Positions 1 through 64,000 of a DNA stretch of 64,000 nucleotides are shown piece by piece. Location: IMG/VR virus record IMGVR_UViG_3300024259_000011. One strand, written 5' to 3'. Position 1 is the first letter of the stretch. Each line of letters begins with the position of its first letter. A program made the position numbers and the translations under genes. The stretch comes from a virus (lineage: Duplodnaviria > Caudoviricetes). The notes beneath the pieces were generated by a model. It worked only from the letters and a program-made list of their open reading frames with translations, had not been told where the DNA came from and ran no database searches.

Positions 1-1272
1 GTCGGCGATAGCCTTCATGGTCAGAAAGTACTTGCTAAAACCTCGGTCATCGATGACGGATAGCTCACGGGTGAGGCGTTCAATGTATTCGTCATCCTCA
101 TGATAGCCGAGAGACTTCAGACCCTCAAAGCTTAGCTTGACCAGTGCATCAGTAGCGGTCAGTCCAGCGGGAACCACGAAGTCAGGAAGTCGTACAGTGT
201 TGTCCGGAAAAAAACTTTCAATGCGGTCGTGAGCAATCTTATACCCAGTTGTGATCGACTTGAGTACCACGTCATCATCGTACTCATAGTCCGCTGCATA
301 CTTCTCGTAACTCTCCCACATCTGATCGCCGTTCTTGGGATACAACTCGTATCCAATCTCTTCAACGTCAATCGGGAGTTCGCTGCTCTCGTATGCAGGC
401 TTGCTCTTTCCAAGCCAGCCTAGGCGCTTATAAAGTTCGCGATCCTTCCACGCAGTAGGATTGGGGTAATGACTGTCCGCTGTTGAAACTAAGTCAACGC
501 CAAACTCATTGTGCATTTCAATGATACACTGGTTCAGTGTGTGCTGCTCGGGAACATTGTTCCACTGCAGTTCACCATACCATCGGTCGCCAAAGATCGA
601 TTGCATTCGACGAGTAGTCGTCCGCATACGCTCTAGGCACTGTTCTCTGTCAAAGGAGCGACTGCCTTCATCGTCAGTCTCCCAGCTATGCCAGAAATCC
701 TGTGCATAAACTCCGCCCAAGCATGCAGAAGATGCAATGATGCCTTCCGAATACTTTTCAAGCAAAGCATAATCCATTCGGGGATAACGATAAAAGTTTT
801 CACTCTTGTAGCTTTCCGAAATGAGTTTGAAAAGGTTATTAAGTCCGGTCTGATTCTGGACAACGAGGACGAGGTGTGCGCGCAGGCGAAGGACATCCTT
901 CACAGTCTTTTTGCTCGCATCCTCGTCCTCGATAGTCGTACCAGATTGGGACTCTTCCTTTTTGTTCTTGACCTTCGCTCGCGCTTCATCATAATCAGTC
1001 CTCCACTCCGAAATAGACGGAATGAAGTAAGCCTCGACACCGAATACAGGCTTGAAGTCTTTACCTTCTGCCTGCATCTTCTTAGCATGCAGAACCTGAT
1101 GGGCTAGCCCATTCATATTACCATGATCCGTGAGAGCTAGAGCATCACAACCATTCTGGTATGCAAAGTCCATATGCTCCTGTGGATATCCGATAGCATC
1201 GAAAATAGAGCCAGCCACGCTGTGAGCGTGTAGGTTTACGAAAGGGATCTTAGATGAAACGCGAGTTGTCAT
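1..1272 (-). CDS. dnaE: DNA polymerase III alpha subunit (family C), N-terminal PHP part, runs off window start
   Basis: Manual translation from ATG at 1272 (absent from ORF track as no stop lies in the window): MTTRVSSKIPFVNLHAHS...LALTDHGNMNG...KPVFGVEAY...YGELQ...TADSHY...GFSKYFLTMKAIAD, the DnaE PHP-domain motifs. Confidence 0.92.
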   Translation of the reverse strand, partial: MTTRVSSKIPFVNLHAHSVAGSIFDAIGYPQEHMDFAYQNGCDALALTDHGNMNGLAHQVLHAKKMQAEGKDFKPVFGVEAYFIPSISEWRTDYDEARAKVKNKKEESQSGTTIEDEDASKKTVKDVLRLRAHLVLVVQNQTGLNNLFKLISESYKSENFYRYPRMDYALLEKYSEGIIASSACLGGVYAQDFWHSWETDDEGSRSFDREQCLERMRTTTRRMQSIFGDRWYGELQWNNVPEQHTLNQCIIEMHNEFGVDLVSTADSHYPNPTAWKDRELYKRLGWLGKSKPAYESSELPIDVEEIGYELYPKNGDQMWESYEKYAADYEYDDDVVLKSITTGYKIAHDRIESFFPDNTVRLPDFVVPAGLTATDALVKLSFEGLKSLGYHEDDEYIERLTRELSVIDDRGFSKYFLTMKAIAD

Positions 1273-1278
1273 TTATGC

Positions 1279-1491
1279 TTACGCCTCGTCGATGATGTTG
1301 TCAACGAGACGAACGAAATCAGTAGGTCCAAGATCGTTGCCATTGGCACTCTCCTGAATAACGTGATAACGAAGACCGCCAAGGCGCCGATGCAGATGAT
1401 TAATCTTCTCGCTAAGCGCTGTGACTGTTGCTTCTAGGGTTGTGTTCTTCGCGGATAGCGAAGTCTTTGGTGAGGTTTTGGGTGAGGGCAT
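1279..1491 (-). CDS. small hypothetical protein (about 70 aa)
   Basis: ATG at 1491 (MPSPK) preceded by AAGGAG; fills the gap between adjacent genes on the coding strand. Confidence 0.6.
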   Translation of the reverse strand: MPSPKTSPKTSLSAKNTTLEATVTALSEKINHLHRRLGGLRYHVIQESANGNDLGPTDFVRLVDNIIDEA

Positions 1492-1492
1492 T

Positions 1493-2404
1493 TTATTCTC
1501 CTTGTTTGATATCCATGCCAATTGGTTTGAGTGTCGAAACCGGTAAAAGATTATCCGGACGCTCGACATTTGTAGCCTCTGGCGAGGCTAAAAACTTACG
1601 GTAGTGTTGCCAGTCCTTTATAGAATGAAACCACGGTGCTTCGACTTTATTAGCTCCCTCTATTATAGCAGATTTGAACACAATGTCAAGTGAAAAGTGT
1701 CGTGCAGAGTATCTTTTTTCAAGTGGCAGCTTTTTACTGGGGTATTTCTCGTTTTCTTTGGGGGCATACCAGCCGCCCGTTCCTTTGCGCCTGACCTCGC
1801 GTCGAAAACGTTTGAAGTCTTCGGCGTCAAAAGTAAAGCTGAGTGGGTGTCCTTCACGAATCGTTTCGCCATTAGTGGTTAAGTAGAACCCTTTGTTTGA
1901 TGAGATCTCTCTACGATATGATCTTAACACAGTCGGGTCATAAATGCCAGTAGAAAATGCAACAAAATATCGATCAGGAATAATCCACTTGCTCATCTGA
2001 TTTGAAATGTGATATGCAGAGAGCGCTCCATGGAGTACGCTCCAGCCCTGACAGTCTCTCTTGTCTCTGTCGTTTGGGTGGATAGGCACATAGAAGATTG
2101 GAATCGGCTGTTTGCTTTCGCTCGGAAAAGGATCTTGTGTCCGGTTGACCCACACAGGATCTTCAACACAGTCTCCCAGTCGATGTTTAATAATGGGTGC
2201 CACGTCATCGTTGCACACAATCCAGATCGTTTCACAGCCTGCGTATGCACACTGCACTACAGCAAGTTCCAATGCTGTATAGTTTTCTGCCACCGGGACC
2301 ATACAATTCGGCAGCCCAAGGTTAATGTTTGATGCCTGTCCTGCAATCGGGATGATGCCGGCAAGGTGAAACGACTGGCTATTTCCAGTACCAGATTCAA
2401 TCAT
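1493..2404 (-). CDS. hypothetical protein, nucleotidyltransferase/GT-A-like N-terminus
   Basis: LAGIIPIAG...LPNCMVPV...GCETIWIV resembles the start of sugar-phosphate nucleotidyltransferases, but the canonical GxGTR is absent. Confidence 0.5.
   Translation of the reverse strand: MIESGTGNSQSFHLAGIIPIAGQASNINLGLPNCMVPVAENYTALELAVVQCAYAGCETIWIVCNDDVAPIIKHRLGDCVEDPVWVNRTQDPFPSESKQPIPIFYVPIHPNDRDKRDCQGWSVLHGALSAYHISNQMSKWIIPDRYFVAFSTGIYDPTVLRSYRREISSNKGFYLTTNGETIREGHPLSFTFDAEDFKRFRREVRRKGTGGWYAPKENEKYPSKKLPLEKRYSARHFSLDIVFKSAIIEGANKVEAPWFHSIKDWQHYRKFLASPEATNVERPDNLLPVSTLKPIGMDIKQGE
1662..1689 (-). promoter_or_regulatory. sigma70-like promoter TTGACA-16-TATAAT inside the upstream CDS, likely serving dnaE
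   Basis: Perfect consensus hexamers read on the minus strand, about 170 nt upstream of the next gene start. Confidence 0.65.
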
Positions 2405-3285
2405 GAGTTCAATAAAACTTTAGGTATGTATGGGTTGGCTGGCTTATCATAACCCTCATGTAGCAACTCGGTCAACATTTCGGGTGGGCTGACATCGTGA
2501 TAAGTGATGTCCGGTTCGGGTCCGTATCCATGCATAGCAATCCTATCTTTTTCACGGCGGTCGAACTCAATCTTCAAAGCATAATGTTTTTGCTTACCCG
2601 TCTTGGGACAGATGCCATTCTTAGTACCGCGAATGCCCATTTCACTCATGGCGGCAACAATCGCAAACCTAGCATAAGTGGGAGAATGTTCAAACACATC
2701 TACCTGATCCTCGTCTAAATACGAAATAGCACACAAATCTTTCATATCAAGATGGTCACCGTCTAAGCGCTCAGAAGGGTAAAAAATGATTTCACGAACA
2801 AAGTCCTGAGAGGGCGTGATGATATGTGTCTCTTTATGTTTCATGCCGGAACGAACATTGAACCAATCCACGATCCTGTAAGTCTCGCAGGCTTTTGTTA
2901 TAGGAGGCATGCCATCGACCCCAAAATCATTAAATATCCACAAGCTCCCATATTTAACTTTCGTCATTCTGGAGCGATTGCTGCTTGTGATTGTCAGCAT
3001 GTTTTCTTTGCCTATGCGAACAGCCTGTACATTGTCTGCGAATGGGATCTGACCACCCATCGAGAGTAGCATGTACAGATGGTTCCACAGTTCTATCTGC
3101 TTCTTAGTCTTGTTCTTACCGAATCCATACACTGAATAATCTATTTCTTTGTCAAAGTCATCAATTGTTTTAGGTGCAGAATCACCATACCCAATGACAG
3201 GGTGCCCTGTATAGAAAGCGTAGATCAAGGCGCTCAAGCTATAGCCTATGATTACGTCATTCCATTGGTACGTGTGTTCTTTCAT
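2401..3285 (-). CDS. hypothetical protein with degenerate Rossmann-like N-terminus
   Basis: 294-aa ORF overlapping both neighbours by 4 nt; DVIIGYSLSALIYA resembles a degenerate dinucleotide-binding beta-alpha motif. Confidence 0.55.
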   Translation of the reverse strand: MKEHTYQWNDVIIGYSLSALIYAFYTGHPVIGYGDSAPKTIDDFDKEIDYSVYGFGKNKTKKQIELWNHLYMLLSMGGQIPFADNVQAVRIGKENMLTITSSNRSRMTKVKYGSLWIFNDFGVDGMPPITKACETYRIVDWFNVRSGMKHKETHIITPSQDFVREIIFYPSERLDGDHLDMKDLCAISYLDEDQVDVFEHSPTYARFAIVAAMSEMGIRGTKNGICPKTGKQKHYALKIEFDRREKDRIAMHGYGPEPDITYHDVSPPEMLTELLHEGYDKPANPYIPKVLLNS

Positions 3286-3560
3286 CCATCCATGAGCGAA
3301 GCAAGAACATAGTTCTCCAATATCAGAAGGTACTTCTGTTCATGGAAATCTAGACTCTTAACCATATGTCTTTCAACCGCAATCGTGTCACCTGTCCTGA
3401 GAGTTAGGCTGCAGTCTGCTGCCTGCGCCAACACACGATAATAATCGTACTCTTTCGCTGGCGCTTTGTAATCGTCAGGTAGCACAAATCGCTGCTCTTT
3501 TTCTGCTGTGGCGCCCAACTCTTCAATCTGAATGTATCGGTTCTTTGGGGTGAGTTTCAT
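3282..3560 (-). CDS. GroES/cpn10-like co-chaperonin
   Basis: MKLTPKNRYIQIE...mobile-loop region...GDTIAV...KYLLILENYVLA matches the cpn10 pattern; GGAGG before ATG at 3560. Confidence 0.75.
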   Translation of the reverse strand: MKLTPKNRYIQIEELGATAEKEQRFVLPDDYKAPAKEYDYYRVLAQAADCSLTLRTGDTIAVERHMVKSLDFHEQKYLLILENYVLASLMDG

Positions 3561-3568
3561 GCTTCCTC

Positions 3569-5548
3569 CTAAATGGTGCATGTGTCGTTGGTACAGAATT
3601 TACTTCCTGCACCAGCAGTTTCGGTTTCGATACGCTTAAGCGGCGTAATCTTACTGTTCATTTTTTTATATTCACTCTCGGTGATTGCCTCGTAGGGAGC
3701 TTGCTTGTATCCAGTCTCCTTATAAGCGAGGAAAGACACAGCCTTTAATCTCGTCTCGTACATTTCAAGCGCGCTCTTTAAGCCATCGGCTTCGTGCGGC
3801 TGAAAGGTTACTGTTACGGAAACAGAGTTATCTGCCCAGAAGTGTTGATATTGTGCTGCAATCTCAAGCTGCTCCCACATCGATACGTCCTTCTTACTCT
3901 TTTCAAAGTATGGCTCTTGGACCGGAAACTCCACAACTGTAGTGTTCGGTGAGTAGGCGTCAGGCTCCATTTTGTAACCCGCCTTACTCAATGGCTCAAG
4001 CAGATCTGAAGTGTTAGAAAAACGAATCCTGCGAATGTAGTACTCTGACTCAGGGAAGTGAATCCCCGGGGTGCTGCCATTAAGAAGAGAAACCGTGCCG
4101 CTTGGCTTGATACTCGTCATGCGTACAGAGCGCGGAATACAAAGCCAGTTTGAATATTCTTCGTCCAAGTCCTGCACACGATCATAAGCCTTGTCGCACC
4201 ATTCATAAATCTCGCGGCGTCCATGCTTGGAGAACGCCTGTACCACACCAGACTGTGACAATCCAATCCGGCGGTTCTTAAGCATGATTGCATTTGTCTC
4301 TGGCCAATGTGTGTTGACCAGCGTGACGGTCTTACCGTAGAGGTATGCGATCTTTAATGTTTTTAGATAATCATCATAGTTTTCGTGCTTAGCTGGGTAT
4401 GTCTCAACCAAGCAGCAAAGCTCGGCGTCCTCAAGCTGTTGTTCTACGCAAGGGTTGAACCCCATAACATGACGATCATCATCACGCGGATCGTCCTTAA
4501 ACCTGCCGCGTGTACGTGCGTTGTTCAGCCAGATGTATCCCGGCTCTCCGTTCTTCTGGCTCTGTGCTGCATGCCAAGAATAGTCCATGCCAACTACAGC
4601 CTCAAAGGAGTTGTTAGAGCCCCAGCGATGAGAATAAAGCTTCTCCTGATCGTTCTTCATGGACAAGTATTCCTTATCATCGTGTGCTCCCAAAGCGAGC
4701 GCGGCAGATCGACGCACATTGCCAGCGACAACACACTTACCAATAAGATTCTCTGTGTCTACAATATCCACAGAAGATGCAGCTTCGCCAATGCGAGTAT
4801 CATACAACTCCTTAAGGTTATTATGTAGAAGCAGCAGGGGTTCATGCCCTGCGGAGGTTCCGCCGAAGCCTTTGATTTGGGCGCCCATGGGTCGGATGGC
4901 ACTATAATCAAATCGGGGCACATCGCTGCCGAAGTAGTAGCCATCAAGCAGCATGCGGACAGAGTGGACCCAACCTTCGCGGCTGTCATCGATAACATGA
5001 ACATCATCAACCCACTTTGGATCGCGGATCACTGCTGTGCCGGCGCCCTTCGTGTCGAAGCCGACGCCGATGCCCACCATCAGCGCATCCATAATCCAAG
5101 CAAAAAGATATCCGCCCTTGCTGCTCAAGTCCTTTGTAGAGCGGAAAGCGCAGTTGAACAAGCCGGCGCCGGTACGCTCTTGTACGAACTTGGTGCCCAT
5201 CATCCACAGACCGCGCCCGGGTGGCGACCATTTCAGAGTAAAGAGGCGATCATAGGCATCCTTTGCTGTACGCTGTGCCTTTGCGTCGTTCCACTCAAGC
5301 CCTAGTCGGGCAACGTGTTGCTTCTGAATGTCGAACATTCCTTCGATAACGCGGCGGCAGGTCTGATGCCACTCCTCTGTGCCTGCTGCTGCAGGGTCAT
5401 GCTCCTCTAGCCTTCGCGAGTACGTTCGCTTGAAGGTCACATATCCTAGTGGACCCCATGGTACCTGCCGATCACGATAGTTGTCAAGAAATGACTCTGA
5501 TAATCTAAATCGACGCACCGAAGGGTCGCGTTCCTGTTGTTCATACAT
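3569..5548 (-). CDS. nrdJ: class II (adenosylcobalamin-dependent) ribonucleotide reductase, monomeric type
   Basis: KRTYSR, PPGRGLW, FNCAF, GNVRRSA, RWGSNNS, GFNPCVEQ catalytic motif, TSIKPSGTVS, C-terminal CTNDTC. Confidence 0.92.
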   Translation of the reverse strand: MYEQQERDPSVRRFRLSESFLDNYRDRQVPWGPLGYVTFKRTYSRRLEEHDPAAAGTEEWHQTCRRVIEGMFDIQKQHVARLGLEWNDAKAQRTAKDAYDRLFTLKWSPPGRGLWMMGTKFVQERTGAGLFNCAFRSTKDLSSKGGYLFAWIMDALMVGIGVGFDTKGAGTAVIRDPKWVDDVHVIDDSREGWVHSVRMLLDGYYFGSDVPRFDYSAIRPMGAQIKGFGGTSAGHEPLLLLHNNLKELYDTRIGEAASSVDIVDTENLIGKCVVAGNVRRSAALALGAHDDKEYLSMKNDQEKLYSHRWGSNNSFEAVVGMDYSWHAAQSQKNGEPGYIWLNNARTRGRFKDDPRDDDRHVMGFNPCVEQQLEDAELCCLVETYPAKHENYDDYLKTLKIAYLYGKTVTLVNTHWPETNAIMLKNRRIGLSQSGVVQAFSKHGRREIYEWCDKAYDRVQDLDEEYSNWLCIPRSVRMTSIKPSGTVSLLNGSTPGIHFPESEYYIRRIRFSNTSDLLEPLSKAGYKMEPDAYSPNTTVVEFPVQEPYFEKSKKDVSMWEQLEIAAQYQHFWADNSVSVTVTFQPHEADGLKSALEMYETRLKAVSFLAYKETGYKQAPYEAITESEYKKMNSKITPLKRIETETAGAGSKFCTNDTCTI

Positions 5549-6920
5549 TGTTACTTTTACTCCTGTTTTTTTCTTTATAATTCTTGTATTTTTCTTTCAA
5601 GTTCTCTGCTTGTTTCTTAGCAGAGTTCTCTATAATTTCTCCCGGCGTTTCACCAGTTGGCTCTAGAACCTTAATCTTTACAGACCCCGGGTCCATAAAT
5701 ATTGGATAGACGAGTCCATCTGGTCCATTTCGATTTTTAGCGACGAAAATTCGCCCTGTGTTGTTGTTTTTGTCATCAACGGTTCGCGATACAGAGAAAA
5801 TAAAGTCTGCCACAAAGCACTTATTGAAAGCTTCGCTGATCGACTCCATTGTAATAACCTCTGCATTCAATCCCGACCTGTTTGTTTGAGATGCGGTCCA
5901 CACAGGACACTTGTTTTCTTGTGCGATTCCACGTAGCTCTTCATAGATAGATTCCAGTTCATTTCTTTTCTCTTTCTGATATGTAACTGGTCGCAAAAGA
6001 TCTCCGTAGTCAACTATAATAATATCCGGCTTGATGTCTCGCTTGCGCAGCTTCTCTAAGTGAGTTGATAGCGTGCGCGTGCTAGCAGATTTTGTCGGAT
6101 ACTCTTTAATAATTAGTCTGCCTTCGATCTCTTGGACCGCTTCATACACTAATTCTTTCAATTGAAACAAATCATTTAGCGGTATACCGGTTAGGCAAGA
6201 GTCGTAGCGGTTTCCAATAGAAGCTTCAGACAGCTCTAGGGTGTAGTGAACGACCGTTTTGCCATTTTTGATCGCTTGCGCTCCCAAGTGGGTGAGTACC
6301 ATTGATTTACCAGCGCCAGTCGGGGCAATAACAACCCCTAGTTCACCAGAGCCTAGACCACCCTTGCAAAGATCATCCATTTCGCTCCAACCCATCGAGA
6401 TCGCATTGCGAGTCTTAAGCTGGAAGCGGGCTTCAAAATCTTTTATGTAATCATGACCAAAGTTGTTGTCACTGCCCAGCTTGAGGGCAGTATTGATTAC
6501 TGAGCTAATCTCGTCGAATGAAGAACTCTGAAGCAACTTCACAGACTCCATCATTGCTTCTTTAAGCTTCTGCTTTCGGCAGAAGTCTAACGACACTTCT
6601 TTAATATATCCGCGACCCTCAACCTCAGAATTGCAAATACGAGCAAAGTAGGCGCGGACCTGCTGCTTGTCGGTTTCTGTCTCATTCTCCAGTTCAGAGC
6701 GCAAGACAGTCATCATGATCTTCTGCGTTGGGTGTACGTTGTACTTCTCGCGGTACCCAAATACCTGCTTGACGAAAGCGCGAAGGTATGATAGTTCTAA
6801 AAAGTTAATGTCCAGCACCTCAGCGATCTGATCCGCGAACGGACGATCCTCCAAGACAAGTTGACATAGCCCTTCTTGAAAACCTTTTCCGAATTTGCTG
6901 AAACTAGGCTGATCTGACAT
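5541..6920 (-). CDS. DnaB/T4 gp41-like replicative helicase
   Basis: Walker A APTGAGKS, TLELSE, IIVDYGDL, TASQTNRSG, KNRNGPDG; likely start MSDQ at 6920 (track starts at 6944). Confidence 0.92.
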   Translation of the reverse strand: MSDQPSFSKFGKGFQEGLCQLVLEDRPFADQIAEVLDINFLELSYLRAFVKQVFGYREKYNVHPTQKIMMTVLRSELENETETDKQQVRAYFARICNSEVEGRGYIKEVSLDFCRKQKLKEAMMESVKLLQSSSFDEISSVINTALKLGSDNNFGHDYIKDFEARFQLKTRNAISMGWSEMDDLCKGGLGSGELGVVIAPTGAGKSMVLTHLGAQAIKNGKTVVHYTLELSEASIGNRYDSCLTGIPLNDLFQLKELVYEAVQEIEGRLIIKEYPTKSASTRTLSTHLEKLRKRDIKPDIIIVDYGDLLRPVTYQKEKRNELESIYEELRGIAQENKCPVWTASQTNRSGLNAEVITMESISEAFNKCFVADFIFSVSRTVDDKNNNTGRIFVAKNRNGPDGLVYPIFMDPGSVKIKVLEPTGETPGEIIENSAKKQAENLKEKYKNYKEKNRSKSNNV

Positions 6921-6939
6921 TTCTTTTCCCATGGTAGAG

Positions 6940-6968
6940 ATCATAACTCATTTGTCACTTATTGTCAA
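6940..6968 (-). promoter_or_regulatory. sigma70-like promoter TTGACA-17-TATGAT
   Basis: Read directly upstream of the helicase gene. Confidence 0.7.
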
Positions 6969-7920
6969 CCACTATTCGTCTCATACACTGAAATAATGAC
7001 GACCAATCAAATGTGCCGAAACCATCTTCGATCATCATGCCTTGAACGCCAGTTTTATTAAAAAGTTGTTCTGCGTCTTCGATAGCAAACCGAACCTTGG
7101 ACTTGCCCTGCGGGGATAGCGATGGCGCATACAACTGCATAAGCTTATAGTTCTGCTCCACCACGGCGCGTCCCTCCAGTATTGAACTGAACGCCTTGAG
7201 GTTTGACTCAGCCTCATCGCAGAAATCCATCAGTCGATCAATCGTACAGAACTCCTCATCCGCAAAGAAAGGAAAACGCTTCTTGATTGTACCAAGACCA
7301 ACGCCATTAATGCCGGGGAGATTGTCTGACGTGTCGCCAGCAATAGCCCGGGCTAGCGCCATGTTGTTCGGGTGAATGCTGTACTCTTCGACCAACCGCT
7401 TCGTGTTCATGACCTGCTTCTGAATCGGACGAAGTACTACGGTATTGTCATCACATAGCTGAAAAAAGTCTTTGTCGCTAGAAACGATAACCTTCTGCCA
7501 GTCGGCGAAACTGGAAAGCCTAGAGACAAACGCAATAACATCGTCGGCTTCTACTGCCGGAAGCATGGTCTGTGAGATAGGCATTTCGTTCAGGTACTCG
7601 ATCAAGCGAGTCTGCTGCCATACCTTATTCTTCAACTCTTCATTCTCGGTGAGGGTCCGAATATCACGATTCAAGCGAATGGGCTTGCGACCCTCTTTGT
7701 AGCCTTTGTTGACCGCCTTACGCTTTTGAGAGCCGCCAGCGCCATCCCATGCGATCACGATATGATCTGGCTTGGTTTCACGCACCAGCTTCTGAAGGAT
7801 CTTAAGGAACCCTTTTACTCCACCGATGGGCTGACCGTTGGTGGAGAGGCTAGGGTCTACGATATATGCACGAAAATACATATTTAGTGCGTCAATGATT
7901 AATACTCTTGGCTGGCTCAT
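6955..7920 (-). CDS. 5'-3' exonuclease / flap endonuclease (T4 RNase H, PolI N-terminal type)
   Basis: LIIDALN, IAWDG, VEADDVIA, SSDKDFFQL, AGDTSDNLPGINGVG (H3TH). Confidence 0.92.
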   Translation of the reverse strand: MSQPRVLIIDALNMYFRAYIVDPSLSTNGQPIGGVKGFLKILQKLVRETKPDHIVIAWDGAGGSQKRKAVNKGYKEGRKPIRLNRDIRTLTENEELKNKVWQQTRLIEYLNEMPISQTMLPAVEADDVIAFVSRLSSFADWQKVIVSSDKDFFQLCDDNTVVLRPIQKQVMNTKRLVEEYSIHPNNMALARAIAGDTSDNLPGINGVGLGTIKKRFPFFADEEFCTIDRLMDFCDEAESNLKAFSSILEGRAVVEQNYKLMQLYAPSLSPQGKSKVRFAIEDAEQLFNKTGVQGMMIEDGFGTFDWSSLFQCMRRIVVDNK

Positions 7921-8312
7921 GGCTTATAGACTCCCATCGTCTTGTTGTCAATACTGTAAAATACGCGCTTGACGCCTACATGTCTAAGGACTGCAGCACA
8001 CATGTCGCAAGGTTTGGAAAGCCTAAGCTCTCCACCCTTACCGATGCGGCAGACGTACATTGTAGCGCCCATTGTTTTCTTGCGGTCCAGACCCAAGACG
8101 CAACCTAGCTCTGCATGGTGCGTGGCATGACCGCAGTTTCGCTGGCGAAAGCGATTCCCGAAAGAAGCATGCCTGTTCTTATTCGTGGAAAGTCCAATAA
8201 TATTGGAGCCTCGCAACAAGAGCGCGCCATGGCGATAGTCTTCGTTACTGGAACTATTTGCCATGCGAGCAGCTAGCACCATATATCTCTTGTGTCGTCC
8301 GGACAGCTTCAT
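7917..8312 (-). CDS. zinc-dependent deaminase (dCMP/cytidine deaminase family)
   Basis: HAE and PCDMC zinc motifs, RHGALL; likely start MKLSG at 8312. Confidence 0.8.
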   Translation of the reverse strand: MKLSGRHKRYMVLAARMANSSSNEDYRHGALLLRGSNIIGLSTNKNRHASFGNRFRQRNCGHATHHAELGCVLGLDRKKTMGATMYVCRIGKGGELRLSKPCDMCAAVLRHVGVKRVFYSIDNKTMGVYKP

Positions 8313-8377
8313 AAAATAATAAATAAGGGTGCCTTCGGAGAGAGAGTACCCTTCCCGAAGGCGTATTATGTCGCTAA

Positions 8378-8713
8378 TCAGCGATGGCGGCGATGTGCCG
8401 GGGCGCGGCGGACCCAACGTCCGGACACCCAATGTCGGTTACGACCGTAACCTACCCAATGACCGGGCGCCCATCGCGCATTGTTATGCGTACGAGCAGC
8501 AGGTCGATTAGGTCCAAAGTCGCGACCGTGAACCGGATGCGACCAGTGAGCCCGAAACACACGGGTAGCAGGAACCCACGTCCATGCAACAGTCACAGTA
8601 GGATGACCTACTGCGGCAGTAGCACGGGCGTTTGGACAATGCTGGTTGTGTGCGTTGGCAGATTGCGGGACTGCTAATGCAGCCACCGCAGCGAGCGTGA
8701 TAAGGAATTTCAT
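8378..8713 (-). CDS. secreted His/Arg/Trp-rich protein with WxxGxW-type repeats
   Basis: Signal peptide MKFLITLAAVAALAVPQSANA; WVPA, WAPGHW and WVSGRW repeats; strong SD GGAAGGAG. Confidence 0.6.
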   Translation of the reverse strand: MKFLITLAAVAALAVPQSANAHNQHCPNARATAAVGHPTVTVAWTWVPATRVFRAHWSHPVHGRDFGPNRPAARTHNNARWAPGHWVGYGRNRHWVSGRWVRRAPAHRRHR

Positions 8714-8769
8714 ATTATTTCTCCTTCCTTCTTTGTTGTTCACTATGTTAGACGTATGAGGGCTAAGTT

Positions 8770-9900
8770 TTATTCACTCTTTTCTTCATTTTCTTCATAA
8801 AAATCTGCAGCCTCTCCGATGCGCTTATCGAACTTCATGATGACTTCTTCATCCATGACCTCCATGACGTTCTTGCGGAACTCAGGCTCCTGTAGACGCT
8901 CGGTCCACTTGGAGGCTTGGAACTTGGGTCCAACAGCTTCGCCACTTGCATCAAGCAACGAGAACCATGCGCCGGCACGGGCTAGCCGTGGCGAGCCGTT
9001 GATTGCATCAAACCAACTTTCCTCGTCTTGGACACCAATAGCGTCACCCCATAAAATACGGAAGTTACACTGGCGACCCTGAGTACCGAAGCGAGACTTT
9101 TCAAGCTTCACCTTGACCTCGGAGCCAATGCGGAAGCCCTTATCGTCAGTGACGAAAGACGCTTTTGCCTTGCGACCGGTTAGCCAGATGCGTAGCGAGT
9201 ACGCATAGATCATAGCCTTGCCGCCGGGAGTCATGTACGGAGTTGTCATAGCCTCGGATGGCGAGCGAGTGATATTGGTCTTAAGCTGGTTAAGAACAAG
9301 AAACGTACTCTGCGAGTTGGCGATAGGGACAGTCAGCTTGGACATACCCTTAGCCAGAATGCGAGCCTTCACTGCCATAGATGACAGCGGATTGAAGTCT
9401 CCCTCAACATCTGATACAGACGGGGTGAGAGCCAGCGAGTCCCAGATGAATAGCATGCGGTTGTCGTTCGATCCCAATAACTCTTCAATAGTCTCCAGAA
9501 CAAACTCAACAGAGGTTGCCTGAACATACAAAAGGTTATTAAGATCGCAGCCGGCGCGCTCAAGGAATGTTGGGTCAATAGCAGACTCGCTATCAAAATA
9601 GATAACGTCAATACCCATGTCTTGAGCATTGGCTGCAACCTGTGCTGCCATGTAGCTCTTACCGGTCGATTCTAGTCCCGCAATCTCGGTGACCTTACCA
9701 ACCGGAATGCCAGCCAATCGCCCACGGCATGTAATGGAGTCAAGCCAGCGGGAGCCGGTGCGGATCCATTCCTTCACCTCCGTTGGATTATCTTCCTTAA
9801 GGTCGTGGGCTACGTTCTGACCAGCCTTCTTGTTGATTAGATCGCGCATGTCTTTAATGGAAAGCTTGCCAGCCCCATTGGATTTCTTACTTCGTGCCAT
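8770..9900 (-). CDS. recA: RecA/UvsX recombinase
   Basis: IRTGS, GIPVGKVTEIAG, Walker A GLESTGKS, DSE, WDSL, NQLK, TPGGKA, KSRF. Confidence 0.93.
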   Translation of the reverse strand: MARSKKSNGAGKLSIKDMRDLINKKAGQNVAHDLKEDNPTEVKEWIRTGSRWLDSITCRGRLAGIPVGKVTEIAGLESTGKSYMAAQVAANAQDMGIDVIYFDSESAIDPTFLERAGCDLNNLLYVQATSVEFVLETIEELLGSNDNRMLFIWDSLALTPSVSDVEGDFNPLSSMAVKARILAKGMSKLTVPIANSQSTFLVLNQLKTNITRSPSEAMTTPYMTPGGKAMIYAYSLRIWLTGRKAKASFVTDDKGFRIGSEVKVKLEKSRFGTQGRQCNFRILWGDAIGVQDEESWFDAINGSPRLARAGAWFSLLDASGEAVGPKFQASKWTERLQEPEFRKNVMEVMDEEVIMKFDKRIGEAADFYEENEEKSE

Positions 9901-9930
9901 TCTCAATTTATTCTCCTGAGTTGTGATACT

Positions 9931-9959
9931 ATAGTACCATAGATTGTTTGGTTTGTCGA
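9931..9959 (-). promoter_or_regulatory. sigma70-like promoter TCGACA-17-TACTAT
   Basis: Upstream of recA, followed by AGGAG. Confidence 0.55.
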
Positions 9960-9968
9960 GAGGTTTTT

Positions 9969-11030
9969 TTATCTAACTGCAAAGACAGTCCAAGAAACTC
10001 CCAGACTTGGATCATCATACATTCTTTCGCCGACTTTATAATGGGTCCGATTTGAATTTGAATATGTCGTACGCACTTTAGTAATTGGGCGAAGGCGGAA
10101 CTTGATATTGACATTAGGATCAGTGATATAATATTCTACGACTTCATCAATCGACTGAGTTTTCGCTAGAATATTTTGAAGGTCTGCAGGGTCGGTGATG
10201 CCGGGAGGTACATCAGCTATCAACACGGCATCTGCTCTCGCTGGATTCGTTTCCGCGCCGGCACACACAAGCGTTAAAAAGCTGCGGTAAGACTCACCCA
10301 ACACATCAGACAAATGAAGGTAAATGTTTTTTATTTTAAAAGAATTTTTCAGTAGCCCGTTCTTCCCAAAGGCTTCTGACACCGCCAAAGCTTGATGTGC
10401 TGCTCCATCTTTAGCCAGTGGGGAGGGGAAAGAGTACGAAGGGTCTGCTGCAGTCACAATCGAAAGGAATTGGTCCTTCTCTTCTTGGATCACAGATGCT
10501 TGTTCCGCTGTGATCTTTGCCAACTGCTCCTTCATGTCGTTTACAAGAATGTTACGAGCATCTTCCTCCAAGCCGACCTCGACAAGTTTTGCACGAAATT
10601 TAGCTTCATCCATCCGATTTTCTAAAAATCCAAAGTTTTCTTTCTTCATGCTTAGACCGATAGCGCCGCCGTCAGCTAGCACAAGGTTAATGTCTGCCTT
10701 TGGCTCTGGCTTGCCGCCGCCCATTTGTTTAGCGCCCACAACCATTTGCTCGCCCAAACTGCCAATGGTCATCGGAACAGGTTGACCACCGTTCGCGTTC
10801 ACAACGCTATTAACAGCAGCAACTAAGTTTCTCTCGCTATCCTGCCCAGACATTTGCTCTTGAAGTGACTCGGCTTCTGGAGCCAGAGAGCCAAAATCAT
10901 CGCAACCAATGGCAGAATCACAGATAGCAACTTCATCGTCTGCACCTGTTCCCAAATCTAACATTTCACCAGCCTCTTGCTCTTCTGTTAAGAATCTGCG
11001 CCAGCCTTCCATAATAGGTTTCATTGTCAT
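9969..11030 (-). CDS. putative PD-(D/E)xK nuclease with an N-terminal MKPIMEGWRRFLTE leader
   Basis: PEPKADINLV...IGLSMKK resembles the PKxD...SxK core of restriction-like nucleases; the ATG overlaps the TAA of the methylase (TAATG). Confidence 0.5.
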   Translation of the reverse strand: MTMKPIMEGWRRFLTEEQEAGEMLDLGTGADDEVAICDSAIGCDDFGSLAPEAESLQEQMSGQDSERNLVAAVNSVVNANGGQPVPMTIGSLGEQMVVGAKQMGGGKPEPKADINLVLADGGAIGLSMKKENFGFLENRMDEAKFRAKLVEVGLEEDARNILVNDMKEQLAKITAEQASVIQEEKDQFLSIVTAADPSYSFPSPLAKDGAAHQALAVSEAFGKNGLLKNSFKIKNIYLHLSDVLGESYRSFLTLVCAGAETNPARADAVLIADVPPGITDPADLQNILAKTQSIDEVVEYYITDPNVNIKFRLRPITKVRTTYSNSNRTHYKVGERMYDDPSLGVSWTVFAVR

Positions 11031-11875
11031 TACCCTATAATTAGTAGTTCGGATGAGGAACCCATTGTTTTTTTGCCAACACATTTGCCATCGACCCACT
11101 CGACGTTCTTCATGCCGTATGCCCACTCAGCAGTGACAAACTTGCGGTTAGAGTATAGATCACGGACCTCTGGACAATCATTGTATGACATTACCCAATC
11201 GGATCGGTCGGAAAGCAAGTTATAAAGCGCCATATGGTCAAATCCCGCGTGAAGCCCCCCTGCTTGCCCGTAGAGCATCGCAGCGTCTTCTGGCAGCATG
11301 TAGGGTGGGTCAAGGTACAGGAAGGCTCTAGGATGCCATGGGAGGCTTGTTTGAAAGTCTGCGTAGTCTACCCTGAAGTTCTCGGCGTTAAACCTGCGTA
11401 ATCGGTCGATAGACGACTGAGTGAAGCGAGCGTATGATGCTCTCTTAGACCAGCCACCAGAAAAGGTAGCGCCTGAGAAGCTAGAGCGATTGATCGCGTA
11501 GAACTTTGCCGCCTTCTCGTATGAAAACTTGAATGATGGATCTCGCAGTTCTTCACGAAGTTTAATAAAATCGTCTTTGGAACATCCTTCTACAAGTTTA
11601 GTAATGTCCTTCTCTTCAATCTCGTACTCCGTGCGTAGGGCGGTGACCTCATCAGCCAGCCTTTCGTTATCCGCACACAGCGCTTGCCAAAACCAAACAA
11701 GAGGCACCAGCTTGTCATAGCCGATAACCTCTGTACCTCTCGACGCTACCGCCAACTCAACCGAACCGCCGCCAAAGAATGGCGAACACAGACGCGAAAC
11801 GTCTTCGGGAATGTACGGCAAGATGTGCTTCACTGCACGCGATTTGCCGCCGGGATAACGAAGAGGCGTTTTCAT
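11030..11875 (-). CDS. dam: DNA adenine methyltransferase (Dam/D12 class)
   Basis: LRYPGGKS, motif I PFFGGGSV, INRSSFSG, motif IV YLDPPY, MSYND. Confidence 0.92.
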   Translation of the reverse strand: MKTPLRYPGGKSRAVKHILPYIPEDVSRLCSPFFGGGSVELAVASRGTEVIGYDKLVPLVWFWQALCADNERLADEVTALRTEYEIEEKDITKLVEGCSKDDFIKLREELRDPSFKFSYEKAAKFYAINRSSFSGATFSGGWSKRASYARFTQSSIDRLRRFNAENFRVDYADFQTSLPWHPRAFLYLDPPYMLPEDAAMLYGQAGGLHAGFDHMALYNLLSDRSDWVMSYNDCPEVRDLYSNRKFVTAEWAYGMKNVEWVDGKCVGKKTMGSSSELLIIG

Positions 11876-11897
11876 TTAAACTCTGGAAGAAGGATGG

Positions 11898-11929
11898 CGG
11901 CAGACTTTTAACCGGTCTGCCAGCGGCTT
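11898..11929 (-). ncRNA. structured element E3 (hairpin or H-type pseudoknot), near-copy of E2
   Basis: Sense sequence GCCGCT-GGCAGAC-CGGTTAAAA-GTCTGCC. Confidence 0.5.
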
Positions 11930-11932
11930 TGA

Positions 11933-12217
11933 CTACTCTGTGGTAGTCCCAGTGGTGGATGCGCCCGTAGCCGCACCGACCTCGCCATCTTCAGTCACCG
12001 TTGTCCCCTCAGTAGTCGTATTGGGGGTAACAGCCGTAGAAGGCGTGTTTGCTACATTGGTGGTTGTATCACCAGTGGTGATGGTCGCCGCCGTTGTTTC
12101 GGTAGTTACGATATCATCGCCGGTCACGGCTTGCCAGCCAATAACCACGGCACCAATAACGATAGCCACAATCACACCTTGAACTCTCCTATCGGAGAAA
12201 GAAAAAAGATTAGCCAT
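11933..12217 (-). CDS. single-pass membrane protein with Thr-rich low-complexity tail
   Basis: MANLFS start at 12217; hydrophobic VQGVIVAIVIGAVVIGW followed by a T/A/G-rich acidic tail. Confidence 0.65.
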   Translation of the reverse strand: MANLFSFSDRRVQGVIVAIVIGAVVIGWQAVTGDDIVTTETTAATITTGDTTTNVANTPSTAVTPNTTTEGTTVTEDGEVGAATGASTTGTTTE

Positions 12218-12218
12218 A

Positions 12219-12338
12219 TTATTCTGCTGCCTCGCTGCCTGTATCTTCAACCGCTGTATCTTCAGCGGCTGTGTCTTCGTCCTTATCCCCACACGCGAAC
12301 ATTAGCGCGAGAGGGAGAACATAAATAAAGTTCTTCAT
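12219..12338 (-). CDS. 39-aa lipoprotein not in the ORF track (MKNFIYVLPLALMFACGDKDEDTAAEDTAVEDTGSEAAE)
   Basis: AGGAG SD, positively charged N-terminus, hydrophobic stretch, lipobox-like MFA-C, acidic EDTA/EDTG repeats; fits exactly between the RNA elements and the next gene. Confidence 0.75.
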   Translation of the reverse strand: MKNFIYVLPLALMFACGDKDEDTAAEDTAVEDTGSEAAE

Positions 12339-12360
12339 TTTGTCTCCTGTATAATGAAAA

Positions 12361-12433
12361 ATGGCAGACTTTTGACCGGTCTGCCAGCGGAAAAATGGTG
12401 AGGCACCTGATAACCCTGTGCCTCCCTGTGGGA
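12361..12433 (-). ncRNA. tandem structured elements E1 and E2 downstream of the SSB gene
   Basis: E1 GAGGCAC-AGGGTTATCAG-GTGCCTC and E2 TGGCAGAC-CGGTCAAAA-GTCTGCCA, each followed by an ATTTTT tract; may also act as terminators. Confidence 0.5.
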
Positions 12434-12444
12434 TGGTTACATTA

Positions 12445-13218
12445 CTATGCGCCCATCAACTCATCAAAGGCGGCGTCAACCGGATCAGTCGTAGTGGTTG
12501 ACGGCGTGTACTTCTCAGTTTCACTGGAAGAAGTCTCGGCACTTTGATCTCCCGACAGATACTCATCGAGCATGGCTTCCACTTGCGCGGTAGTCGTGCG
12601 CTCAAAGAGCGTGTCGAAGTCGGGAATGTTGCCCAGAAGTTCTGCGCAGCGCTCATCTCCTCCTACAGCCTCATCGCATAGGGGCGAGGAACGACGACGG
12701 GGCGTCAGCTTCGTCTGGGGGAACGTGGCACCGGGAGGCTTACCATAAGTAAGACTCAAATCGGTACCCGATTCCGCATCAGTAATGTCCCCATATTCTG
12801 GGTTCAGTACAAGGCTAAGCAAGGACTCGTAAGCCATCTTGCCGTAGCCCCATGCACGTACACCAGAATCTTCTTCGCCACGTACGAGTACGGGACTAAA
12901 AAACCGCTGACGAGCGAAGAGACCTTTTGCCATCTTCTTTGCCTCTGCATCATCGTTTGCCGCTCCTTCCTTCCAGAGTTGGGAGGCAAACTCACACACA
13001 GGGCACCCGTCACCGTAGTTGCGCTTGGGGCACAAAAACCCACGGTTATTCCCCACGTTATAGTGGAAGAAGAACTCGCGGAAGGGGTCACCATCTTCGG
13101 TCGGAACAATGCGGATTGCTTGCTCGCCGTCGCTGGGACGCCAGAACTTGTTATCGCCGGAATCTTTGTTTTGGAGAGCATCCAGCTTCGCTCTCATTTT
13201 GCTAAGGTCAATAGCCAT
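12445..13218 (-). CDS. T4 gp32-like single-stranded DNA-binding protein
   Basis: KFWRPSDG, IRIVP, HY...LCP...CPVC zinc ligands, GDITD...GTDL, acidic C-terminus ending FDELMGA. Confidence 0.88.
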   Translation of the reverse strand: MAIDLSKMRAKLDALQNKDSGDNKFWRPSDGEQAIRIVPTEDGDPFREFFFHYNVGNNRGFLCPKRNYGDGCPVCEFASQLWKEGAANDDAEAKKMAKGLFARQRFFSPVLVRGEEDSGVRAWGYGKMAYESLLSLVLNPEYGDITDAESGTDLSLTYGKPPGATFPQTKLTPRRRSSPLCDEAVGGDERCAELLGNIPDFDTLFERTTTAQVEAMLDEYLSGDQSAETSSSETEKYTPSTTTTDPVDAAFDELMGA

Positions 13219-13278
13219 TTTGATTTTTCCTTTTGTTGGTTATAGTCAAGATGATAAATCTCTCATCTTGCTGTATAC

Positions 13279-13307
13279 AGTATAGCTTATTCTGAAGTCA
13301 AAGTCAA
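13279..13307 (-). promoter_or_regulatory. sigma70-like promoter TTGACT-17-TATACT
   Basis: Upstream of the SSB gene. Confidence 0.7.
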
Positions 13308-13573
13308 GAACTTTCTTCACTTTCTTCAAAGGGGCTATCCACTTCGATCTCTGACACGTCGCCGTCTGCCGTTTTCCAATTAAACATGCGGAATGCGTTC
13401 GTGTCCAAATCCCATACCAGTTCCATCCCCTCTGCGAGAGTGGACTTGCGACCGGTTCCCTTGACCTGAGAAGTGATAAACTTCTCGGGAATGTCGGTCA
13501 TACGGACAAATCGCATGGTGCGCGAGTCTCCGTTCTTCTTAGTAAATGTGCCGTTATATGCTTTCATCAGCAT
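13304..13573 (-). CDS. small SH3/WYL-like phage protein
   Basis: TFTKKNGDSRTM...VWDLDTNAFRMFNW pattern typical of small T4-like SH3-fold proteins. Confidence 0.6.
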   Translation of the reverse strand: MLMKAYNGTFTKKNGDSRTMRFVRMTDIPEKFITSQVKGTGRKSTLAEGMELVWDLDTNAFRMFNWKTADGDVSEIEVDSPFEESEESS

Positions 13574-14412
13574 TAGATCTCCTGTTGTATCTCAGATGTA
13601 TTGGCTATTAGATAGCCAAAGTTGTTGGTGTAGTCAGTAGAGTGAATCCGTACCGAAACGATAGTTTCATCACCTACCATTTTTGCGCTACGTTCGCGCA
13701 AAGATGTAAATAGCTTGCCGTCTGTTTCAAGCTGCTCTTTGTTGATAGCATAAATATAACATCTTTCGTTGATGGTGTCAAGGGGAAAGAACAACTTTTC
13801 TTCATTTTTTTCAATATCCACCACGCCGAAGGTCGAAACCCGGGCTGTTGTCAGCGCTGTTGCTGGTGTGTTGTAGACGGTCTTTGTATTCAGGAAAACG
13901 TTTGTCATGTGTATCGTGTCAACGATTAGCTCATTTAGACGTTTATAATACCCTATAACGGGCACGTTGTCAAGCACTTCTTCTATCTTTTTGTTATCGA
14001 CCAGATAAATCTTCTCAAAGATGCCAGACCTTGCATATTCCTGCAGCACATAATAAGCTGTGCGCTCATGCAGAAGTGCCTCCTTGCTCAGAAGGGAGCG
14101 ATCCGGCTTGACATAAAGAATATTAATCTTGCATCTCTGGATTTGTTCTAGGATCTTTAATGTTGCCGCTGAAACCTTTCCGGCGCCGCAGACGATAAAT
14201 AGCACTTCGTCGTCTTTCTTTAGTGTTCTAAAGAACGTCTTAAGGTTTAACGGGTCACCCTCGTAGCCCACTACATTGGCAGACTCAGGAATAGGATAGC
14301 AGCCTTTGCCCTTTGTCAGCCCAACGTCAAGCTTATAAACATTGTATTGTGGATACTGCGCAAACCCGTCTGCGATGTTGCAGCCGGCAGCGCCTAAACC
14401 GATGATATTCAT
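13573..14412 (-). CDS. divergent FtsZ/tubulin-like GTPase-fold protein
   Basis: N-terminal IIGLGAAGCNIAD (T1 loop), FIVCGAGKVSAAT at the position of GGGTGSG, and LVDN as in FtsZ IxIDN. Confidence 0.7.
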   Translation of the reverse strand: MNIIGLGAAGCNIADGFAQYPQYNVYKLDVGLTKGKGCYPIPESANVVGYEGDPLNLKTFFRTLKKDDEVLFIVCGAGKVSAATLKILEQIQRCKINILYVKPDRSLLSKEALLHERTAYYVLQEYARSGIFEKIYLVDNKKIEEVLDNVPVIGYYKRLNELIVDTIHMTNVFLNTKTVYNTPATALTTARVSTFGVVDIEKNEEKLFFPLDTINERCYIYAINKEQLETDGKLFTSLRERSAKMVGDETIVSVRIHSTDYTNNFGYLIANTSEIQQEI

Positions 14413-14420
14413 TCTTCACC

Positions 14421-16802
14421 TCAACTATATAAAAAGTTTTTCCAGTTCTTAACGATAGACTCGTTAGTGGTTTGTGCAGGGGGAGTGTCCATGTCTCCCC
14501 GACCAGTAAGACCGTCGCCAACTATGTGACTGAACATTGCCTGAATCTTTGCGTCAAGCACCTCTTCGTCTTCCCACTCCTCGATTGTCCACTTCATAGC
14601 CTTGACTTGGGCTTCGCTGCTGTGATCATAGCAGGAAAAGGTCAGAACAAGCCTGATGTTGGCTTCGTCTGTCGTGCGAATCTCTTCGGTGTACACTCTG
14701 AAGTCTGGATATTGACGATCATCACCTGATACCTGTGTACCTGCCCATGCTTTCTCCACCAGCGCTTTGCGTAATGGAATAGTAAAATCTCTGCTCTCCA
14801 AGATCGTGCGTGCGTCTTGGACGCTCATGCCTTCTGGTATAGCAGGATATGCTGTGTGTGAGCCATCAATCTCAGTATACGTCATGGGCTCTTCTTCGTT
14901 GGCAGTCATGTCCCATTCGTAGTAATCAGCATCTCCGTTTTCGATCTCCTGACCCCACTCGTTGATGGTGCCGCCTTCCATAAAGCCGTCGCGCTTAGCC
15001 ATGCGAGTGATCTCGCCTTTGACGGCATCGTACATGTCATCGATGCGATTTACTTCAATACAGTAATCTTCAAAGCTATCAGGATCATAGACTATTCCTT
15101 CCTCTATGATGCCTTCGTTGTCCATATCAATAGTAAGTCTGATGGTGCCATTGGAGTACTTCAGTAAGCGAGTGCCGTGGCTATCCTGTGCCCAATTCCA
15201 TTCATAGTCTTGAAGCTCAGCCATCCAGTACCCGACAGCTTTGCCGTCCTGTGGTAGAGAATCCCATTCGTCTATTTCCCAATCTATATTCATTTCGGCG
15301 GCTGCATCGATGTAGAAGCTTTCATCATAGTCTTCTGTGACTTCTGCTTGGACTCGACATGCTTGATAGCGGTTATTCCAATCGGCGGCTGTGTCGTCGC
15401 ATTCTTCTTGGGCGTTAGCCATTTGCCCTTGAATGAATCTCATGTCCGGAAGCGACTGTTCTGTTTCTTCGTTCTGTCCCATGAGTTCATATTCGATACC
15501 GGTCAAGTCTTTTACAAGCTCTTTAATATTATTATCCTCGTAGGATCCGCCGTACTTGACCAGCCAGCCATCGTCTGGACTTAATGTTGAAATAACCCCT
15601 GACTGGTTTTCTTTAGCCCATGCTTGCACTCTGTCGCGGAAGCCGGGAATCCTCAAGCCATAGACGCGGCTTTCTGGTACAGCAATCTGTGGTCCGTTTC
15701 CGTATTTGGCTGCAGACCTATCAGCGTATGCGCGAACCTGACGTAAGCGGACGCGGGCTACGGGAAGCATCTCCATAGATAGTCCGACATGGCTACCGCG
15801 TATGTCATCCGCAAATATCTCACCATCATATTCGTGAATATATTTTTCAGCGCCTTCGATAGTCTCGGACCCGGTGGACTCTAATAGCTCCGCAGTTTCC
15901 ACCACGTAAGCAATAGCGCCATGACCGTGAGCCTCTGCGACCGCACATTTAAAATAAGACGTATCACCACCTCTAGATGGCGGTGAGTGGCATGACGTAA
16001 TCCGATTGAAGTCCGACATGCGGATAATGTCAACAGGATCCCGTGAAATGATAATGCTGTATTTGTTTTCGGTTAGATTGCCGATGTTCTTCTTAATGTA
16101 ATCGGCATTCTGCTGCCAGTATACTTGCATTTTCTTGGCGTCTGCTGAGCTAAGCGTGAGTCCGCCAAGATACATTTGAAGCTGATCGAATAACTGGTCG
16201 TACCTCTTCACTTCCTGCTCATCGAGGGCTGCGGCAATCATCTTTCCTGTAAGCTGACCGGGCTTGTCGAGTGCTCCGTAACCGCCTTGAGTATAGCCAA
16301 TACTATTTAAGTGATCGAAGACCTTTTGAGAGAGCGCTTCTCTCTTTGAAGCCAGTTCATAAATCTTTCCGAAAAACTTACCGATCTTCATCTGGACTTT
16401 CTTCTTTTTAGGGATGGTGTTCGCTAACGTTGCGGCATCCTGAAAGCCCAGCGCAGCGACCGAAGCTGAGATACTGCTATCCTTTAACTCTCTTTCGCCC
16501 GAAATCAGACCTTTTTCCCAATCTACGTCATAGCCCGCTTTGCGGAACCCATCGACAAACTTTCCTAAGTCGCTGGAAGTATTCATTGTCGGAAAATCGA
16601 GCACAAGGCGCGTTTTGCCTCCAAACAGTTCGTTAAACGCCAGTTCGTCCGGCTCGAAGCCATCGATGACATCTTGGATAACCGAGATCTCGTCTTCATC
16701 CAGTTCTCGGAGCAATTTCCGCTCTGTGTACATTTTTGGCTTTTTAGCCGGTTTTGCGGCTTCAGTTAAAAAACTGCGCCAGCTATTTTCATCATAACTC
16801 AT
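14421..16802 (-). CDS. large hypothetical protein (793 aa) with W-x-x-F-L motifs at both termini
   Basis: Long ORF with GAGG SD; internal ISRDPVDIIRMSD...TSCHS...YFKCA motif; acidic C-terminal half. Confidence 0.75.
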   Translation of the reverse strand: MSYDENSWRSFLTEAAKPAKKPKMYTERKLLRELDEDEISVIQDVIDGFEPDELAFNELFGGKTRLVLDFPTMNTSSDLGKFVDGFRKAGYDVDWEKGLISGERELKDSSISASVAALGFQDAATLANTIPKKKKVQMKIGKFFGKIYELASKREALSQKVFDHLNSIGYTQGGYGALDKPGQLTGKMIAAALDEQEVKRYDQLFDQLQMYLGGLTLSSADAKKMQVYWQQNADYIKKNIGNLTENKYSIIISRDPVDIIRMSDFNRITSCHSPPSRGGDTSYFKCAVAEAHGHGAIAYVVETAELLESTGSETIEGAEKYIHEYDGEIFADDIRGSHVGLSMEMLPVARVRLRQVRAYADRSAAKYGNGPQIAVPESRVYGLRIPGFRDRVQAWAKENQSGVISTLSPDDGWLVKYGGSYEDNNIKELVKDLTGIEYELMGQNEETEQSLPDMRFIQGQMANAQEECDDTAADWNNRYQACRVQAEVTEDYDESFYIDAAAEMNIDWEIDEWDSLPQDGKAVGYWMAELQDYEWNWAQDSHGTRLLKYSNGTIRLTIDMDNEGIIEEGIVYDPDSFEDYCIEVNRIDDMYDAVKGEITRMAKRDGFMEGGTINEWGQEIENGDADYYEWDMTANEEEPMTYTEIDGSHTAYPAIPEGMSVQDARTILESRDFTIPLRKALVEKAWAGTQVSGDDRQYPDFRVYTEEIRTTDEANIRLVLTFSCYDHSSEAQVKAMKWTIEEWEDEEVLDAKIQAMFSHIVGDGLTGRGDMDTPPAQTTNESIVKNWKNFLYS

Positions 16803-16817
16803 GAAATATCCTCTGCC

Positions 16818-16829
16818 TTATAAATAGTT
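16818..16829 (-). promoter_or_regulatory. late-type promoter motif AACTATTTATAA
   Basis: One of about 11 ACTAHTTAH-like motifs upstream of gene starts (see findings). Confidence 0.6.
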
Positions 16830-16887
16830 AACTAAACCGCAAATCTGGAAATTATAGCGCCGAAAAAAATTTGACATAACGGCGTTA

Positions 16888-18120
16888 TCAAGCGCATTTA
16901 GTTTTGAGCACTAAATCGACCATGTTCCCAAAGTCGCGACCGACCTTTGTGTTAACTTTGAAGTCACCCAGCTCGGTCTGGCTGAAAAGGTTAATAAGTT
17001 CTGGTATCATTCCTCGCTCGGAGGCGGCAAGGTCGATAACGATTGAGTCGTGAAGGGTGAAAGCGATCTGGCTTCTGCAGTCTCTAAGGCGCTCATTGAT
17101 TTCAATAAGCCTCCGGAGGGTAACGTCCACGCAACTACTTTGAATAATATAAGACAGAGAGTGATGGTGATCGCTAGGAATGGTCCGTCCGAATCGTGTC
17201 CTGACATGTGTGCCGGTCCAATGCGAGCCAATAATTCTCTCTCTTCGGTACGTTTCTTCCAGTAGTTTTTCCACAGTCCCATCATTATTAGTTAGTGTGC
17301 CAGTGACATTTTTCCTACCGTATAGCCACGCAAAGATTCTACGCTTCGCTTCCTGACGATCTACGTCACCAAAAATATTCTTAATGTTCCACTCATGAAT
17401 GTCCTCTACTGGCTGCTCTTGACCAGCTAGTGCCAAAGCCACGCGGAGTTCTGCGGCATTATAATCCAACTCCAAGAACCAATCGTTACTTGGCTTGAGC
17501 ACAGAACGATACTGCTTGTCGAGTGTCAAGATGGGGAAGCTGCCCGGGCTGTTTGTTAGCCGACCGGTCTTCGTGCCCCATATATTATAACGACAATATG
17601 GTGTATACTTCTGGAGGTTCTTTACAAACTTTCTGGTAGCTGCCTTGTGATAGATTGGGCGGATGCCCTCTGTGCTAATGCTTAGCTCATTGTATCGAAT
17701 ATCATCAAGCGCTGTAGCCAACTGCTTGATAAAGTCATAGTTGTCGGGCTTCTCGTAGGTGTCGAACACATGTTGTGTGATCCGGCTCTTAACCTCGCAG
17801 TAGTCCAGTAGAAACTGGCGTGGAACCAAGTCAAAAAAGCAGTTCTCGTCCAACGATACTTTGGCAAAGCCGAATGACCGAAAATATGCGCGGAGCTTGT
17901 CTCTTACAGCCTCCCACTGTGTCCTCAAACGAGGCGGGCACACTTGGTCCAAGGACAGACCGCCACAGTAAAACTTGGCATACTCCACTTCGGTGTCCCG
18001 CAGGAACGTGCTATAGTCCCATGTGCGTGATAGACCTGTGGGTAGGTGGTCGTGGATCAGTTCGCCATCAAGATATATGCCTACGCATTCTTTCTTGTCG
18101 TCTAGTGTCTGGAATAACAA
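16888..18120 (-). CDS. compact family A DNA polymerase-like protein
   Basis: TKTGRLT, motif A LELDYNAAELR, motif B RQEAKRRIFAWLYG, IIQSSCVD, motif C TLHDSIVID; probable TTG start at 18120. Confidence 0.8.
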   Translation of the reverse strand: MLFQTLDDKKECVGIYLDGELIHDHLPTGLSRTWDYSTFLRDTEVEYAKFYCGGLSLDQVCPPRLRTQWEAVRDKLRAYFRSFGFAKVSLDENCFFDLVPRQFLLDYCEVKSRITQHVFDTYEKPDNYDFIKQLATALDDIRYNELSISTEGIRPIYHKAATRKFVKNLQKYTPYCRYNIWGTKTGRLTNSPGSFPILTLDKQYRSVLKPSNDWFLELDYNAAELRVALALAGQEQPVEDIHEWNIKNIFGDVDRQEAKRRIFAWLYGRKNVTGTLTNNDGTVEKLLEETYRRERIIGSHWTGTHVRTRFGRTIPSDHHHSLSYIIQSSCVDVTLRRLIEINERLRDCRSQIAFTLHDSIVIDLAASERGMIPELINLFSQTELGDFKVNTKVGRDFGNMVDLVLKTKCA

Positions 18121-18133
18121 GTGCTTGCCTGAG

Positions 18134-19978
18134 TTAAATGTACAGCATGAATTGTCCGCGACCAGCATTGCTTCTTTCGCGGTTTACATATCGGTTAAAC
18201 GTCTTTGCTTTATTTTGTACTGTTCTGTACGGCGGATTGCCACCCGGGGAGGGCAGTCTGTCCGTCTTGTTATTAATATAATCTAATGCTTGGTTCCCGT
18301 CAAGGTTTTTCTGAATATCTGCCAAATCTTTGACATTTTGTTCAAAGATCCTCTGAGTCCAGTCAACTGCCGCCTCTCTAGCGCGCACAAACAAGTAGAG
18401 TTTGGCTGGGAAGTCTGTACCGAAGATGTTAGAGAAAACGTCGTAAGAAGAAGGCTTCTTGTTGGCGTTGGCGTTCTTGCGGTTGATCGTTTTACCCGCT
18501 AGCATAGAATGGTTTTCTCTTTTGATGGTCGCGTAGTAGCTGGTGTCTGCTGATGCGGCGCCGTCGAATGCGATGGTGCTGCGATAGTGAGTGAGCACCA
18601 CAACCTCTGAGTTTGCACCGGATGCTTCGGCGCTGGAACGGTGGACGGCGATGGCTTGCGAAGGGAATGACCCAGCAAACGAGTTCCACATGCTAACAAA
18701 GTAGTTCATCAAGACCTTTAAATCTGTAGAGTCTGCTCTATAATAGCATGTCCGGAACATGATGTCAAGGTTTTTAGTTTGATATTTTTTGATCAATTCG
18801 TCATATGTTTGCGCCAGTTTATACGCCTCGTCTCTCTGTCCGCGTCTAGTCTGGGTGCCTGTTGCTATTTTCTGGTACCCGTCGCGGCGGCGTACTAGCT
18901 CCGGAATGTTTGTCCCTTTGCCATTGACATCTTTACCTTCTACTGCCCAGTCACGGATGTACCGGCGCATGGGAGTTGACATTACATCAGCAACCAGTCT
19001 CCAAGGGCAGTTGAAATCGACCATGAAGCCAAACTTTTGAGCCATGGCAACAAATAATTCAAAGTTCGGATCGTTTAAATACTTTTCCTTCTTCGTTACA
19101 TCGTCATTCGGATTCTCTTTATACAAATCGATTTGCCATCCGCTGATCGCTCGATTACATTCGCCACTCATGATATACCCAGAGCGTGTGAACTGTACCA
19201 TGGGAGCCGCAATATCTATGAAGCGCAGCATGTACTGCATAAAGTCCTTAAAGTTTAATATTTTCTGTTGACGACCTTCTGATTTTACCCACTGCTGAAA
19301 CCCTTCAAAGATTCTTTCCATGTTGGCTTGGTACTGCGGGTGTATACTGGTCCAACCGCTTTTCACCGTGAGCTTGCCGTCTGTACTGGGGCGGAACACA
19401 CCTACATTAGCAACCATCGGTCCAGTGCCCTGACCTCTTTGGTTGCTAGCCCTAATATTCATGCGAAAGAAGCGAGTCCATTCCTTTTGGAAATCTCTCC
19501 ACGCATGCGCCACAAATACTGGCGCCATGATGGATCCATCTCCTTTGTTGAGCGATGTAAGATACGCTTCTGAAAGGTAGATGGCATTTTGGTTAATATC
19601 CACTTTCCCGTACATCGCTTTGTCGTACCAGAAGTCAATCATACCCAGCGACCATCCACCGATGGAAGTATATCTGGGAGCATATGATTCCCAGTGTATG
19701 CGGCGGGCAAACAAAGTAGATGCCTTGTCTGCATCTGTGGCACCCCACCATTTGGCGTCCTCGCCACGGGCGCGAGCCATCTCAATAGAAATGGCAGGAA
19801 CGTGAATGAAATCTTGTAGCGAAGGCTGGCGACCACTGCGATATGGGATCCGTTTGATCCCCTTCCGTTTGCGTGGATCTTTTGCCTCGTAAAGACCCGG
19901 AGGATCAACAATAACCTTTACGGCGCCCGTATTTAAACGCTTTATAAGCGCTAGTGTTTTCTCATCTGAATCTGACAT
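18134..19978 (-). CDS. hypothetical protein (614 aa) at the end of the tail/baseplate block
   Basis: Long ORF with GGAGGAG SD and an upstream TATTTATA motif; no family recognised. Confidence 0.7.
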   Translation of the reverse strand: MSDSDEKTLALIKRLNTGAVKVIVDPPGLYEAKDPRKRKGIKRIPYRSGRQPSLQDFIHVPAISIEMARARGEDAKWWGATDADKASTLFARRIHWESYAPRYTSIGGWSLGMIDFWYDKAMYGKVDINQNAIYLSEAYLTSLNKGDGSIMAPVFVAHAWRDFQKEWTRFFRMNIRASNQRGQGTGPMVANVGVFRPSTDGKLTVKSGWTSIHPQYQANMERIFEGFQQWVKSEGRQQKILNFKDFMQYMLRFIDIAAPMVQFTRSGYIMSGECNRAISGWQIDLYKENPNDDVTKKEKYLNDPNFELFVAMAQKFGFMVDFNCPWRLVADVMSTPMRRYIRDWAVEGKDVNGKGTNIPELVRRRDGYQKIATGTQTRRGQRDEAYKLAQTYDELIKKYQTKNLDIMFRTCYYRADSTDLKVLMNYFVSMWNSFAGSFPSQAIAVHRSSAEASGANSEVVVLTHYRSTIAFDGAASADTSYYATIKRENHSMLAGKTINRKNANANKKPSSYDVFSNIFGTDFPAKLYLFVRAREAAVDWTQRIFEQNVKDLADIQKNLDGNQALDYINNKTDRLPSPGGNPPYRTVQNKAKTFNRYVNRERSNAGRGQFMLYI

Positions 19979-20007
19979 GCGTATCTCCTCCCTTTATAAA
20001 TATTGGT

Positions 20008-22617
20008 TTACCAAATTTTCCACCATGGATCATTGGCGCCATTATCGTCACCCTGACACGGATCTTCAGCGTCCATGTCGCCGGCTGCTATATCAGGCAG
20101 TTCTTCATCCAGTCCCAGAGCGCCCTCTATGGCGTCACCCACATCGCCCCAGAAACTGTCCTGAGAGTCTTCAACCACTTGTGCCACGTCCACTTCAGAG
20201 CAATCTGGCTCTTCGGTAGGTGCCGCTCCTGCGCCGCTGCTAACCCAAGTACATTCCAGCGTAGTATCGTACGCTCCACCGCGTTTTATCGCCGAGTTGA
20301 CTTTGATAACTTGAAAATATCCGCCCAATCCCAAACGGAACGCAATGGAGTTTCGTGTAGAAGGGTTGCCCACGCCATATGGGGGATTCACATAGACATA
20401 TTGTCCCGGGAAATGAATGTTGTTCCCGACCATCTTCAGCTTGGCGTTATAAAGCTCACGCAAGTTGGACAAGGCACCTTCTTCTGTCTGTCTAGCTTCC
20501 TTGAGCCCCTGAATGTCTGACTTGTCGAAACTGATGCTCTTGATCAGTCCGCTATCCTGTCCAATAAAGTAATGATTAATGCCTCGCTTCTCGTCGGCGG
20601 CTTGGTCACCGACTAGCCCGCCCGGATCGCCCGTTTGCATGTAATAGAGTGCATATGTAAAGCCCGGATCTTGTGGGTTAACATCTTCCCCGATCTTTGC
20701 CATTATCGCTTCGGGCGTTGGGCGTGTACCGTGAGGAGTGAGAACATCAGTTGCCGCTTTGACTGTGAAGACGGCTTGAGACACATCTCCTGTCTGGTTT
20801 GGAGCATTCGGGAAGCACTTGGGCTGGAGAGCCGGCTTAATGAGGCACTGCATGACATCCATGAGAAACCTTCTAACTGGGTAGTTATCTTTCTCTGGTT
20901 CAATAACCTTTTCATTCCAGAACTTCAGAAACAGAGTGTAGGAAATGGGGATATCGCACAAAGCAATCCGCACAAGCTTTTTGGTTCTGGGATCTGTGAA
21001 CTGAGCCGGTCCTAAGATGATAGCCATGTTCTCAAGTTCGGCTGCTTTGCTGTCCGGATTGAAAGACAAACATGCCTGCTCAACAATGTCGCCTAGGAAA
21101 CAAAAATAAATGTCATCATCGTCTACATCTGACGGGTCTGCATCTTCGGCTTCTGCTTCCGGGTTACTGAACCAGCCTTGATCGCCGATTGTGATAGTCG
21201 CGACCCCGCCCCACTGGCTGTCACTGGAGAGCGTTGGGCGCTTGCCCTCTTTGTTCTCTTGCCATTCTTCGAGGAAGCCATTGTCTAAATCTAAGTGTCG
21301 GATTTTGCCGCTAAGAGCGTCTGTGAAGCTGGCGTATGCTGCAGCCCTGTTAGTGTCTTTTAGTTCTGCTATTATCTCCCGTAGTTCTTCTGCTTCCTCG
21401 CCGGCATCTTCCGCCTCTTCATCAAGATCTTCGATGTCGCCTTCTGATGCATTTTGTTCGCTAGCACATGCTTGAGCGTCTTCGACATTTTCTATGTGCC
21501 CCTCTAACGCCTCTAGCTCCGCCTCGACATCTTCTATATTTCGGCTATCAACACCAATGCCCGCGAAGCCGGCACTCACCGTAGCATCTCCGCTGCCGCC
21601 GCCGGGAAAAAGAATATCTGCCGCCTTCGATTCCAGAGCGGCTTCCATTGCACCAACATACTCCACCGTCACGTCGCACGATCCGTCCTCCTTGATTTTA
21701 ACCTCATGTTGAATAAGATTAAGGTACATCTCCAGATTCATATTCTTTAGTATCTTAATCAGCTTTGCATCTTCTAGGTGGGTCCGGACACCTTCATCGA
21801 TTGCCCAACCGACGTTGGCTAAGACCCTATAATATCTTGGATCATATTCTTCGGCGCCAGTCTTGCCCCTGTTTCCACCCTCCGGGTGCAGGATTAACTC
21901 TAAAAAGCTGGGGTTAGTGCCCGGGACATAGTTATCTCCCGCTGCGGCTATCGAATCAAAGTCTCCCACTAAATCTTTCATAGACTGGAAGTGCATTGTC
22001 ATTTTTACACCAATGACTTTCTCACCTTCTGCCGGGTTTGTACCCGCGAACTCCCACTTAAATTCTTTTATACCGGCGCCGCCTGCACGACCGCCGGCAT
22101 CTGTTGTTAGGTCTGAGAGCCTTGACTCATCAGTAAAACCTTTGAACTTGAACTCCCGGCGGGTAGATTCACCGCCATCGGCTGCAGGTGTGACTCTCCA
22201 CAGTCTTACTTGTGGCTGCAATACAGCCTTTTGCCATGGCTTGATCCGAGTGAATGGCGCCATGCCATCCCGCTTCAAGACACCCGACAATACATCGTGA
22301 ACGGTATTCTCGGCGCTAGCAGCAAGAGCATGAAAATTCTTATAATGACACTGCTCATTTAGTCCAGCAAGAATATCTACATAATCTATTAGGAAACATT
22401 GATGATCAAAGGTTAGTTTATCTTGCTCGGGCTCTGCCTCAGATGTAGCATCGGCAGGGTCTGTTCCAGCAGCAGCAGCATCCTCGCCCGCAGTAGTGCC
22501 ATCGGTAGCTGCAGATGGATCTGCGCTAGCGGCATCAGCGGAATCCGTTCCGGAAGCGCCACCATCTTCAGTGGCGGCTTCGGCGGGATCTGTTTCTGGG
22601 ACTTCGGGATCTGCCAT
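20008..22617 (-). CDS. putative baseplate hub-like structural protein (869 aa)
   Basis: Follows the LysM-like wedge gene; C-terminal LYNAKLKMVGN...PGQYVYV...GGYFQVIKV...YDTTLEC resembles hub (gp27/late control D) beta folds. Function inferred. Confidence 0.5.
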   Translation of the reverse strand: MADPEVPETDPAEAATEDGGASGTDSADAASADPSAATDGTTAGEDAAAAGTDPADATSEAEPEQDKLTFDHQCFLIDYVDILAGLNEQCHYKNFHALAASAENTVHDVLSGVLKRDGMAPFTRIKPWQKAVLQPQVRLWRVTPAADGGESTRREFKFKGFTDESRLSDLTTDAGGRAGGAGIKEFKWEFAGTNPAEGEKVIGVKMTMHFQSMKDLVGDFDSIAAAGDNYVPGTNPSFLELILHPEGGNRGKTGAEEYDPRYYRVLANVGWAIDEGVRTHLEDAKLIKILKNMNLEMYLNLIQHEVKIKEDGSCDVTVEYVGAMEAALESKAADILFPGGGSGDATVSAGFAGIGVDSRNIEDVEAELEALEGHIENVEDAQACASEQNASEGDIEDLDEEAEDAGEEAEELREIIAELKDTNRAAAYASFTDALSGKIRHLDLDNGFLEEWQENKEGKRPTLSSDSQWGGVATITIGDQGWFSNPEAEAEDADPSDVDDDDIYFCFLGDIVEQACLSFNPDSKAAELENMAIILGPAQFTDPRTKKLVRIALCDIPISYTLFLKFWNEKVIEPEKDNYPVRRFLMDVMQCLIKPALQPKCFPNAPNQTGDVSQAVFTVKAATDVLTPHGTRPTPEAIMAKIGEDVNPQDPGFTYALYYMQTGDPGGLVGDQAADEKRGINHYFIGQDSGLIKSISFDKSDIQGLKEARQTEEGALSNLRELYNAKLKMVGNNIHFPGQYVYVNPPYGVGNPSTRNSIAFRLGLGGYFQVIKVNSAIKRGGAYDTTLECTWVSSGAGAAPTEEPDCSEVDVAQVVEDSQDSFWGDVGDAIEGALGLDEELPDIAAGDMDAEDPCQGDDNGANDPWWKIW

Positions 22618-22623
22618 ACAACA

Positions 22624-22962
22624 TTAACCTTTCAAGTATTTTAGCACAGAGTTTAAAGGCATTGGGATATGGATCGTATCTCCCATTTTAATATGAGATT
22701 CCGTTGGCTTTTTATTAAACCATGCAATAACCCACCACAATTCTGACTCTCCGTAATATTGGTGAGCGAGTTTCCAGTACTGATCTCCTGTCTTCCACAA
22801 ATGAGACACGCGATCAATGGTCGCCGAGATTTGTTCGGGTGAAGGGTAGGACATATAGGGTGTATTGTATTGACGAATGCGACGAAGACCGCGCTTCTCC
22901 AGCATCTCTGCGTAAAAGCGACTAGAATTTGTGATCACTCGCCTGCTATCATATCTTGCCAT
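22624..22962 (-). CDS. LysM-like baseplate wedge / tail X protein
   Basis: HLWKTGDQYWKLAHQYYGESELWWVIAWFN...IKMGDTIHIP. Confidence 0.8.
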   Translation of the reverse strand: MARYDSRRVITNSSRFYAEMLEKRGLRRIRQYNTPYMSYPSPEQISATIDRVSHLWKTGDQYWKLAHQYYGESELWWVIAWFNKKPTESHIKMGDTIHIPMPLNSVLKYLKG

Positions 22963-22985
22963 ATCTTTTTATTCAACTCCTTTTG

Positions 22986-23771
22986 TTAGCCGCCGGTTGG
23001 TTCCAGCGGTAAGTCTACTCCCGGTGTGCCTGGGGGAGCCGGCTCTGATGTAGGGTCTGTTGTCCCACCGCCAGCGCCGGCGGCTGTACCTCTCGCATTG
23101 TAGGGGAAGTTCCCTGCACCGCCGCCGCGACCGAAGCCCATTTGGTCGCCACCGGAGGCATTCTCAGCAGACCAACCCATCATGTGTGTGTGCAGGACTG
23201 TGAACTCAGCCGACAAAGTGAGCTTCAAGGGATAAAATATTCCCGGGTCTTCGTCAACGATGCCCGATTCAAAGTCTGGCTCAAAAGTAAATCCACCGAT
23301 GTAACCAATCAGCCCGGAGGTCTTTGCGTCAGAAGCAGCGGAGTTCGGTCCAGCCTCAACGTTGTGAGCAAAGTTTCCAAACTTAAACTTGAATACGGGA
23401 GACGAAGCAATAGTCTGGGAGTCTCCTCCTCCGCCTTTCGAGTATGACGGGTACAACATAGACATCAGCGTTTCACATTTTGTCATGTTTAGCTTTGCCT
23501 CTGCAATGCTTGCCGAAACAACGTCCCACTCGACGCTAATCTGTCGGGCAGTGCCTTGGAACGCAGAGATGGGATCCATACGACCATACACTGACTCGCT
23601 GTTCCATTCTGACGTATACTGATCTGAGAAGCTGTTAACCATCGCCTTAAACACGACTGATTTCTGGCTAGGAACGTGAAAGAATTCCAGCACCATAAGC
23701 TTGTCTATTGCAAGCTTACCTGTGCCATCTATATCAGCTCCAAATCGTCCAGAATATATTGACATATACAA
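22986..23771 (-). CDS. tube-fold baseplate / tail initiator protein
   Basis: FSDQYTSEWNSESVYGRMDPI...GTARQISVEW...YP.Y pattern; lies directly after the tape measure gene. Confidence 0.65.
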   Translation of the reverse strand: MYMSIYSGRFGADIDGTGKLAIDKLMVLEFFHVPSQKSVVFKAMVNSFSDQYTSEWNSESVYGRMDPISAFQGTARQISVEWDVVSASIAEAKLNMTKCETLMSMLYPSYSKGGGGDSQTIASSPVFKFKFGNFAHNVEAGPNSAASDAKTSGLIGYIGGFTFEPDFESGIVDEDPGIFYPLKLTLSAEFTVLHTHMMGWSAENASGGDQMGFGRGGGAGNFPYNARGTAAGAGGGTTDPTSEPAPPGTPGVDLPLEPTGG

Positions 23772-23829
23772 CGTCCTCCCTATTCTTTATCTTCCCTATA
23801 ACTAGTCCATTCTATAAGAAGTTTCGTTA

Positions 23830-26800
23830 TTAGAAGCCCTTCAAACCATGCTTGCTGTCGATTGCGGCGTTAACGGCTCTTGCGAATTCATCGCCGTCAA
23901 GCTCCAAAACAATGTCTTGCCCCTTCTTCTCTTTTGAGCCACCGGAAGAGCGCTGTTCGCCCATCACTTGCCTAAGCGCCTCAACAAAGGCGTCCTTGGA
24001 TGGATCCTTCATCGCTTTTTGAGCAGAAGCATACTCTCTCGCAGCCTTTGCCATACCCTCGACGTTTTCTACGACCTCTGGGGTTAACTGCACCGAAGAA
24101 TCAATAAGGTTTGCTAAGCTGTCTGCAGTCACGTTGAAACTCAAGGCTTTTGTTTCCGGAATGGAATCAAGAGCGCGACCAATAGCCCAAATACCCCATG
24201 CCATGTCCCACAAGATATCCCCAACAGAGTCCATGTCGGTTAAGACCGCAAGTCCTTGAAAGATCTGCCCTAAGGCAACTGCTTTTTCTGTGGAGAGGGT
24301 TCCCATTGCGGCGCCGAATGCGTGCAATGCTTTTGTGAGATGTCTGATTCCAGTGTCAAACCATGGTACCATCGCGTATATACCAAGCTTCCATAAGCCC
24401 CAGCCAAGTGTAGGTAACGCTCTTCCTAAGGCTATTAGTCCCTCTGCCATGGGCTTCATCCTGTCAACGAAGGGTGCCATGACTCCGATGGCGCGACCAA
24501 ATAACATGAGTGGCAGCGCAAGGATCATCATGGCTGGAGCCACCAGGAGGGCACCAATAAAGAATGGCATGCCCGCCAGCATGAGCAGACCGCCGGCGAT
24601 ATAGATGCCGAAAGCGAACGCAGCGAGAGCAACACCCAGACCACTTAGAGCTTCAAAGTCCATAGCCATCCACGGTGCCACACCCATTGCCAACCAAAGC
24701 AAGCCGATACCGGCGGTCATGCCACCGATCATGAGCATCGGACCTGAGAACATTAGCCAGAAGCCTGTGCTCAAAAAGCCGTCAGTCATCGCATCTAGAG
24801 TCTTTCCAAGTGTCGCCAGCTTCGCGAAGTCCATGGACATCCATGGCTTAACCCCCATCCAAAGCAAGAGCAAGCCTGCCGTTGCGGGAATCGCGCCCCA
24901 CATCAAAAAGTACCCACCAATAAGTAGAGCGATGCCGGCGGGGATGAGCAGCCAGCCAAACGCTATCAAAGAGGCGCCGAGTTCAAGCATGTTCTCAAAC
25001 CCTATTTTCTTAAACGCATTAATACCTTTAGCTAGGACCAGTAACCCTGCGCCTAAAATCAGCGCGGCGACACCGACCAAGGTGCCACCCCAAAGGAAAG
25101 GAACAGCGGCATACATCAAGCCGATACCAAACACATATAACATAAAGGTCAGCTTGAACATTGCCTCAAACATCCCGCGCTTGGTGAAGCCTTCGATACC
25201 TTTAGCCAGCATTTGCAGACCAAAGCCCAAGAGCAGTGCTGGAATGCCGATCAACATGGCGCCAAGGAAGAACGGAATAGCGGCATACATCAATCCGTAA
25301 CCGAAAAGAACCAACATGAAGGTCAGCCCAAGCATTGCCTCAAACATTCCTCGTTTAGTGAAGCCTTCAATACCTTTAGCCAACGCTTGCAATCCGAAGC
25401 CCAACAGCAGGGCACCTATGCCCACTAAGCCGGCACCAAAGATGAATGGTATAGCAGCATACATCAGAGCGTAGCCAAAGGGAATGAGAGCAAGACCAAG
25501 ACCAATCATCATCATAATCGGGAAGTCGTCGATGCCCTCTTTAAGAGCCTTGAACCCTTGCCCCAAGAACCAAGCTGCGATACCAAAGACAAGAGCAGCG
25601 CCAGACAACTGTAGCAAGCCCATGGCAACGGGAGCCATCATTGGCGCAACTGGCGCTAAGATGGCGACGAACATAGCGATACCCATTGCCAACATCGGGA
25701 GCGCGACCATAGATGCAGCACCAAATGCTATCAAGCCAAGCAGTGCCGGCGCGATTGCCTCGGGCATTTCCATAAACGCGATAACCAGTTCCTTAAGGGA
25801 CCAGACGAGCACCGCAATAGCAAGGAACGGCGCAGCAATAGCCAAAGCCAAGCCGCCGATGGCGAAGCCTAGGGCAACAATGGCAGGAATCAGAGGGGCA
25901 GCAGCAATAGAAACTTCAACAAGACCAACTGCCAAGGCAGTCATCTTGGGGGCTGCTTCAAGAGACTCGTCGCCGGCTTCATCTGTTGCAATGGCTAGAG
26001 TTCCAGTAGCTGCAGCGAGACCGCTAGTTAATAAGGTTCGCATAAATGTCAGAGCCAGCTTTCCAGATTCAAATATAGCCATCATCTGTGATCTATAATG
26101 AATTGCTGCCATAACTCCCAGCAAAGTGATAAGGACTGGAACCAGAAAACCGCCCATCAGATCATTCAACTGTAAGAAGCCGTCCAAGAGGAAGTGAATA
26201 GCACCAACAATCGGAGCAACCGCTACTGCGAACTGCTCCATGATGCGTGTAAGTTTGTCCTGCATGTTAGCTGCAGCAGCGGCACGTTCTTCTAGCTTCT
26301 TCTGTGCCTCAGCGTTGTCCTCGACTTTTGATTGTGCTTTGTCATATTCCGAAAGGCTCTGTCCGAAAAGTTTATTAGCTTCTGTCATGTCTGAGACGCC
26401 TGCTGCATTAGCAACGGCGATTCTCTCAAACTTGTTCATGCTCGACCAACTCTTGCCGGAAAGCTGAATAGATTGAATCAGTAGGCGCACCCTCTCCTCT
26501 TCCGAGGCGTTCAAGAGTTCCATGGAGTCAAGCACACCGCCGCCGAGAATAGCATTAAGCTTTCCGGCTGATTGCGCTGCGCCCTCGAATGTATCAAACT
26601 GGGTAGTGATACCAAGAAGCGCTTGCATCTCGATACCAGTAGCCTTGGCTGCTGCTGCGACTTCCTTGAACACTGTGGTTGCTTCATCGCCGTATGCGGT
26701 GAAGACATCCGAGTTCGCTGCAAAGTCTTTAGAGATCTTGCCGGCACTCACGCCCAAATCAGCAGCCATGGCAGCGAAATCTTTCTGTACTGCAATAGCC

Positions 26801-27681
26801 TGCTCAGCGGACATGCCAAGAGACTTATTAAGGATCTCGAAGTTTGCCGCCGTGGTCGCCGAGTCAATACCCAGCCCTTTTAGTTGCGCCGTTGCTTCAA
26901 CTAGTTGTCCTTGCGCCTCTTCTGTCATCTCAGTGAACTGACTCATACCGGTGTAGAGTTGCTCGACAGCTTCGCCGGCGTCTTCCATACTGACATTCCA
27001 TTCAGCGTTATGCTGCATGGTGGTCATGATCATGTCGTTGTATTCGCCAGTACCATTAGTAAGCTTATTGACTGAAGCGAATTGCTTGTCGGCGGAAATC
27101 ACCATAGCCGCCGTTGCCTCTTGGACCTTCATCAAAGATGAGCCTAGCATGTTGGCGATGCTAAACTGCTCAGCAAGAGCGCTTGTCACCGCTTGCATGG
27201 AGCCTTCGATGCCACCGTCTAAGAATGCCCCGAAAAGCCCAGAGCGCCAGTCAGCGGATACGCCAGTGAGCGTCTTTGCATACGATTGTGCGAGTCCAGC
27301 AGCCTTTCCTTGCGCCTTGATTTGCCCTTGAATGGCTTCAAGCTTGTCTAACTCAAACTGGAGCGTTGCTTTAATCGCCGGGTCTGTCGCAGCCTTAATC
27401 TTCGCTTCAAGAATCGCCTGTTCTTGTTGGTTTTCAAGTTCTTTGAGGCGCAGATTAGCCTTGGTCATCTGACCTTGCTTCTTAGCTTGATCTAAGTTCT
27501 TCTTGATCGTTTGCGCGTACTTCTCAAGCTGTTCGTATTCGGCGTTTGCACCAGCCATGGACGCAACCAAGGCTGGACCCATCTCTTTGAACGCCTTGGT
27601 GATGTCAGCCGCACTCATCCCCATCTTGTCCAGCATGGAGGCAGCTTGTTTCAGTTGATTTGGATCTGGGGTATCAGCCAT
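23830..27681 (-). CDS. tail tape measure protein (1283 aa)
   Basis: Long Ala/Gly/Leu-rich helical protein with periodic hydrophobic repeats (GFLLGFGLQ.LAKGIEGFTK-like), located after the tube and chaperone genes. Confidence 0.9.
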   Translation of the reverse strand: MADTPDPNQLKQAASMLDKMGMSAADITKAFKEMGPALVASMAGANAEYEQLEKYAQTIKKNLDQAKKQGQMTKANLRLKELENQQEQAILEAKIKAATDPAIKATLQFELDKLEAIQGQIKAQGKAAGLAQSYAKTLTGVSADWRSGLFGAFLDGGIEGSMQAVTSALAEQFSIANMLGSSLMKVQEATAAMVISADKQFASVNKLTNGTGEYNDMIMTTMQHNAEWNVSMEDAGEAVEQLYTGMSQFTEMTEEAQGQLVEATAQLKGLGIDSATTAANFEILNKSLGMSAEQAIAVQKDFAAMAADLGVSAGKISKDFAANSDVFTAYGDEATTVFKEVAAAAKATGIEMQALLGITTQFDTFEGAAQSAGKLNAILGGGVLDSMELLNASEEERVRLLIQSIQLSGKSWSSMNKFERIAVANAAGVSDMTEANKLFGQSLSEYDKAQSKVEDNAEAQKKLEERAAAAANMQDKLTRIMEQFAVAVAPIVGAIHFLLDGFLQLNDLMGGFLVPVLITLLGVMAAIHYRSQMMAIFESGKLALTFMRTLLTSGLAAATGTLAIATDEAGDESLEAAPKMTALAVGLVEVSIAAAPLIPAIVALGFAIGGLALAIAAPFLAIAVLVWSLKELVIAFMEMPEAIAPALLGLIAFGAASMVALPMLAMGIAMFVAILAPVAPMMAPVAMGLLQLSGAALVFGIAAWFLGQGFKALKEGIDDFPIMMMIGLGLALIPFGYALMYAAIPFIFGAGLVGIGALLLGFGLQALAKGIEGFTKRGMFEAMLGLTFMLVLFGYGLMYAAIPFFLGAMLIGIPALLLGFGLQMLAKGIEGFTKRGMFEAMFKLTFMLYVFGIGLMYAAVPFLWGGTLVGVAALILGAGLLVLAKGINAFKKIGFENMLELGASLIAFGWLLIPAGIALLIGGYFLMWGAIPATAGLLLLWMGVKPWMSMDFAKLATLGKTLDAMTDGFLSTGFWLMFSGPMLMIGGMTAGIGLLWLAMGVAPWMAMDFEALSGLGVALAAFAFGIYIAGGLLMLAGMPFFIGALLVAPAMMILALPLMLFGRAIGVMAPFVDRMKPMAEGLIALGRALPTLGWGLWKLGIYAMVPWFDTGIRHLTKALHAFGAAMGTLSTEKAVALGQIFQGLAVLTDMDSVGDILWDMAWGIWAIGRALDSIPETKALSFNVTADSLANLIDSSVQLTPEVVENVEGMAKAAREYASAQKAMKDPSKDAFVEALRQVMGEQRSSGGSKEKKGQDIVLELDGDEFARAVNAAIDSKHGLKGF

Positions 27682-27712
27682 TTGTTAGCGATCTCCTTAG
27701 GGGGTTCTCGGC

Positions 27713-28078
27713 TTACTTAAATGGCCAATCGATGCCCGTACTGCGCTCAAACTTTTTCACTGCGCCACGGAGCGCGTACTTACTACGATACGTGCGTGGA
27801 TCATCCAAGCCGTATTTCGCATAATCTTTGTAATATCTTTTTTCACCTGCCAGAGTGCGAGCAAAATCTTTTACTTGCCTCTTGTTGCCACGCACAACCA
27901 AAGGCACTTTCGCGCCACCGAACATGCGTTGCATGATCATTTTGATGCCGCCACCAAACATCGACAAAAAACTTTCGTTCATTTCGCCATTCTCGGCTGC
28001 GCCCAAGTCAATAATAATAGGAGCCAAGTCGCCGTTGTCTTCCATGGATAGTCCTCCAGATGATTTTAATAGCATCAT
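27713..28078 (-). CDS. conserved-looking hypothetical protein
   Basis: 121-aa ORF behind an AACTATTTAC motif; ends FERSTGIDWPFK. Confidence 0.65.
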   Translation of the reverse strand: MMLLKSSGGLSMEDNGDLAPIIIDLGAAENGEMNESFLSMFGGGIKMIMQRMFGGAKVPLVVRGNKRQVKDFARTLAGEKRYYKDYAKYGLDDPRTYRSKYALRGAVKKFERSTGIDWPFK

Positions 28079-28103
28079 CAGTAAATAGTTAAGTAAAAAA
28101 GAA

Positions 28104-28132
28104 AAAGGACCGGGTTTTAATTCCGGTCCTTT
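28104..28132 (-). terminator. intrinsic terminator
   Basis: 10-bp stem AAAGGACCGG/CCGGTCCTTT followed by TTCTTTTTT on the sense strand. Confidence 0.75.
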
Positions 28133-28147
28133 AAAAAAGCAACTCAG

Positions 28148-28400
28148 CTATCTGCTGGGCTTGCTTACACTTGGCATGCTTGGTCTGCTCATGGAAGGCA
28201 TGTTGGAAGATCCCTTACCTTGGGATTTTTTCATCTGTTCTGCTTCATCTTTAAACTGCTTCTGCAATCGCTCCATGAACCAGCGGCGTAGTTTTACTGG
28301 GAGGTTATATGCCTCGATGAAACTCCAGCCTCCGTGATATTTGAGCAAGAAAAATTGTTCATATACCTGTGCTATGTACTCATGACTTAGGCCAAAAAAA
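28148..28400 (-). CDS. tail assembly chaperone downstream ORF (GT-like), probably reached by frameshift
   Basis: FFGLSHEYIAQVYEQFFLLKYHGGWSFIEAYNLPVKLRRWF lies in the +1 frame across a T7 run, with no ATG until MERLQ. Confidence 0.6.
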
Positions 28401-29297
28401 GTCCGCTGTAAACGGCACCTCCATTTCCTGTTCATATCCACAAGCCTCGCATGCGAAGTGTTGTCTCAAATCATAATTCGGCATTAGTGCTGCATAAGCG
28501 CTTCTCAAAAATCGGGAATCCGATGCTGGCATTACATTCACAAATCCGTGAACGTGCTGCATTAACGAGCTTCCATTGACTGCGACGATGTATGCTCTCA
28601 TCTGATCAGTCATTTGAGTGTCATGCCCTAAAAGGTCTTTTCTAATGTTCTTGGAACCCTTCTGAGCAGCCTGCATGCTCTTAGCCATTCGAGCCTCGTC
28701 ATGACCGTTTAGCATACGGACAGTAACGACTACCTCTGACTTAGGCAAGCCGATATCAAACGTAAGATTCTCGTTCTTTGTTACGCGGTTCTGGTGTTTC
28801 TCGGCATCAAAGTGATCTGTGTCGAATCCGGTTGCTTCGCCGTTCTCTAATGTGAATTCATATTCTTGAGTGGTAGAACATGCTGGACACTGAGTCTTTG
28901 TCTTATACTCTGAACCATAGCCGGAGATTCGTGCTGCCACAAGGATAGCATTCTTGTCTCCTGTTAGTAAGTCCTCTACTTTGACGCGCTTATCAACAAT
29001 AATGTTCTGCAAGAACCGGTTGATTGCTACGCCCTTCTTGAGCAAAGCCCTAGACGTAAGAATATCCTCGTCCTTCGCGGTCATATACTTGATTTCCAGA
29101 GTGTCAATCCCGCAAAGCGGATGACCCTCGGTATAGTATGCACCGGATGATGGTAGTTCTACGAACTCGGTTGGGACTACAAAATTTAGTTGTCCCGCTG
29201 GTTGTGGGGTGGACTGCGTAGCAGCCTCTTGAACGGCGGCAGTCGCATCGGGATGTTCCCGGGCGTTTGTCCGTTCGTCGTTGTTACGACCTGACAT
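28380..29297 (-). CDS. T4 gp26-like baseplate/tail assembly chaperone
   Basis: VELPSSG.YY, IKYMTAKDEDILT, DLLTGDKNAIL..ARI.GYG, two CxxC pairs, ends FFWPKS. Confidence 0.8.
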   Translation of the reverse strand: MSGRNNDERTNAREHPDATAAVQEAATQSTPQPAGQLNFVVPTEFVELPSSGAYYTEGHPLCGIDTLEIKYMTAKDEDILTSRALLKKGVAINRFLQNIIVDKRVKVEDLLTGDKNAILVAARISGYGSEYKTKTQCPACSTTQEYEFTLENGEATGFDTDHFDAEKHQNRVTKNENLTFDIGLPKSEVVVTVRMLNGHDEARMAKSMQAAQKGSKNIRKDLLGHDTQMTDQMRAYIVAVNGSSLMQHVHGFVNVMPASDSRFLRSAYAALMPNYDLRQHFACEACGYEQEMEVPFTADFFWPKS

Positions 29298-29363
29298 TAA
29301 TCCTCCAATATGGTTTTAGTATATAATACTTAGTCAGTTTATTCAAATGTTTTTTTAAGATGA

Positions 29364-29972
29364 TTAGTCTCCAGTCATCTCTTTGCGAGTGTCTGTTCTC
29401 CACGTTTGGGGAACTGTACTCTTATCGGGTCCACCAAGCTCTGCCCAATCGTAGCGAACCTTAACGGTAATTTCTACGATGTCATCAGACTCATAATCAA
29501 GATCGCCAAAGCTAACTTCTTTGATCCATGCGTTTTTAAGAGCCCACGTTTCAATGGACACGGGGTCCGGTTGATCGGCGCCGGAGCCGCCACTGATCTG
29601 CTCAAGAACAAGTCCGCCCAAAGCGGCAACTGCAGACGCTTTCGTGATAGTCTGAGCGGCTTTGCCGGGGGTGTCGGGAAGCTTGTATCCGGACATGTCG
29701 ATGATCTTCAAGATGTTGAGTGCCGCATCCGGGTTAACAGGATCGACAAGAGTAAACTCGACTTCGTTGTATTCCACTCGACCCGGGTAATAGAAAGAAT
29801 GGTTGATATAACTATGCTTTACCTCTGAAACTGTAAAGGTGGGCTTAGTCACCTTCTTAATAGTCCAAGCCGGGATGTTGCCAACTTCTGATGCGATGGT
29901 GAGCAACCATCTAAATTTTCTTTTGGGTTCAGTCTTTGCGCTGCTCCAAAAATCTCCTGTGTCTCCTGCCAT
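29364..29972 (-). CDS. tail tube protein (gp19-like)
   Basis: EPKRKFRWLL, YYPGRVEY, TLVDPV, W.LKNAWI..V.FGDLDY; follows the sheath gene. Confidence 0.88.
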   Translation of the reverse strand: MAGDTGDFWSSAKTEPKRKFRWLLTIASEVGNIPAWTIKKVTKPTFTVSEVKHSYINHSFYYPGRVEYNEVEFTLVDPVNPDAALNILKIIDMSGYKLPDTPGKAAQTITKASAVAALGGLVLEQISGGSGADQPDPVSIETWALKNAWIKEVSFGDLDYESDDIVEITVKVRYDWAELGGPDKSTVPQTWRTDTRKEMTGD

Positions 29973-30044
29973 TTGTTAAATCCTCCGAATGAATTCTTCA
30001 CGAACCTCTTGTGGGTTCTTTTTCTTCTATATTAAGTAGTAATG

Positions 30045-30065
30045 CGGTCGGGAAAACCCCGACCG
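30045..30065. terminator. GC-rich hairpin between sheath and tube genes
   Basis: 8-bp stem CGGTCGGG/CCCGACCG; the U-tract is weak on the sense strand. Confidence 0.45.
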
Positions 30066-30074
30066 TTTTCTGGT

Positions 30075-33074
30075 TTAGTCGTCGAATGCTGCGCCGGAAT
30101 CCGTAATCACGAAGTCGATGGCGATGAACTCGATTGCCTTAGCAGGCTTCAAGTAGATCTTAGCGTACATAATGTTTCTGTCGATAAGATCTGGTGTGGT
30201 TGTGCTTTCATCCAAGATAACCTTGAAGTCCATGAGTCCGAGTCGCGACTTGACGCTTCCCAAGAAAGGAGAGACTTTAGAGGTGAACTTCAGCCATGTG
30301 GACTTAACGTTCTGGTCGAAGAGCAACGTTGCCGCCATTCTTGAGACCTCGCGCTTGACATAAATCATCAAGCGACGTACGTTAATACGGTCAAGTGCTG
30401 ACTGGGTAACTTGAAGCGTCTTCTGACCGAAGATTACGATGCCCTCTGCGGGGAATTGTGCAATCGGGTTGATGTTCGCATCGTAGAGGTCATCTCTTTC
30501 CTTGGAAGTCAAGCGTTCGCTGACTGCAAGGACGGGAAGACCACCTCGACCCTCTGACAAACCACCTCGGGTGAAGCCAGCAGGAGCAAACCAAAGCTCC
30601 TGAGTCTTCTGACCATATGACATGGCACCGAGAGCGACAACGGAGGGCGGAACCCAAACACGCTGCGAAGTTTGCGGATCTGAAATCTGGACCCATGGGA
30701 AGTAGCAGGCTCCATAACTGGAGTTAAGTCCGCGTGTCCTCATGTTACTGACAGCAGTAGTGATGTTTGCACCACGGTTCTCTGCAGACTCAGTAGATTC
30801 GGTCTTGGGAGTGTATGCGTTAGCAATATCAATAATCGCCAAGCAGTCTCCACGATCCTCTGCTGTGTTGATGGCATGGTTAGTCAAGCCCGTGTGGGTA
30901 ACACCCGGGATAGCCAACAAGTCCATATCAATAACCTCGGGATCTGCGACCATATCAATAGCCTTCTTGATTGAGTAGTATGCGTAGTTAGTAGTCTCGG
31001 CAGCGTTGCTGGCAAGAACGACGTTGTTGAACGGCTCTGATTGTTTAACATCTACGCCCTCGAAACCACCGTAAAGTGGAAGAACGAAGCGGTTTGCGCC
31101 TGCATCCAGTGGTCCCTTGTAGGACGAGCTAGCAGCAGTCAGCGAAGTACCTGCAAGGCGTGAGCCAGAGAGGTAAGTGGTGTGTGCCGCTTGTCCTGAG
31201 TTCGTGGACTTGATGTCATCAAGTGTGAAGTAGAAGGAAACCTCAGTATCTGCTGACGCTGCAGCATCGTATGAGTCTACACCATAAGGAAGTGCCTGTA
31301 CAGTGTCGCCCCAACTGGTTTCAAACAGAATGTCTGAATCTTCACGGGTTGAATCAACACCCCAGTATGCGTTTCTCGCATCAGACAAACCGCCATTAGA
31401 ACTTGACTGTCTAAGGTACAGTTGTGGGAAGACGTAAGAGCCACTGAATCCAACCTCGGATGCGGCACCAGAAACGTGTACTAGGACCGAGCCAGAGGCT
31501 ACGCCACCTGCCCAGCCGCCTGCACTGTCGGGATCGCCGTTGCCGAGATCAGAACCGGGCTCACCTGAACCTCCGTCCTTGCCGAATACGTTCTGATAAG
31601 CATTGCCGAAATCGTTACCCGGGTTGGCAACCATGGTGGCTCCGCCATCACTTGCAACAGCCGCTGCAACAGAGCCAGAGTTAAGCGTGAAGCCAATAAA
31701 GCGGGGAGGTCCGTAGAAGCCGAAGGGAAGCAGAGACTGGTCTGCAGTTCCGATTTCGACTGCGTTGTTGAGTTCTACACGAACGAACTTGGACATGTTA
31801 GTGTGCTCGCCGTATTGCCTATAGCGCTTCTCGGTATCACTCCAAACGCTTCGCCTGTCGCCAATCTTACGACCAACAAAGTTCGTAGAGAACGGGTTCA
31901 GGTTACATCCTGAGAATCTTTCAACAATCTTAACAGAGTTATCGAGGTCATCCGCCTTGCGAATAACAACATCGAAGGTTCCGTACTTGTCATAGTCGTT
32001 CGAGGAAACCTTAATAGTTTGAATAGCAATCTTAAGATTCTTCTGTTCCCACTCACCGGGTGAGAGAGTAACAAAGCGGAACAACTTCTGCATGTTATAA
32101 GGATCGTAAGATGCGTAGTTGGTGGTCAAATCTTGACCGAATACCCAACCAGACTTAGCTTCCTTTGCTGCCATAGTCTGTACACCGGGGGTGTAGCTGC
32201 CAAGCTTCATCGGGGCAACGAAACCATAGTACTGACCGCTAGCGCCATCGCTGATAGCTGCGGTTCCTGCTTCCCCAGTGTAGTCCGCGGATTGCTGACC
32301 GCACTGCTCGACCAAGTGACGGTCGAAACTCTCACCAAGCCAGTAGTGGAATGATCCATCGGTCGTGCTTTGATCAGTAATCTGATCATTGACCGTCATG
32401 GGGTTCGTGTTGAACACGTTTCTAATATATTTTGCGGAAGACCTATCAAAGTTGAACGCCGTTTCGTGACGCACTTGTGAGCCAGTCATAACTTGGGCAG
32501 TGAAGCCGCAATATGTTGCGTTAGACTCAACCATTACGTTAGAGCCAGAGACTGTAACATCGTCAAGCGTAGAACCAGCCATGGTACCCTTGAGGGCAAG
32601 CTCTCCGTTCTTCAGATAGAAGATGGCTGCTAGACAACCCTTGTTAGCGGTGGCGCCTGAACCGGAGTTCGCGATGAACAGTCCGTAAGCGCCGCCATCG
32701 GTACCAACAGTACCATTTGACCAGCCAGCATACCCAGATGAGGTAGCATCGTCATGTTGCTCACCAACCAAGCGAACAATAGTACATGCGTTGGTGTTAC
32801 GCAGCCATGCTTGTGCAGCATAGGCGGCATAGGTCGGACCTACATTGTTGCCGTCCCGCCAAACGTCGTCTCCTTGACGACCACCGACTGGGGAGCCGAA
32901 GACTTCAATGAAATCTGAAAATGATGTGATTCGAGTGGGACGCATTGATGGTCCTCTCGCTGTGCGTCCAATAATAACTGGACCAATAGGATCAGCCGGA
33001 CGGGGAAGTTGTGAGTTATCAATCTCATTAACAAACACACCGGGTGAAACAAACTTAAACTTGGTTACTGACAT
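30075..33074 (-). CDS. contractile tail sheath protein (gp18-like, 999 aa with insertions)
   Basis: FVSPGVFVNEIDNS, GRTARGP, WFAPAGFTRG, LYDANINPIA.FP..GIV.FGQKTLQ, ALDRINVRRL, FIAIDFVIT. Confidence 0.95.
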   Translation of the reverse strand: MSVTKFKFVSPGVFVNEIDNSQLPRPADPIGPVIIGRTARGPSMRPTRITSFSDFIEVFGSPVGGRQGDDVWRDGNNVGPTYAAYAAQAWLRNTNACTIVRLVGEQHDDATSSGYAGWSNGTVGTDGGAYGLFIANSGSGATANKGCLAAIFYLKNGELALKGTMAGSTLDDVTVSGSNVMVESNATYCGFTAQVMTGSQVRHETAFNFDRSSAKYIRNVFNTNPMTVNDQITDQSTTDGSFHYWLGESFDRHLVEQCGQQSADYTGEAGTAAISDGASGQYYGFVAPMKLGSYTPGVQTMAAKEAKSGWVFGQDLTTNYASYDPYNMQKLFRFVTLSPGEWEQKNLKIAIQTIKVSSNDYDKYGTFDVVIRKADDLDNSVKIVERFSGCNLNPFSTNFVGRKIGDRRSVWSDTEKRYRQYGEHTNMSKFVRVELNNAVEIGTADQSLLPFGFYGPPRFIGFTLNSGSVAAAVASDGGATMVANPGNDFGNAYQNVFGKDGGSGEPGSDLGNGDPDSAGGWAGGVASGSVLVHVSGAASEVGFSGSYVFPQLYLRQSSSNGGLSDARNAYWGVDSTREDSDILFETSWGDTVQALPYGVDSYDAAASADTEVSFYFTLDDIKSTNSGQAAHTTYLSGSRLAGTSLTAASSSYKGPLDAGANRFVLPLYGGFEGVDVKQSEPFNNVVLASNAAETTNYAYYSIKKAIDMVADPEVIDMDLLAIPGVTHTGLTNHAINTAEDRGDCLAIIDIANAYTPKTESTESAENRGANITTAVSNMRTRGLNSSYGACYFPWVQISDPQTSQRVWVPPSVVALGAMSYGQKTQELWFAPAGFTRGGLSEGRGGLPVLAVSERLTSKERDDLYDANINPIAQFPAEGIVIFGQKTLQVTQSALDRINVRRLMIYVKREVSRMAATLLFDQNVKSTWLKFTSKVSPFLGSVKSRLGLMDFKVILDESTTTPDLIDRNIMYAKIYLKPAKAIEFIAIDFVITDSGAAFDD

Positions 33075-33239
33075 TACGCTTAATCTCCTGCATTAATACT
33101 TTAGCCCTCTGCAAAGCGGGGACTTTTATGTTCTTCATACAGCTTCTTTGTCGCCATATTTCACTAATAAATAGTTCCGGATATCTCCAACGGACATGAA
33201 AGAATGGAAAACCAAGCAAAGTCTTGTATGCAACGAAAG

Positions 33240-33264
33240 AAGGGGTCCGACAAGCGGACCCCTT
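33240..33264 (-). terminator. intrinsic terminator
   Basis: 10-bp stem AAGGGGTCCG/CGGACCCCTT followed by CTTTCGTT. Confidence 0.65.
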
Positions 33265-33287
33265 CAGGGACAAATCCCTACTTAATC

Positions 33288-36215
33288 TTAGAGTAAGAAG
33301 TAGACTTGAAGTACATCGTCGGCATCAAGCTTGAGATCGGCGTGAAGTTCGATTGAGCCAGTAGCTGTGGAGTAATCACCAGAGCCAGCGGCAGCGTCGG
33401 TGGTATCACCACGATAAAGCATTTGACCGTTCAAGAACACCATCTCACTACCAGAAACTGGAGTGGCTGGAAGGGTGTAAACGCCCGAAGCAGTGGTATA
33501 ACCATTACCGCTCGAACCAATGCAACGTTCCATGCCAAAGTCAACAACCAATGCGTTACTGACAACTGCGATACCGTTTCCGCCACAGTTAGAGTTCAGC
33601 ATAGTGCCTTCGACAGCGGTAGCTGCGATAGTGATAGCGCCGGCGTTAGACATGGTAGCATCACCGCTAACAGCGACGAGAGTACCAACGTTTGAACCAT
33701 TACCAACCATGATCTGACCAGCAGTCACGGCTTCCATCTTGCTATAAGCGATGCCGGCAGCGGAAGCAACAGAAGCGTTGACAACAGCATTTGCAGCCAA
33801 CTCGTCAGCACCAACAGCATCATCAGCAAGCATGCTGTTTTCGACAGCGCCTGCACCGATAGTCACAACACCAGCATTAGTACAAGTTACATCACCGCTA
33901 AGAGCGAAAGAACTGTAGTCAGTCCCATCAGCAATCAAGAAGTGAGTAGTGGTAGCAGCCAAACTATCATCGAAAAGAGCAATGTGAGAGCCCTCAACCG
34001 CGTCAGCAGCGAGGGTGACAGCACCATTATTAGCCATGGTTGCGTGACCAGACATCGCGACTTCTTGATAGCTTGTGCCATCGGCAACAAGGAATTTAGT
34101 AGAAGTATTGTCAGCCATCTTGAAGAGCCCACCACAAGTTAGATCAGCTTCTGCGTTAACAGCGCTGGTGAAGTTCGCAATGTTGCTTACTTCAAGTGAA
34201 CCTGTAATCTGGTGAGTATCGCCAGCAGCATCACCAATAATAGAAGAACCGGAAACATTAAGATATCCAGAAGTTCTAAGACCAGCGCTGGAGTAATGGG
34301 CTACTGAGCCAGAAACACCAGCTTCGGACCAAACAGCCTTACTACCATCCCATATAAGAGCAAAGTTGGTGGTGGCGGTGGACTGACCAATCTTGGTAAT
34401 GTGACCAGAACCGTCAAAGGTGAAAGCAGCAGTGCCGCCTGCTTCCTTAAGTGAACCACCATCATCGATAGTAATATCACCAGACAGCGTAAGGTTACGC
34501 ATACCAGCGGTATCAGCGTTGCTATCAAGGACAACAGCCTTGCTAGCAGCAGCCGTACCAGCGGCAGCACCATCAACATAGCCAATCTCTGCATCGGTAA
34601 GAGCAGTAAGAGTGGTCAACTTAGCAGCAGTGACAGAAGCGCCGGCACCATCGAGCAAGTTAAGCTCTGCAGGGGTTGAAGTGATTGCTACAGTTGAAGC
34701 TGCAGCAAATGGCTGCAAGAAACCACTAACATTTGCAAGTTGGTGGACCTTATCAGCGCCAGTTGGGTCAACCGCTTTAAGGGTTGTCTCGTAGGCATCA
34801 TCGGTAGCACCCTCGAAGATAACACCGTTTGCGGTGTTAACAACTTCAACGTCAACTGTCGTTGTGGTACCGGTAACAATCAAGTTACCCGGGATGATAA
34901 CTCTCGAAGCAGCGCCATTACCTAGGGTAATGTCAATTTCATCCTCAAGATCACCATCAGCAATGATAATACCGTTGTTCATTTCGCCATCGTGAGAAGC
35001 GACACGCAACACCATTTTACCACCTTCAAAACCGTTAGATGCATCTGCAATCTGTACAAAAAGTTCGGCGTATGAAGTTTGCTCTTGAGCATCGTTATCT
35101 CCGCTCCAAGCAATCATACCAACGATATCATTATCAGCAGCGGCGGCGCCCTTGTCTTTCAAAAAGTGAAGACGAGCACCATTTGTATCGTTTGTGGTAT
35201 TTTTAAGTTGCAGCATTGGATCGAGAGTATTTGCTGAATCGATCTGAAACGTATCAGCAGTCACAGCAACTGTGGGAGCAACTGCAACAAGGGTTGTGTC
35301 AGCGGCAAGTTTCAAGTTGCCGTCAGAAATCTGATGAATATAAGTAGCAGAGTCGCCGAACTGAAGTTGACGTGACGAGTTCAGAAGCAGTGCTGTGTCA
35401 GCAACGTGAGTTAGCGTCACATCACTACCGTCACCGAATGCAAGAACTGCAGCGTCTGACTTGAGCTTGACATCATTGCCAAAGATACCGTCTTTTGCAA
35501 CACTCAAACCACCATCGGTCTGTAAAGAACCGTCAGTAGTGGAAGTGGCATCGGTAGCATCATCGACAATTACGCGACCAGAGGTCGTGAGTTGAGCCAT
35601 AGCCGAGTTACCGGTTGAGGTGATCGCACCGCAACCAACAGTGCCAATAGTAGCAATGTTCTTAGAACCATCCAAGACAACAGCCTTGGAAGCTGCAGCG
35701 GTACCTGCAGATACACTATCAAGAACACCCAATTCCGCCGTAGAAATTGTAACAGCGTCAAGTGTCAACGACGTGTCGCCGGTGATGGTGCCACCGACAT
35801 TAATTGAGCCGAAAGTTGAAGCACCAGTTGAGGTGATCGCACCGCAACCAACAGTGCCAATAGTAGCAATGTTTTTGCTAGCATCCAAGACAACAGCCTT
35901 AGAAGCAGCCGCAGTGCCTGCGGTTACACTATCTAGGACTCCGATCTCCGCAGTGGTGATCGTCGTAGTGTCGAGGGTTAGGCTAGTGTTTACCGTTAAA
36001 GTACCATCGATATTTGTGTTTTGGAAAAGATTGATTTTGCTGCCAATATAATCAATTGCTCCGCCGTTGTAAAAGGAAATTCCTCCCGCTTTCGTGATGG
36101 ATCCCGATTCCATGCTCAGACCGCCGGTGTATACACCTTCAGCGAATTTCGCCGTTGTTGCGGTTGAACCTGAAAAGGGAGCCAACTGACTCGCGTTTAC
36201 TAATGTTTTTGCCAT
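33288..36215 (-). CDS. fibre-like virion protein (975 aa) with internal repeats
   Basis: Ala/Gly/Thr/Ser-rich; repeats AAASKAVVLD.SKNIATIGTVGCGAITSTG and ALSGD(A/V)T; C-terminal VFLNGQ...DY domain. Confidence 0.75.
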   Translation of the reverse strand: MAKTLVNASQLAPFSGSTATTAKFAEGVYTGGLSMESGSITKAGGISFYNGGAIDYIGSKINLFQNTNIDGTLTVNTSLTLDTTTITTAEIGVLDSVTAGTAAASKAVVLDASKNIATIGTVGCGAITSTGASTFGSINVGGTITGDTSLTLDAVTISTAELGVLDSVSAGTAAASKAVVLDGSKNIATIGTVGCGAITSTGNSAMAQLTTSGRVIVDDATDATSTTDGSLQTDGGLSVAKDGIFGNDVKLKSDAAVLAFGDGSDVTLTHVADTALLLNSSRQLQFGDSATYIHQISDGNLKLAADTTLVAVAPTVAVTADTFQIDSANTLDPMLQLKNTTNDTNGARLHFLKDKGAAAADNDIVGMIAWSGDNDAQEQTSYAELFVQIADASNGFEGGKMVLRVASHDGEMNNGIIIADGDLEDEIDITLGNGAASRVIIPGNLIVTGTTTTVDVEVVNTANGVIFEGATDDAYETTLKAVDPTGADKVHQLANVSGFLQPFAAASTVAITSTPAELNLLDGAGASVTAAKLTTLTALTDAEIGYVDGAAAGTAAASKAVVLDSNADTAGMRNLTLSGDITIDDGGSLKEAGGTAAFTFDGSGHITKIGQSTATTNFALIWDGSKAVWSEAGVSGSVAHYSSAGLRTSGYLNVSGSSIIGDAAGDTHQITGSLEVSNIANFTSAVNAEADLTCGGLFKMADNTSTKFLVADGTSYQEVAMSGHATMANNGAVTLAADAVEGSHIALFDDSLAATTTHFLIADGTDYSSFALSGDVTCTNAGVVTIGAGAVENSMLADDAVGADELAANAVVNASVASAAGIAYSKMEAVTAGQIMVGNGSNVGTLVAVSGDATMSNAGAITIAATAVEGTMLNSNCGGNGIAVVSNALVVDFGMERCIGSSGNGYTTASGVYTLPATPVSGSEMVFLNGQMLYRGDTTDAAAGSGDYSTATGSIELHADLKLDADDVLQVYFLL
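35614..35873. repeat. 213-nt (71-codon) tandem duplication with a 47-nt identical core
   Basis: gttgaggtgatcgcaccgcaaccaacagtgccaatagtagcaatgtt at 35614 and 35827. Confidence 0.85.
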
Positions 36216-36312
36216 TCATTTTACCTCCATAGTTAATAAAAAGCACCATAAAAACGTTTTGTTTTATGGGGGTCTTACCATCTACCGAAGATACTATTAC
36301 GCAGCAGCGCTG

Positions 36313-36738
36313 TTACGACTCTGAGCTTGGCTCATCGGCGCGGACAAAGCTACCCTGTTCCTCTTCCCCTACGGGAAAATTCAGAGCATAATCGACAGTG
36401 GGTTCGACATTATAAGTAGTCCGAAGGTCTGTGATTTGTCGCTGCATCTGCTCATTTAGCGCATTATTTACTTTGAGGAAATCGACTCTCTCTTTCTCAT
36501 GTCGAATAAGCAATTCTCCGCCCAAACCTTTAAGTCGTTTGATTGATTCCATTGTTTCATACAAAGGCATCAAATCATCCCTATTGATGGGGATTGCCGG
36601 GTCAGAACAAAATTCAGGCTCTGATGGCTCTTCCTTTTCTTCCTCGGGTGGGGCGCTCTCTTCTTTTTCCTCAACCTCAATATACTCCTCCGGAGTTTCT
36701 AAGGCTGTCTTAAGTTTATTCCATGATTTTTTCCACAT
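36313..36738 (-). CDS. hypothetical protein, acidic with coiled coil
   Basis: 141-aa ORF with AGGAG SD. Confidence 0.65.
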   Translation of the reverse strand: MWKKSWNKLKTALETPEEYIEVEEKEESAPPEEEKEEPSEPEFCSDPAIPINRDDLMPLYETMESIKRLKGLGGELLIRHEKERVDFLKVNNALNEQMQRQITDLRTTYNVEPTVDYALNFPVGEEEQGSFVRADEPSSES

Positions 36739-36774
36739 AATATGCTCCTATTGCTTTTGTTTATGTTATGGTGA

Positions 36775-38034
36775 TTACGAGTTTTTAACGTAGCTAGCTA
36801 CCAGTCTGTCACCGTCTTCCGGTGCGTAATCTAGTGTAATCGTGTTGCTACTGATTGTGTAGTCGGCGGTGGCGCCGGGTGTAAGAACTAGTCCGTTGTG
36901 AACTAAAGTGACGGTGCCAGCGCGGGGATTGCTTGTTAGCGTAAAAGTTTTATTTGTGCCATTCAGCGTTCCAACGACTGCTTGCAAGGTTATAAAGTCT
37001 TCATGTTTGATGACATCATCCTCATCAACGCCGGCGCCGCTACTGGTGGTGTGGACCTTTCCAAAATGAACCTGCCCTGCCATCATCTCTCTCACAGAGC
37101 GCAATGAATTGGCACTAGAGTATCTTATAAACTCTTCCGGTACTGTGCCGGCACCAACAAGCATAACGCTTTCTCGCGGCATGACAATCGATACTGCATT
37201 TTCTCGTATTGACAGTTTGGGTTTGGGGTCGTTTTCCCCGCCACCAATAATGTAGCCCTCAAGCTTGATTGTTATATCCGTTCTCAGTACACGTTCTTCT
37301 TCCTCAAGCGTTGCCAAGTTGTTATTAAAAGAGAAGTCCTCTATCTTTGCATCAAAAATGTGCGTTTCGTGGCTGCAGCGGATCCAACTATGGTTGCCAA
37401 TGTTGCTGTGCATACCTTGCAGGATCTCGTTCATTTGTGTATGGAAATCCGTTTGAATTGAAAGCTTATATTCGACCAATACACGGACGGGCATTGGCAT
37501 CGAAATGGTTTCATACACAATTCTACCATCTTGCTTGTCAACATACATCTTCAAAGCACCCCTGTTTGGCTTAGTATCTCCGTCATAATCGCCTCCGGAG
37601 AATTTCTGTTTTTGGGCTGCAGTTCTAAATGCCGATGTCTTGTCCTGTTTAATACGGCGAGCAACAACAATAGAGCCGCCCTGAGGATCGAGTTTTGAAT
37701 GTGTACTTTGTAAGTTTGCAGGCATCGAGCCCATTCTTGACGGGTCTTTTGTGATCGAAACCCTGTCAATTGCCATCATTGGCAGAATCAACATGCCGCC
37801 ACTGTCGCGAAGGTCTTTGTTAGCCTTGATTTGATGCGCTCTTTCCGCACCAACCCAGATCACCGGCACCTTTTTCCAGCCTTTGCTGGTGTTAGTGTGC
37901 AGGTCACACTTGTCGTTAACCCAGTTGAAGATGGCGGTATCCATCGTCTCCGGAGTAGATGCCGCAAACTCTAGCTCTTGCAATTTTGATAGATTTTCAA
38001 AGGTTAATCTATCTGAGTAATGATCACTCGCCAT
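36775..38034 (-). CDS. tail completion/terminator-like protein (gp15-like) with extra C-terminal beta domain
   Basis: Position after the neck genes; VPVIW..AER, LILPMMAI.R, MPVRV.VEY.L; C-terminal HNGLVLTPG..DYTIS domain. Confidence 0.6.
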   Translation of the reverse strand: MASDHYSDRLTFENLSKLQELEFAASTPETMDTAIFNWVNDKCDLHTNTSKGWKKVPVIWVGAERAHQIKANKDLRDSGGMLILPMMAIDRVSITKDPSRMGSMPANLQSTHSKLDPQGGSIVVARRIKQDKTSAFRTAAQKQKFSGGDYDGDTKPNRGALKMYVDKQDGRIVYETISMPMPVRVLVEYKLSIQTDFHTQMNEILQGMHSNIGNHSWIRCSHETHIFDAKIEDFSFNNNLATLEEEERVLRTDITIKLEGYIIGGGENDPKPKLSIRENAVSIVMPRESVMLVGAGTVPEEFIRYSSANSLRSVREMMAGQVHFGKVHTTSSGAGVDEDDVIKHEDFITLQAVVGTLNGTNKTFTLTSNPRAGTVTLVHNGLVLTPGATADYTISSNTITLDYAPEDGDRLVASYVKNS

Positions 38035-38521
38035 CGAACACGTCCCTCCTTACCTTCACGCACTTAGCGCTGATTTCCATCATATGCTCAATCTGTCCAA
38101 AGACCCGGGTAGGTTCAGACACCTTGACCAACTGATAGAACTGTGTACCATACCGTAGCATGTCGCCTTCCCGAACAAACAAGTCCTGATCTTCGGTCAG
38201 ACGCCTCTTATGAAAGTGTACCGTCATTGTAGTGATCTTATCGATACCCAAAGCATCAGCATAGATAGTTTCCAACCCTTCCCATTCGACCAACGCCTTC
38301 ACTAGAACTGGTGGCAAATATGTCTTGTTCAGCGCCTCCCCGTACAATGGATGGTAGTTGGTGTGTTCAATATCAAGCGGAAAATACAGGACTTCTTGTC
38401 CGATGACCCTTTCAATAAGCTCATCATTAACCTGCTTAACCAGATCGCGCTCTTTCTGTCCGGTGAACAGTGGGCTAGGTGGTTGTTCTGGCTGCTTCCA
38501 TTTATCTTTAGGGTCCGACAT
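38024..38521 (-). CDS. neck / head-closure protein (gp14-like)
   Basis: ELIERVIGQEVLYF, HPLYGEA, HFHKRRL, VREGD. Confidence 0.7.
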   Translation of the reverse strand: MSDPKDKWKQPEQPPSPLFTGQKERDLVKQVNDELIERVIGQEVLYFPLDIEHTNYHPLYGEALNKTYLPPVLVKALVEWEGLETIYADALGIDKITTMTVHFHKRRLTEDQDLFVREGDMLRYGTQFYQLVKVSEPTRVFGQIEHMMEISAKCVKVRRDVFDGE

Positions 38522-38530
38522 AGCTTACTC

Positions 38531-39820
38531 CTAAAATACGAAGATCGACAATGGGATCTTCGCCTGAATCTTATTAACTTGATCCACTTTGTCGGCATCG
38601 CCTTCCATCAGCTTGTTGTAGGTCAACTCATCGAGCAGTTCTTTGAGTTCTGTCCTCAGTGCGTCCTGTTCATCCTTGCCCTGCGTCAACAAAGCTTCGC
38701 CATTAAGTGTAACGGACTCTCCGGGGATAGGAATTTGGCCAAACTTGCTTCTTACTTGCCCCAAAGTCTCTTTGCAGAGCGCCAAAGCGAACCTGCGGAT
38801 CCATTGCTTACCAATCGAGTTGATACTGTTGTAAGGAATGTTCTGGAACGGGACATTATTAAGGTTGTTCACGCCATCAATGCCAATATCAGCAGAGCCA
38901 CTAGTTTCCCATGGCTCAGTCGGAATAGTGAACTGAATCCAAAAGTATTTTGGACTTGAACTGACTGGCTTGGGGAAAAGCCTAAGCTGGTTGTTCTTTA
39001 GCTCAAATGAGTAGTGCGAGTTTCTGGTATAAATAGAGTCCTCGAATGCCATGGACTGTGCCTTGTTCTGCCAAGCTGGGATGACCTCAAATGTAGAATC
39101 ATCTGAGTACTGTCCGTAGTTCGACAAGTTGCCGACTGTGTTCAAGCCACCGTAGTAGCCGTAGAATCGCCACATCGCATGCGGTGTTCTATAAAAAACT
39201 TTTCTAACTGTCAGGTGCTTCTGTCCGACCAAGCCGGCGAAGTTAACCGTGTTGCCAGCGGCGTCCTCACCTGAGTCTGAGGCATCCTGAATGATAGAAT
39301 CTAAGTCATAATCTTGTTGGTTAGTTACTGTCCTGAATGAGCAAGAGTATTCGGTAGTGTTACCACCTACGCCAGCATCGCCAGCCATACCTTCGGCAAC
39401 GCGGCGAGCATATGCGAACTCGAATCGAGGATACTTCATTGCAATGCCACCGGCACCGCTCAAGCTGGAGGAAAGTTCTCCTGTCTTGAGTTCTCCATCG
39501 TGATCAAATGTCCCAGTCATGGAGCCAAGGTAATCAGAAAGAGTGTTCTTGGCTTGATGAGAATTAATAATGTATGAATATTCTAATACCGACTCTTCAT
39601 ACGCGGCATACACATTTCCCGTTGTTATTTCAATATCCAATACATCGCCGCCTAACTTTTTGTAGACGTACGCAACCTGATCAGAGGCTCCGGACACAAA
39701 GTCATGGGAATCTGAATAGATACCATATGGCAAAGCCGAAGTTACATCACCAGTTGATCCTGTGGACGTTAGTATTACTTTGCTTAGATTGCTTTTGGGT
39801 GTTAGTTCTGGGTGGCTCAT
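38531..39820 (-). CDS. neck / head-tail connector protein (gp13-like)
   Basis: KKLGGDVLDIEIT, WIRRFALALCKE.LGQVRSKF..IP.PG..VTLNG..L. Confidence 0.8.
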   Translation of the reverse strand: MSHPELTPKSNLSKVILTSTGSTGDVTSALPYGIYSDSHDFVSGASDQVAYVYKKLGGDVLDIEITTGNVYAAYEESVLEYSYIINSHQAKNTLSDYLGSMTGTFDHDGELKTGELSSSLSGAGGIAMKYPRFEFAYARRVAEGMAGDAGVGGNTTEYSCSFRTVTNQQDYDLDSIIQDASDSGEDAAGNTVNFAGLVGQKHLTVRKVFYRTPHAMWRFYGYYGGLNTVGNLSNYGQYSDDSTFEVIPAWQNKAQSMAFEDSIYTRNSHYSFELKNNQLRLFPKPVSSSPKYFWIQFTIPTEPWETSGSADIGIDGVNNLNNVPFQNIPYNSINSIGKQWIRRFALALCKETLGQVRSKFGQIPIPGESVTLNGEALLTQGKDEQDALRTELKELLDELTYNKLMEGDADKVDQVNKIQAKIPLSIFVF

Positions 39821-39864
39821 TCATTTTATCCTCCGTAACGTAATTAGTTTCTCAAAGTGGAAAA

Positions 39865-39885
39865 CCCCGCCCCTTGAGGGGCGGG
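39865..39885 (-). terminator. intrinsic terminator
   Basis: CCCCGCCC/GGGCGGGG stem followed by TTTTCC. Confidence 0.7.
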
Positions 39886-39921
39886 GAAAGATTTAAACCT
39901 TATTATAAGCACAAGCTTCGA

Positions 39922-40401
39922 TTAGGAAGTTGTAACAGATCCGTCAATCTGAGCATTTCCGAAGAAATACCAAGAAGTGCCGTCACTGTACAATTCAATC
40001 CACATGCCTTTCTTGGCAGTAGTTCCAATGATAACATTAGAAACTCCAGTTGCACCAGAAGAGCCGGGAGCATCGTCGCCGGTGTCAACTTCAGACTCGC
40101 TGACGTTACCGAACATAATCGCCGAACCAGCAGCAATCGTAATTGCGCCAGTGGGCGTGTCCTCAGTTACCATACAACGGTAGTGAAGTCCAGCAGCAAC
40201 GCTGGGGAGAGTGAGCGAAAACGCTCCGCTCGAAGATTCAAGGAAAACAAGTCTTCCTGATTCCAGTGGGTCGAGAGTCTTGTTAGACCCTACACTCAAA
40301 GTTGCCCGTTGATACGACATACCCTTGAGAAGTTTAACCTCACCCACCTCAAAATTTTGAAGCAAAGAGCGAAGTCTTGCAATGTTTTGTGAAAAAGCCA
40401 T
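39922..40401 (-). CDS. putative capsid decoration protein
   Basis: Directly after the major capsid gene with its own late-type motif and GGAGG SD; FSLTLPSVAAGLHY...WIELYSDGTSWY beta-rich domain. Confidence 0.55.
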   Translation of the reverse strand: MAFSQNIARLRSLLQNFEVGEVKLLKGMSYQRATLSVGSNKTLDPLESGRLVFLESSSGAFSLTLPSVAAGLHYRCMVTEDTPTGAITIAAGSAIMFGNVSESEVDTGDDAPGSSGATGVSNVIIGTTAKKGMWIELYSDGTSWYFFGNAQIDGSVTTS

Positions 40402-40518
40402 TCATTAATACCTCCATAGTTTTAATTTATATAGCAACCCCATAACCCGTGCATAGCTAGCCATACATGAGCCGAATTAATTCGGATGAGGTCACAATTA
40501 AGTAGTTTCTCAGACGCA

Positions 40519-40552
40519 AAAGCCCCCATCTGTATGACCAGATGGGGGCTTT
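40519..40552 (-). terminator. intrinsic terminator after the major capsid gene
   Basis: 14-bp stem AAAGCCCCCATCTG/CAGATGGGGGCTTT. Confidence 0.8.
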
Positions 40553-40576
40553 ATTACTTTGGAGGTTATGTTAGCT

Positions 40577-42328
40577 CTATGAGCTTGAACCTGACTCGCC
40601 GAGCAAGCCACGAACGACAACTAGACCGTACATATCAGGACGCACCATCTTCTTAGCGTAGCGTGTCATGACACCCTTGCGTGGCACGAAGTCCTCGACA
40701 CCAAAGATGGTGGGAGTGACTTGCAGTGGCACATAAGGTGCGTACACATATCCGCTTTCGAGGAAGCTTCCGCCCTTGCGTCCAACCAGAACAAGATTCC
40801 GTGGGAAGTAAGGATCAACATAAACGTCCCACTTCTTGGAAATACTTCCTGTTTGAACAGCACCGACAGTACCCTTGGAATCTTCCATGGATACCTTAGC
40901 ACGGAATCCACTGGTGAACTCAAGGATGTTGGCAACTTCTGGTCCGCAGACAAGGAAGTTAGCACCACCACGCAGAGTCTTGCGATGGATCTGGGCTGAA
41001 ATGTCATTGATGGTTTCGATCAGAGTCTCATACCATTCGCTGACTGTGCCCGTGAAGTCTGGAGCCTTAGTAGCGGCGCCGAGTTCGGCACCGGTGGTTC
41101 GCTTCACGAACAGACCCGGGGAGCGTGACCAGTAATAAGTACCGGCGGTTGCGCCCTTGATAAGATCTTCAACGATCTCACGGTCGATCTCAAGAGCAAT
41201 CTGCTCAGAGAGAATTGAGGTAAGCTCGACCTCGGCATCCAGATTGTGATAGGCATTTAGATCCTGTCCCAATTCTGGAGTCCACTTAGCCTTGAGCTTC
41301 TTGGTTACGGCAGTGACACTGACGGAATCAACTTTGATGTCGATCTCGGCAATACCCTCGTTTGCTTCCAGTCCCCAATCATCAGTTCCGACGACAGCGC
41401 CGAGAGCCTGATTAGAACCTGCAGCGGCAGTACCAGTGAAATCATCAACCAATGGGTGATAAATAATGGTAGATGCGTCACCGGCTCCAACACCAACAAC
41501 GCTGCTGAACGAGCCTGTAGCGTGGATAACAACTTCCAGAATAGATCCGGATGCCTTGGTGAGACGACGTACCGGTGTTGATCCAGAAGGATCAGACCGT
41601 GAGGCGCCATCGGCGCCAATATCGACGTTGAGAGCAACGGGGTTCTGGTTACTGCCGTCAAGACCCATCACCTGACGCTGGGCGTCGGTAAGGGTAATGT
41701 GCAGAACCTGCGCGTATGAACCTGATGCGAGATCAGGATCGAAACGAAGGTACTTATCAGTGCCGGCAGAATTGCCAACCATGAATACACCTTCACCGGA
41801 ATCCGCTACCGTCGTATAAGCAAGCGTGAGCGAGCCAGTCGGAGAAGAAGATCCGTTGTTTAGGGCGTAGAAAGATTTCTCGCCGTGACGACTTGTGCCG
41901 TCATCATCGACGGAAACACCGCCGGTGATCTCTTGACCCACCACATTGCCACCGTAAAGTGACTCGGCTGCTGCAGCGTTAAGCTTAGCATTCGTGTGTT
42001 GGAAGTCGAGGAAAAAGATAAGTCCACTTGGTAGACTCATCGGTTGAACTGACACTAGGTCGTTCGCGATGAGGGCACCGAATACGCGACGAACGATGGG
42101 GAATGCAACAGCGGCAAATCCTTCAACGTCACCACCAGCCATGGTGGATGCCTCACGAAGTAGTTCTCTAGCTTGGTTCTCAAGTAGTCGAGCCATGGTA
42201 TCACGCTTCCGACTATTCTCAAGACCTTCTAGAAGACCTGTGCGCTCCCACTTATCCATAAGTGCGGCGCCTTCCTTCGACACATCGCGAGTAACGATAC
42301 CTTCAGTCAATTTGTTAATAATAGACAT
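40577..42328 (-). CDS. major capsid protein (T4 gp23-like)
   Basis: KWERTGLLEGL, PIVRRVFG.LIANDLVSVQPMSLPSGLIF, KLKAKWTPE.GQDL.AYH.LDAE.ELT, YAPYVPL, GVMTRYA. Confidence 0.96.
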   Translation of the reverse strand: MSIINKLTEGIVTRDVSKEGAALMDKWERTGLLEGLENSRKRDTMARLLENQARELLREASTMAGGDVEGFAAVAFPIVRRVFGALIANDLVSVQPMSLPSGLIFFLDFQHTNAKLNAAAAESLYGGNVVGQEITGGVSVDDDGTSRHGEKSFYALNNGSSSPTGSLTLAYTTVADSGEGVFMVGNSAGTDKYLRFDPDLASGSYAQVLHITLTDAQRQVMGLDGSNQNPVALNVDIGADGASRSDPSGSTPVRRLTKASGSILEVVIHATGSFSSVVGVGAGDASTIIYHPLVDDFTGTAAAGSNQALGAVVGTDDWGLEANEGIAEIDIKVDSVSVTAVTKKLKAKWTPELGQDLNAYHNLDAEVELTSILSEQIALEIDREIVEDLIKGATAGTYYWSRSPGLFVKRTTGAELGAATKAPDFTGTVSEWYETLIETINDISAQIHRKTLRGGANFLVCGPEVANILEFTSGFRAKVSMEDSKGTVGAVQTGSISKKWDVYVDPYFPRNLVLVGRKGGSFLESGYVYAPYVPLQVTPTIFGVEDFVPRKGVMTRYAKKMVRPDMYGLVVVRGLLGESGSSS

Positions 42329-42354
42329 TGTATAAAATACTCCTTGTTTTTGTC

Positions 42355-43380
42355 TTAGTTAATGCCAGCTAGTTTCTTCATGCGATTTACTGCATGTTCG
42401 GAACCAACTGACCTCTTGTTTTTGCGTCTTGGTAAAGTGGTAGACTTTCTATTAATAGCTTCGCTCAGTGATTCTGGAGCACGCTTTCTTGAAGCGGTTC
42501 CCACTGTGCTCTGAAGGGTTTCATAAATAACCTTCACTTCCTCGACAGTTCGTGACTTAGACAGTGCTTCGACAATTTTACTTTTTTGTCGCTCATTCAA
42601 GGAGACACTATTCAACACACGATTAGTATAAACGAGCCTTGCATTTGAGAGATTGACTTCCTGTAGGTTGTCTTTCATCTTCAAAGCAATACTCTTTAAT
42701 TGTTCATAATCCTTAGCAAGTCTCTTCTTCTCGTTGGAGAGAGAGTTAACTTGCTCTTCTAATTCTTTTGTAGCCTTACGCAGTTCTTTATTTTCCTCAG
42801 CAACATTGGAGTCTTGCTCCTGTGCGAGTGCCTGCAGTTCGGCTTCCTCAATTTCTGTACTAGTGGCATCACCCGGGTGACCTGTAGGTACGGGCTTGAC
42901 ATCAACCTTAACATCTTCAGTTAGTTCCTGAAGGATTTCCGCCAATTGCTCATCTGTTAAATCAATCTCATCTGATTCCTCAGACTCTTCTAGAGCCATC
43001 ATCGCGTCTTCGCGGGGCTCTGCAGCACCGCCACCAAGTCCGCCCATTTCCTCTTCGGCGGCGACCTGTGCGGCTAACTGATCCAAATCAAGCTCAATCT
43101 TCTCTTCCTCATCAGGACATGGGCAAAGCTTTTCACCCTCTGCATATGCAGGGGTAGCGCCCAAATCATCCATGGGGGTTTCTTCTTCGGGGCTTTCGAC
43201 TCCCGGCTCTTCAGGGAAAAGACCCAACTCTTCATCTTCAGGTGCTTCGTTCAAAAGAGCGTCAACAGCGCCTTTGATTTCCGGAGCGTATTTCTCAAGA
43301 ATTTGAGTTTCGGCGTTCTTAAGCGCAGCCTCTTTTAAAGCTGCTGCATCGACAATCGCCTGTTCAAGCATGTTAGACAT
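42355..43380 (-). CDS. prohead core scaffold protein (gp22-like)
   Basis: Very acidic coiled coil upstream of the MCP; EVNLSNARL.Y.N, ends RMKKLAGIN. Confidence 0.8.
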   Translation of the reverse strand: MSNMLEQAIVDAAALKEAALKNAETQILEKYAPEIKGAVDALLNEAPEDEELGLFPEEPGVESPEEETPMDDLGATPAYAEGEKLCPCPDEEEKIELDLDQLAAQVAAEEEMGGLGGGAAEPREDAMMALEESEESDEIDLTDEQLAEILQELTEDVKVDVKPVPTGHPGDATSTEIEEAELQALAQEQDSNVAEENKELRKATKELEEQVNSLSNEKKRLAKDYEQLKSIALKMKDNLQEVNLSNARLVYTNRVLNSVSLNERQKSKIVEALSKSRTVEEVKVIYETLQSTVGTASRKRAPESLSEAINRKSTTLPRRKNKRSVGSEHAVNRMKKLAGIN

Positions 43381-43481
43381 TAATGATCCTCTGTTTTGGA
43401 ATAGGAAATATAATACGGTTTTCCAATAATAAGTAGTTCGTTCATTAGCAAAGTGCCAATTTTATGTAGCCACGTCAAGGG

Positions 43482-46400
43482 CTATCCACAGTGATAGGTG
43501 CAAGGAACAAGCGCAGATTTGAACCCTAACTCAGAATCAACGTCAACGGTAGAAAAGTCAATCGGCGTCGTAGCCTTTGCAACAGTATAGTTATGTAACA
43601 AGTCATCATCTTGTAGCATGCCATGCCCAGCCCTATCGCTTGAGCAAATATAATCGCCAGTTTCAATGTTACCGTTTTGATCTGTGACAAGTACCTGACC
43701 TTCCCCGAGGGCATTATACACATGCTGGTCTTCGCCCATATAGGAATCTTCTGCAGGGACATTAAACCCGCGATAAACGCCAACTACAGCTTTATCTTTA
43801 GCAGCGGTTGTCACCTGAGTGGAAACCCATGCGTTGGACAAGCCGCCATCGAAAGCCAGTTGTCCCGTAGAGGCAATAATTACACCCTCTTGTAAGGCAG
43901 AGCCTGATGGAAGGGGTGTTGGATGCTGCCCTGTGAACGTGCTGTAAGCCACCTCTGAGTTAATCGTACCCACGGTGGCGCCGGTAGTTGAATCAAAAAA
44001 CTTAATCCAGTAGTTACTGACGCCGAACGTTGAGTCAGCAGAACGGATGTTAACAATAGTATCGGAGGTCGCCAGACTGGTATCGGTATTCGAGATACGC
44101 AACGTACCTTCGCTGCGTGCAATAGGATCTACAATGTGGAACTTGGCATCTGGCGACGTGGTGCCAACACCAACAAACGGGTATGCACTGTTTGCCACAG
44201 AGCCGTCAATACACAGACCGTCGTACAGGGATGTAGAGGCGTCACGACCGACTTGGAACCTCATTTTGGTGCCGAGAGAAGCGCCAATGTTCCAGTATGT
44301 CTCTGCAGTTTCGACAATCATCGTGGCTGCGAGGGCTGAGTTGGCTTCGCCGTCGTCTTCTGTACCATAGAAGCGCAGGGCACCAATATTATCGCCCGAT
44401 GCCATCGAGTCACCTCTACCATAGAAGTCAACACTAGACTGACCGGCATCTGATACAAGCTTGAGTTGGGCAGCGTCGGCGGTATGGATTGTAACGTCCG
44501 CAGTGATCTCAGCTAGATAATCGATGTTATCGTCGGTGCCGAAGGAAATCATGGTGTTGCCGACAGGATTCCTAATATTGCCGCCGCCTAAATATAGATC
44601 GCCATCAACCTTTAGATTTCCGCTCTCATAAATCGTGCCGCCGCCGGAACCAGAGCCTGCGAAGAAGTGTACTGCGTTTGTAGTTGTCTCATCCAGCGTC
44701 AGCATTGTGATGCCGCCACAAACAAGGTCAATCTGATCAGTGGTAAAGTTCATCCCTGTGTTTGTATCACCATTATGGGTGACACCGTTGGAGGCATAAA
44801 GTGTATTGGCGGTGATATCAGCGTTGGAGACTGTAACATCACCGTAGAAAGTCGCTTCTTTTGCAGAGTCGATCATGAGCGCTGTACTCAAAGATGTGGC
44901 ACCGTCTGCAGTTGTAAAGAACAATAACCTTCCCGCAGTACTGGAACCGTCAGACCATGACGCTTCATCAACTTCAGCCATAATACCGGCTGCGGGATAG
45001 TAAGTTCCATCCTCGGTTTCCGCGCCTTTGAACTGAATGATTCCCAAGTTGTCGCCATCGGCAAACGAACCGTCAGTATAACGTCGGAAATCCAGTTGCG
45101 CATCATCTGCAGAAGTTCCGTCGCGACTGGCAAGAATCAGTGTTCCCTGATCAGTGGTGCCGGGTCTAATAAGAATCGAACCTTCGCTGTGATCGTATGT
45201 AACGGTGTCTCCACCGAGATGAATGTCACCGGTGCCGCCATCAACTTTGAACGAGCCAGAAGCTACCGATGTCTCTACTCGGAAGTTTACGTCTGCTCCA
45301 GCTTCATTGAATGTTGCGTGACCGTTGGCGGTGATTCCGCCGGCAAGTGTAGAAGAACCTGAAACCTTGAGTAGACCAGATGTTCTGAACTCCGTAGATG
45401 TATAGTGATTGTCGGAACCGGACATGTCTGGTGTAGTACCATCAGACCATGCAACCTTCCCGCCGAGAGCATCCCATGAAAGGACTTGTCCATCGGTCGG
45501 AGTGTCGTCACCAATCTTAGTAACCTTTCCGTTCTTGCCCAAGGTGATCGCAGTGTCAGCACCAGCGCCATCATTAACCTGTAGGTTCACGGTGCCGGCA
45601 TTTGTGTCAACATTAAAGACAATGCCGGCGCCATCCATTGTCAGTGTGCCGCCGAGGTGGGCGCCGCCGAGAGCACTCAAAGTGCTTGAGGCTGAGAGAG
45701 TGGTGCTTGTGAGCCCTGCTTCATGGGCAGTAGCGCTAGTAAAGTTTGAAGGACCGCTGACCTCAAATGAGCCGGTAACTTGATGGGTGTCAGCGGGATT
45801 ATTTCCAAGAACCGCGTTGCCGGTAGCAGTGAGCAAACCATAAACAAAAAGCGGACCCTCTGCATTAACGACACTAGTGAAGTTTGAAGGACCGCTGACC
45901 TCAAATGAGCCTGTTACCTGATGGGTGTCACCGCTGGCGTTACCAAGGACCGCGCCGCCGGTAGCGGTGAGCAGACCGTCAATCTGGGCTGTGCTAGCAG
46001 CGGTCAAAGCACCATCAACGTTAAACGCAGCTTCGGCATGAACCTCATCTGTAAAGTGAGCAGGTCCGCTTACTTCAAGAGAGCCTGTTACCTGATGTGT
46101 ATCACCCGAAGCGGCGCCATGGATCGTGGCACCCTGAACAGTTAGGCTCTTCAAAGTCACCAATCCTGCAGAATTGATCTCTAGATCATTGACCGATTCA
46201 AACGCCGCATCAGTATTAATAGCAAAGACATCTCCGCTATCATCGATGCCCATGATGCTCTTAAGGGTGGAGTGTCCGAAGGTGATAGTTCTGTCTGTGC
46301 CATCGGCGTCGGCGCCAACAGTAATATCGCCGCCGCCAACAGATAAGGCGCCGCCTAAGGTTACTAATCCTGCAGCGTTGATCTCCAAGTCATTGACCGA

Positions 46401-48800
46401 TTCAAACGCCGCATCAGTATTAATAGCAAAGACATCTCCGCTATCGTCAACGCCTATAACACTCTTGAGAGTGGAGTGCCCAAAGGTGATAGTTCTGTCT
46501 GCGCCATCAGCATCACCGCCGATCACCGCGTTGCTGGTAGCAGTGAGCAAGCCATCAACGTTAAGCGCAGCTTCGGCATGAACCTCATCTGTAAAGTGAG
46601 CAGGTCCGCTTACTTCAAGAGAGCCTGTAACCTGATGTGTGTCCTCGGCGGTTGAACCAAGCACGCTTGAGCCAGAAGTGTTGAGCGCCCACGTATACAT
46701 GTGAGAGGTAAAGATGCTGCTCTGGGTATCGACACCGCCTGAACCGGTAATCGTATTATAGAATGTAACAACGTCTGTTGGTCCATTACCTAATCTTGCG
46801 TGCCCGTCTGCGCTGAAGATACCTTCTGCGTGAACTTCGCTAGAAAAGTGTGCTGGTCCGCTGACTTCAAATGAGCCTGTTACCTGATGGCTAGTAGCAC
46901 CAACATCGCCCAAGATGGTTGAACCTGAAACGTATAGATAACCGGAAGTCTCAAATCCTGTTGGCGAGTATATTCTTGGCGTAGCGCCATCACTGGAAGA
47001 AGCGTAGTTTGACCTGTCAACTGTGACGCCGTATGCGGTACCAGAGACATAAAGATCATTTGTATAAAGATGCTCGACCTTCACATCATGGGAAGCAGTC
47101 ATGCCGCCAGTGAGTGTGATTGCCGGTGTTGAGCCAGAGTTAGATATCGACAACGTAGTAAGACCGGGACGTGCTCCGTCACCGATGTTGTGGATGGAAA
47201 GGGAGCCAGAGAATTCAGCATTGTTGCCTACAAACTTGGCTGCATGAATCTCGCCTGAACCAGATACTGGTCCGAGAGTACCTGAAATGTGTACCATTTC
47301 TGCGGGACCGCTGCCTGATGCTGCAGCTTGAACATGGAAAACCTTATCGTTTGTGTCACCGTCTACAATGAAGTCAACGTCTGCGTTGCCGCTGTTGATC
47401 TTAACGAAGTCTTGGGTGCCGTCTTCGGTCATGTTGATCATTCTTACGTTACCGGCGCGAATGTCAATTGAATCGTCGGCGAAGATGATTTTAGTATCAG
47501 AGTCGCCGATGTGACTGATGGTAGCCGCGACGAGAAGTTCGCCAGAAACAACAGCGTCGGTGCTTACTTCAAGAGAGCCTGTGATTTCCACGGCGCCATC
47601 GCTGCCGATCTCGACGCGCTTGGAGAGGCTTGTGCTTCCGTCTGGAGTTGTCCAGAAACTGAGGTTTCCTGCCGCGCTGCTGCCATCAGTCCAAGCGGCT
47701 TCGTCAACTCGGGCGGCGATTGCTGCACCAGCATAATATGTTCCGGTTTCAGTCTCCGCGCCTCTGAAGTAGATTTCTCCTAAGTAATCACCTTCAGCAA
47801 GCGTGCCATCGGTGTAGTGTTGGAAGTCCATCTGCGGAGCGTCTGCCGCTGTGGTGTCGCGACTTTGAAGGACGAGCCTACCTTTATTAGATGTGCCCGG
47901 GCGGATACGAAGCACTCCGTCGCCGTCGAAGCTGAAAGCATCTCCTTGGATATGTACCATATCGGAACCGGCATCCACAAAAATCGAGCCCGTCTGGTTG
48001 TCACTCTCTACTCGGAAGTCTACGTCAGCGCCACCCTCGTTGAAGACGGTAATATCTTGTGAGCCATCTTCTGTGATTTTGATGAAGTCAACGCCGCCTG
48101 CTTGAATATTAATATCATCGGCTTGGAATCGAATGAATGTGTTTAGATCGCCTTGGTGGTAAATATATTCTGAAGCTTGAACGGCTGCTGAGAATACGGC
48201 AGTGTTGCTTACTTCAAATGAGCCTGTAATCTGGTGGGTCGTATTGGCGTCGGCACCTTTGATACTTGAACCGGATACACGCAAGTCATTGAGAATGGCT
48301 TTATTAACGTGGACATCGCCATCGCCGGTCACGTTGCCCCCAGCAGCATCAGCCGCACCGGTGATAGTATGGTGGAACGTCATGTAATCGCCAAAGCTGG
48401 ATGAGCTTTGAACGTGCAGCGCCTCAGAACCTGATATTTCGCGGGACACCCAGAGACTACCGCTTGTCATGTGCTGGTCGTCGTTTGAGTTACCGAAAGT
48501 CGTCGAGCCGGAATGGGCAATCTGCGTGGAGGTGATCTCTCGAATCGTATAGTTGTCCGCATAGATCGTACCGGACACGTATAAGGCACCGGTAACAGTG
48601 AGAACACTGCCGGAACCGGGACCACCTTGGTTTGTTAAATCGTTTGGTTGAAAAGTAAGGTCGTTAGAACCGGAGAACTTTCCCGGGATAAGACTGTCCG
48701 CGCCGTAGCGGAACTGTACTGAAGTCTCAGGACCATCGGCAGATGCGGATGCGCGCTGTGGGTCGATATACGCCCAGCCATAATCATCGGGTGGAGCCAC
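43482..48800 (-). CDS. long repeat-rich fibre protein (1772 aa) with C-terminal intramolecular chaperone/autoproteolytic-like domain
   Basis: Six HQ[IV]TGS[FL]EVS repeats, three copies of a roughly 95-aa module, C-terminus STFTGQH...NALGEGQV.V...GDYICSS...QDDDLLHNYTVAKAT...CTYHCG. Confidence 0.8.
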   Translation of the reverse strand: MAPPDDYGWAYIDPQRASASADGPETSVQFRYGADSLIPGKFSGSNDLTFQPNDLTNQGGPGSGSVLTVTGALYVSGTIYADNYTIREITSTQIAHSGSTTFGNSNDDQHMTSGSLWVSREISGSEALHVQSSSSFGDYMTFHHTITGAADAAGGNVTGDGDVHVNKAILNDLRVSGSSIKGADANTTHQITGSFEVSNTAVFSAAVQASEYIYHQGDLNTFIRFQADDINIQAGGVDFIKITEDGSQDITVFNEGGADVDFRVESDNQTGSIFVDAGSDMVHIQGDAFSFDGDGVLRIRPGTSNKGRLVLQSRDTTAADAPQMDFQHYTDGTLAEGDYLGEIYFRGAETETGTYYAGAAIAARVDEAAWTDGSSAAGNLSFWTTPDGSTSLSKRVEIGSDGAVEITGSLEVSTDAVVSGELLVAATISHIGDSDTKIIFADDSIDIRAGNVRMINMTEDGTQDFVKINSGNADVDFIVDGDTNDKVFHVQAAASGSGPAEMVHISGTLGPVSGSGEIHAAKFVGNNAEFSGSLSIHNIGDGARPGLTTLSISNSGSTPAITLTGGMTASHDVKVEHLYTNDLYVSGTAYGVTVDRSNYASSSDGATPRIYSPTGFETSGYLYVSGSTILGDVGATSHQVTGSFEVSGPAHFSSEVHAEGIFSADGHARLGNGPTDVVTFYNTITGSGGVDTQSSIFTSHMYTWALNTSGSSVLGSTAEDTHQVTGSLEVSGPAHFTDEVHAEAALNVDGLLTATSNAVIGGDADGADRTITFGHSTLKSVIGVDDSGDVFAINTDAAFESVNDLEINAAGLVTLGGALSVGGGDITVGADADGTDRTITFGHSTLKSIMGIDDSGDVFAINTDAAFESVNDLEINSAGLVTLKSLTVQGATIHGAASGDTHQVTGSLEVSGPAHFTDEVHAEAAFNVDGALTAASTAQIDGLLTATGGAVLGNASGDTHQVTGSFEVSGPSNFTSVVNAEGPLFVYGLLTATGNAVLGNNPADTHQVTGSFEVSGPSNFTSATAHEAGLTSTTLSASSTLSALGGAHLGGTLTMDGAGIVFNVDTNAGTVNLQVNDGAGADTAITLGKNGKVTKIGDDTPTDGQVLSWDALGGKVAWSDGTTPDMSGSDNHYTSTEFRTSGLLKVSGSSTLAGGITANGHATFNEAGADVNFRVETSVASGSFKVDGGTGDIHLGGDTVTYDHSEGSILIRPGTTDQGTLILASRDGTSADDAQLDFRRYTDGSFADGDNLGIIQFKGAETEDGTYYPAAGIMAEVDEASWSDGSSTAGRLLFFTTADGATSLSTALMIDSAKEATFYGDVTVSNADITANTLYASNGVTHNGDTNTGMNFTTDQIDLVCGGITMLTLDETTTNAVHFFAGSGSGGGTIYESGNLKVDGDLYLGGGNIRNPVGNTMISFGTDDNIDYLAEITADVTIHTADAAQLKLVSDAGQSSVDFYGRGDSMASGDNIGALRFYGTEDDGEANSALAATMIVETAETYWNIGASLGTKMRFQVGRDASTSLYDGLCIDGSVANSAYPFVGVGTTSPDAKFHIVDPIARSEGTLRISNTDTSLATSDTIVNIRSADSTFGVSNYWIKFFDSTTGATVGTINSEVAYSTFTGQHPTPLPSGSALQEGVIIASTGQLAFDGGLSNAWVSTQVTTAAKDKAVVGVYRGFNVPAEDSYMGEDQHVYNALGEGQVLVTDQNGNIETGDYICSSDRAGHGMLQDDDLLHNYTVAKATTPIDFSTVDVDSELGFKSALVPCTYHCG
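46026..46628. repeat. nested DNA duplications inside the long fibre gene
   Basis: 63-nt identical copies at 46026 and 46566 (540 nt apart); 56-nt identical copies at 46186 and 46390 (204 nt apart). Confidence 0.85.
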
Positions 48801-49167
48801 TAGTGTTTCCCCCCTTCGCTCTCTGTCGGCGTAACTTGCTTTGGCGCTTGAGGCGAGCTTCTTTCTTACGCTCTGCCTTCTTCCTTAGCCTTTCAGCCTC
48901 GCGGATAGAGGCGGCACGTTTAATTCTTTTCGCTTCGGAGGGTTTCGTATAATATTGTCTTTCGCGGATCTCTTCAACAATGCGTTCTTTTTTACACTTG
49001 CGTATAAATCTCTTGATTGCTTTTTCGATTGGTTCGTTTTTTCGAGGCACAACAGTAACGTTCGCCTGCACGGGCGGACCCGGCGCATACTCTCGCTCTC
49101 GTTGGCGATTATTATTACGTCTCCGACCATTGTTTTTATTGTAATTGTTGTTTCTACGAAACGCCAT
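48784..49167 (-). CDS. rpsU: ribosomal protein bS21 with basic N- and C-terminal extensions
   Basis: VTVVPRKNEPIEKAIKRFIRKCKKERIVEEIRERQYYTKPSEAKR matches the bS21 consensus (E..E.AL.RF.R...K.G...E.R.R..YEKPS). Confidence 0.88.
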   Translation of the reverse strand: MAFRRNNNYNKNNGRRRNNNRQREREYAPGPPVQANVTVVPRKNEPIEKAIKRFIRKCKKERIVEEIRERQYYTKPSEAKRIKRAASIREAERLRKKAERKKEARLKRQSKLRRQRAKGGNTSGSTR

Positions 49168-49178
49168 CTGTGTACCTA

Positions 49179-49634
49179 CTATGCATCAGTGCCGGCAGGT
49201 GCCTCAGTCAAACCAGAGCCGGTTAGAGCATACATTCTGCCAACTGGAATTCCCGTGAGTTCTGCGAACACCCTATAATGTGCCGTACTGCTTCCCGGGT
49301 TAGAAACATAAATCTCAGTACACTTGCAGTTTAATTCTAGGACCGCTTGTGAACCAGATACTGGGTGAACCTCAAGCATGTGTTGACCGCCATAGCCGCT
49401 AGCCAAGCCGCCGGCGACATCGCCAGCAGAACCGGTAGAGTTGAAATGCACGTTCAATGTTTGTGCCGAGTAATTGTAAATTGTAACTTTTTTTGCAACC
49501 CACGGAAACTGATAACATACCTCGTTATCTGCTGGGTGCGAGTCTGAGCCTGAAACCCAAGGATCACCGGAGACTCTGTATGAGCCAACGTTGTGAAGTC
49601 CTACTCCGTAGTTGAATGAGCTATTGTCTGCCAT
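49179..49634 (-). CDS. hypothetical protein, likely virion-associated
   Basis: 151-aa beta-rich ORF behind an ACTATTTAT motif and GGAAAGGA SD. Confidence 0.65.
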   Translation of the reverse strand: MADNSSFNYGVGLHNVGSYRVSGDPWVSGSDSHPADNEVCYQFPWVAKKVTIYNYSAQTLNVHFNSTGSAGDVAGGLASGYGGQHMLEVHPVSGSQAVLELNCKCTEIYVSNPGSSTAHYRVFAELTGIPVGRMYALTGSGLTEAPAGTDA

Positions 49635-49669
49635 TTTTTATATTCCTTTCCTTCGATAAATAGTATTGA

Positions 49670-50089
49670 CTAAATGAATTTGCCCCAAGAGTCGCCTGCA
49701 ATATTTAAGATTCCATCAATATTAACACCCGGGTCGTTTGGAGCTATGCCACCAAGAGGGCTCCCGGGCTTGGGTTCTCCGGACGGAGCGGTGGTATTAG
49801 CCATCGCTTCTGTTCCTTCAAAAATGTTAACACCGCCGTAGGCATCCTTGTTGATTGACTCAATAAGATCCTGTCGCGCCTGAACTCGACCCGGGCTTGG
49901 TGCCGGATAGGGTTTTTGTGGTGGCTTGGTAGTAGAGGCAGCTTTCTGCTCTACCAATGAGGACGCGCCAGTAAGCCCCTGTGCAACCTCAGAGATAATA
50001 CCAGACAAAACCCCATCTTCAAACATGACTTCTTTAATGCATTCTTTGATCAGGGGTTTGAGCACAGCCTTTAGTTCGGCTTTGTTCAT
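49670..50089 (-). CDS. hypothetical protein (LKPLIKECIKEV N-terminus)
   Basis: 139-aa ORF in the head module with SD. Confidence 0.65.
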   Translation of the reverse strand: MNKAELKAVLKPLIKECIKEVMFEDGVLSGIISEVAQGLTGASSLVEQKAASTTKPPQKPYPAPSPGRVQARQDLIESINKDAYGGVNIFEGTEAMANTTAPSGEPKPGSPLGGIAPNDPGVNIDGILNIAGDSWGKFI

Positions 50090-50090
50090 A

Positions 50091-50465
50091 TTACTCCCCT
50101 TCAGGTGCCGGAAGCGGAGCTTCCTCGTTTCCAGCGACTTTAACGCCCATCTCTTGAGCCAGTGCCAGCATCATTTCAGAAGGAGACATGCCAAGTGCCT
50201 CGGACGCTGCGTCCAAAACAGGTGTCGCTTCGCCTTCGCCCCTTGCAGCAACTCTGCCGCCAACGGTAGCGCGTTGATATGCGGGTCGTTCTCTGTGAGA
50301 TCCGTGTCTGCCTCCGGGCATGCCCATTCCGCCAAGACCAATCTCTTCGATCTTCTCGTCGTCATCGGCACCCTCAGTGGTGACTTCTTCCTCGTCCTCT
50401 TCGTTCATAACTGACTCTAGTTCCTCAAGGATAATAGCCTTGAGCCTTGCCTTAGTGATTTTCAT
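50091..50465 (-). CDS. acidic hypothetical protein (MKITKARLKAIILEEL leader), possible internal head protein
   Basis: Follows the prohead protease gene; N-terminal basic helix ending in I-L-E-E. Confidence 0.65.
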   Translation of the reverse strand: MKITKARLKAIILEELESVMNEEDEEEVTTEGADDDEKIEEIGLGGMGMPGGRHGSHRERPAYQRATVGGRVAARGEGEATPVLDAASEALGMSPSEMMLALAQEMGVKVAGNEEAPLPAPEGE

Positions 50466-50471
50466 TTCGTT

Positions 50472-51080
50472 TTACTCCTCAACGATTTCATTTAATAAGC
50501 GGTTAATCTTGTCCGCTTTAGTAAGAATGTTTGGTTCTTCATAACTCTTGCCTTCACTTAGTCCCATGAAGGCGTCGGGAGTTGAGGGCTCTGATACAAA
50601 GTCAAAGCAGATTAATTGAAAATCATCTTCGACCATGGTGCGCCCTTGCGACTCACTGACCGAACCCAGCCCGCGAGAAGAAATCCCCAACTTGACACCA
50701 TCATTAACAAGCTCTCGTAAGATCTTGCCCGATGGTGTACCTAAAATTTTGACCTTTCCCATAACCGAAGGTCCGTCCCACCACACATCAGTGACCATGT
50801 GGGAGGCGTTCTTAAGGTTAATAACAGAATCCTCAGGGTGGTCTAGTTCCCCAAGGGCTCTTTTCTCTTTTACCAACTTCTGGTAATTCTTCATCTCTCT
50901 TTCTAGGATTCTCCTAGGATAGACACGTCCATTACCATTCTGAACATCTGCTTCTTGCAGCTTGCCAGAGAGCATCATACCGCCATTTCCGATATAGATC
51001 TTCTCCTCTTCCGTCAGGAGATCCTGACAGACGCCGCCTTCGCATAGTTCATAATATTCTCGTAAAAGTATTTTCTTCAT
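50472..51080 (-). CDS. prohead protease (T4 gp21-like)
   Basis: QNGNGRVYP, ALGELDHP, KNASH, GTPSG, GISSRGLGS, FDFVSEPSTPDAF. Confidence 0.93.
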   Translation of the reverse strand: MKKILLREYYELCEGGVCQDLLTEEEKIYIGNGGMMLSGKLQEADVQNGNGRVYPRRILEREMKNYQKLVKEKRALGELDHPEDSVINLKNASHMVTDVWWDGPSVMGKVKILGTPSGKILRELVNDGVKLGISSRGLGSVSESQGRTMVEDDFQLICFDFVSEPSTPDAFMGLSEGKSYEEPNILTKADKINRLLNEIVEE

Positions 51081-51120
51081 AATATTTCTCTAATAAGGTG
51101 ACGGGCGTTACCCGCCCGAT

Positions 51121-51189
51121 TCAGCAGCCCTTCTTGCAGTTACGCACTGGCTGAAGCATCCACTTCGCTGTCCAGATATCTGTATCCAT
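51121..51189 (-). CDS. 22-codon small ORF MDTDIWTAKWMLQPVRNCKKGC (not in track)
   Basis: ATG overlaps the upstream TAA (TAATG) with GGAAGGGAG SD; ends in TGA followed by a GC hairpin. Confidence 0.55.
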   Translation of the reverse strand: MDTDIWTAKWMLQPVRNCKKGC

Positions 51190-51491
51190 TATTGCTCCCT
51201 TCCTATTTGTATGCCATTGTCGCCAAACATCGTACTTAGGATGTATGATGTGGCGGATGAGACACAGCCGCAAATAAGTAAATTAGCAACCGTATACTCA
51301 AACGTAAATAGTTCTGTATTGTAGTTAACGCCATACAAAAATACACCAACCCAGAAGCCAACACACATGGGGCAATGAAATAAATCGCCCCAGAATCCAA
51401 CTAAGGGTCTTACTCGATCAAAAATCTTGCCATAAACGATAATCTGGGTCATCCCATATGCCGCTAGGCAAAACCAAAGTAACTGATACAT
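51189..51491 (-). CDS. small membrane protein with CxxCxGFW motif (DUF1360-like)
   Basis: LFHCPMCVGFWVG and three hydrophobic segments. Confidence 0.65.
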   Translation of the reverse strand: MYQLLWFCLAAYGMTQIIVYGKIFDRVRPLVGFWGDLFHCPMCVGFWVGVFLYGVNYNTELFTFEYTVANLLICGCVSSATSYILSTMFGDNGIQIGREQ

Positions 51492-51500
51492 TTACACCTC

Positions 51501-52076
51501 TTATGCTCTGTAAAATCTATTATGCATATATGCGTTGCGATAAATGCCGGGGCGGATTGAGCCCTTCTCTCGCTTGTGTGGAACTTCGCCAAGCTCTGTA
51601 GAGTCTTCACCATCAGGGTTTGTCAATGCCTCTTCTTCTTGTTCATCAAACATGCGTTGATACATGAAGCGGGGAGCCTCTTCTTCCATAAACTTTGTAA
51701 TATTCAAAACTGCAACCTGTACGCCGTCCACGCCGTCATCTGCGGCGTCTTCTATTGTGCCTTGCATGGCACCGTATACATTTCCACCTTGAACAGTTTC
51801 TCTGGCTATGACGCCTTTCTTTACCAGATAATCAAATAGCCGGCTCTGTGCATCGTATACCATGTCGTTGACCTCATCCTTCGCGAAAGCGATTACGGAC
51901 TGACTCTTTCCGGAAATGATAATATCAATGTCTTCATGATCGTAAACAACTAAGTCGCCACCCAGAGTCTTGCGAACATCTAAGGAGACAGTCGCTTGGG
52001 TTTCCCTATTAGTATCGACGCGGTTTTCTTCATCGAACTCATCGCCTTGCCCAACTTTGATTACAATCTCTGCCAT
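51501..52076 (-). CDS. acidic hypothetical protein
   Basis: 191-aa ORF translationally coupled to the upstream gene. Confidence 0.7.
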   Translation of the reverse strand: MAEIVIKVGQGDEFDEENRVDTNRETQATVSLDVRKTLGGDLVVYDHEDIDIIISGKSQSVIAFAKDEVNDMVYDAQSRLFDYLVKKGVIARETVQGGNVYGAMQGTIEDAADDGVDGVQVAVLNITKFMEEEAPRFMYQRMFDEQEEEALTNPDGEDSTELGEVPHKREKGSIRPGIYRNAYMHNRFYRA

Positions 52077-52891
52077 TAGCTGTTAATCTCCGCTGCTAGT
52101 TCTTGAATCTTCATGATTTGCATGAGCATATCACGGTCGATCTGGCGTTGTGAAAAGCCGTTCAAGGTTGCCATGACCTTATTTGTCTTGGCAAGCATTT
52201 TGGTGTCGCCGGAGATCTCATTAAGTGAGCGTGAGTCGCCCACAACATTCTTAAGCCTAGCTAACTCTTCGTTCAAGAACATCTTAAGCGCAACACCATT
52301 GTCAGAGAACGAAACAATGTATGCGCTCAGCAGATTGTTCTGCTCAACGCGCAATGTTTGCGAATACTGATCATTAAACTTCTTCACGAAGGTCTGATAA
52401 ACAATATTATCAATTGGTTTTGTATTCTCAGTCAGTGCTTCGACTGAAGAATTCATTTTGCTCAGAACCTTGTTCTCTAAGAGGGTACGCCTCTTGATAG
52501 TGGTTCTTGTATCAAAGATCTGTGCGATAGTCGCAAGGTCTTTGTAGTTAGGCACAAACGTAGTAAACGTGTCCTTGCCCAGTTCTCTGTTGATGGTGCC
52601 AATAAGCTGCGACTGCTGCTCAAACGCCTCTTCTTGATTCAAAGCGCTGTAAACTCGCTTGACTTCCAAAAGAAGCTTCTCTGCAGTCATCTCATTGACA
52701 TCCGTAGTCTCGTATAGGGTTCTGTAGAGTTCAAGTTCAAGCCCCAGAGTTGTATCACGCCTAAAGAACTCTTTCATGATGGATACTATCTTTCGTTTCC
52801 GAACAACATCCTTGTTCACTACGCTGATGGTTAATTCTCTCACTAACGTTTCATATAAAAACGCTGTATTTCTTTTTTTGTTATGCTTCAT
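52076..52891 (-). CDS. helical hypothetical protein downstream of portal
   Basis: Likely start MKHNKKRNTAFLYE at 52891. Confidence 0.7.
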   Translation of the reverse strand: MKHNKKRNTAFLYETLVRELTISVVNKDVVRKRKIVSIMKEFFRRDTTLGLELELYRTLYETTDVNEMTAEKLLLEVKRVYSALNQEEAFEQQSQLIGTINRELGKDTFTTFVPNYKDLATIAQIFDTRTTIKRRTLLENKVLSKMNSSVEALTENTKPIDNIVYQTFVKKFNDQYSQTLRVEQNNLLSAYIVSFSDNGVALKMFLNEELARLKNVVGDSRSLNEISGDTKMLAKTNKVMATLNGFSQRQIDRDMLMQIMKIQELAAEINS

Positions 52892-54854
52892 TCTTTTTTG
52901 ACTCCAATCTCTGCAAGCTCTCAATCAAATGTTGAGTTTCGGAATGGCTGGCTTGAACTTTTCGTTCTTCGGTGTAATTAGGTTCGACATTCTCCGAAAG
53001 CCCATTTCCAAGTCGTGTCAGGTCACTCATTCCTTTAAAAATGTTTCTTGTTGAGTTGCTGGCAATCGACATACCCGAATCTGCATGGTAACTGCGCTTT
53101 CTTGCGCCGGCTCCACGGGAGTCACTAGCAACAGGGTAATATACCTTGCCCTTAGAGCCCGGTGTAACGTATCCTCCGTCATCACGGTGTCCCGGTGCCG
53201 CCAATAGCGCGGTTTCTTCTTCTTCACCGCCCATCTCTTCGCCACCTTCTTCACCGCCGAGGTCCATTTCCTCGCCTTCCATGTCGCCGCCAAGGTCACC
53301 GCCTAGATCACCTAAGCCGCCCTCTTCTCCGCCTAGTTCGCCGCCTAGTTCGCCACCAAGACCGCCGGCGGCGTCATCCTCAGCGGGAGGTTCGGCTGCA
53401 GCCTCAAGCATCGCCTGCATCTTCTTATCATAGAACATTTCACGCTGGTTACGCAAGAATTCTTCGTCAGACATGCCAAGTAAGTTCTCGGAGACCCAAC
53501 GCCGGCTGAAAAAGCCTTCGGTTGCCGCCGATGCAACATCAAACTTGGTCCTCCAGTGTTCTAGTTCTTGCAACTCCGCAATCTTGGATGGATTATTAAG
53601 CTGGAGCTTGAAAGAAATGAGGTCATCGCCCCTGAACCCTAATGTGAACAAGTGAATGATGCCAACTTTCTCCAACTCGGAGATCATAGAGCGCTGCAGC
53701 CGAGTGATGGTGCGCGCAAAGCGGATATCCTTCTGTGCTAAAGTCGTCTTGTCTTCCTCACCGCCTTCGCCGCGTGAAAGATAGGACATTGGAATCTTTA
53801 GAGCAGAGAATAGCTTATCACGTAGGTACTTAACATCATCAATATCGCCAGTGTACGTTCCACCGGGCAAAGACTCAACTCGACTAGACTCTTGACCGCG
53901 AACAGGGATGAAGTAGTCTTCATCAATGCTCATTGGGTTATACCGAAGGTCTACTCGACCGGTGGTGGGGTCAACAACTTGGTTTCTCTTCATCTGAGTC
54001 GTGACTTTCTGCATAAACTGTTCTACATCGTGCGGAGGGATGTTACCAACGTCAATATAGAACACTCGGCGCTCTGGAGAGCGCACAATTCGGTATGCCA
54101 TCATCGCATCTTCAAGCAAAGTAAGCTGGCGCCAGATTCGGCGGGCTCCTTCAAGCACTGAAGTGCCATATGGGGCGAACTTATCATTGCCAAGGATACG
54201 GAAGTGTGCAACCTGCCAGTTTTCAAAGGTTAATCCACCCGAGTTCCACTGGTATTGTACATAATTGGGGTTGGTCTTGTCTTCACCTTCCAATCTTTCA
54301 AGCTCTTCCAGTGGAATGCCCACGGCGTTCTTGATTCCATGTGTCTCATCGATGTCCAAGTATAAAAAGTAGTCACCGAACTTACACATTGTACGGCACC
54401 AACCAAAAAGGTTAGAGTCTAGGTTCAGGATCTTATGGTATAGGTTGTCCAACACAACTTTAATCTCGTCGTTGGAGCAATTAATCTTCAGCAAGGGGCT
54501 GAGGATTGTGGAGGTGGTCATCTCATCTGCATAAATATCTAAAGCAGATGCAATCTCGGGCATGTACTCCATCTGATCAAAGTCAAGATAGCGCTCTTGA
54601 CGATTTTGGTTTGCCATCACTTGGGCGCTGAGGTTGTCGTACGGGTTGTAGGACGTTCTCTTAAAGTTCAAGCCGCCGGCAGACGTAAAGTTGAACTTGT
54701 CTAGCTGTGCGCGCCGATAGCGCCGCTGCATTTGCACGCGGCGATTAACAATCGGACCAGAGAGCAATCGAGTCAGGCGCTTGAACAGCGGCGACTCTGG
54801 ATTACGTGGATTTTTCAAGTTTGGATTTGATTTTTTGGAGTTTTGTTGAGCCAT
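52881..54854 (-). CDS. portal protein (T4 gp20-like)
   Basis: PEIASALDIYADE, KFGDYF, PYGTSVLE, LEDAMM.YRI.RSPERRVFYIDVGN, EDYFIP.RG, LPGG. Confidence 0.95.
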   Translation of the reverse strand: MAQQNSKKSNPNLKNPRNPESPLFKRLTRLLSGPIVNRRVQMQRRYRRAQLDKFNFTSAGGLNFKRTSYNPYDNLSAQVMANQNRQERYLDFDQMEYMPEIASALDIYADEMTTSTILSPLLKINCSNDEIKVVLDNLYHKILNLDSNLFGWCRTMCKFGDYFLYLDIDETHGIKNAVGIPLEELERLEGEDKTNPNYVQYQWNSGGLTFENWQVAHFRILGNDKFAPYGTSVLEGARRIWRQLTLLEDAMMAYRIVRSPERRVFYIDVGNIPPHDVEQFMQKVTTQMKRNQVVDPTTGRVDLRYNPMSIDEDYFIPVRGQESSRVESLPGGTYTGDIDDVKYLRDKLFSALKIPMSYLSRGEGGEEDKTTLAQKDIRFARTITRLQRSMISELEKVGIIHLFTLGFRGDDLISFKLQLNNPSKIAELQELEHWRTKFDVASAATEGFFSRRWVSENLLGMSDEEFLRNQREMFYDKKMQAMLEAAAEPPAEDDAAGGLGGELGGELGGEEGGLGDLGGDLGGDMEGEEMDLGGEEGGEEMGGEEEETALLAAPGHRDDGGYVTPGSKGKVYYPVASDSRGAGARKRSYHADSGMSIASNSTRNIFKGMSDLTRLGNGLSENVEPNYTEERKVQASHSETQHLIESLQRLESKKNEA

Positions 54855-54857
54855 TTG

Positions 54858-56459
54858 TTATCCTTTATAAAGCCATTTGTATTCTTCGTGTTCTTTTCTG
54901 ACAGCTTCTGATTGACTTTGTTTCATTGTATCAAAAGTTCCGCCTTTTTTATAACCTATTTGACCTTGCATCTTAGTTTCTAGTTTTGAGCCTGTTTTAA
55001 TCATGGCGCCTAAGCATGCTTTCTTGTATTCAATATTGCGCGCATTGGCTACAAACGCGGTGTCTCGGACCCAGCATGCGATTGCCAACGACATAACAAG
55101 GTCATCGTTGTAGCCCCTCATAGCCTGAGGCTTCCCATTGTTCCAAATAAAAGTCTCAAGCTCGCGCAAAGTCCTGCTCGAATATATTGTAATTAGTTTA
55201 TTCCTGATAAACTCTTCCAATTTTGCGACGATCAATGGTCTTGTCTTCATGGAAGTTGTGAAACCGGGTACGGAGTTGGACATTCCTTCAGCGATGTGTT
55301 GCTCCACGTAGTCGTGCGTGGACTTCACGGAGTGATAAACATTCGGATAAGATTTGTCGATTAGTTTCTCTAAAACAGAAAAACCAACGTTATTGTTCTC
55401 AACGACAATCATGCAGTTGCCATACTCTCTGCCGGCAGAATCCAATATTGTTGCGAACATATCGAGGCTGGGCTTTCCCTGATACTCAGCTATGATTTCT
55501 AGCGTTTCGAGTTTAACTATGTGAAACACAGAATAGTCTGCGCCGTCGCCGCGTGCAACATCAGCAACCAGAACATACGAGGCGCCGGGAAGGTGTTCTT
55601 CCCAGATCCAGTAGTTCCTGTCGAACCCCGTTCTATGTTTCGGATCGGATACAGTGTCACGGATACGGGCAATGTCCTCCGGGTGGATTACCGTATCCCC
55701 GGAAGTATTAAAGTTGCACTCGAACTCTTGAGAGATTTCTCGACGAGACATGTTCCTTGTTTCTTTCTCAAACCATTCCTGATCTCGATCAGGGTGCAGA
55801 TCCCACATAAGCTTAATAGGATTAAAGTCGTTCTCTCCCGCCTCCGCGTTTACATACTTTGTATGGAACCAGTTACCAACACCGTTGGGGGTAGACAGCG
55901 AGATAACTCGCCCACCAGTTGAAATCGTAGGGTATAGACCCATCCACAGTTCATCCAAGCCGTCAATATGAGCAGCCTCATCCAGCACCAAAAGAGACAG
56001 CGCCTCAGAACGACCGGCATCGCCAGAGGTTGAAGACGCTTTAATCTGTGAGCCATTGGTTAGCTCAAATGACGTGCGGTTGTCTACTTCGATAGAGGAG
56101 ATCTGAATAAAGTCCGGAAGCCCTCTCATCATCGCCTTGACTTTCTTGACCAAGTTTGCGGCAGTGCCGAACTTAGTAGCCATAACTAGGACGTTCTTAT
56201 CACGGTGGAACAACATCATCCAAACGATGTAAGCCGCTACGATGGTAGAGATCCCCATCTGGCGGGCTTTAAGAATCACATTAAATCTGTGATCGTTGAA
56301 AGCTACCAGCAAGTCTTGCTGGAAGTCGTATGTAGCGAACGGAATAAGACCGTGAATAGGGTGAGAGATTCTGCAGTAATTGTCAATAAAATAAACTGGG
56401 TCTTTACCGCTTTTTAAAATCTCTTTTACGCTTTCCTCTTTCGATAGTTTAAAAGCCAT
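54858..56459 (-). CDS. large terminase subunit (gp17-like)
   Basis: ILKARQMGIST, Walker B LLVLDEAAH, STPNG, QEFECNF, nuclease ADVARGDG.DYS, DDLVMSLA. Confidence 0.95.
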   Translation of the reverse strand: MAFKLSKEESVKEILKSGKDPVYFIDNYCRISHPIHGLIPFATYDFQQDLLVAFNDHRFNVILKARQMGISTIVAAYIVWMMLFHRDKNVLVMATKFGTAANLVKKVKAMMRGLPDFIQISSIEVDNRTSFELTNGSQIKASSTSGDAGRSEALSLLVLDEAAHIDGLDELWMGLYPTISTGGRVISLSTPNGVGNWFHTKYVNAEAGENDFNPIKLMWDLHPDRDQEWFEKETRNMSRREISQEFECNFNTSGDTVIHPEDIARIRDTVSDPKHRTGFDRNYWIWEEHLPGASYVLVADVARGDGADYSVFHIVKLETLEIIAEYQGKPSLDMFATILDSAGREYGNCMIVVENNNVGFSVLEKLIDKSYPNVYHSVKSTHDYVEQHIAEGMSNSVPGFTTSMKTRPLIVAKLEEFIRNKLITIYSSRTLRELETFIWNNGKPQAMRGYNDDLVMSLAIACWVRDTAFVANARNIEYKKACLGAMIKTGSKLETKMQGQIGYKKGGTFDTMKQSQSEAVRKEHEEYKWLYKG

Positions 56460-56465
56460 GCCATC

Positions 56466-57032
56466 TTAGTCGTTCTTTCTTGTCACGTTGGAAGGCTTTT
56501 TGGTTCCAGAGAACTTGTCCTTACCCATGCCCAGCCAACTCTTGATTGCTGAGTCTACGTCACGGTTTGCTGAGCCGTTGTCTGAATCTTCTACTTCTTT
56601 CAAGCCGCCGATCTTATATACCTGACAAGCCTTAACGGATGTTCTGATTCTGGAAATGTATTCTACTAGGATATCACAATCCCCTTCCTTGCTCAAGGTT
56701 AGCCCGTCGCCGGTCACCTTCTTATATTCGCTGCGAAGATACTTTGCAACGTTGGCGACCTTCTCGTTAATAACATCCTCAAAACCAGATTCGTGTACGT
56801 GCTTAAGCATACAATCATATTGATAGCTGATGATCAATCGATTGCCTTGGAAGCGTATGCCAAAGCCGTCCATTGCGGCGCCTCGGGAGTCCGTGATAAC
56901 GTCTCCCTCCTCACGGAAAAGACCGATCTTGCGCGCCTCGCCGTCATATGAATACTTCTCGTCATGCCCGCCGTCATAAGCGTTCGCTGCAGCTTGCGAG
57001 AGTCCTCTGATTACTTCAAGTGTTGTTGCCAT
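56466..57032 (-). CDS. hypothetical protein
   Basis: 188-aa ORF with GGAG SD immediately upstream of the terminase gene. Confidence 0.7.
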   Translation of the reverse strand: MATTLEVIRGLSQAAANAYDGGHDEKYSYDGEARKIGLFREEGDVITDSRGAAMDGFGIRFQGNRLIISYQYDCMLKHVHESGFEDVINEKVANVAKYLRSEYKKVTGDGLTLSKEGDCDILVEYISRIRTSVKACQVYKIGGLKEVEDSDNGSANRDVDSAIKSWLGMGKDKFSGTKKPSNVTRKND

Positions 57033-57426
57033 TTGTTTTATTATCTCCTAGTTGTGGACGCCAGCCTGTTTTCCAACGTTCTTCGCGGTCTTCGACGTAC
57101 TGAATGTAACAGCCGAAGCAGCATTTGAACTTATTCATATACACATCATCTTTTTTGTCAAATGAGTATATCTCGCAAACCGGACATGTCCTGTTGGTTT
57201 CTCTACTAAGTAGTTTTTGAGAAACTAAAATGCCATTAACTTCAACCTTCTCCACTTTCTGTGCGAGTTCATTCATTCGCTGATTGCGGGTCTTAAGTTG
57301 TTCGACGAAATCATGCTCCTTTTCCTCAGTCCAGTTTCGACGTGGGTTTTGAACAGTTTCTTTACCGTATTTATCGGCAATGGCTTTCTCAATCTTAATA
57401 ACATAGTTGGGGTCTTTCTTTCCCAT
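57016..57426 (-). CDS. hypothetical zinc-finger protein
   Basis: CPVC...CCFGC; likely start MGKKDP at 57426. Confidence 0.7.
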   Translation of the reverse strand: MGKKDPNYVIKIEKAIADKYGKETVQNPRRNWTEEKEHDFVEQLKTRNQRMNELAQKVEKVEVNGILVSQKLLSRETNRTCPVCEIYSFDKKDDVYMNKFKCCFGCYIQYVEDREERWKTGWRPQLGDNKTNGNNT

Positions 57427-57427
57427 T

Positions 57428-57898
57428 CTACTTTCCCGACGCAGAAAGTACCGCGTATACAATGCCCAGCGTAATCATGGCGCCGCCGGTTGCACCGCCG
57501 GCAATCCACCAAGCCCTGTTAGATGGGGCGCTGGTGTTAATGAGCCGCTGCAGTTCAGCGATCTCTGTGTCTTTCTGAGTTACTGTGAGTTTATACTCTT
57601 CGCTCAGTGCTGTATAACTTGAGTTAACCGTGTCCATTCTAAGCTTAAACTCCGTGGACTGTACATCAAGCTGATACTCTAATTCTAAATCAAACTCAAG
57701 CCGAAGTGATTCCGGCATCGCCAATAACTCTGCGGTTGCTCTAGGGTTGAACAAGGTTCCACGGAATGGCGCAGGCTGCTGATAATCCTGAAAAGTGAAT
57801 TGGGGAGTTGCGGCATCGGCTGGTTCCTCGGCAAAAGCCGGGGGACCAAACGCTAGGCAAAAGGTTAATAATATTTTACTCCACATACTCAAAGCCAA
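57428..57898 (-). CDS. exported coiled-coil protein with C-terminal TM (spanin-like candidate)
   Basis: Signal peptide ending AFA, coiled coil, C-terminal hydrophobic WWIAGG...LGIVYAV. Confidence 0.5.
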   Translation of the reverse strand: MALSMWSKILLTFCLAFGPPAFAEEPADAATPQFTFQDYQQPAPFRGTLFNPRATAELLAMPESLRLEFDLELEYQLDVQSTEFKLRMDTVNSSYTALSEEYKLTVTQKDTEIAELQRLINTSAPSNRAWWIAGGATGGAMITLGIVYAVLSASGK

Positions 57899-58295
57899 AC
57901 TCCTGTTCGATCTGTTCCGCCACCCCTTCAGGGTGCTCAGACCACTCTCTCTCGATTTTATTAATCTTGCGGTTTCTCTCTCTTTCTAACTCTTCTCTGG
58001 TTTTTTCGTATTCTTCTTCAATCGCTGCTATCGATTCCAGAAAGCTCTCCATAAGGAGTTGTTGTTCGCGAAGCTGTGTTTCGTGAATCACTTTAAGCCC
58101 TTCAATCTGGGCTTGAGAAGACTCAATCCGAGTCTGGTATGCTGTTTCCATTGACCTGTAGTCGCTTTGCATCTTGAGAAAGAGTGCTATCGACAATGCC
58201 AAAATGAGCAGAATCTTCCAATGCTTGATAGCAAAGGGCAGCACCCTCTCCCATGTCGAAGAAAGTACTGCCCATGCAGCGCGTAGCTGAATCAT
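57876..58295 (-). CDS. N-anchored coiled-coil protein (i-spanin-like candidate)
   Basis: TM ILLILALSIALFL followed by a long charged coiled coil. Confidence 0.5.
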   Translation of the reverse strand: MIQLRAAWAVLSSTWERVLPFAIKHWKILLILALSIALFLKMQSDYRSMETAYQTRIESSQAQIEGLKVIHETQLREQQLLMESFLESIAAIEEEYEKTREELERERNRKINKIEREWSEHPEGVAEQIEQEFGFEYVE

Positions 58296-58489
58296 TCTAG
58301 TCCCTTAAGTTTGGCAATGCCATCAATGACAGTTTGTCCACCGATATAAATGCCAGAGATAATGACCCAATCTGACGATTCAAGCCCTGCGTAAATCATC
58401 AGTGCTGTGGCTGTGAGCCACACCATGAACTTACGAGATATCATCTTCTCGATCAGTCTATCCAGTTTTCCTTTTGCTACTGCCATCAT
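58292..58489 (-). CDS. small 2-TM protein (holin-like)
   Basis: SRKFMVWLTATALM...WVIISGIYIGGQ..ID; GGAGG SD. Confidence 0.55.
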   Translation of the reverse strand: MMAVAKGKLDRLIEKMISRKFMVWLTATALMIYAGLESSDWVIISGIYIGGQTVIDGIAKLKGLE

Positions 58490-58498
58490 AGTTACCTC

Positions 58499-58690
58499 CT
58501 ACAGCCAGCCAAGGACCGTGGGGGCGCACCTACCTGCGAGTGCTGCCGCTCCAAGCAAAAGCCACCAACTAAGGCGATGGTGTCCATCGCGAACTTCAGC
58601 CCAAACACCGCCGAGCACATTTCTAACGAGGTTAAGAGTCCCGGGAACTAAGCCCCATACTCTACCTGCCATATTTTTCATCCAATCCAT
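58499..58690 (-). CDS. small membrane protein
   Basis: 63 aa with a hydrophobic C-terminus; GGAGG SD. Confidence 0.5.
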   Translation of the reverse strand: MDWMKNMAGRVWGLVPGTLNLVRNVLGGVWAEVRDGHHRLSWWLLLGAAALAGRCAPTVLGWL

Positions 58691-58703
58691 TCTGAAAATC
58701 CTC

Positions 58704-61700
58704 CTATTGGTTCACAAATGCATAGCCATCGTTCTTATCGATAGTGATTTGTGTATCTACACAATCCTTCAGGCTATCCAAGTGTGAAATCAGAAGTACT
58801 GTTTTAAAGTACGTCTTAATTAGTTCCAAGATACGAATAAACCCTTCCATATTCTCTTCATCGAGTGCAGTACCCGGCTCATCAAGAATGAAAAGGTCAC
58901 CCTTTGGCAAGGAAGACACGCTGAGAAGTGACAGTCGGATTGCCATGGCAGCCAGTGTCTTCTCAGCGCCGGAACCCATCTCAAGCGGTCGAGGCTCATG
59001 TCTGGGATGTTTAATAAACACGTTCATCTTCTTACCGTCATCTTCAAAGAAGATTTCAAAGTCTACGATGTTCGCCAGCACCTTTGCGATCTCTTCATTA
59101 ATAACCGGAAGCTTCTTCTTGATAATGTCATACGCAATGCCATTGGAATGCATGCATCGCATAAACAAATCGTAAGCTGCATAGCGTTTCTGCAGTTCTA
59201 CCAACTCTTGCTTAGATCCCGTCAAGTTTTCAATCTTACTTTCAATCGAGCCGTGTTCTTTGTGCAATCCCATGAACTCGCTGTTCAATACTTCAAGTTT
59301 AATCTTGGCTGATGCAGCCTTCGTTTGTGCCAAGTCCCGATCCTTTAGCAGCGCCTCTAGGTTTTCAATAGCATCGCGGTTCTCTTCGTAATTTCGCTCG
59401 TTGACTTCTAACTCAGTAATCTCTTTCTCGATACGCATGATAGAGGTCTTATTTTTTTGAACCTGCAAACGGCAAGCCGCGATCTCGCCAGACAAGTCGG
59501 CAGACTTCCGGAGCAAATCTTCATAACGGCGCAGGTGTCGCTGAACCCTCTCAGGTTCCAAGTCAGTCACACGTACTTCTAGTGCTGCGACCTTCTCGCT
59601 AATCTCGCGAACAAGCTTTTCGTTTACCGGCAAGGACGCGACCGCGACGTGAGCATCGCGAATGAACTTGCACTTGGGATATTCCGTACCACAAGGGATC
59701 CCCTCTAACAGCTTCCCTTTCTTTTTGTTTCTCTCAAGGTCTGAACGTTCTGACTTGAGTTCTGTACCCAATATGCCTTGACTCTCCATCAGTTGCTCAA
59801 TCTGCGTTTGCTGTTCCCGATAAGCCTCAACCTCAAAGGTGCTGATAAAGTTGTCCACACGGATGCGTGTAGATTCCTTTTGATTGCACTCGGATTGGAT
59901 CTCTTTGTTCTTGGAACTTAGACTGCTGACCTTGTATCTCTTGTCTTTGAGCCTCTGCTTAATATTGGCGATGTCCACAATGTCTGCCGGGACGCTATCG
60001 ATCTTGCGCCCGAAGTCATCTACGCACTGCTTATAGCGCTCATGTGATTGTTTGACTGTTTCTAACGATTGCTTGCAAACGCCTAAGCTTTCAAGCACTT
60101 GCGCCTCAGCCGATTCCTGTTCCGCGATTTCCGCCTCATAGTCCCTCTCTTCAAGTCTCTTGAGGGCGCCCTTCATATCCGCGCTGTCTTCCTTCGCTAG
60201 CTTGAACTTTTTTTCAAAAACTTCTAGGTCGAGAAATTTTGCGAAGATTTCTTTGCGGCGGGTCGTGCCTTCATTAATAAATTGTAAGGCGCCATGTTGT
60301 GAAGACATTGACGATAACAGGAAGTCATCAAGGGTACCCACAATCTTGCGAATGTTCTTGTCTGTCTCATTGCGAGTCAAGCCATTTTCGCTAATCGTAT
60401 CACCTGTGACTATGTTCTCTGAAGTGAACTCCAAGTTCGTCTTCGCCTCCATAGTCTCCTCGCCCTTCAGCTTCTTAACGTACTTTTCGCATCCGCGCTC
60501 AACAGTATATACATTCTCGCCGATCAGGAACTCCACAGTTGCTGAGCAGTCTTCCTTATGTTGGTTGATCACGTTAAGGTTCTTGCGTTCATTCTTGGAT
60601 GTAGAATTGAAAAGAGTGAACAGGAGCCCATCAATGATGCTGCTCTTGCCGCTGTAGTTCTTTCCAAAGATCCCGACGATGCCGTTCATCTTCCCAAAAT
60701 CAAGCTTGTTCCCTTCACCAAAGTTAAACAGGTTATCGAACTTGAATGAGCTTAGCTTCCAGTTTACGTTTCTGGTAATCTCTTCTTCCTTCTCGACGAT
60801 GCGGTTGTAATACCCGTTGATGGAATGCACTTCTTCCATCAAGTCATCGTCTACCTCGTACTCTTTAAGGTATTCCTCGATGAGTTCTTCCTGTACGACA
60901 GGATCGCGAAGGTCTTCCTTCACAAGATTATAAGTGAGCGCGTCTACGCTGCCTCGCTCTCCAGCAGCACGATTAAGAAATGTAATCGACTCTGGCTTGA
61001 AGCGATGCTTGGCAACATCAATAGCCTTCTTCATTTTGTTCAGAGGAAGGTTATTGTTTGACACCAAACGCAAGCGGGCGCCTCGGGGCACATCCGTGTT
61101 CTTCGGCATCCGACCCTTCGGTGTCAACTCAATTGTCATGAAAGGCTTGGGGTTTTTGAAAACGACATGCTCACACTTGAAAGTTTCCTTGTCTGTGATA
61201 TCCCAAATCAGCAGTCCCTTGTCATTCGTTTCACCATGGTTCTGTTGAATCGTAGAGCCCGGGTATCGCACCTTACCTTCTGTGTCAAGAATCTGATTTG
61301 TCTTGTGGATATCTCCCAAGAACGCAAAATCAAACTTGTCAAAGATCTTAATGTCGTGTTCGCCATGAGTCATGACCCATCCCGCGTCGGTCTTGACACC
61401 AGAAATCGAGCCGTGATACAGGGCGATATTGATTTTATCCGTATCAGTTGGAACAACCCAGTTGTCCTCATCGAACACCGATAGCACGTTTAGCGTATAG
61501 TCGGCGTTTAAAGCCGTTTCTCCGGCGTTCTTAAGCAGATGCAGGTCTGGACATGCCAAGGCATCTACAATCGGCGTGATGGCATCCTGACGGCTGCTAT
61601 TGCGTAGGTTACCATCGTGGTTGCCCAAGATGATATATGTTGGAGCAATCGATGACAGATTGCGAAAGAAATCAGTGCATAGTTCCACGAACTCTGGAGA

Positions 61701-61856
61701 GATCTGAGTCTTCGTGTGAGCAATGTCTCCGCAGTGTACGATACAATCTACTTCTTCTTCCCGTAGAGTTTCGTATAGCTGCTTGAAAACCTCCTTGTAT
61801 TCATAATGATACTTTAGATTCTTGATGTGCGTATCTGCAATGTGAGCAAACTTCAT
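58704..61856 (-). CDS. SbcD-SbcC (Mre11-Rad50; T4 gp47-gp46) fusion, 1050 aa
   Basis: Phosphoesterase motifs DTH, GD, GNHD, GDIH, then Walker A GKNYSGKSS, coiled coil with CGTEYPKC hook, signature GSGAE, Walker B LDEPGTALD and H-loop LISH, all in one uninterrupted ORF. Confidence 0.93.
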   Translation of the reverse strand: MKFAHIADTHIKNLKYHYEYKEVFKQLYETLREEEVDCIVHCGDIAHTKTQISPEFVELCTDFFRNLSSIAPTYIILGNHDGNLRNSSRQDAITPIVDALACPDLHLLKNAGETALNADYTLNVLSVFDEDNWVVPTDTDKINIALYHGSISGVKTDAGWVMTHGEHDIKIFDKFDFAFLGDIHKTNQILDTEGKVRYPGSTIQQNHGETNDKGLLIWDITDKETFKCEHVVFKNPKPFMTIELTPKGRMPKNTDVPRGARLRLVSNNNLPLNKMKKAIDVAKHRFKPESITFLNRAAGERGSVDALTYNLVKEDLRDPVVQEELIEEYLKEYEVDDDLMEEVHSINGYYNRIVEKEEEITRNVNWKLSSFKFDNLFNFGEGNKLDFGKMNGIVGIFGKNYSGKSSIIDGLLFTLFNSTSKNERKNLNVINQHKEDCSATVEFLIGENVYTVERGCEKYVKKLKGEETMEAKTNLEFTSENIVTGDTISENGLTRNETDKNIRKIVGTLDDFLLSSMSSQHGALQFINEGTTRRKEIFAKFLDLEVFEKKFKLAKEDSADMKGALKRLEERDYEAEIAEQESAEAQVLESLGVCKQSLETVKQSHERYKQCVDDFGRKIDSVPADIVDIANIKQRLKDKRYKVSSLSSKNKEIQSECNQKESTRIRVDNFISTFEVEAYREQQTQIEQLMESQGILGTELKSERSDLERNKKKGKLLEGIPCGTEYPKCKFIRDAHVAVASLPVNEKLVREISEKVAALEVRVTDLEPERVQRHLRRYEDLLRKSADLSGEIAACRLQVQKNKTSIMRIEKEITELEVNERNYEENRDAIENLEALLKDRDLAQTKAASAKIKLEVLNSEFMGLHKEHGSIESKIENLTGSKQELVELQKRYAAYDLFMRCMHSNGIAYDIIKKKLPVINEEIAKVLANIVDFEIFFEDDGKKMNVFIKHPRHEPRPLEMGSGAEKTLAAMAIRLSLLSVSSLPKGDLFILDEPGTALDEENMEGFIRILELIKTYFKTVLLISHLDSLKDCVDTQITIDKNDGYAFVNQ

Positions 61857-61867
61857 TTTTTACCTTC

Positions 61868-62812
61868 TCAAATTCGGATAGAAGACAGGGCATCACTCAG
61901 AATGTATGAGCTATCTTCTATCCGTTTTGCTGCCGCTTTTCTAACAGCAAACTCTTCTCTTGTTATTGCGCCGACATCTTCGATATCGGCAGTATCAATC
62001 TTGTGTAGTTCCATATCGTACTGCAACAAGTTCTTGATGATTTTGTGTTCCTTATAGGTGGCATCCGAGTCCAGAGCCAAATAGACTTTTGGACCCTCCG
62101 ATATCAAACGGCTGAATACTTTAGTATAGTTGTTCAGCGTGGAGCCTAGAATCGGAATTGCATTTCCTGCAACGATTGCGTCAAACACTCCCTCGACCAG
62201 AACGATGTCATCGTCCCAATCAAGGTATAGTTCGTTAAAAACGATATCGCGACTGGCTTGCGGATTTTTATACCGCATCCAAGCGCCGTCGTACGAACGC
62301 GCAATAAAATAATTTACATAGCCCTCGGTGTCAAAGCTGGGAATGATAATCCTCCCCGCATATTCTCCCGATGGGCAGTAACCAATCTTCCACTCAAGAA
62401 TCTCTTTCTTACCAATACCTCGCGCCCTCAAATAGTTGACAGCGGGAAGTGTAGCCGGAGAAAGAGAATCCTTAGTGAGAGTTCGGAATTCATCTGGTAG
62501 GTTTACTCTTTGTATTATAACATCGTCGTCCTCGTTTGTTGAAAAAATATTGTCAAAATCACTAATGTCGTGGCGACCAGTGAGCTTATCCCACTCTGCC
62601 ACCATGCCATAGTTACCGAACTTACGAATCAGCCGCCGGACATTCTTGCCCTTAGCATCGCAAATCCAGCACTTATATACGTTCGCACTGACATTCACCG
62701 AAAGCTTGTGCTTGTGGTGCTTGCAGAACGGACAATAGAACAGCGTTTCGTTGCCGGCAGTGCGATACTCGCCGAGACAAGACGCAACAATTTTCAGCTT
62801 TTCCCTATGCAT
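61868..62812 (-). CDS. DNA primase (Zn ribbon plus TOPRIM)
   Basis: CPFCKHH...YKCWIC, YLRARGI, LVEGVFD, LALDSD. Confidence 0.9.
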   Translation of the reverse strand: MHREKLKIVASCLGEYRTAGNETLFYCPFCKHHKHKLSVNVSANVYKCWICDAKGKNVRRLIRKFGNYGMVAEWDKLTGRHDISDFDNIFSTNEDDDVIIQRVNLPDEFRTLTKDSLSPATLPAVNYLRARGIGKKEILEWKIGYCPSGEYAGRIIIPSFDTEGYVNYFIARSYDGAWMRYKNPQASRDIVFNELYLDWDDDIVLVEGVFDAIVAGNAIPILGSTLNNYTKVFSRLISEGPKVYLALDSDATYKEHKIIKNLLQYDMELHKIDTADIEDVGAITREEFAVRKAAAKRIEDSSYILSDALSSIRI

Positions 62813-62820
62813 ACAACAGT

Positions 62821-62849
62821 AGTATACCGCGTACGGCGGCTGTTGTCAA
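62821..62849 (-). promoter_or_regulatory. sigma70-like promoter TTGACA-17-TATACT
   Basis: Directly upstream of the primase ATG, with no room for an SD (possible leaderless or short-leader mRNA). Confidence 0.7.
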
Positions 62850-63385
62850 GAGATATCTTCAAATAACTTAATGCCGGCGAGCGCAATAACGATTGCGTCT
62901 GCTCGATCATCAGTTCCCGGCTGGGGATTCCCTTTGTAGGTCAGGTTATATTGAAACCCTTCATTAAACCTTTCTTTAATATAATCGATTACGACCTTCT
63001 TTGCAAGGTTTTTTTTGCCTTTTCCTCTAGGAATTTTAATCCCTAATGTCTTTCGGGCGTTGCGTACGTCGATTAGCTCCGGGTTCTCTTTGAAAACTTT
63101 TCGACATGCATAAGAGCACATGCCGTTAAAGCGCTGCAACTTTGCCATAACGTGTGCTGTTGAACCAGAACGAAAGTTAATCGCTGCCTTTTCAACAAAC
63201 ACATAGTACGGTGAATACTTGCTTTCGATTTTGCGCATTATCGACTCAAAGATCACTGCGCGATCCTCAAGAGGAAGTTCGGACTTAAACTTAATTATGT
63301 CACTATGCAATAGCTCGTCATTGCCGTCGAGAACGGCGATGCCGATTTTTGTGGTGCTGATATCCAGCCCCAATGTATTACTCAT
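62846..63385 (-). CDS. RuvC-like Holliday junction resolvase
   Basis: LGLDIS, VFVEK, DRADAIVIA acidic triad of the RNase H fold. Confidence 0.8.
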   Translation of the reverse strand: MSNTLGLDISTTKIGIAVLDGNDELLHSDIIKFKSELPLEDRAVIFESIMRKIESKYSPYYVFVEKAAINFRSGSTAHVMAKLQRFNGMCSYACRKVFKENPELIDVRNARKTLGIKIPRGKGKKNLAKKVVIDYIKERFNEGFQYNLTYKGNPQPGTDDRADAIVIALAGIKLFEDIS

Positions 63386-64000
63386 TTAGAAGTCTACTTT
63401 TAATTTGAATGTGAACTCACGTTCGGGGGTTTTCTTGACTGGCTTCGCAACCTTCGCGACCCCGATGCAGTTCATATCTTCGTCATATATTTTGATCATG
63501 CTAATGAAGGTTGTCTTTTTAAAGCTGCCAGTAACACTGTTGTATTCGCTATAAGCGATATTGTTAACTTGTTGTTTGTCATACTCTCTATAGATCGTAG
63601 AGCCTGTGATTGTTTCGACTGATCCTGAGGCGTCCCACGAAGAAGAGTGTGCAACATATGTAGGATTGTTAGAGTGGTTGAGGCGGTTCTTAGGAGCGTG
63701 AGCCAGCATGGTCACGGTTGGAATGTAGTTTATGCCATTGAAAGCAATCTCAAATGATGATCCGGTGACTCCAAACTTTTCACCGTTGATCTCTGTTGGG
63801 ACCAACTGCTTGCCGCCATCGCCATCGGTGCCTCCGTTCGGGGTACCCATGTGCTGAGCGGGGATACCATATCCGAAGTAAACCCATTGAGACGTAACAT
63901 AGTCTCCTTCGCCGCCATTCCTATAGTCTCTCCCTATTGTATCAATATCCCACGAACCTGTCAAGAGAAAAATGCCAGCATCATATAAGACTACGCCGGC
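63386..64000 (-). CDS. C-terminal part of a probable structural protein, 5' end outside the window
   Basis: Frame stays open to 64000 (AGVVLYDAGIFLLTGSW...); ends ISMIKIYDE...VAKVAKPVKKTP...KLKVDF. Confidence 0.65.
   Translation of the reverse strand, partial: AGVVLYDAGIFLLTGSWDIDTIGRDYRNGGEGDYVTSQWVYFGYGIPAQHMGTPNGGTDGDGGKQLVPTEINGEKFGVTGSSFEIAFNGINYIPTVTMLAHAPKNRLNHSNNPTYVAHSSSWDASGSVETITGSTIYREYDKQQVNNIAYSEYNSVTGSFKKTTFISMIKIYDEDMNCIGVAKVAKPVKKTPEREFTFKLKVDF

Follow-up and report, generated by a model that had tools for sequence, protein, structure and literature searches.

A short terminal peptide carried by two unrelated proteins of the window, a 64,000-nucleotide stretch of DNA from an uncultured oceanic virus related to phage T4 (IMG/VR record IMGVR_UViG_3300024259_000011), is probably a capsid-loading tag similar to the capsid targeting sequence (CTS) of phage T4 and would be removable by a gp21-type protease. 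Six-frame scanning of the long ORFs of the window found W[RK]xFL at three sites, all of them terminal: one is N-terminal in a 351-aa ORF, and a 793-aa ORF has the other two, one N-terminal and one at its extreme C-terminus. With the pattern W..F[LIVM], four sites were found in real genes of the window and again all were terminal, the fourth being WGKFI at the C-terminus of a 139-aa head-module protein. The tag, about 14 residues in total, has a core made up of a hydrophobic pair, any residue, N/G/S, W, R/K, any residue, F and L. Both N-terminal tags contain FLTE, in agreement with the initial annotation, which had the leader ending in an [IL]-x-E site. The peptides quoted in that annotation (MKPIMEGWRRFLTEE, MSYDENSWRSFLTEA, NWKNFLYS, MKITKARLKAIILEE, MKKILLRE and MSIINKLTE) were all located where it had placed them, and the enrichment at termini that it had proposed to check was found both in the window (3/3) and in the complete relative G005, where 11/11 strict tags are N-terminal. 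The occurrence and conservation of W[RK]xFL are far beyond chance.

The first candidate cargo is a 351-aa protein that may be restriction-endonuclease-like, of the PD-(D/E)xK type (9969..11024; all features described here lie on the minus strand), encoded directly downstream of a gene for a D12-class N6-adenine DNA methyltransferase (Dam-like; 11030..11875; Pfam PF02086, E 4e-25). Its ORF begins with MKPIMEGWRRFLTEE at the ATG at 11024, and a second ATG further upstream, at 11030, shares bases with the Dam stop codon (TAATG). The N-terminal tag, MKPIMEGWRRFLTE (10983..11024), forms a helix at residues 2-14 in the AF2 model, on a low-confidence linker. Pfam searching gave no match for this protein. 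Its top structural match was MspI (Z 5.9, rmsd 5.6, 166 aligned), with a Z too low to exclude chance, followed by HinP1I (Z 5.7) and then by other restriction/Holliday-junction nucleases, a weak but consistent series. Nucleases of this type have a core alpha/beta fold with a D...(E/S/Q)-x-K active site, and in the 351-aa protein E107-P-K109-x-D111 and S125-M-K-K (K127 included) are invariant. Some family members carry the tag in the form W-R-x-[FY]-L-x-E and the rest have other leaders or none; the existence of untagged orthologues, of this protein as well as of the 793-aa protein, counts against a capsid-targeting role.

The second candidate cargo is a conserved 793-aa protein (14421..16802), which starts with MSYDENSWRSFLTEA, ends with NWKNFLYS and has a two-ended layout like that of T4 Alt. 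In its AF2 model the N-terminal tag, MSYDENSWRSFLTE (16761..16802), is a helix at residues 5-16 with a disordered linker at 12-28, and the C-terminal tag, E-SIVKNWKNFLYS (14424..14462), is a helix at 781-792 after a disordered stretch at 764-781. The C-terminal tag repeats the complete core, here as hydrophobic pair, x, N, W, K, x, F, L, behind a conserved Glu. Searches found 634 homologues, none from cultured phages, and conservation was counted in the best 120 of these metagenomic sequences, which are 35-90% identical. Among these 120, the C-terminal tag is present in 111 and the N-terminal tag in 70, the chain ends two residues past the tag L in 81, and 80 have a Glu six residues ahead of the W, with one of L/T/F/V/I two positions ahead of that Glu. 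E781, W787 and L791 are each at least 90% conserved. In close relatives the residue two before this Glu is Thr (TNE) versus the canonical Leu/Ile, a point against the CTS interpretation. No Pfam or PHROG family was matched by the protein, and the fold matches listed included neither an informative match nor an ADP-ribosyltransferase fold.

The tag is modular and portable, as the initial annotation had supposed from its occurrence on unrelated proteins. The peptide L-E-N-W-R-x-F-L-x-E gave at least 135 matches in at least 120 viral loci, mostly within 12 residues of the start codon and typically at Met plus 4, and in related viral contigs at least 45 unrelated protein families (clusters) begin with MKLL[LF]ENWRxFLxE. 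Tagged families include HD, NUDIX and nucleotidyltransferase-like proteins, as well as HAD-like starts recognised by eye from a DxDxT motif; such cargo often resembles ordinary enzymes of nucleotide metabolism (HAD, NUDIX, HD), unlike the classic internal proteins, and to that extent argues against the CTS interpretation. At unselected N-terminal sites, E occupies position +6 in 108/130, versus a background of 7.5%. The C-terminal tags end 1-3 residues past the L, and no Glu follows the L among the termini listed. The conserved Glu thus stands between tag and cargo in both forms, after the N-terminal tags and before the C-terminal one.

One class of ClpX recognition signal consists of M, a basic residue, three hydrophobic residues, five of any kind and a further hydrophobic residue. 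MKLLLENWRKF fits this loose pattern, as it might if the tag were an N-terminal signal for degradation or turnover; such a signal would explain neither why the Glu is invariant nor why copies occur at C-termini and in the head module, and it would leave the late-type motif described below unaccounted for. We consider it very improbable.

A variable cargo slot, with the Dam gene as its left border, lies between Dam and RecA. Close relatives have three mutually unrelated bodies there, each following the same leader start, and DNA homology among relatives ends 8-28 nt inside the leader. In this the slot is like the genes for variable internal proteins in T-even phages (PMC3012670). Where the homology ends is also what would be seen if the shared leader had no function and resulted from recombination at a conserved 5' junction. 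This explanation is already hard to hold and has hardly any probability left: the codons of the tag vary synonymously beneath a fixed peptide, which indicates selection on the peptide itself, the tag occurs at many loci and in the at least 45 families mentioned, and its C-terminal copies are conserved.

Residue by residue, the tag aligns with the T4 signal MKTYQEFIAE, W corresponding to Y4, F to F7, L to I8 and E to E10, as a match of sequence only. In T4, residues 4 and 7 of the CTS give targeting and residues 8 and 10 give processing (PMC9026906); the signals of IPII/IPIII (MKTYQEFIAE) and IPI were described by Mullaney and Black 1996 and are reviewed in PMC9026906 and PMC3012670. The T4 record has IPIII starting with MKTYQEFIAE/A (a slash marks cleavage), IPI starting with MKTFKEF, and gp23 matured at FGSFLTE/AEIGG; the 793-aa protein repeats this last site exactly in its SFLTEA. 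Tag and T4 signal are alike in being N-terminal peptides of 10-19 residues with aromatic-x-x-Phe followed by [IL]-x-Glu, in being attached to unrelated, fast-evolving cargo, the leader staying constant while the body is swapped, and in occurring in phages with homologues of gp21 and gp23 and a gene at the gp22 position. They differ in that the window tag has Trp for Tyr, begins with a hydrophobic lead-in of greater length (MKLL[LF]EN), is found on many more families, many of them enzyme-like, whereas T4 cargo consists of small basic proteins, and also has a C-terminal form.

In T4, gp21 cuts the injected ADP-ribosyltransferase Alt at ITE-6 and LTE-619 (PMC5694885). Like Alt, the 793-aa protein is large and has candidate removable peptides at both ends, with an x-x-Glu site at each. 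By Pfam and among the fold matches listed it has no detectable relation to Alt beyond this two-propeptide layout, its C-terminal piece would be 12 residues versus 63, and its two ends carry copies of one motif. Since the layout is that of the T4 CTS and the Alt propeptides (PMC9026906, PMC5694885), the system is of a kind already known, and the suggestion in the initial annotation that it might be undescribed does not stand.

The genes expected of such a system are present in the window, where PF03420, PF07068 and PF07230 (Peptidase_S77, Gp23 and the T4 portal family, gp20-type) were matched. The gp21-family prohead protease (50472..51080), presumably the enzyme that would remove the tags, matches Peptidase_S77 (E 2e-32) and is 34% identical to T4 gp21 over 174 residues, its GELDHP and GISSRGLGS aligning with GELNHP and GVSSRGLGS of T4; a PF03420 protease was found in 5/5 complete tagged genomes examined. 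The gp23-family major capsid protein (MCP; 40577..42328; Pfam Gp23, E 3e-73) has a probable maturation site, LLRE58/AS, in register with T4 FLTE65/AE by BLASTP, and upstream of its gene lies that of a gp22-position scaffold protein (42355..43380; 4847 homologues), a candidate receptor for the tag. The 139-aa protein ending in WGKFI (49670..50089; 769 homologues) is probably a prohead core protein, and its homologues share a conserved W-x-x-hydrophobic-hydrophobic pattern close to the C-terminus and have [IL/F]-x-E sites stacked at the other end. In the G005 head module two tagged genes flank the protease gene. The initial annotation had regarded the short leaders of the head genes as related to the tag, and this was borne out in part. 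The leader MKITKARLKAIILEE of a 124-aa acidic head-module protein (50091..50465) represents a second portable class, found on many unrelated proteins of related contigs; the [IL]-x-E starts of the protease (MKKILLRE, 51080) and the MCP (MSIINKLTE, 42328) are ordinary gp21-type propeptide candidates and not copies of the W-tag.

A promoter-like motif, CTAWTTAY, which is labelled late solely from the structural genes that it accompanies, occurs in 13 copies on the coding strand of the window and in none on the opposite strand. Six of these copies are followed by a start within 50 nt, four at structural-region genes and two at the tagged genes, where the initial annotation had rightly noted them: CTAATTATA (11036..11044), 12 nt upstream of the ATG at 11024 and within the last Dam codons, and CTATTTATA (16819..16827), 17 nt upstream of the 793-aa start. 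In G005 the copies are distributed 63 versus 7 by strand, and one precedes the scaffold gene. A copy lies within 50 nt upstream of 19.7% of tagged versus 10.6% of untagged genes, an about two-fold difference; that only about one in five tagged genes has the motif directly upstream weighs against the CTS interpretation, as does the location of both the 351-aa and the 793-aa genes within the replication region.

Clamp-binding peptides function at either protein terminus, and the tag, which is likewise usable at both, could be a docking motif for a non-capsid hub (a sliding clamp, a gp32-type SSB, a nucleotide-synthesis complex or the tubulin-like protein), recruiting enzymes to the replication factory in the same way. 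The neighbours of the 351-aa and 793-aa genes include genes of replication (RecA, Dam, gp32, PolA-like and DnaE), many cargo proteins act on nucleotides, and the 793-aa gene is coupled to a tubulin-like gene, although this adjacency is not kept in G005. Such a role is nevertheless unlikely. In the replication region only the two tagged genes, and not their replication neighbours, have a properly spaced CTAWTTAY; the window contains no clamp gene; tagged genes flank the protease within the G005 head module; and the tag matches the T4 CTS at each of the aligned positions. The Glu also changes to the cargo side, which it would have no reason to do in a motif for docking alone.

On the capsid-loading reading, we infer that the tagged proteins would be synthesised late and that the amphipathic tag helix, on its flexible linker, would bind a component of the scaffolding core during prohead assembly. 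The gp21-type protease would then cleave N-terminal tags after the Glu of F-L-x-E, which divides tag from cargo, and the C-terminal tag after the Glu of [L/T/F/V/I]-x-E, six residues before the W. The freed cargo would remain in the head with the DNA and probably enter the host with it. In the window, this cargo would comprise the restriction-endonuclease-like protein and the 793-aa protein, the latter two-ended like Alt with its two propeptides.

The same sequence evidence could be accommodated if the tag bound a head or core component for assembly or regulation alone, tethering enzymes to proheads or holding them inactive until cleavage, with no delivery to the next host. Alt's two propeptides may themselves serve for targeting, for tethering or to control activity (PMC5694885). 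The CTS-bearing proteins of T4 are packaged and delivered (PMC9026906), and the diverse cargo and variable slot suit arms-race effectors better than assembly factors; we therefore judge a purely assembly-related role to be quite improbable.

A more far-reaching form of the capsid-loading reading is put forward only tentatively. The tag may be a two-way address label that can stand at either terminus and whose cleavage always falls on the side of the cargo, so that a packaged and injected enzyme arsenal (nuclease, NUDIX, HD, HAD, nucleotidyltransferase and ParB-like) could be read from the sequences of an abundant group of ocean phages; it might include a restriction-type nuclease that travels beside phage DNA protected by Dam and could attack the DNA of the host as it enters. 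If capsid loading is correct, the injected cargo of widespread uncultured marine T4-like phages of about 200 kb could be listed from genome sequence alone, and candidate counter-defence and takeover enzymes could be identified without culture. The T4 capsid-targeting principle would also gain a C-terminal form, a pair of leader classes and a much wider range of cargo than the T-even internal proteins represent. Tag and protease together could be used to load proteins into phage capsids, as the T4 CTS already is.

Encapsulin cargo-loading peptides attach directly to the shell protein, and no protease removes them. They have no sequence similarity to the window tag, and are like it in being short terminal peptides, at either end of unrelated enzymes, that address them to the inside of an HK97-fold shell. 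In the phiKZ-like giant phages (SPN3US, phiKZ and 201phi2-1), a gp21-related protease cuts ejection and head proteins after Glu (PMC5694885). Their sites are A/S/G-x-E, their propeptides are often longer than 100 residues, and no short portable consensus tag has been described for them (PMC5694885); as proposed here for the tag, these propeptides are thought to direct proteins into the prohead (PMC5694885).

The peptide W[RK]xFL was found at three sites only in a six-frame scan of the long ORFs of the window: the N-terminus of the 351-aa protein (9969-11024, minus strand), the N-terminus of the 793-aa protein (14421-16802, minus strand) and the extreme C-terminus of the latter. The initial annotation had quoted these peptides, with the core W-x-x-F-L-x-E (the tag), and proposed them as a capsid-sorting signal; each was found at its reported position, as was every other peptide listed there, and the terminal location held at 3/3 sites. 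Judged from sequence comparison, the best-supported reading is that the tag would load proteins into the capsid in the manner of the T4 capsid targeting sequence (CTS) and be cut by the prohead protease, which we consider moderately probable. AlphaFold models presented both tags as short helices attached to low-confidence linkers. Tag conservation was counted on the best 120 (35-90% identical) of the 634 metagenomic homologues of the 793-aa protein: 111 carry the C-terminal tag, 70 the N-terminal tag and 63 both. The C-terminal copy extends beyond W..FL to the whole tag core (I-V-K-N-W-K-N-F-L versus L-L-E-N-W-R-K-F-L).

A scan of viral contigs revealed at least 135 sites of L-E-N-W-R-x-F-L-x-E at no fewer than 120 loci. 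Among the matches listed, most sites were located 12 residues or less from the start codon, typically as MKLL[LF]ENWRxFLxE, and the proteins, with the tag removed, fell into at least 45 unrelated clusters. Pfam identified HD, NUDIX and cytidylyltransferase-like domains among the tagged proteins, and HAD-like DxDxT starts and a J-domain-like start were seen by eye. The tag codons for Arg, Leu, Phe and Glu vary synonymously, and therefore selection acts on the peptide, not the RNA. This variation and the number of tag loci contradict the view that the tag is a pure by-product of recombination. No mention of the tag strings was found in a full-text search of the literature. At one locus (L030), a 611-aa ORF ends in ...LFENWRGFLKED, with a full-length tag at its C-terminal end, and in a related ORF (L049) the full-length tag lies mid-protein, 215 residues into a 467-aa frame; such C-terminal and internal tags may reflect gene fusion, an unusual start codon or recoding. 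A further C-terminal form of the motif was seen in a small family (115-123 aa; L040:3046-3417 and L117:3829-4176), apparently membrane-associated at the N-terminus, which terminates exactly in W-R-x-Y-L.

In the window, which derives from an uncultured T4-type marine myovirus, almost every gene is encoded on the minus strand. Pfam identified a Gp23-family capsid protein (40577-42328, minus strand), a Peptidase_S77 prohead protease (50472-51080, minus strand) and a T4-type portal (52881-54854), and a large terminase is also encoded. The protease shares 34% identity over 174 residues with T4 gp21, and its GELDHP and GISSRGLGS align with GELNHP and GVSSRGLGS of gp21. Searches of 50,697 cultured phage records by megablast and tblastn, with both tagged proteins and the 23-aa leader, found no cultured relative of the region at the DNA or protein level. 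The replication genes of the window are RecA/UvsX-like, Dam-like, gp32-like, PolA-like, DnaE-like, DnaB, primase, RNR and SbcCD-like. This neighbourhood, and the nucleotide enzymes among the cargo, would also match a docking motif for a replication hub, for example a clamp-binding motif, but the window has no clamp gene, and the position of the Glu and the promoter motif point elsewhere.

According to a review (PMC9026906), residues 4 and 7 of the T4 CTS are the main determinants of targeting, and residues 8 and 10 those of processing. When W-x-x-F-L-x-E is laid on the CTS, W corresponds to Y4, F to F7, L to I8 and E to E10. In the T4 record, IPIII begins MKTYQEFIAE/A, IPI MKTFKEF and Alt MELITE, and the gp23 maturation site reads ...FGSFLTE/AEIGG; the 793-aa protein reproduces this gp23 cleavage site exactly in its hexapeptide SFLTEA. 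BLASTP placed LLRE58/AS of the window capsid protein in register with the same site. Residues 18-35 of that capsid protein, ALMDKWERTGLLEG, also align with residues 4-20 of T4 gp23, ELLNKWKPLLEG, a segment that is itself tag-like (L-L-x-x-W-K-x-L-L-E). Given this resemblance, the tag may mimic the capsid-protein segment that contacts the scaffold. A predicted complex of the tag (residues 1-35 of the 793-aa protein) with the scaffold scored 0.00, giving no answer, and speaks neither for nor against binding.

The position of the Glu was counted at 130 N-terminal W..F[LIVM] sites picked without regard to Glu, and it was present at +6 in 108 of them, against a background of 7.5%. C-terminal tags stop 1-3 residues past the Leu, mostly 2, and among the termini listed none has a Glu after the Leu. 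In the 793-aa family, a Glu is instead found six residues before the Trp in 80 of the 111 C-terminal tags, and the residue two positions ahead of this Glu is L, T, F, V or I; E781 of the 793-aa protein shows conservation of 90% or more. The Glu is on the cargo side of the tag at either terminus. Since it switches side with the terminus, a tag that is cut off is favoured; a tag used for docking only needs no such move. Reading the tag as a degradation signal leaves both the Glu and the C-terminal copies unexplained. Removal at both ends has a precedent in T4 Alt, which loses 6 residues at ITE-6 and 63 at LTE-619 (PMC5694885). The likeness of Alt to the 793-aa protein is in layout only: a large body with a putatively removable peptide at either end.

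Genome-wide counts were made on G005, a complete relative (203 kb, with terminal repeats) with the same gene order around the head as the window. It has 11 strict tags, all N-terminal. Its protease gene is flanked by two tagged genes, the first encoding an acidic 182-aa protein starting MKLLLEHWNRYLQEEEE and the second a 356-aa protein with ...ATWRTFLNEG and a scaffold-like C-terminus; such head-module copies are unexplained by a docking motif. Seven further tagged genes are grouped around the homologue of the 793-aa gene, and the tagged set includes a visible NUDIX box, a ParB-like DGHHR motif and a nucleotidyltransferase-like motif. The G005 gene at 123980-125050 was ruled out as the scaffold, whose homologue is located at 132996-134174 and is untagged. 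An S77 protease was encoded in 5/5 complete tagged genomes tested.

In the window, the gene adjoining the protease gene encodes an acidic 124-aa protein (50091-50465, minus strand) with the leader MKITKARLKAIILEE. The initial annotation had called this leader related to the tag; it belongs to a second class of portable leader, MKITKxxLKQIIKEE. Leaders of this class (MKITK[TA]xLKQIIKEE, also MKITKxxLKQIIKEE) were found at the N-termini of many small proteins, unrelated to one another, from related contigs (L122, with four in a row, L090, L077, L087, L088 and L093) and at G005:106766-107824. The next head-module protein, of 139 aa (49670-50089, minus strand), ends in WGKFI and has 769 homologues, which keep a C-terminal G-x-W-x-x-hydrophobic-hydrophobic and an almost invariant start, MKKSELKKILKPLIKECIKEV.FE, with three stacked gp21-type [IL/F]-x-E sites. 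Stacked sites and such a C-terminus are expected of a core protein cut to pieces, and the 139-aa protein is probably a prohead core protein with a role analogous to that of T4 gp67/gp68. A homologue of ribosomal protein bS21 with long basic extensions (48784-49167, minus strand; PF01165, E 3e-15) was also located within the head gene cluster.

The late-type motifs noted in the initial annotation upstream of both tagged genes were present, as CTAATTATA (11044-11036) before the 351-aa gene and CTATTTATA (16827-16819) before the 793-aa gene. All 13 copies of CTAWTTAY in the window are on the coding strand. The motif was found 3-50 nt upstream of the starts of four structural-region genes and, in the replication region, of the 351-aa and 793-aa genes only; variants precede two further structural-region genes. 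Early-region genes, such as primase, have sigma-70-type TTGACA-N17-TATACT promoters. In G005 the motif occurs 63 times on the coding strand versus 7 on the other, and lies upstream of the scaffold gene and of several genes in the head module and in the region that follows the major capsid protein gene. Across the fetched loci, 19.7% of tagged versus 10.6% of untagged genes had it in the 50 nt upstream, with about 1% for its reverse complement. We infer that the motif is late from the genes that it accompanies; a docking motif would leave it unexplained.

The N-terminus of the 351-aa family is modular: some members have W-R-x-[FY]-L-x-E, and others a different leader or none before the conserved core. 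The 351-aa protein fell into no Pfam or PHROG family, the sole match being a weak PHROG (E 0.0015) that was not relied on. Its best structural matches are PD-(D/E)xK nucleases, with MspI (Z 5.9) and HinP1I (Z 5.7) at the top, and neither D111 nor S125-M-K127 varies within the family. The matches are weak but agree in pointing to a restriction-endonuclease-like protein. The Dam gene directly precedes the 351-aa gene, which it overlaps at TAATG. Three unrelated bodies occur among close relatives in the Dam-RecA slot (window 9906-11030, minus strand; in the relatives, G003:29190-30257, G002:49154-50113 and L006:4787-5812); DNA homology breaks off 8-28 nt into the leader that they have in common and returns ahead of RecA. 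The slot behaves as an exchange site for cargo cassettes, and resembles the internal-protein genes of T-even phages, which are variable with the CTS alone conserved (PMC3012670).

No family was found for the 793-aa protein in Pfam or PHROGs, and its fold gave no usable function in Foldseek searches (PDB and AlphaFold DB clusters) or the ESM Atlas look-up. Its C-terminal half has a weak, low-TM likeness to small alpha/beta domains; a lead to PcfJ scored 0.82, too low to be trusted. The 793-aa gene overlaps at its end with the start of a gene for a tubulin/FtsZ-like 279-aa protein with a GLGAAGCN loop (13573-14412, minus strand), which had no match in Pfam or PHROG. A pairing of the two genes was rejected because the adjacency is not retained in G005, where the homologue of the tubulin-like gene adjoins gp32; this lack of conservation also counts against a docking motif. 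The phage has two types of polymerase, a DnaE-type N-terminus with a PHP domain (1-1272, minus strand) and a compact family A polymerase-like protein (16888-18168, minus strand), the gene for the latter having a late-motif gene on one side and the 793-aa gene on the other.

Follow-up and report, generated by a model that had tools for sequence, protein, structure and literature searches.

The DNA analysed here (the window, 64 kb in length) comes from an uncultured marine relative of phage T4, the host of which is likewise uncultured. On its minus strand, a gene for the ribosomal protein bS21 (48784..49167; ATG start, 127 aa plus stop codon) is located between the prohead protease and scaffold genes and the major capsid gene. 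Upstream lie the terminase (54858-56459), portal (52881-54854) and prohead protease (50472-51080; PF03420 E=1.8e-32, phrog_207) genes of the head module, followed by two small genes that are scaffold-like by synteny (50091-50465 and 49670-50089) and by a 151-aa gene of unassigned function (49179..49634), which is kept in related loci either before or after bS21. Downstream lie a fibre-like gene of 1772 aa (43482..48800; no Pfam match) and, at the end of the head module, a major capsid gene of the gp23 type (40577..42328; PF07068 E=2.9e-73, phrog_138). All of these are encoded on the minus strand, in agreement with an earlier annotation of this DNA (the original prediction) that had placed bS21 inside the head gene cluster.

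The bS21 gene shares its strand with every neighbour, and its ATG lies 11 nt past the stop codon of the 151-aa gene. No terminator-like site was found on the coding strand from 49634 down to 47389, a stretch that includes the junctions of bS21 with the 151-aa gene and with the fibre gene; together with the common strand, this makes late co-expression of bS21 plausible. The motif [CA]TATTTAT occurs nine times on the coding strand and not once on the other, with three copies positioned 25-29 nt ahead of start codons. The CTATTTAT motif at 49656..49663 (minus strand), 29 nt upstream of the 151-aa gene, is a candidate late-promoter-like site for a transcript carrying the 151-aa gene, bS21 and the fibre gene.

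The central part of the protein is a conserved bS21 core

The gene is a genuine and well-supported long variant of phage bS21. Residues 38-92 of the 127-aa protein score above the curated bS21 cut-offs, with matches to Pfam PF01165 (E=2.9e-15, 56.2 bits against a cut-off of 27, residues 38-89) and to the NCBIfam equivalog TIGR00030 (46.1 bits against a cut-off of 28.95), and PHROG 21469 is matched as well. The core (residues 36-92; 48892..49062) comprises two short helices and the beginning of a long one. It carries the signature E-P-x-E/D..A-I/L-K/R-R-F..K-C-K..E..R..Y-x-K-P-S, the columns of which are invariant or nearly invariant in the homologue alignment and match E. coli-type chains residue by residue. 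Solved ribosomal bS21 chains align to the core with E values of ~4e-9, starting from chain residue 2-8. The AlphaFold2 (AF2) model, which has a pTM of 0.34 and is uninformative on the ribosome-bound state, places helices at residues 47-60, 63-71 and 78-119, that is, the two short helices and one long C-terminal helix of bS21. When this model was searched with Foldseek the top eight matches were all ribosomal bS21 chains, but they were weak (E 0.06-0.7). The dN/dS ratio of the core is 0.02-0.2, indicative of strong purifying selection, and is below 1 in all segments of the protein.

The protein departs from the usual bS21 architecture (50-90 aa, core near the N-terminus) in being about twice the normal length and in having a core that begins only at residue 36. 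All 24 distinct solved bS21 chains are 51-88 aa long, and their alignments begin at chain residue 1-8. The difference concerns the architecture and leaves the homology untouched. About 30 full-length metagenomic homologues, 122-127 aa in length, retain both extensions and differ by in-frame indels only, which together with the open reading frame and the profile matches bears out the proposal of a bS21 core between two basic extensions. The whole protein has a pI of 11.6 and a net charge of ~+30; it is without Trp throughout and has no Phe, Tyr or Trp beyond residue 73.

The N-terminal arm is conserved and selected as protein

The N-terminal arm (residues 1-35; 49063..49167) comprises 35 residues ahead of the point at which short homologues begin (M-A-x-N), among them nine Arg/Lys and nine Asn. 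The original prediction had described an Arg/Asn-rich extension of about 30 residues; its composition is as stated and its length is somewhat greater. The arm has a pLDDT of ~50 and is therefore predicted to be disordered. It is the sole segment of its kind in the six frames of the window, and a query of the ESM Atlas with the arm gave no usable match.

Across the roughly 30 homologues, down to 63% identity, hardly any variation is seen in the MAFRRNN start or in a PGP hinge. The dN/dS of the arm is 0.1-0.4, with synonymous sites saturated, and the arm is thus under purifying selection and selected as protein. The arm is also low in complexity and varies between 32 and 35 residues, with indels. 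Low complexity, many indels and repeated gain or loss are, it should be said, also the pattern of a weakly constrained appendage.

Over-long bS21 calls are frequent in metagenomes, and many long N-termini among the database homologues are annotation artefacts, with a canonical Met at the start of the core and unbiased sequence upstream of it. The same could in principle apply here, the first 35 codons being untranslated and the true start lying internally at the core, and the ATG at 49167 indeed has only a weak Shine–Dalgarno (SD) sequence. This explanation is nevertheless highly improbable. The extended homologues have no Met at the start of the core, where GTG is present in some members only, and both the upstream ATG and the seven residues at the N-terminus are conserved. 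In addition, all indels are in frame, dN/dS is below 1, and the position of the ATG 11 nt after the upstream stop codon suits coupled translation. The in-frame indels, the dN/dS values and the lack of a conserved internal start in some 30 homologues together indicate that the extensions are translated, as far as can be judged by comparing sequences.

Common occurrence of such extensions in cellular homologues had been named beforehand as counting against the original prediction. The basic N-terminal arm was found only in marine viral or metagenomic sequences and none was traced to a cellular genome; bS21 lengths from 176 cellular genomes of one phylum were taken from stop-to-stop frames and so are upper bounds for N-terminal length. 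A scan of genome contigs returned two loci only, one being a contig from a phage of this type, assigned by binning to an archaeal MAG, and the other an unrelated short bS21. Searches of a phage collection by tblastn with the bS21 protein, or by megablast with 12 kb, gave no match.

The C-terminal helix is lengthened and ends in a dual-coded tail

The protein extends 35 residues past the end of the profile, whereas the median among the 149 nearest cluster representatives is 14. Residues 93-116 (48820..48891) form a basic continuation of the C-terminal helix, which is a single helix in the AF2 model with a pLDDT of 94-96 over residues 81-110. The 71-aa E. coli bS21 aligns over residues 40-101 of the window protein, the alignment stopping near residue 101-106, and the helix is longer than that of E. 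coli bS21 by about 11 basic residues.

The last segment, residues 117-127 and the stop codon (48784..48819), is dual-coded. It contains the SD sequence of the fibre gene (AAGGGGGG, 48809-48816), its GTG start codon (48798-48800) and its first codons; if this GTG at 48800 is the fibre start, the 17-nt overlap reported previously is correct. Six relatives have a fibre ATG at the matching position, and there the two genes overlap by 14-20 nt. Comparison of seven sequences shows that the K-G-G of the tail is written AAGGGAGG or AAGGGGGG and that its N/S-G-S-T-(T)-R stretch is specified by the same nucleotides that, as the start region of the fibre gene, encode MAPP(P)DD. The dS of the dual-coded tail is lower than that of the core. 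The final 11 residues are conserved because the same nucleotides supply the SD sequence, the start codon and the opening codons of the fibre gene, and the tail has probably arisen as a side effect of translational coupling. Thus, of the Arg/Lys-rich C-terminal extension originally described, the helix lengthening of about 11 basic residues stands, and the far tail is not a free-standing feature but read-through of the fibre ribosome-binding site (RBS) and start.

Three further candidates in this protein were rejected. A programmed frameshift into the fibre gene was ruled out, as the G6 run is present in this window only and relatives read AAGGGAGG. An [S/T]-G-S sequon at the C-terminal end was dismissed since SGS belongs to the dual-coded tail and relatives read N-G-S. 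A capsid-targeting tag is absent from the protein.

The arm is found on bS21 proteins in different genomic settings

Genomic context for the metagenomic homologues was taken from IMG/VR loci only. A bS21 slot between the protease/scaffold and capsid genes is common to nearly all of 80 related IMG/VR loci, and an equivalent slot is present in the cultured Microcystis phage Mel-JY01 and in the uncultured 484-kb phage LR756508, even though the capsid proteins of phages that share this slot are only 34-38% identical. Most relatives carry an ordinary bS21 of 63-93 aa without the arm. In a sister lineage (loci L018, P0061 and P0136) an Arg/Asn-rich repeat arm, with GPNRNNR-type repeats, is instead found at the C-terminus. 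Similar basic arms of the form M-[AS]-[FY]-x-R are present in about ten other 50%-identity clusters, and in another phage group a bS21 with a basic N-terminal arm beginning M-A-Y-N/D-R is encoded in a non-structural region, beside endolysin and exonuclease genes. The arm-bearing bS21 outside structural modules and the C-terminal arm of the sister lineage suggest that the arm goes with bS21 and not with the head genes. Mapped on the protease tree, the arm shows four or more gains or losses, with which a single origin is compatible. A link between the arm and gene order was ruled out, as one locus with the arm (L092) has the order scaffold-like gene, bS21, 151-aa gene.

The slot between scaffold and capsid genes, fixed among phages with such divergent capsids, raises the question of whether the protein acts off the ribosome, either in head assembly or as a packaged, basic DNA-binding internal protein similar to those of T4. 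The high pI and net charge, as well as the location of the gene in a late head operon, would fit such a role. It is improbable, however, given that the core retains a bS21 signature under strong purifying selection, that arm-bearing bS21 occurs away from structural genes in the other phage group, that the protein has neither Trp nor a capsid-targeting tag, and that a related phage bS21, that of HTVC008M, does enter ribosomes (Mizuno et al. 2019, PMC6375957).

It is rather more conceivable, though still unlikely, that the extensions are mostly neutral baggage on a protein that functions like a short bS21, with a tolerated low-complexity arm at one end and an overlap-derived tail at the other. 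The last 11 residues are wholly accounted for by the fibre RBS and start, and the arm is predicted to be disordered, tolerates indels, is absent in most relatives and shows no link to SD use. Against this, the dN/dS of the arm is low despite saturated synonymous sites, MAFRRNN and PGP are nearly invariant, similar basic arms occur in about ten other clusters and in a different phage group, and an Arg/Asn-rich arm recurs at the opposite terminus in the sister lineage.

Shine–Dalgarno use does not follow the extensions

SD sites are frequent in the window, at 29 of 54 crude starts against a background of 9%, which upholds the earlier remark that genes here carry strong SD sequences. It had also been proposed that the extended variant biases initiation by way of these sites. 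However, the proportion of conserved head genes with an SD sequence is 72% in loci with the N-terminal arm and 63% in loci with short bS21; SD use is thus as high in the short-bS21 relatives, and a link between the extensions and an SD bias is without comparative support. Inspection by eye for a hairpin or motif shared by late leaders revealed nothing beyond SD sites, A-rich stretches and the CTATTTAT motif. Bacteroidetes make poor use of SD sequences, and the heavy SD use of the window phage does not fit with that group.

Comparison with known bS21 proteins

In freshwater phages predicted to infect Bacteroidetes, with genomes of up to 331 kb, bS21 lies within a terminase/portal/prohead protease/major capsid block and is reported to be co-expressed late with the head genes, and the C-termini of these bS21 proteins diverge overall while being conserved inside each clade (Chen et al. 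2022, PMC9723584). The mention in the original prediction of late-transcribed bS21 beside head genes agrees with that study. The window bS21 is likewise set among terminase, portal, prohead protease and capsid genes. It differs in being on the same strand as the head genes, where bS21 is on the opposite strand in those phages, in lying 11 nt behind its upstream gene and overlapping the downstream one, and in its N-terminal arm, none having been described for them (PMC9723584). Furthermore, the bS21 proteins of Chen et al. (PMC9723584) keep an aromatic residue where F. johnsoniae has Tyr54, which stacks on the anti-SD; such a residue is missing here. Among the solved chains, 7jil_z of F. johnsoniae gives the weakest match (E=3e-4).

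Closer in gene order is the cultured 190-kb phage Mel-JY01 (PP395634), in which protease, a small scaffold-like gene, bS21 and capsid gene are again on one strand. Its annotated RpsU is, however, 75 aa in length; the core is preceded by only ~13 residues, a basic arm is absent, and its capsid protein is only 34% identical to that of the window. Pelagibacter phage HTVC008M is, like the window phage, a marine myophage with bS21 (PMC6375957). No extensions are reported for its bS21 (PMC6375957), as against two here, and the pelagimyophage bS21 gene is described as outside any gene cluster (PMC7029224).

The C-terminal helix of E. coli bS21 runs near the SD helix, and the protein terminates in an RLY motif, which touches h37 and A1167 (Watson et al. 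2020, PMC7550191). In the window protein the RLY motif is lacking and the helix continues for ~11 basic residues; the E. coli protein, for its part, has no N-terminal arm where the window protein has one of 35 residues.

The N protein of phage lambda provides an example of a short, disordered, Arg-rich N-terminal arm on an RNA-associated protein. The likeness to the window arm is in composition only, with no sequence homology, and is an analogy and not membership; no cognate RNA hairpin for an Arg-rich arm was found in the leaders inspected.

A model for the extended bS21

The interpretation preferred here, which we consider reasonably probable, is that of a late-operon, phage-encoded bS21 that joins the host 30S subunit and carries a selected arm, a lengthened helix and a coupling-derived tail. 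During the late phase the phage protein would most likely enter the host 30S at the platform, the usual bS21 site, which adjoins the anti-SD tail and the mRNA exit, either by replacing host bS21 or on newly made subunits. The disordered arm would project from the N-terminal helix, which covers the anti-SD, and so would be within reach of mRNA leaders or of the 3' tail of the 16S rRNA. The ~11 extra basic residues would lengthen the helix that in E. coli follows the SD helix towards the 30S head, and the 11-residue tail would arise from the reading frame crossing the fibre SD, start codon and first codons. The bS21 of HTVC008M is the only phage bS21 shown to enter ribosomes, in E. coli, and ribosomes containing it were only about 5% active in vitro (PMC6375957). 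Incorporation need not, therefore, mean productive translation.

A more specific proposal, which is doubtful at present, is that the Arg/Asn-rich arm is a portable RNA-binding module on phage bS21, N-terminal here and present as C-terminal repeats in the sister lineage, that makes the 30S subunit prefer or hold phage late mRNAs.

As phage bS21 beside head genes is already known, the window gene represents a longer version of a familiar type. Among the ribosomal proteins encoded by viruses bS21 is the most frequent, as the original prediction stated, accounting for 88% of the viral ribosomal proteins detected (PMC6375957). The short, N-arm and C-arm forms of bS21 in otherwise syntenic phages constitute a natural comparison set. 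The dual-coded tail is also a caution that conserved tails on small overlapping phage genes may be read-through of the RBS of the next gene. If the portable-arm reading is true, a viral ribosomal protein would here possess a new functional part that alters which messages the ribosome selects.

Results

Identity and genomic setting of the bS21 gene

An ATG-initiated open reading frame occupies 48784–49167 on the minus strand and specifies a protein of 127 residues. Residues 38–89 match the Pfam Ribosomal_S21 profile (E = 2.9e-15; 56.2 bits, cut-off 27) and residues 38–92 the NCBIfam equivalog TIGR00030 (46.1 bits, cut-off 28.95), with a further match to PHROG 21469 ‘ribosomal protein S21’. The best solved-structure matches were gammaproteobacterial bS21 chains (E ∼ 4e-9) and the weakest a Flavobacterium johnsoniae chain (E = 3e-4); the 24 distinct solved chains are 51–88 residues long, and alignment to the window protein always begins at chain residue 1–8. 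The protein has a pI of 11.6, with 43 Lys and Arg residues versus 13 Asp and Glu. A search covering 5.8 billion proteins returned approximately 30 homologues of 122–127 residues, 63–90% identical to the window bS21 and all from marine metagenomes. The profile matches and these full-length homologues confirm the predicted bS21 with basic extensions at both ends, a well-conserved long variant of an already known kind of phage gene.

Nearby genes are all minus-strand. Read in the direction of transcription, the large terminase (54858–56459) is followed by the portal (52881–54854), three small genes, the prohead protease (50472–51080; PF03420), two small scaffold-like genes and, directly before bS21, a 151-aa gene (49179–49634) for which no family match was found. 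Directly after bS21 come a 1772-aa fibre-like gene (43482–48800), a 341-aa gene and the gp23-type major capsid gene (40577–42328), which places bS21 inside the head gene cluster, as originally predicted. bS21 starts at an ATG 11 nt beyond the 151-aa gene's stop codon, and its own Shine–Dalgarno (SD) site is weak. On the coding strand, no terminator-like site was found to separate the 151-aa gene from bS21 or bS21 from the fibre gene start. The motif CTATTTAT occurs at 49656–49663, 29 nt before the 151-aa gene; across the window [CA]TATTTAT has nine copies on the coding strand (this one, 19996–20003, 16820–16827 and six others) and none on the opposite strand, three of them 25–29 nt before start codons. 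It is a candidate late-promoter-like motif, unlike the T4 motif TATAAATA. This strand bias and the lack of a terminator-like site make late co-transcription of bS21 with its neighbours plausible.

The 151-aa gene is present in some relatives as three or four diverged tandem copies (L064:8257–10329; L066:6343–8264). With the exception of locus L092, it precedes bS21 in most arm-bearing loci and follows it in most short-form loci. The portal C-terminal region appears to be variable in the window's clade, since the match to relatives L003–L009 ends at approximately residue 480–490 and several relatives carry ∼ 500 nt of unmatched sequence thereafter.

An IMG/VR scan identified 333 stretches encoding relatives, and the best 80 with enough flanking DNA were compared. 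The terminase-to-capsid module is the same in nearly all of these 80, and bS21 in them either directly follows a 139-aa scaffold-like gene or follows the 151-aa gene. Mel-JY01, a cultured Microcystis phage, has a bS21 in this position, annotated as RpsU (75 aa), despite a capsid protein of just 34% identity, and in LR756508, a 484-kb uncultured phage, a bS21-like ORF lies ∼ 2.3 kb upstream of the capsid gene. Together, these loci show the head-module position to be old and widespread. Flavobacterium phage immuto, closer to the window by capsid protein, lacks bS21. A bS21 in the head module has already been described for other phages (PMC9723584).

The N-terminal arm

Three stretches hardly vary across the homologue alignment: the opening seven residues (MAFRRNN), a PGP hinge preceding the core, and the C-terminal end. 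The arm's central part varies in sequence while keeping its Arg/Asn-rich character, and its indels are all in frame. Pairwise comparison of eight coding sequences gave dN/dS values of 0.1–0.4 for the arm, where synonymous sites are saturated, 0.02–0.2 for the core, and 0.16–0.6 for the C-terminal segment, where dS is noticeably lower. The arm is thus under selection. That it might be untranslated is scarcely credible given its conservation and dN/dS; that the arms are neutral baggage is rather unlikely.

An AlphaFold2 model built on the homologue alignment (pTM 0.34, informative for local secondary structure only) has a disordered arm (pLDDT ∼ 50), helices at 47–60 and 63–71, a single long helix at 78–119 (pLDDT 94–96 over residues 81–110) and eight disordered final residues. 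The top Foldseek matches to this model were all ribosomal bS21 chains, but weak.

Most bS21 proteins in the best 80 loci are 63–93 aa long, with an M-A-x-N start at the core. Basic arms occur in the window subclade (L001–L006 and L083), in L007–L009 and L013 (∼ 34–40 residues, starting MAYKRN or similar), in shorter form in L026 and L058, and in L092, starting MRRNYNRRRR. In a prohead-protease tree all arm-bearing loci fall inside one 30-row half (SH-aLRT 92); their distribution requires a minimum of four changes, and a single origin may be compatible with the tree. The same tree places L018 as sister of the window subclade. Its 170-aa bS21 (L018:5590–6135; IMG/VR 3300048878_000266) has an ordinary N-terminus, where only 11 residues precede the core, but is extended at the C-terminus by 100 residues of Arg/Asn/Pro-containing GPNRN(N/D)R repeats, the same odd composition as the window arm at the opposite protein end; proteins P0061 and P0136 are similarly extended.

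Exhaustive HMMER searching across 1.84 billion representatives yielded 998 matches at E ≤ 1e-3. Most of the apparently long N-termini among them have a canonical Met at the core and are artefacts of gene calling. True basic arms starting M-[AS]-[FY]-x-R occur in approximately ten clusters, all from marine metagenomes, with contigs reaching 180 kb; no cluster has a cellular name. In these matches such arms show no sign of being common in cellular homologues, the finding that would have counted against the original prediction. Among species genomes the only match was a contig of the window's phage type binned with an archaeal MAG, for which misbinning is the simplest explanation; in no case could the arm be traced back to a cellular genome. 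This 19-kb contig (PBHR01000019.1; L083/L086), in a MAG labelled Methanobacteriota archaeon SP3024, carries protease, scaffold-like, 151-aa, long bS21 and fibre genes, and its bS21 is the MAG's sole bS21 match.

One of these arm types, a 105-aa bS21 in viral contigs L088–L091 (GC 0.38), lies beside endolysin, exonuclease and dehydrogenase genes with no head gene near; the arm thus accompanies bS21 rather than head assembly. This non-structural setting in a second phage group, the conserved bS21 core and the absence from the window protein of the capsid-targeting tag proposed for its phage make it improbable that it is a packaged or assembly protein. The L088 copy (L088:6001–6318; IMG/VR 3300027791_001659), from a different marine phage group, has a His/Asn/Lys-rich arm starting MAYNR; an unknown 127-aa gene and the exonuclease gene flank it, with endolysin and ferredoxin-oxidoreductase-like genes near.

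The C-terminal extension and the fibre gene overlap

The tail after the profile end is 35 residues in the window, versus a median of 14 among the 149 nearest cluster representatives. bS21 and the fibre gene overlap by 14–20 nt. In the window and six relatives, the A-K-G-G codons, GC(G/C)-AAG-GG(A/G)-GG(A/C), contain the fibre gene SD, which is AAGGGGGG (a six-G run) in the window, AAGGGAGG in five relatives and CAGGAGGA in L003. The last five or six bS21 codons are the fibre start codon and conserved MAPP(P)DD codons in the other frame. The fibre start is GTG in the window versus ATG in six of six relatives; the SD and start-codon differences, at 48798–48816, leave the Gly and Ser of bS21 unaltered. 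This dual coding explains why the final 11 residues are conserved and have a low dS. Apart from it, the extension comprises ∼ 11 basic residues prolonging the helix past E. coli bS21 length, in a region known to be variable (PMC9723584). The predicted basic C-terminal extension therefore stands as a feature of its own for this lengthening but not for the last 11 residues, which are the fibre SD and start read in the bS21 frame: half of it is accounted for by gene overlap, and the extension seems part coupling by-product, part moderate lengthening of a variable region.

Discussion

The original prediction also tied the extended bS21 to strong SD sites. The window is SD-rich, with a site at 3–12 nt for 29 of 54 crude starts versus 9% at random positions. 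In conserved head genes with starts fixed by homology, however, an SD is present in 72% at N-arm loci versus 63% at short-bS21 loci, the arm loci being somewhat GC-richer (0.47 versus 0.41). The SD richness is thus real, yet not a property of the extended bS21.

On the 30S platform, bS21 places its N-terminal helix over the anti-SD (PMC9723584) and runs its C-terminal helix beside the SD helix in the direction of the head (PMC7550191). E. coli ribosomes can take up a phage bS21, though with an in vitro activity of only ∼ 5% (PMC6375957). For the window gene, the data show its identity, its conservation, the selection on it and the dual coding. The best reading is that its product would be made late in infection and would join host 30S subunits, positioning the N-terminal arm and the longer basic helix at the mRNA exit/SD region, where they may contact RNA.
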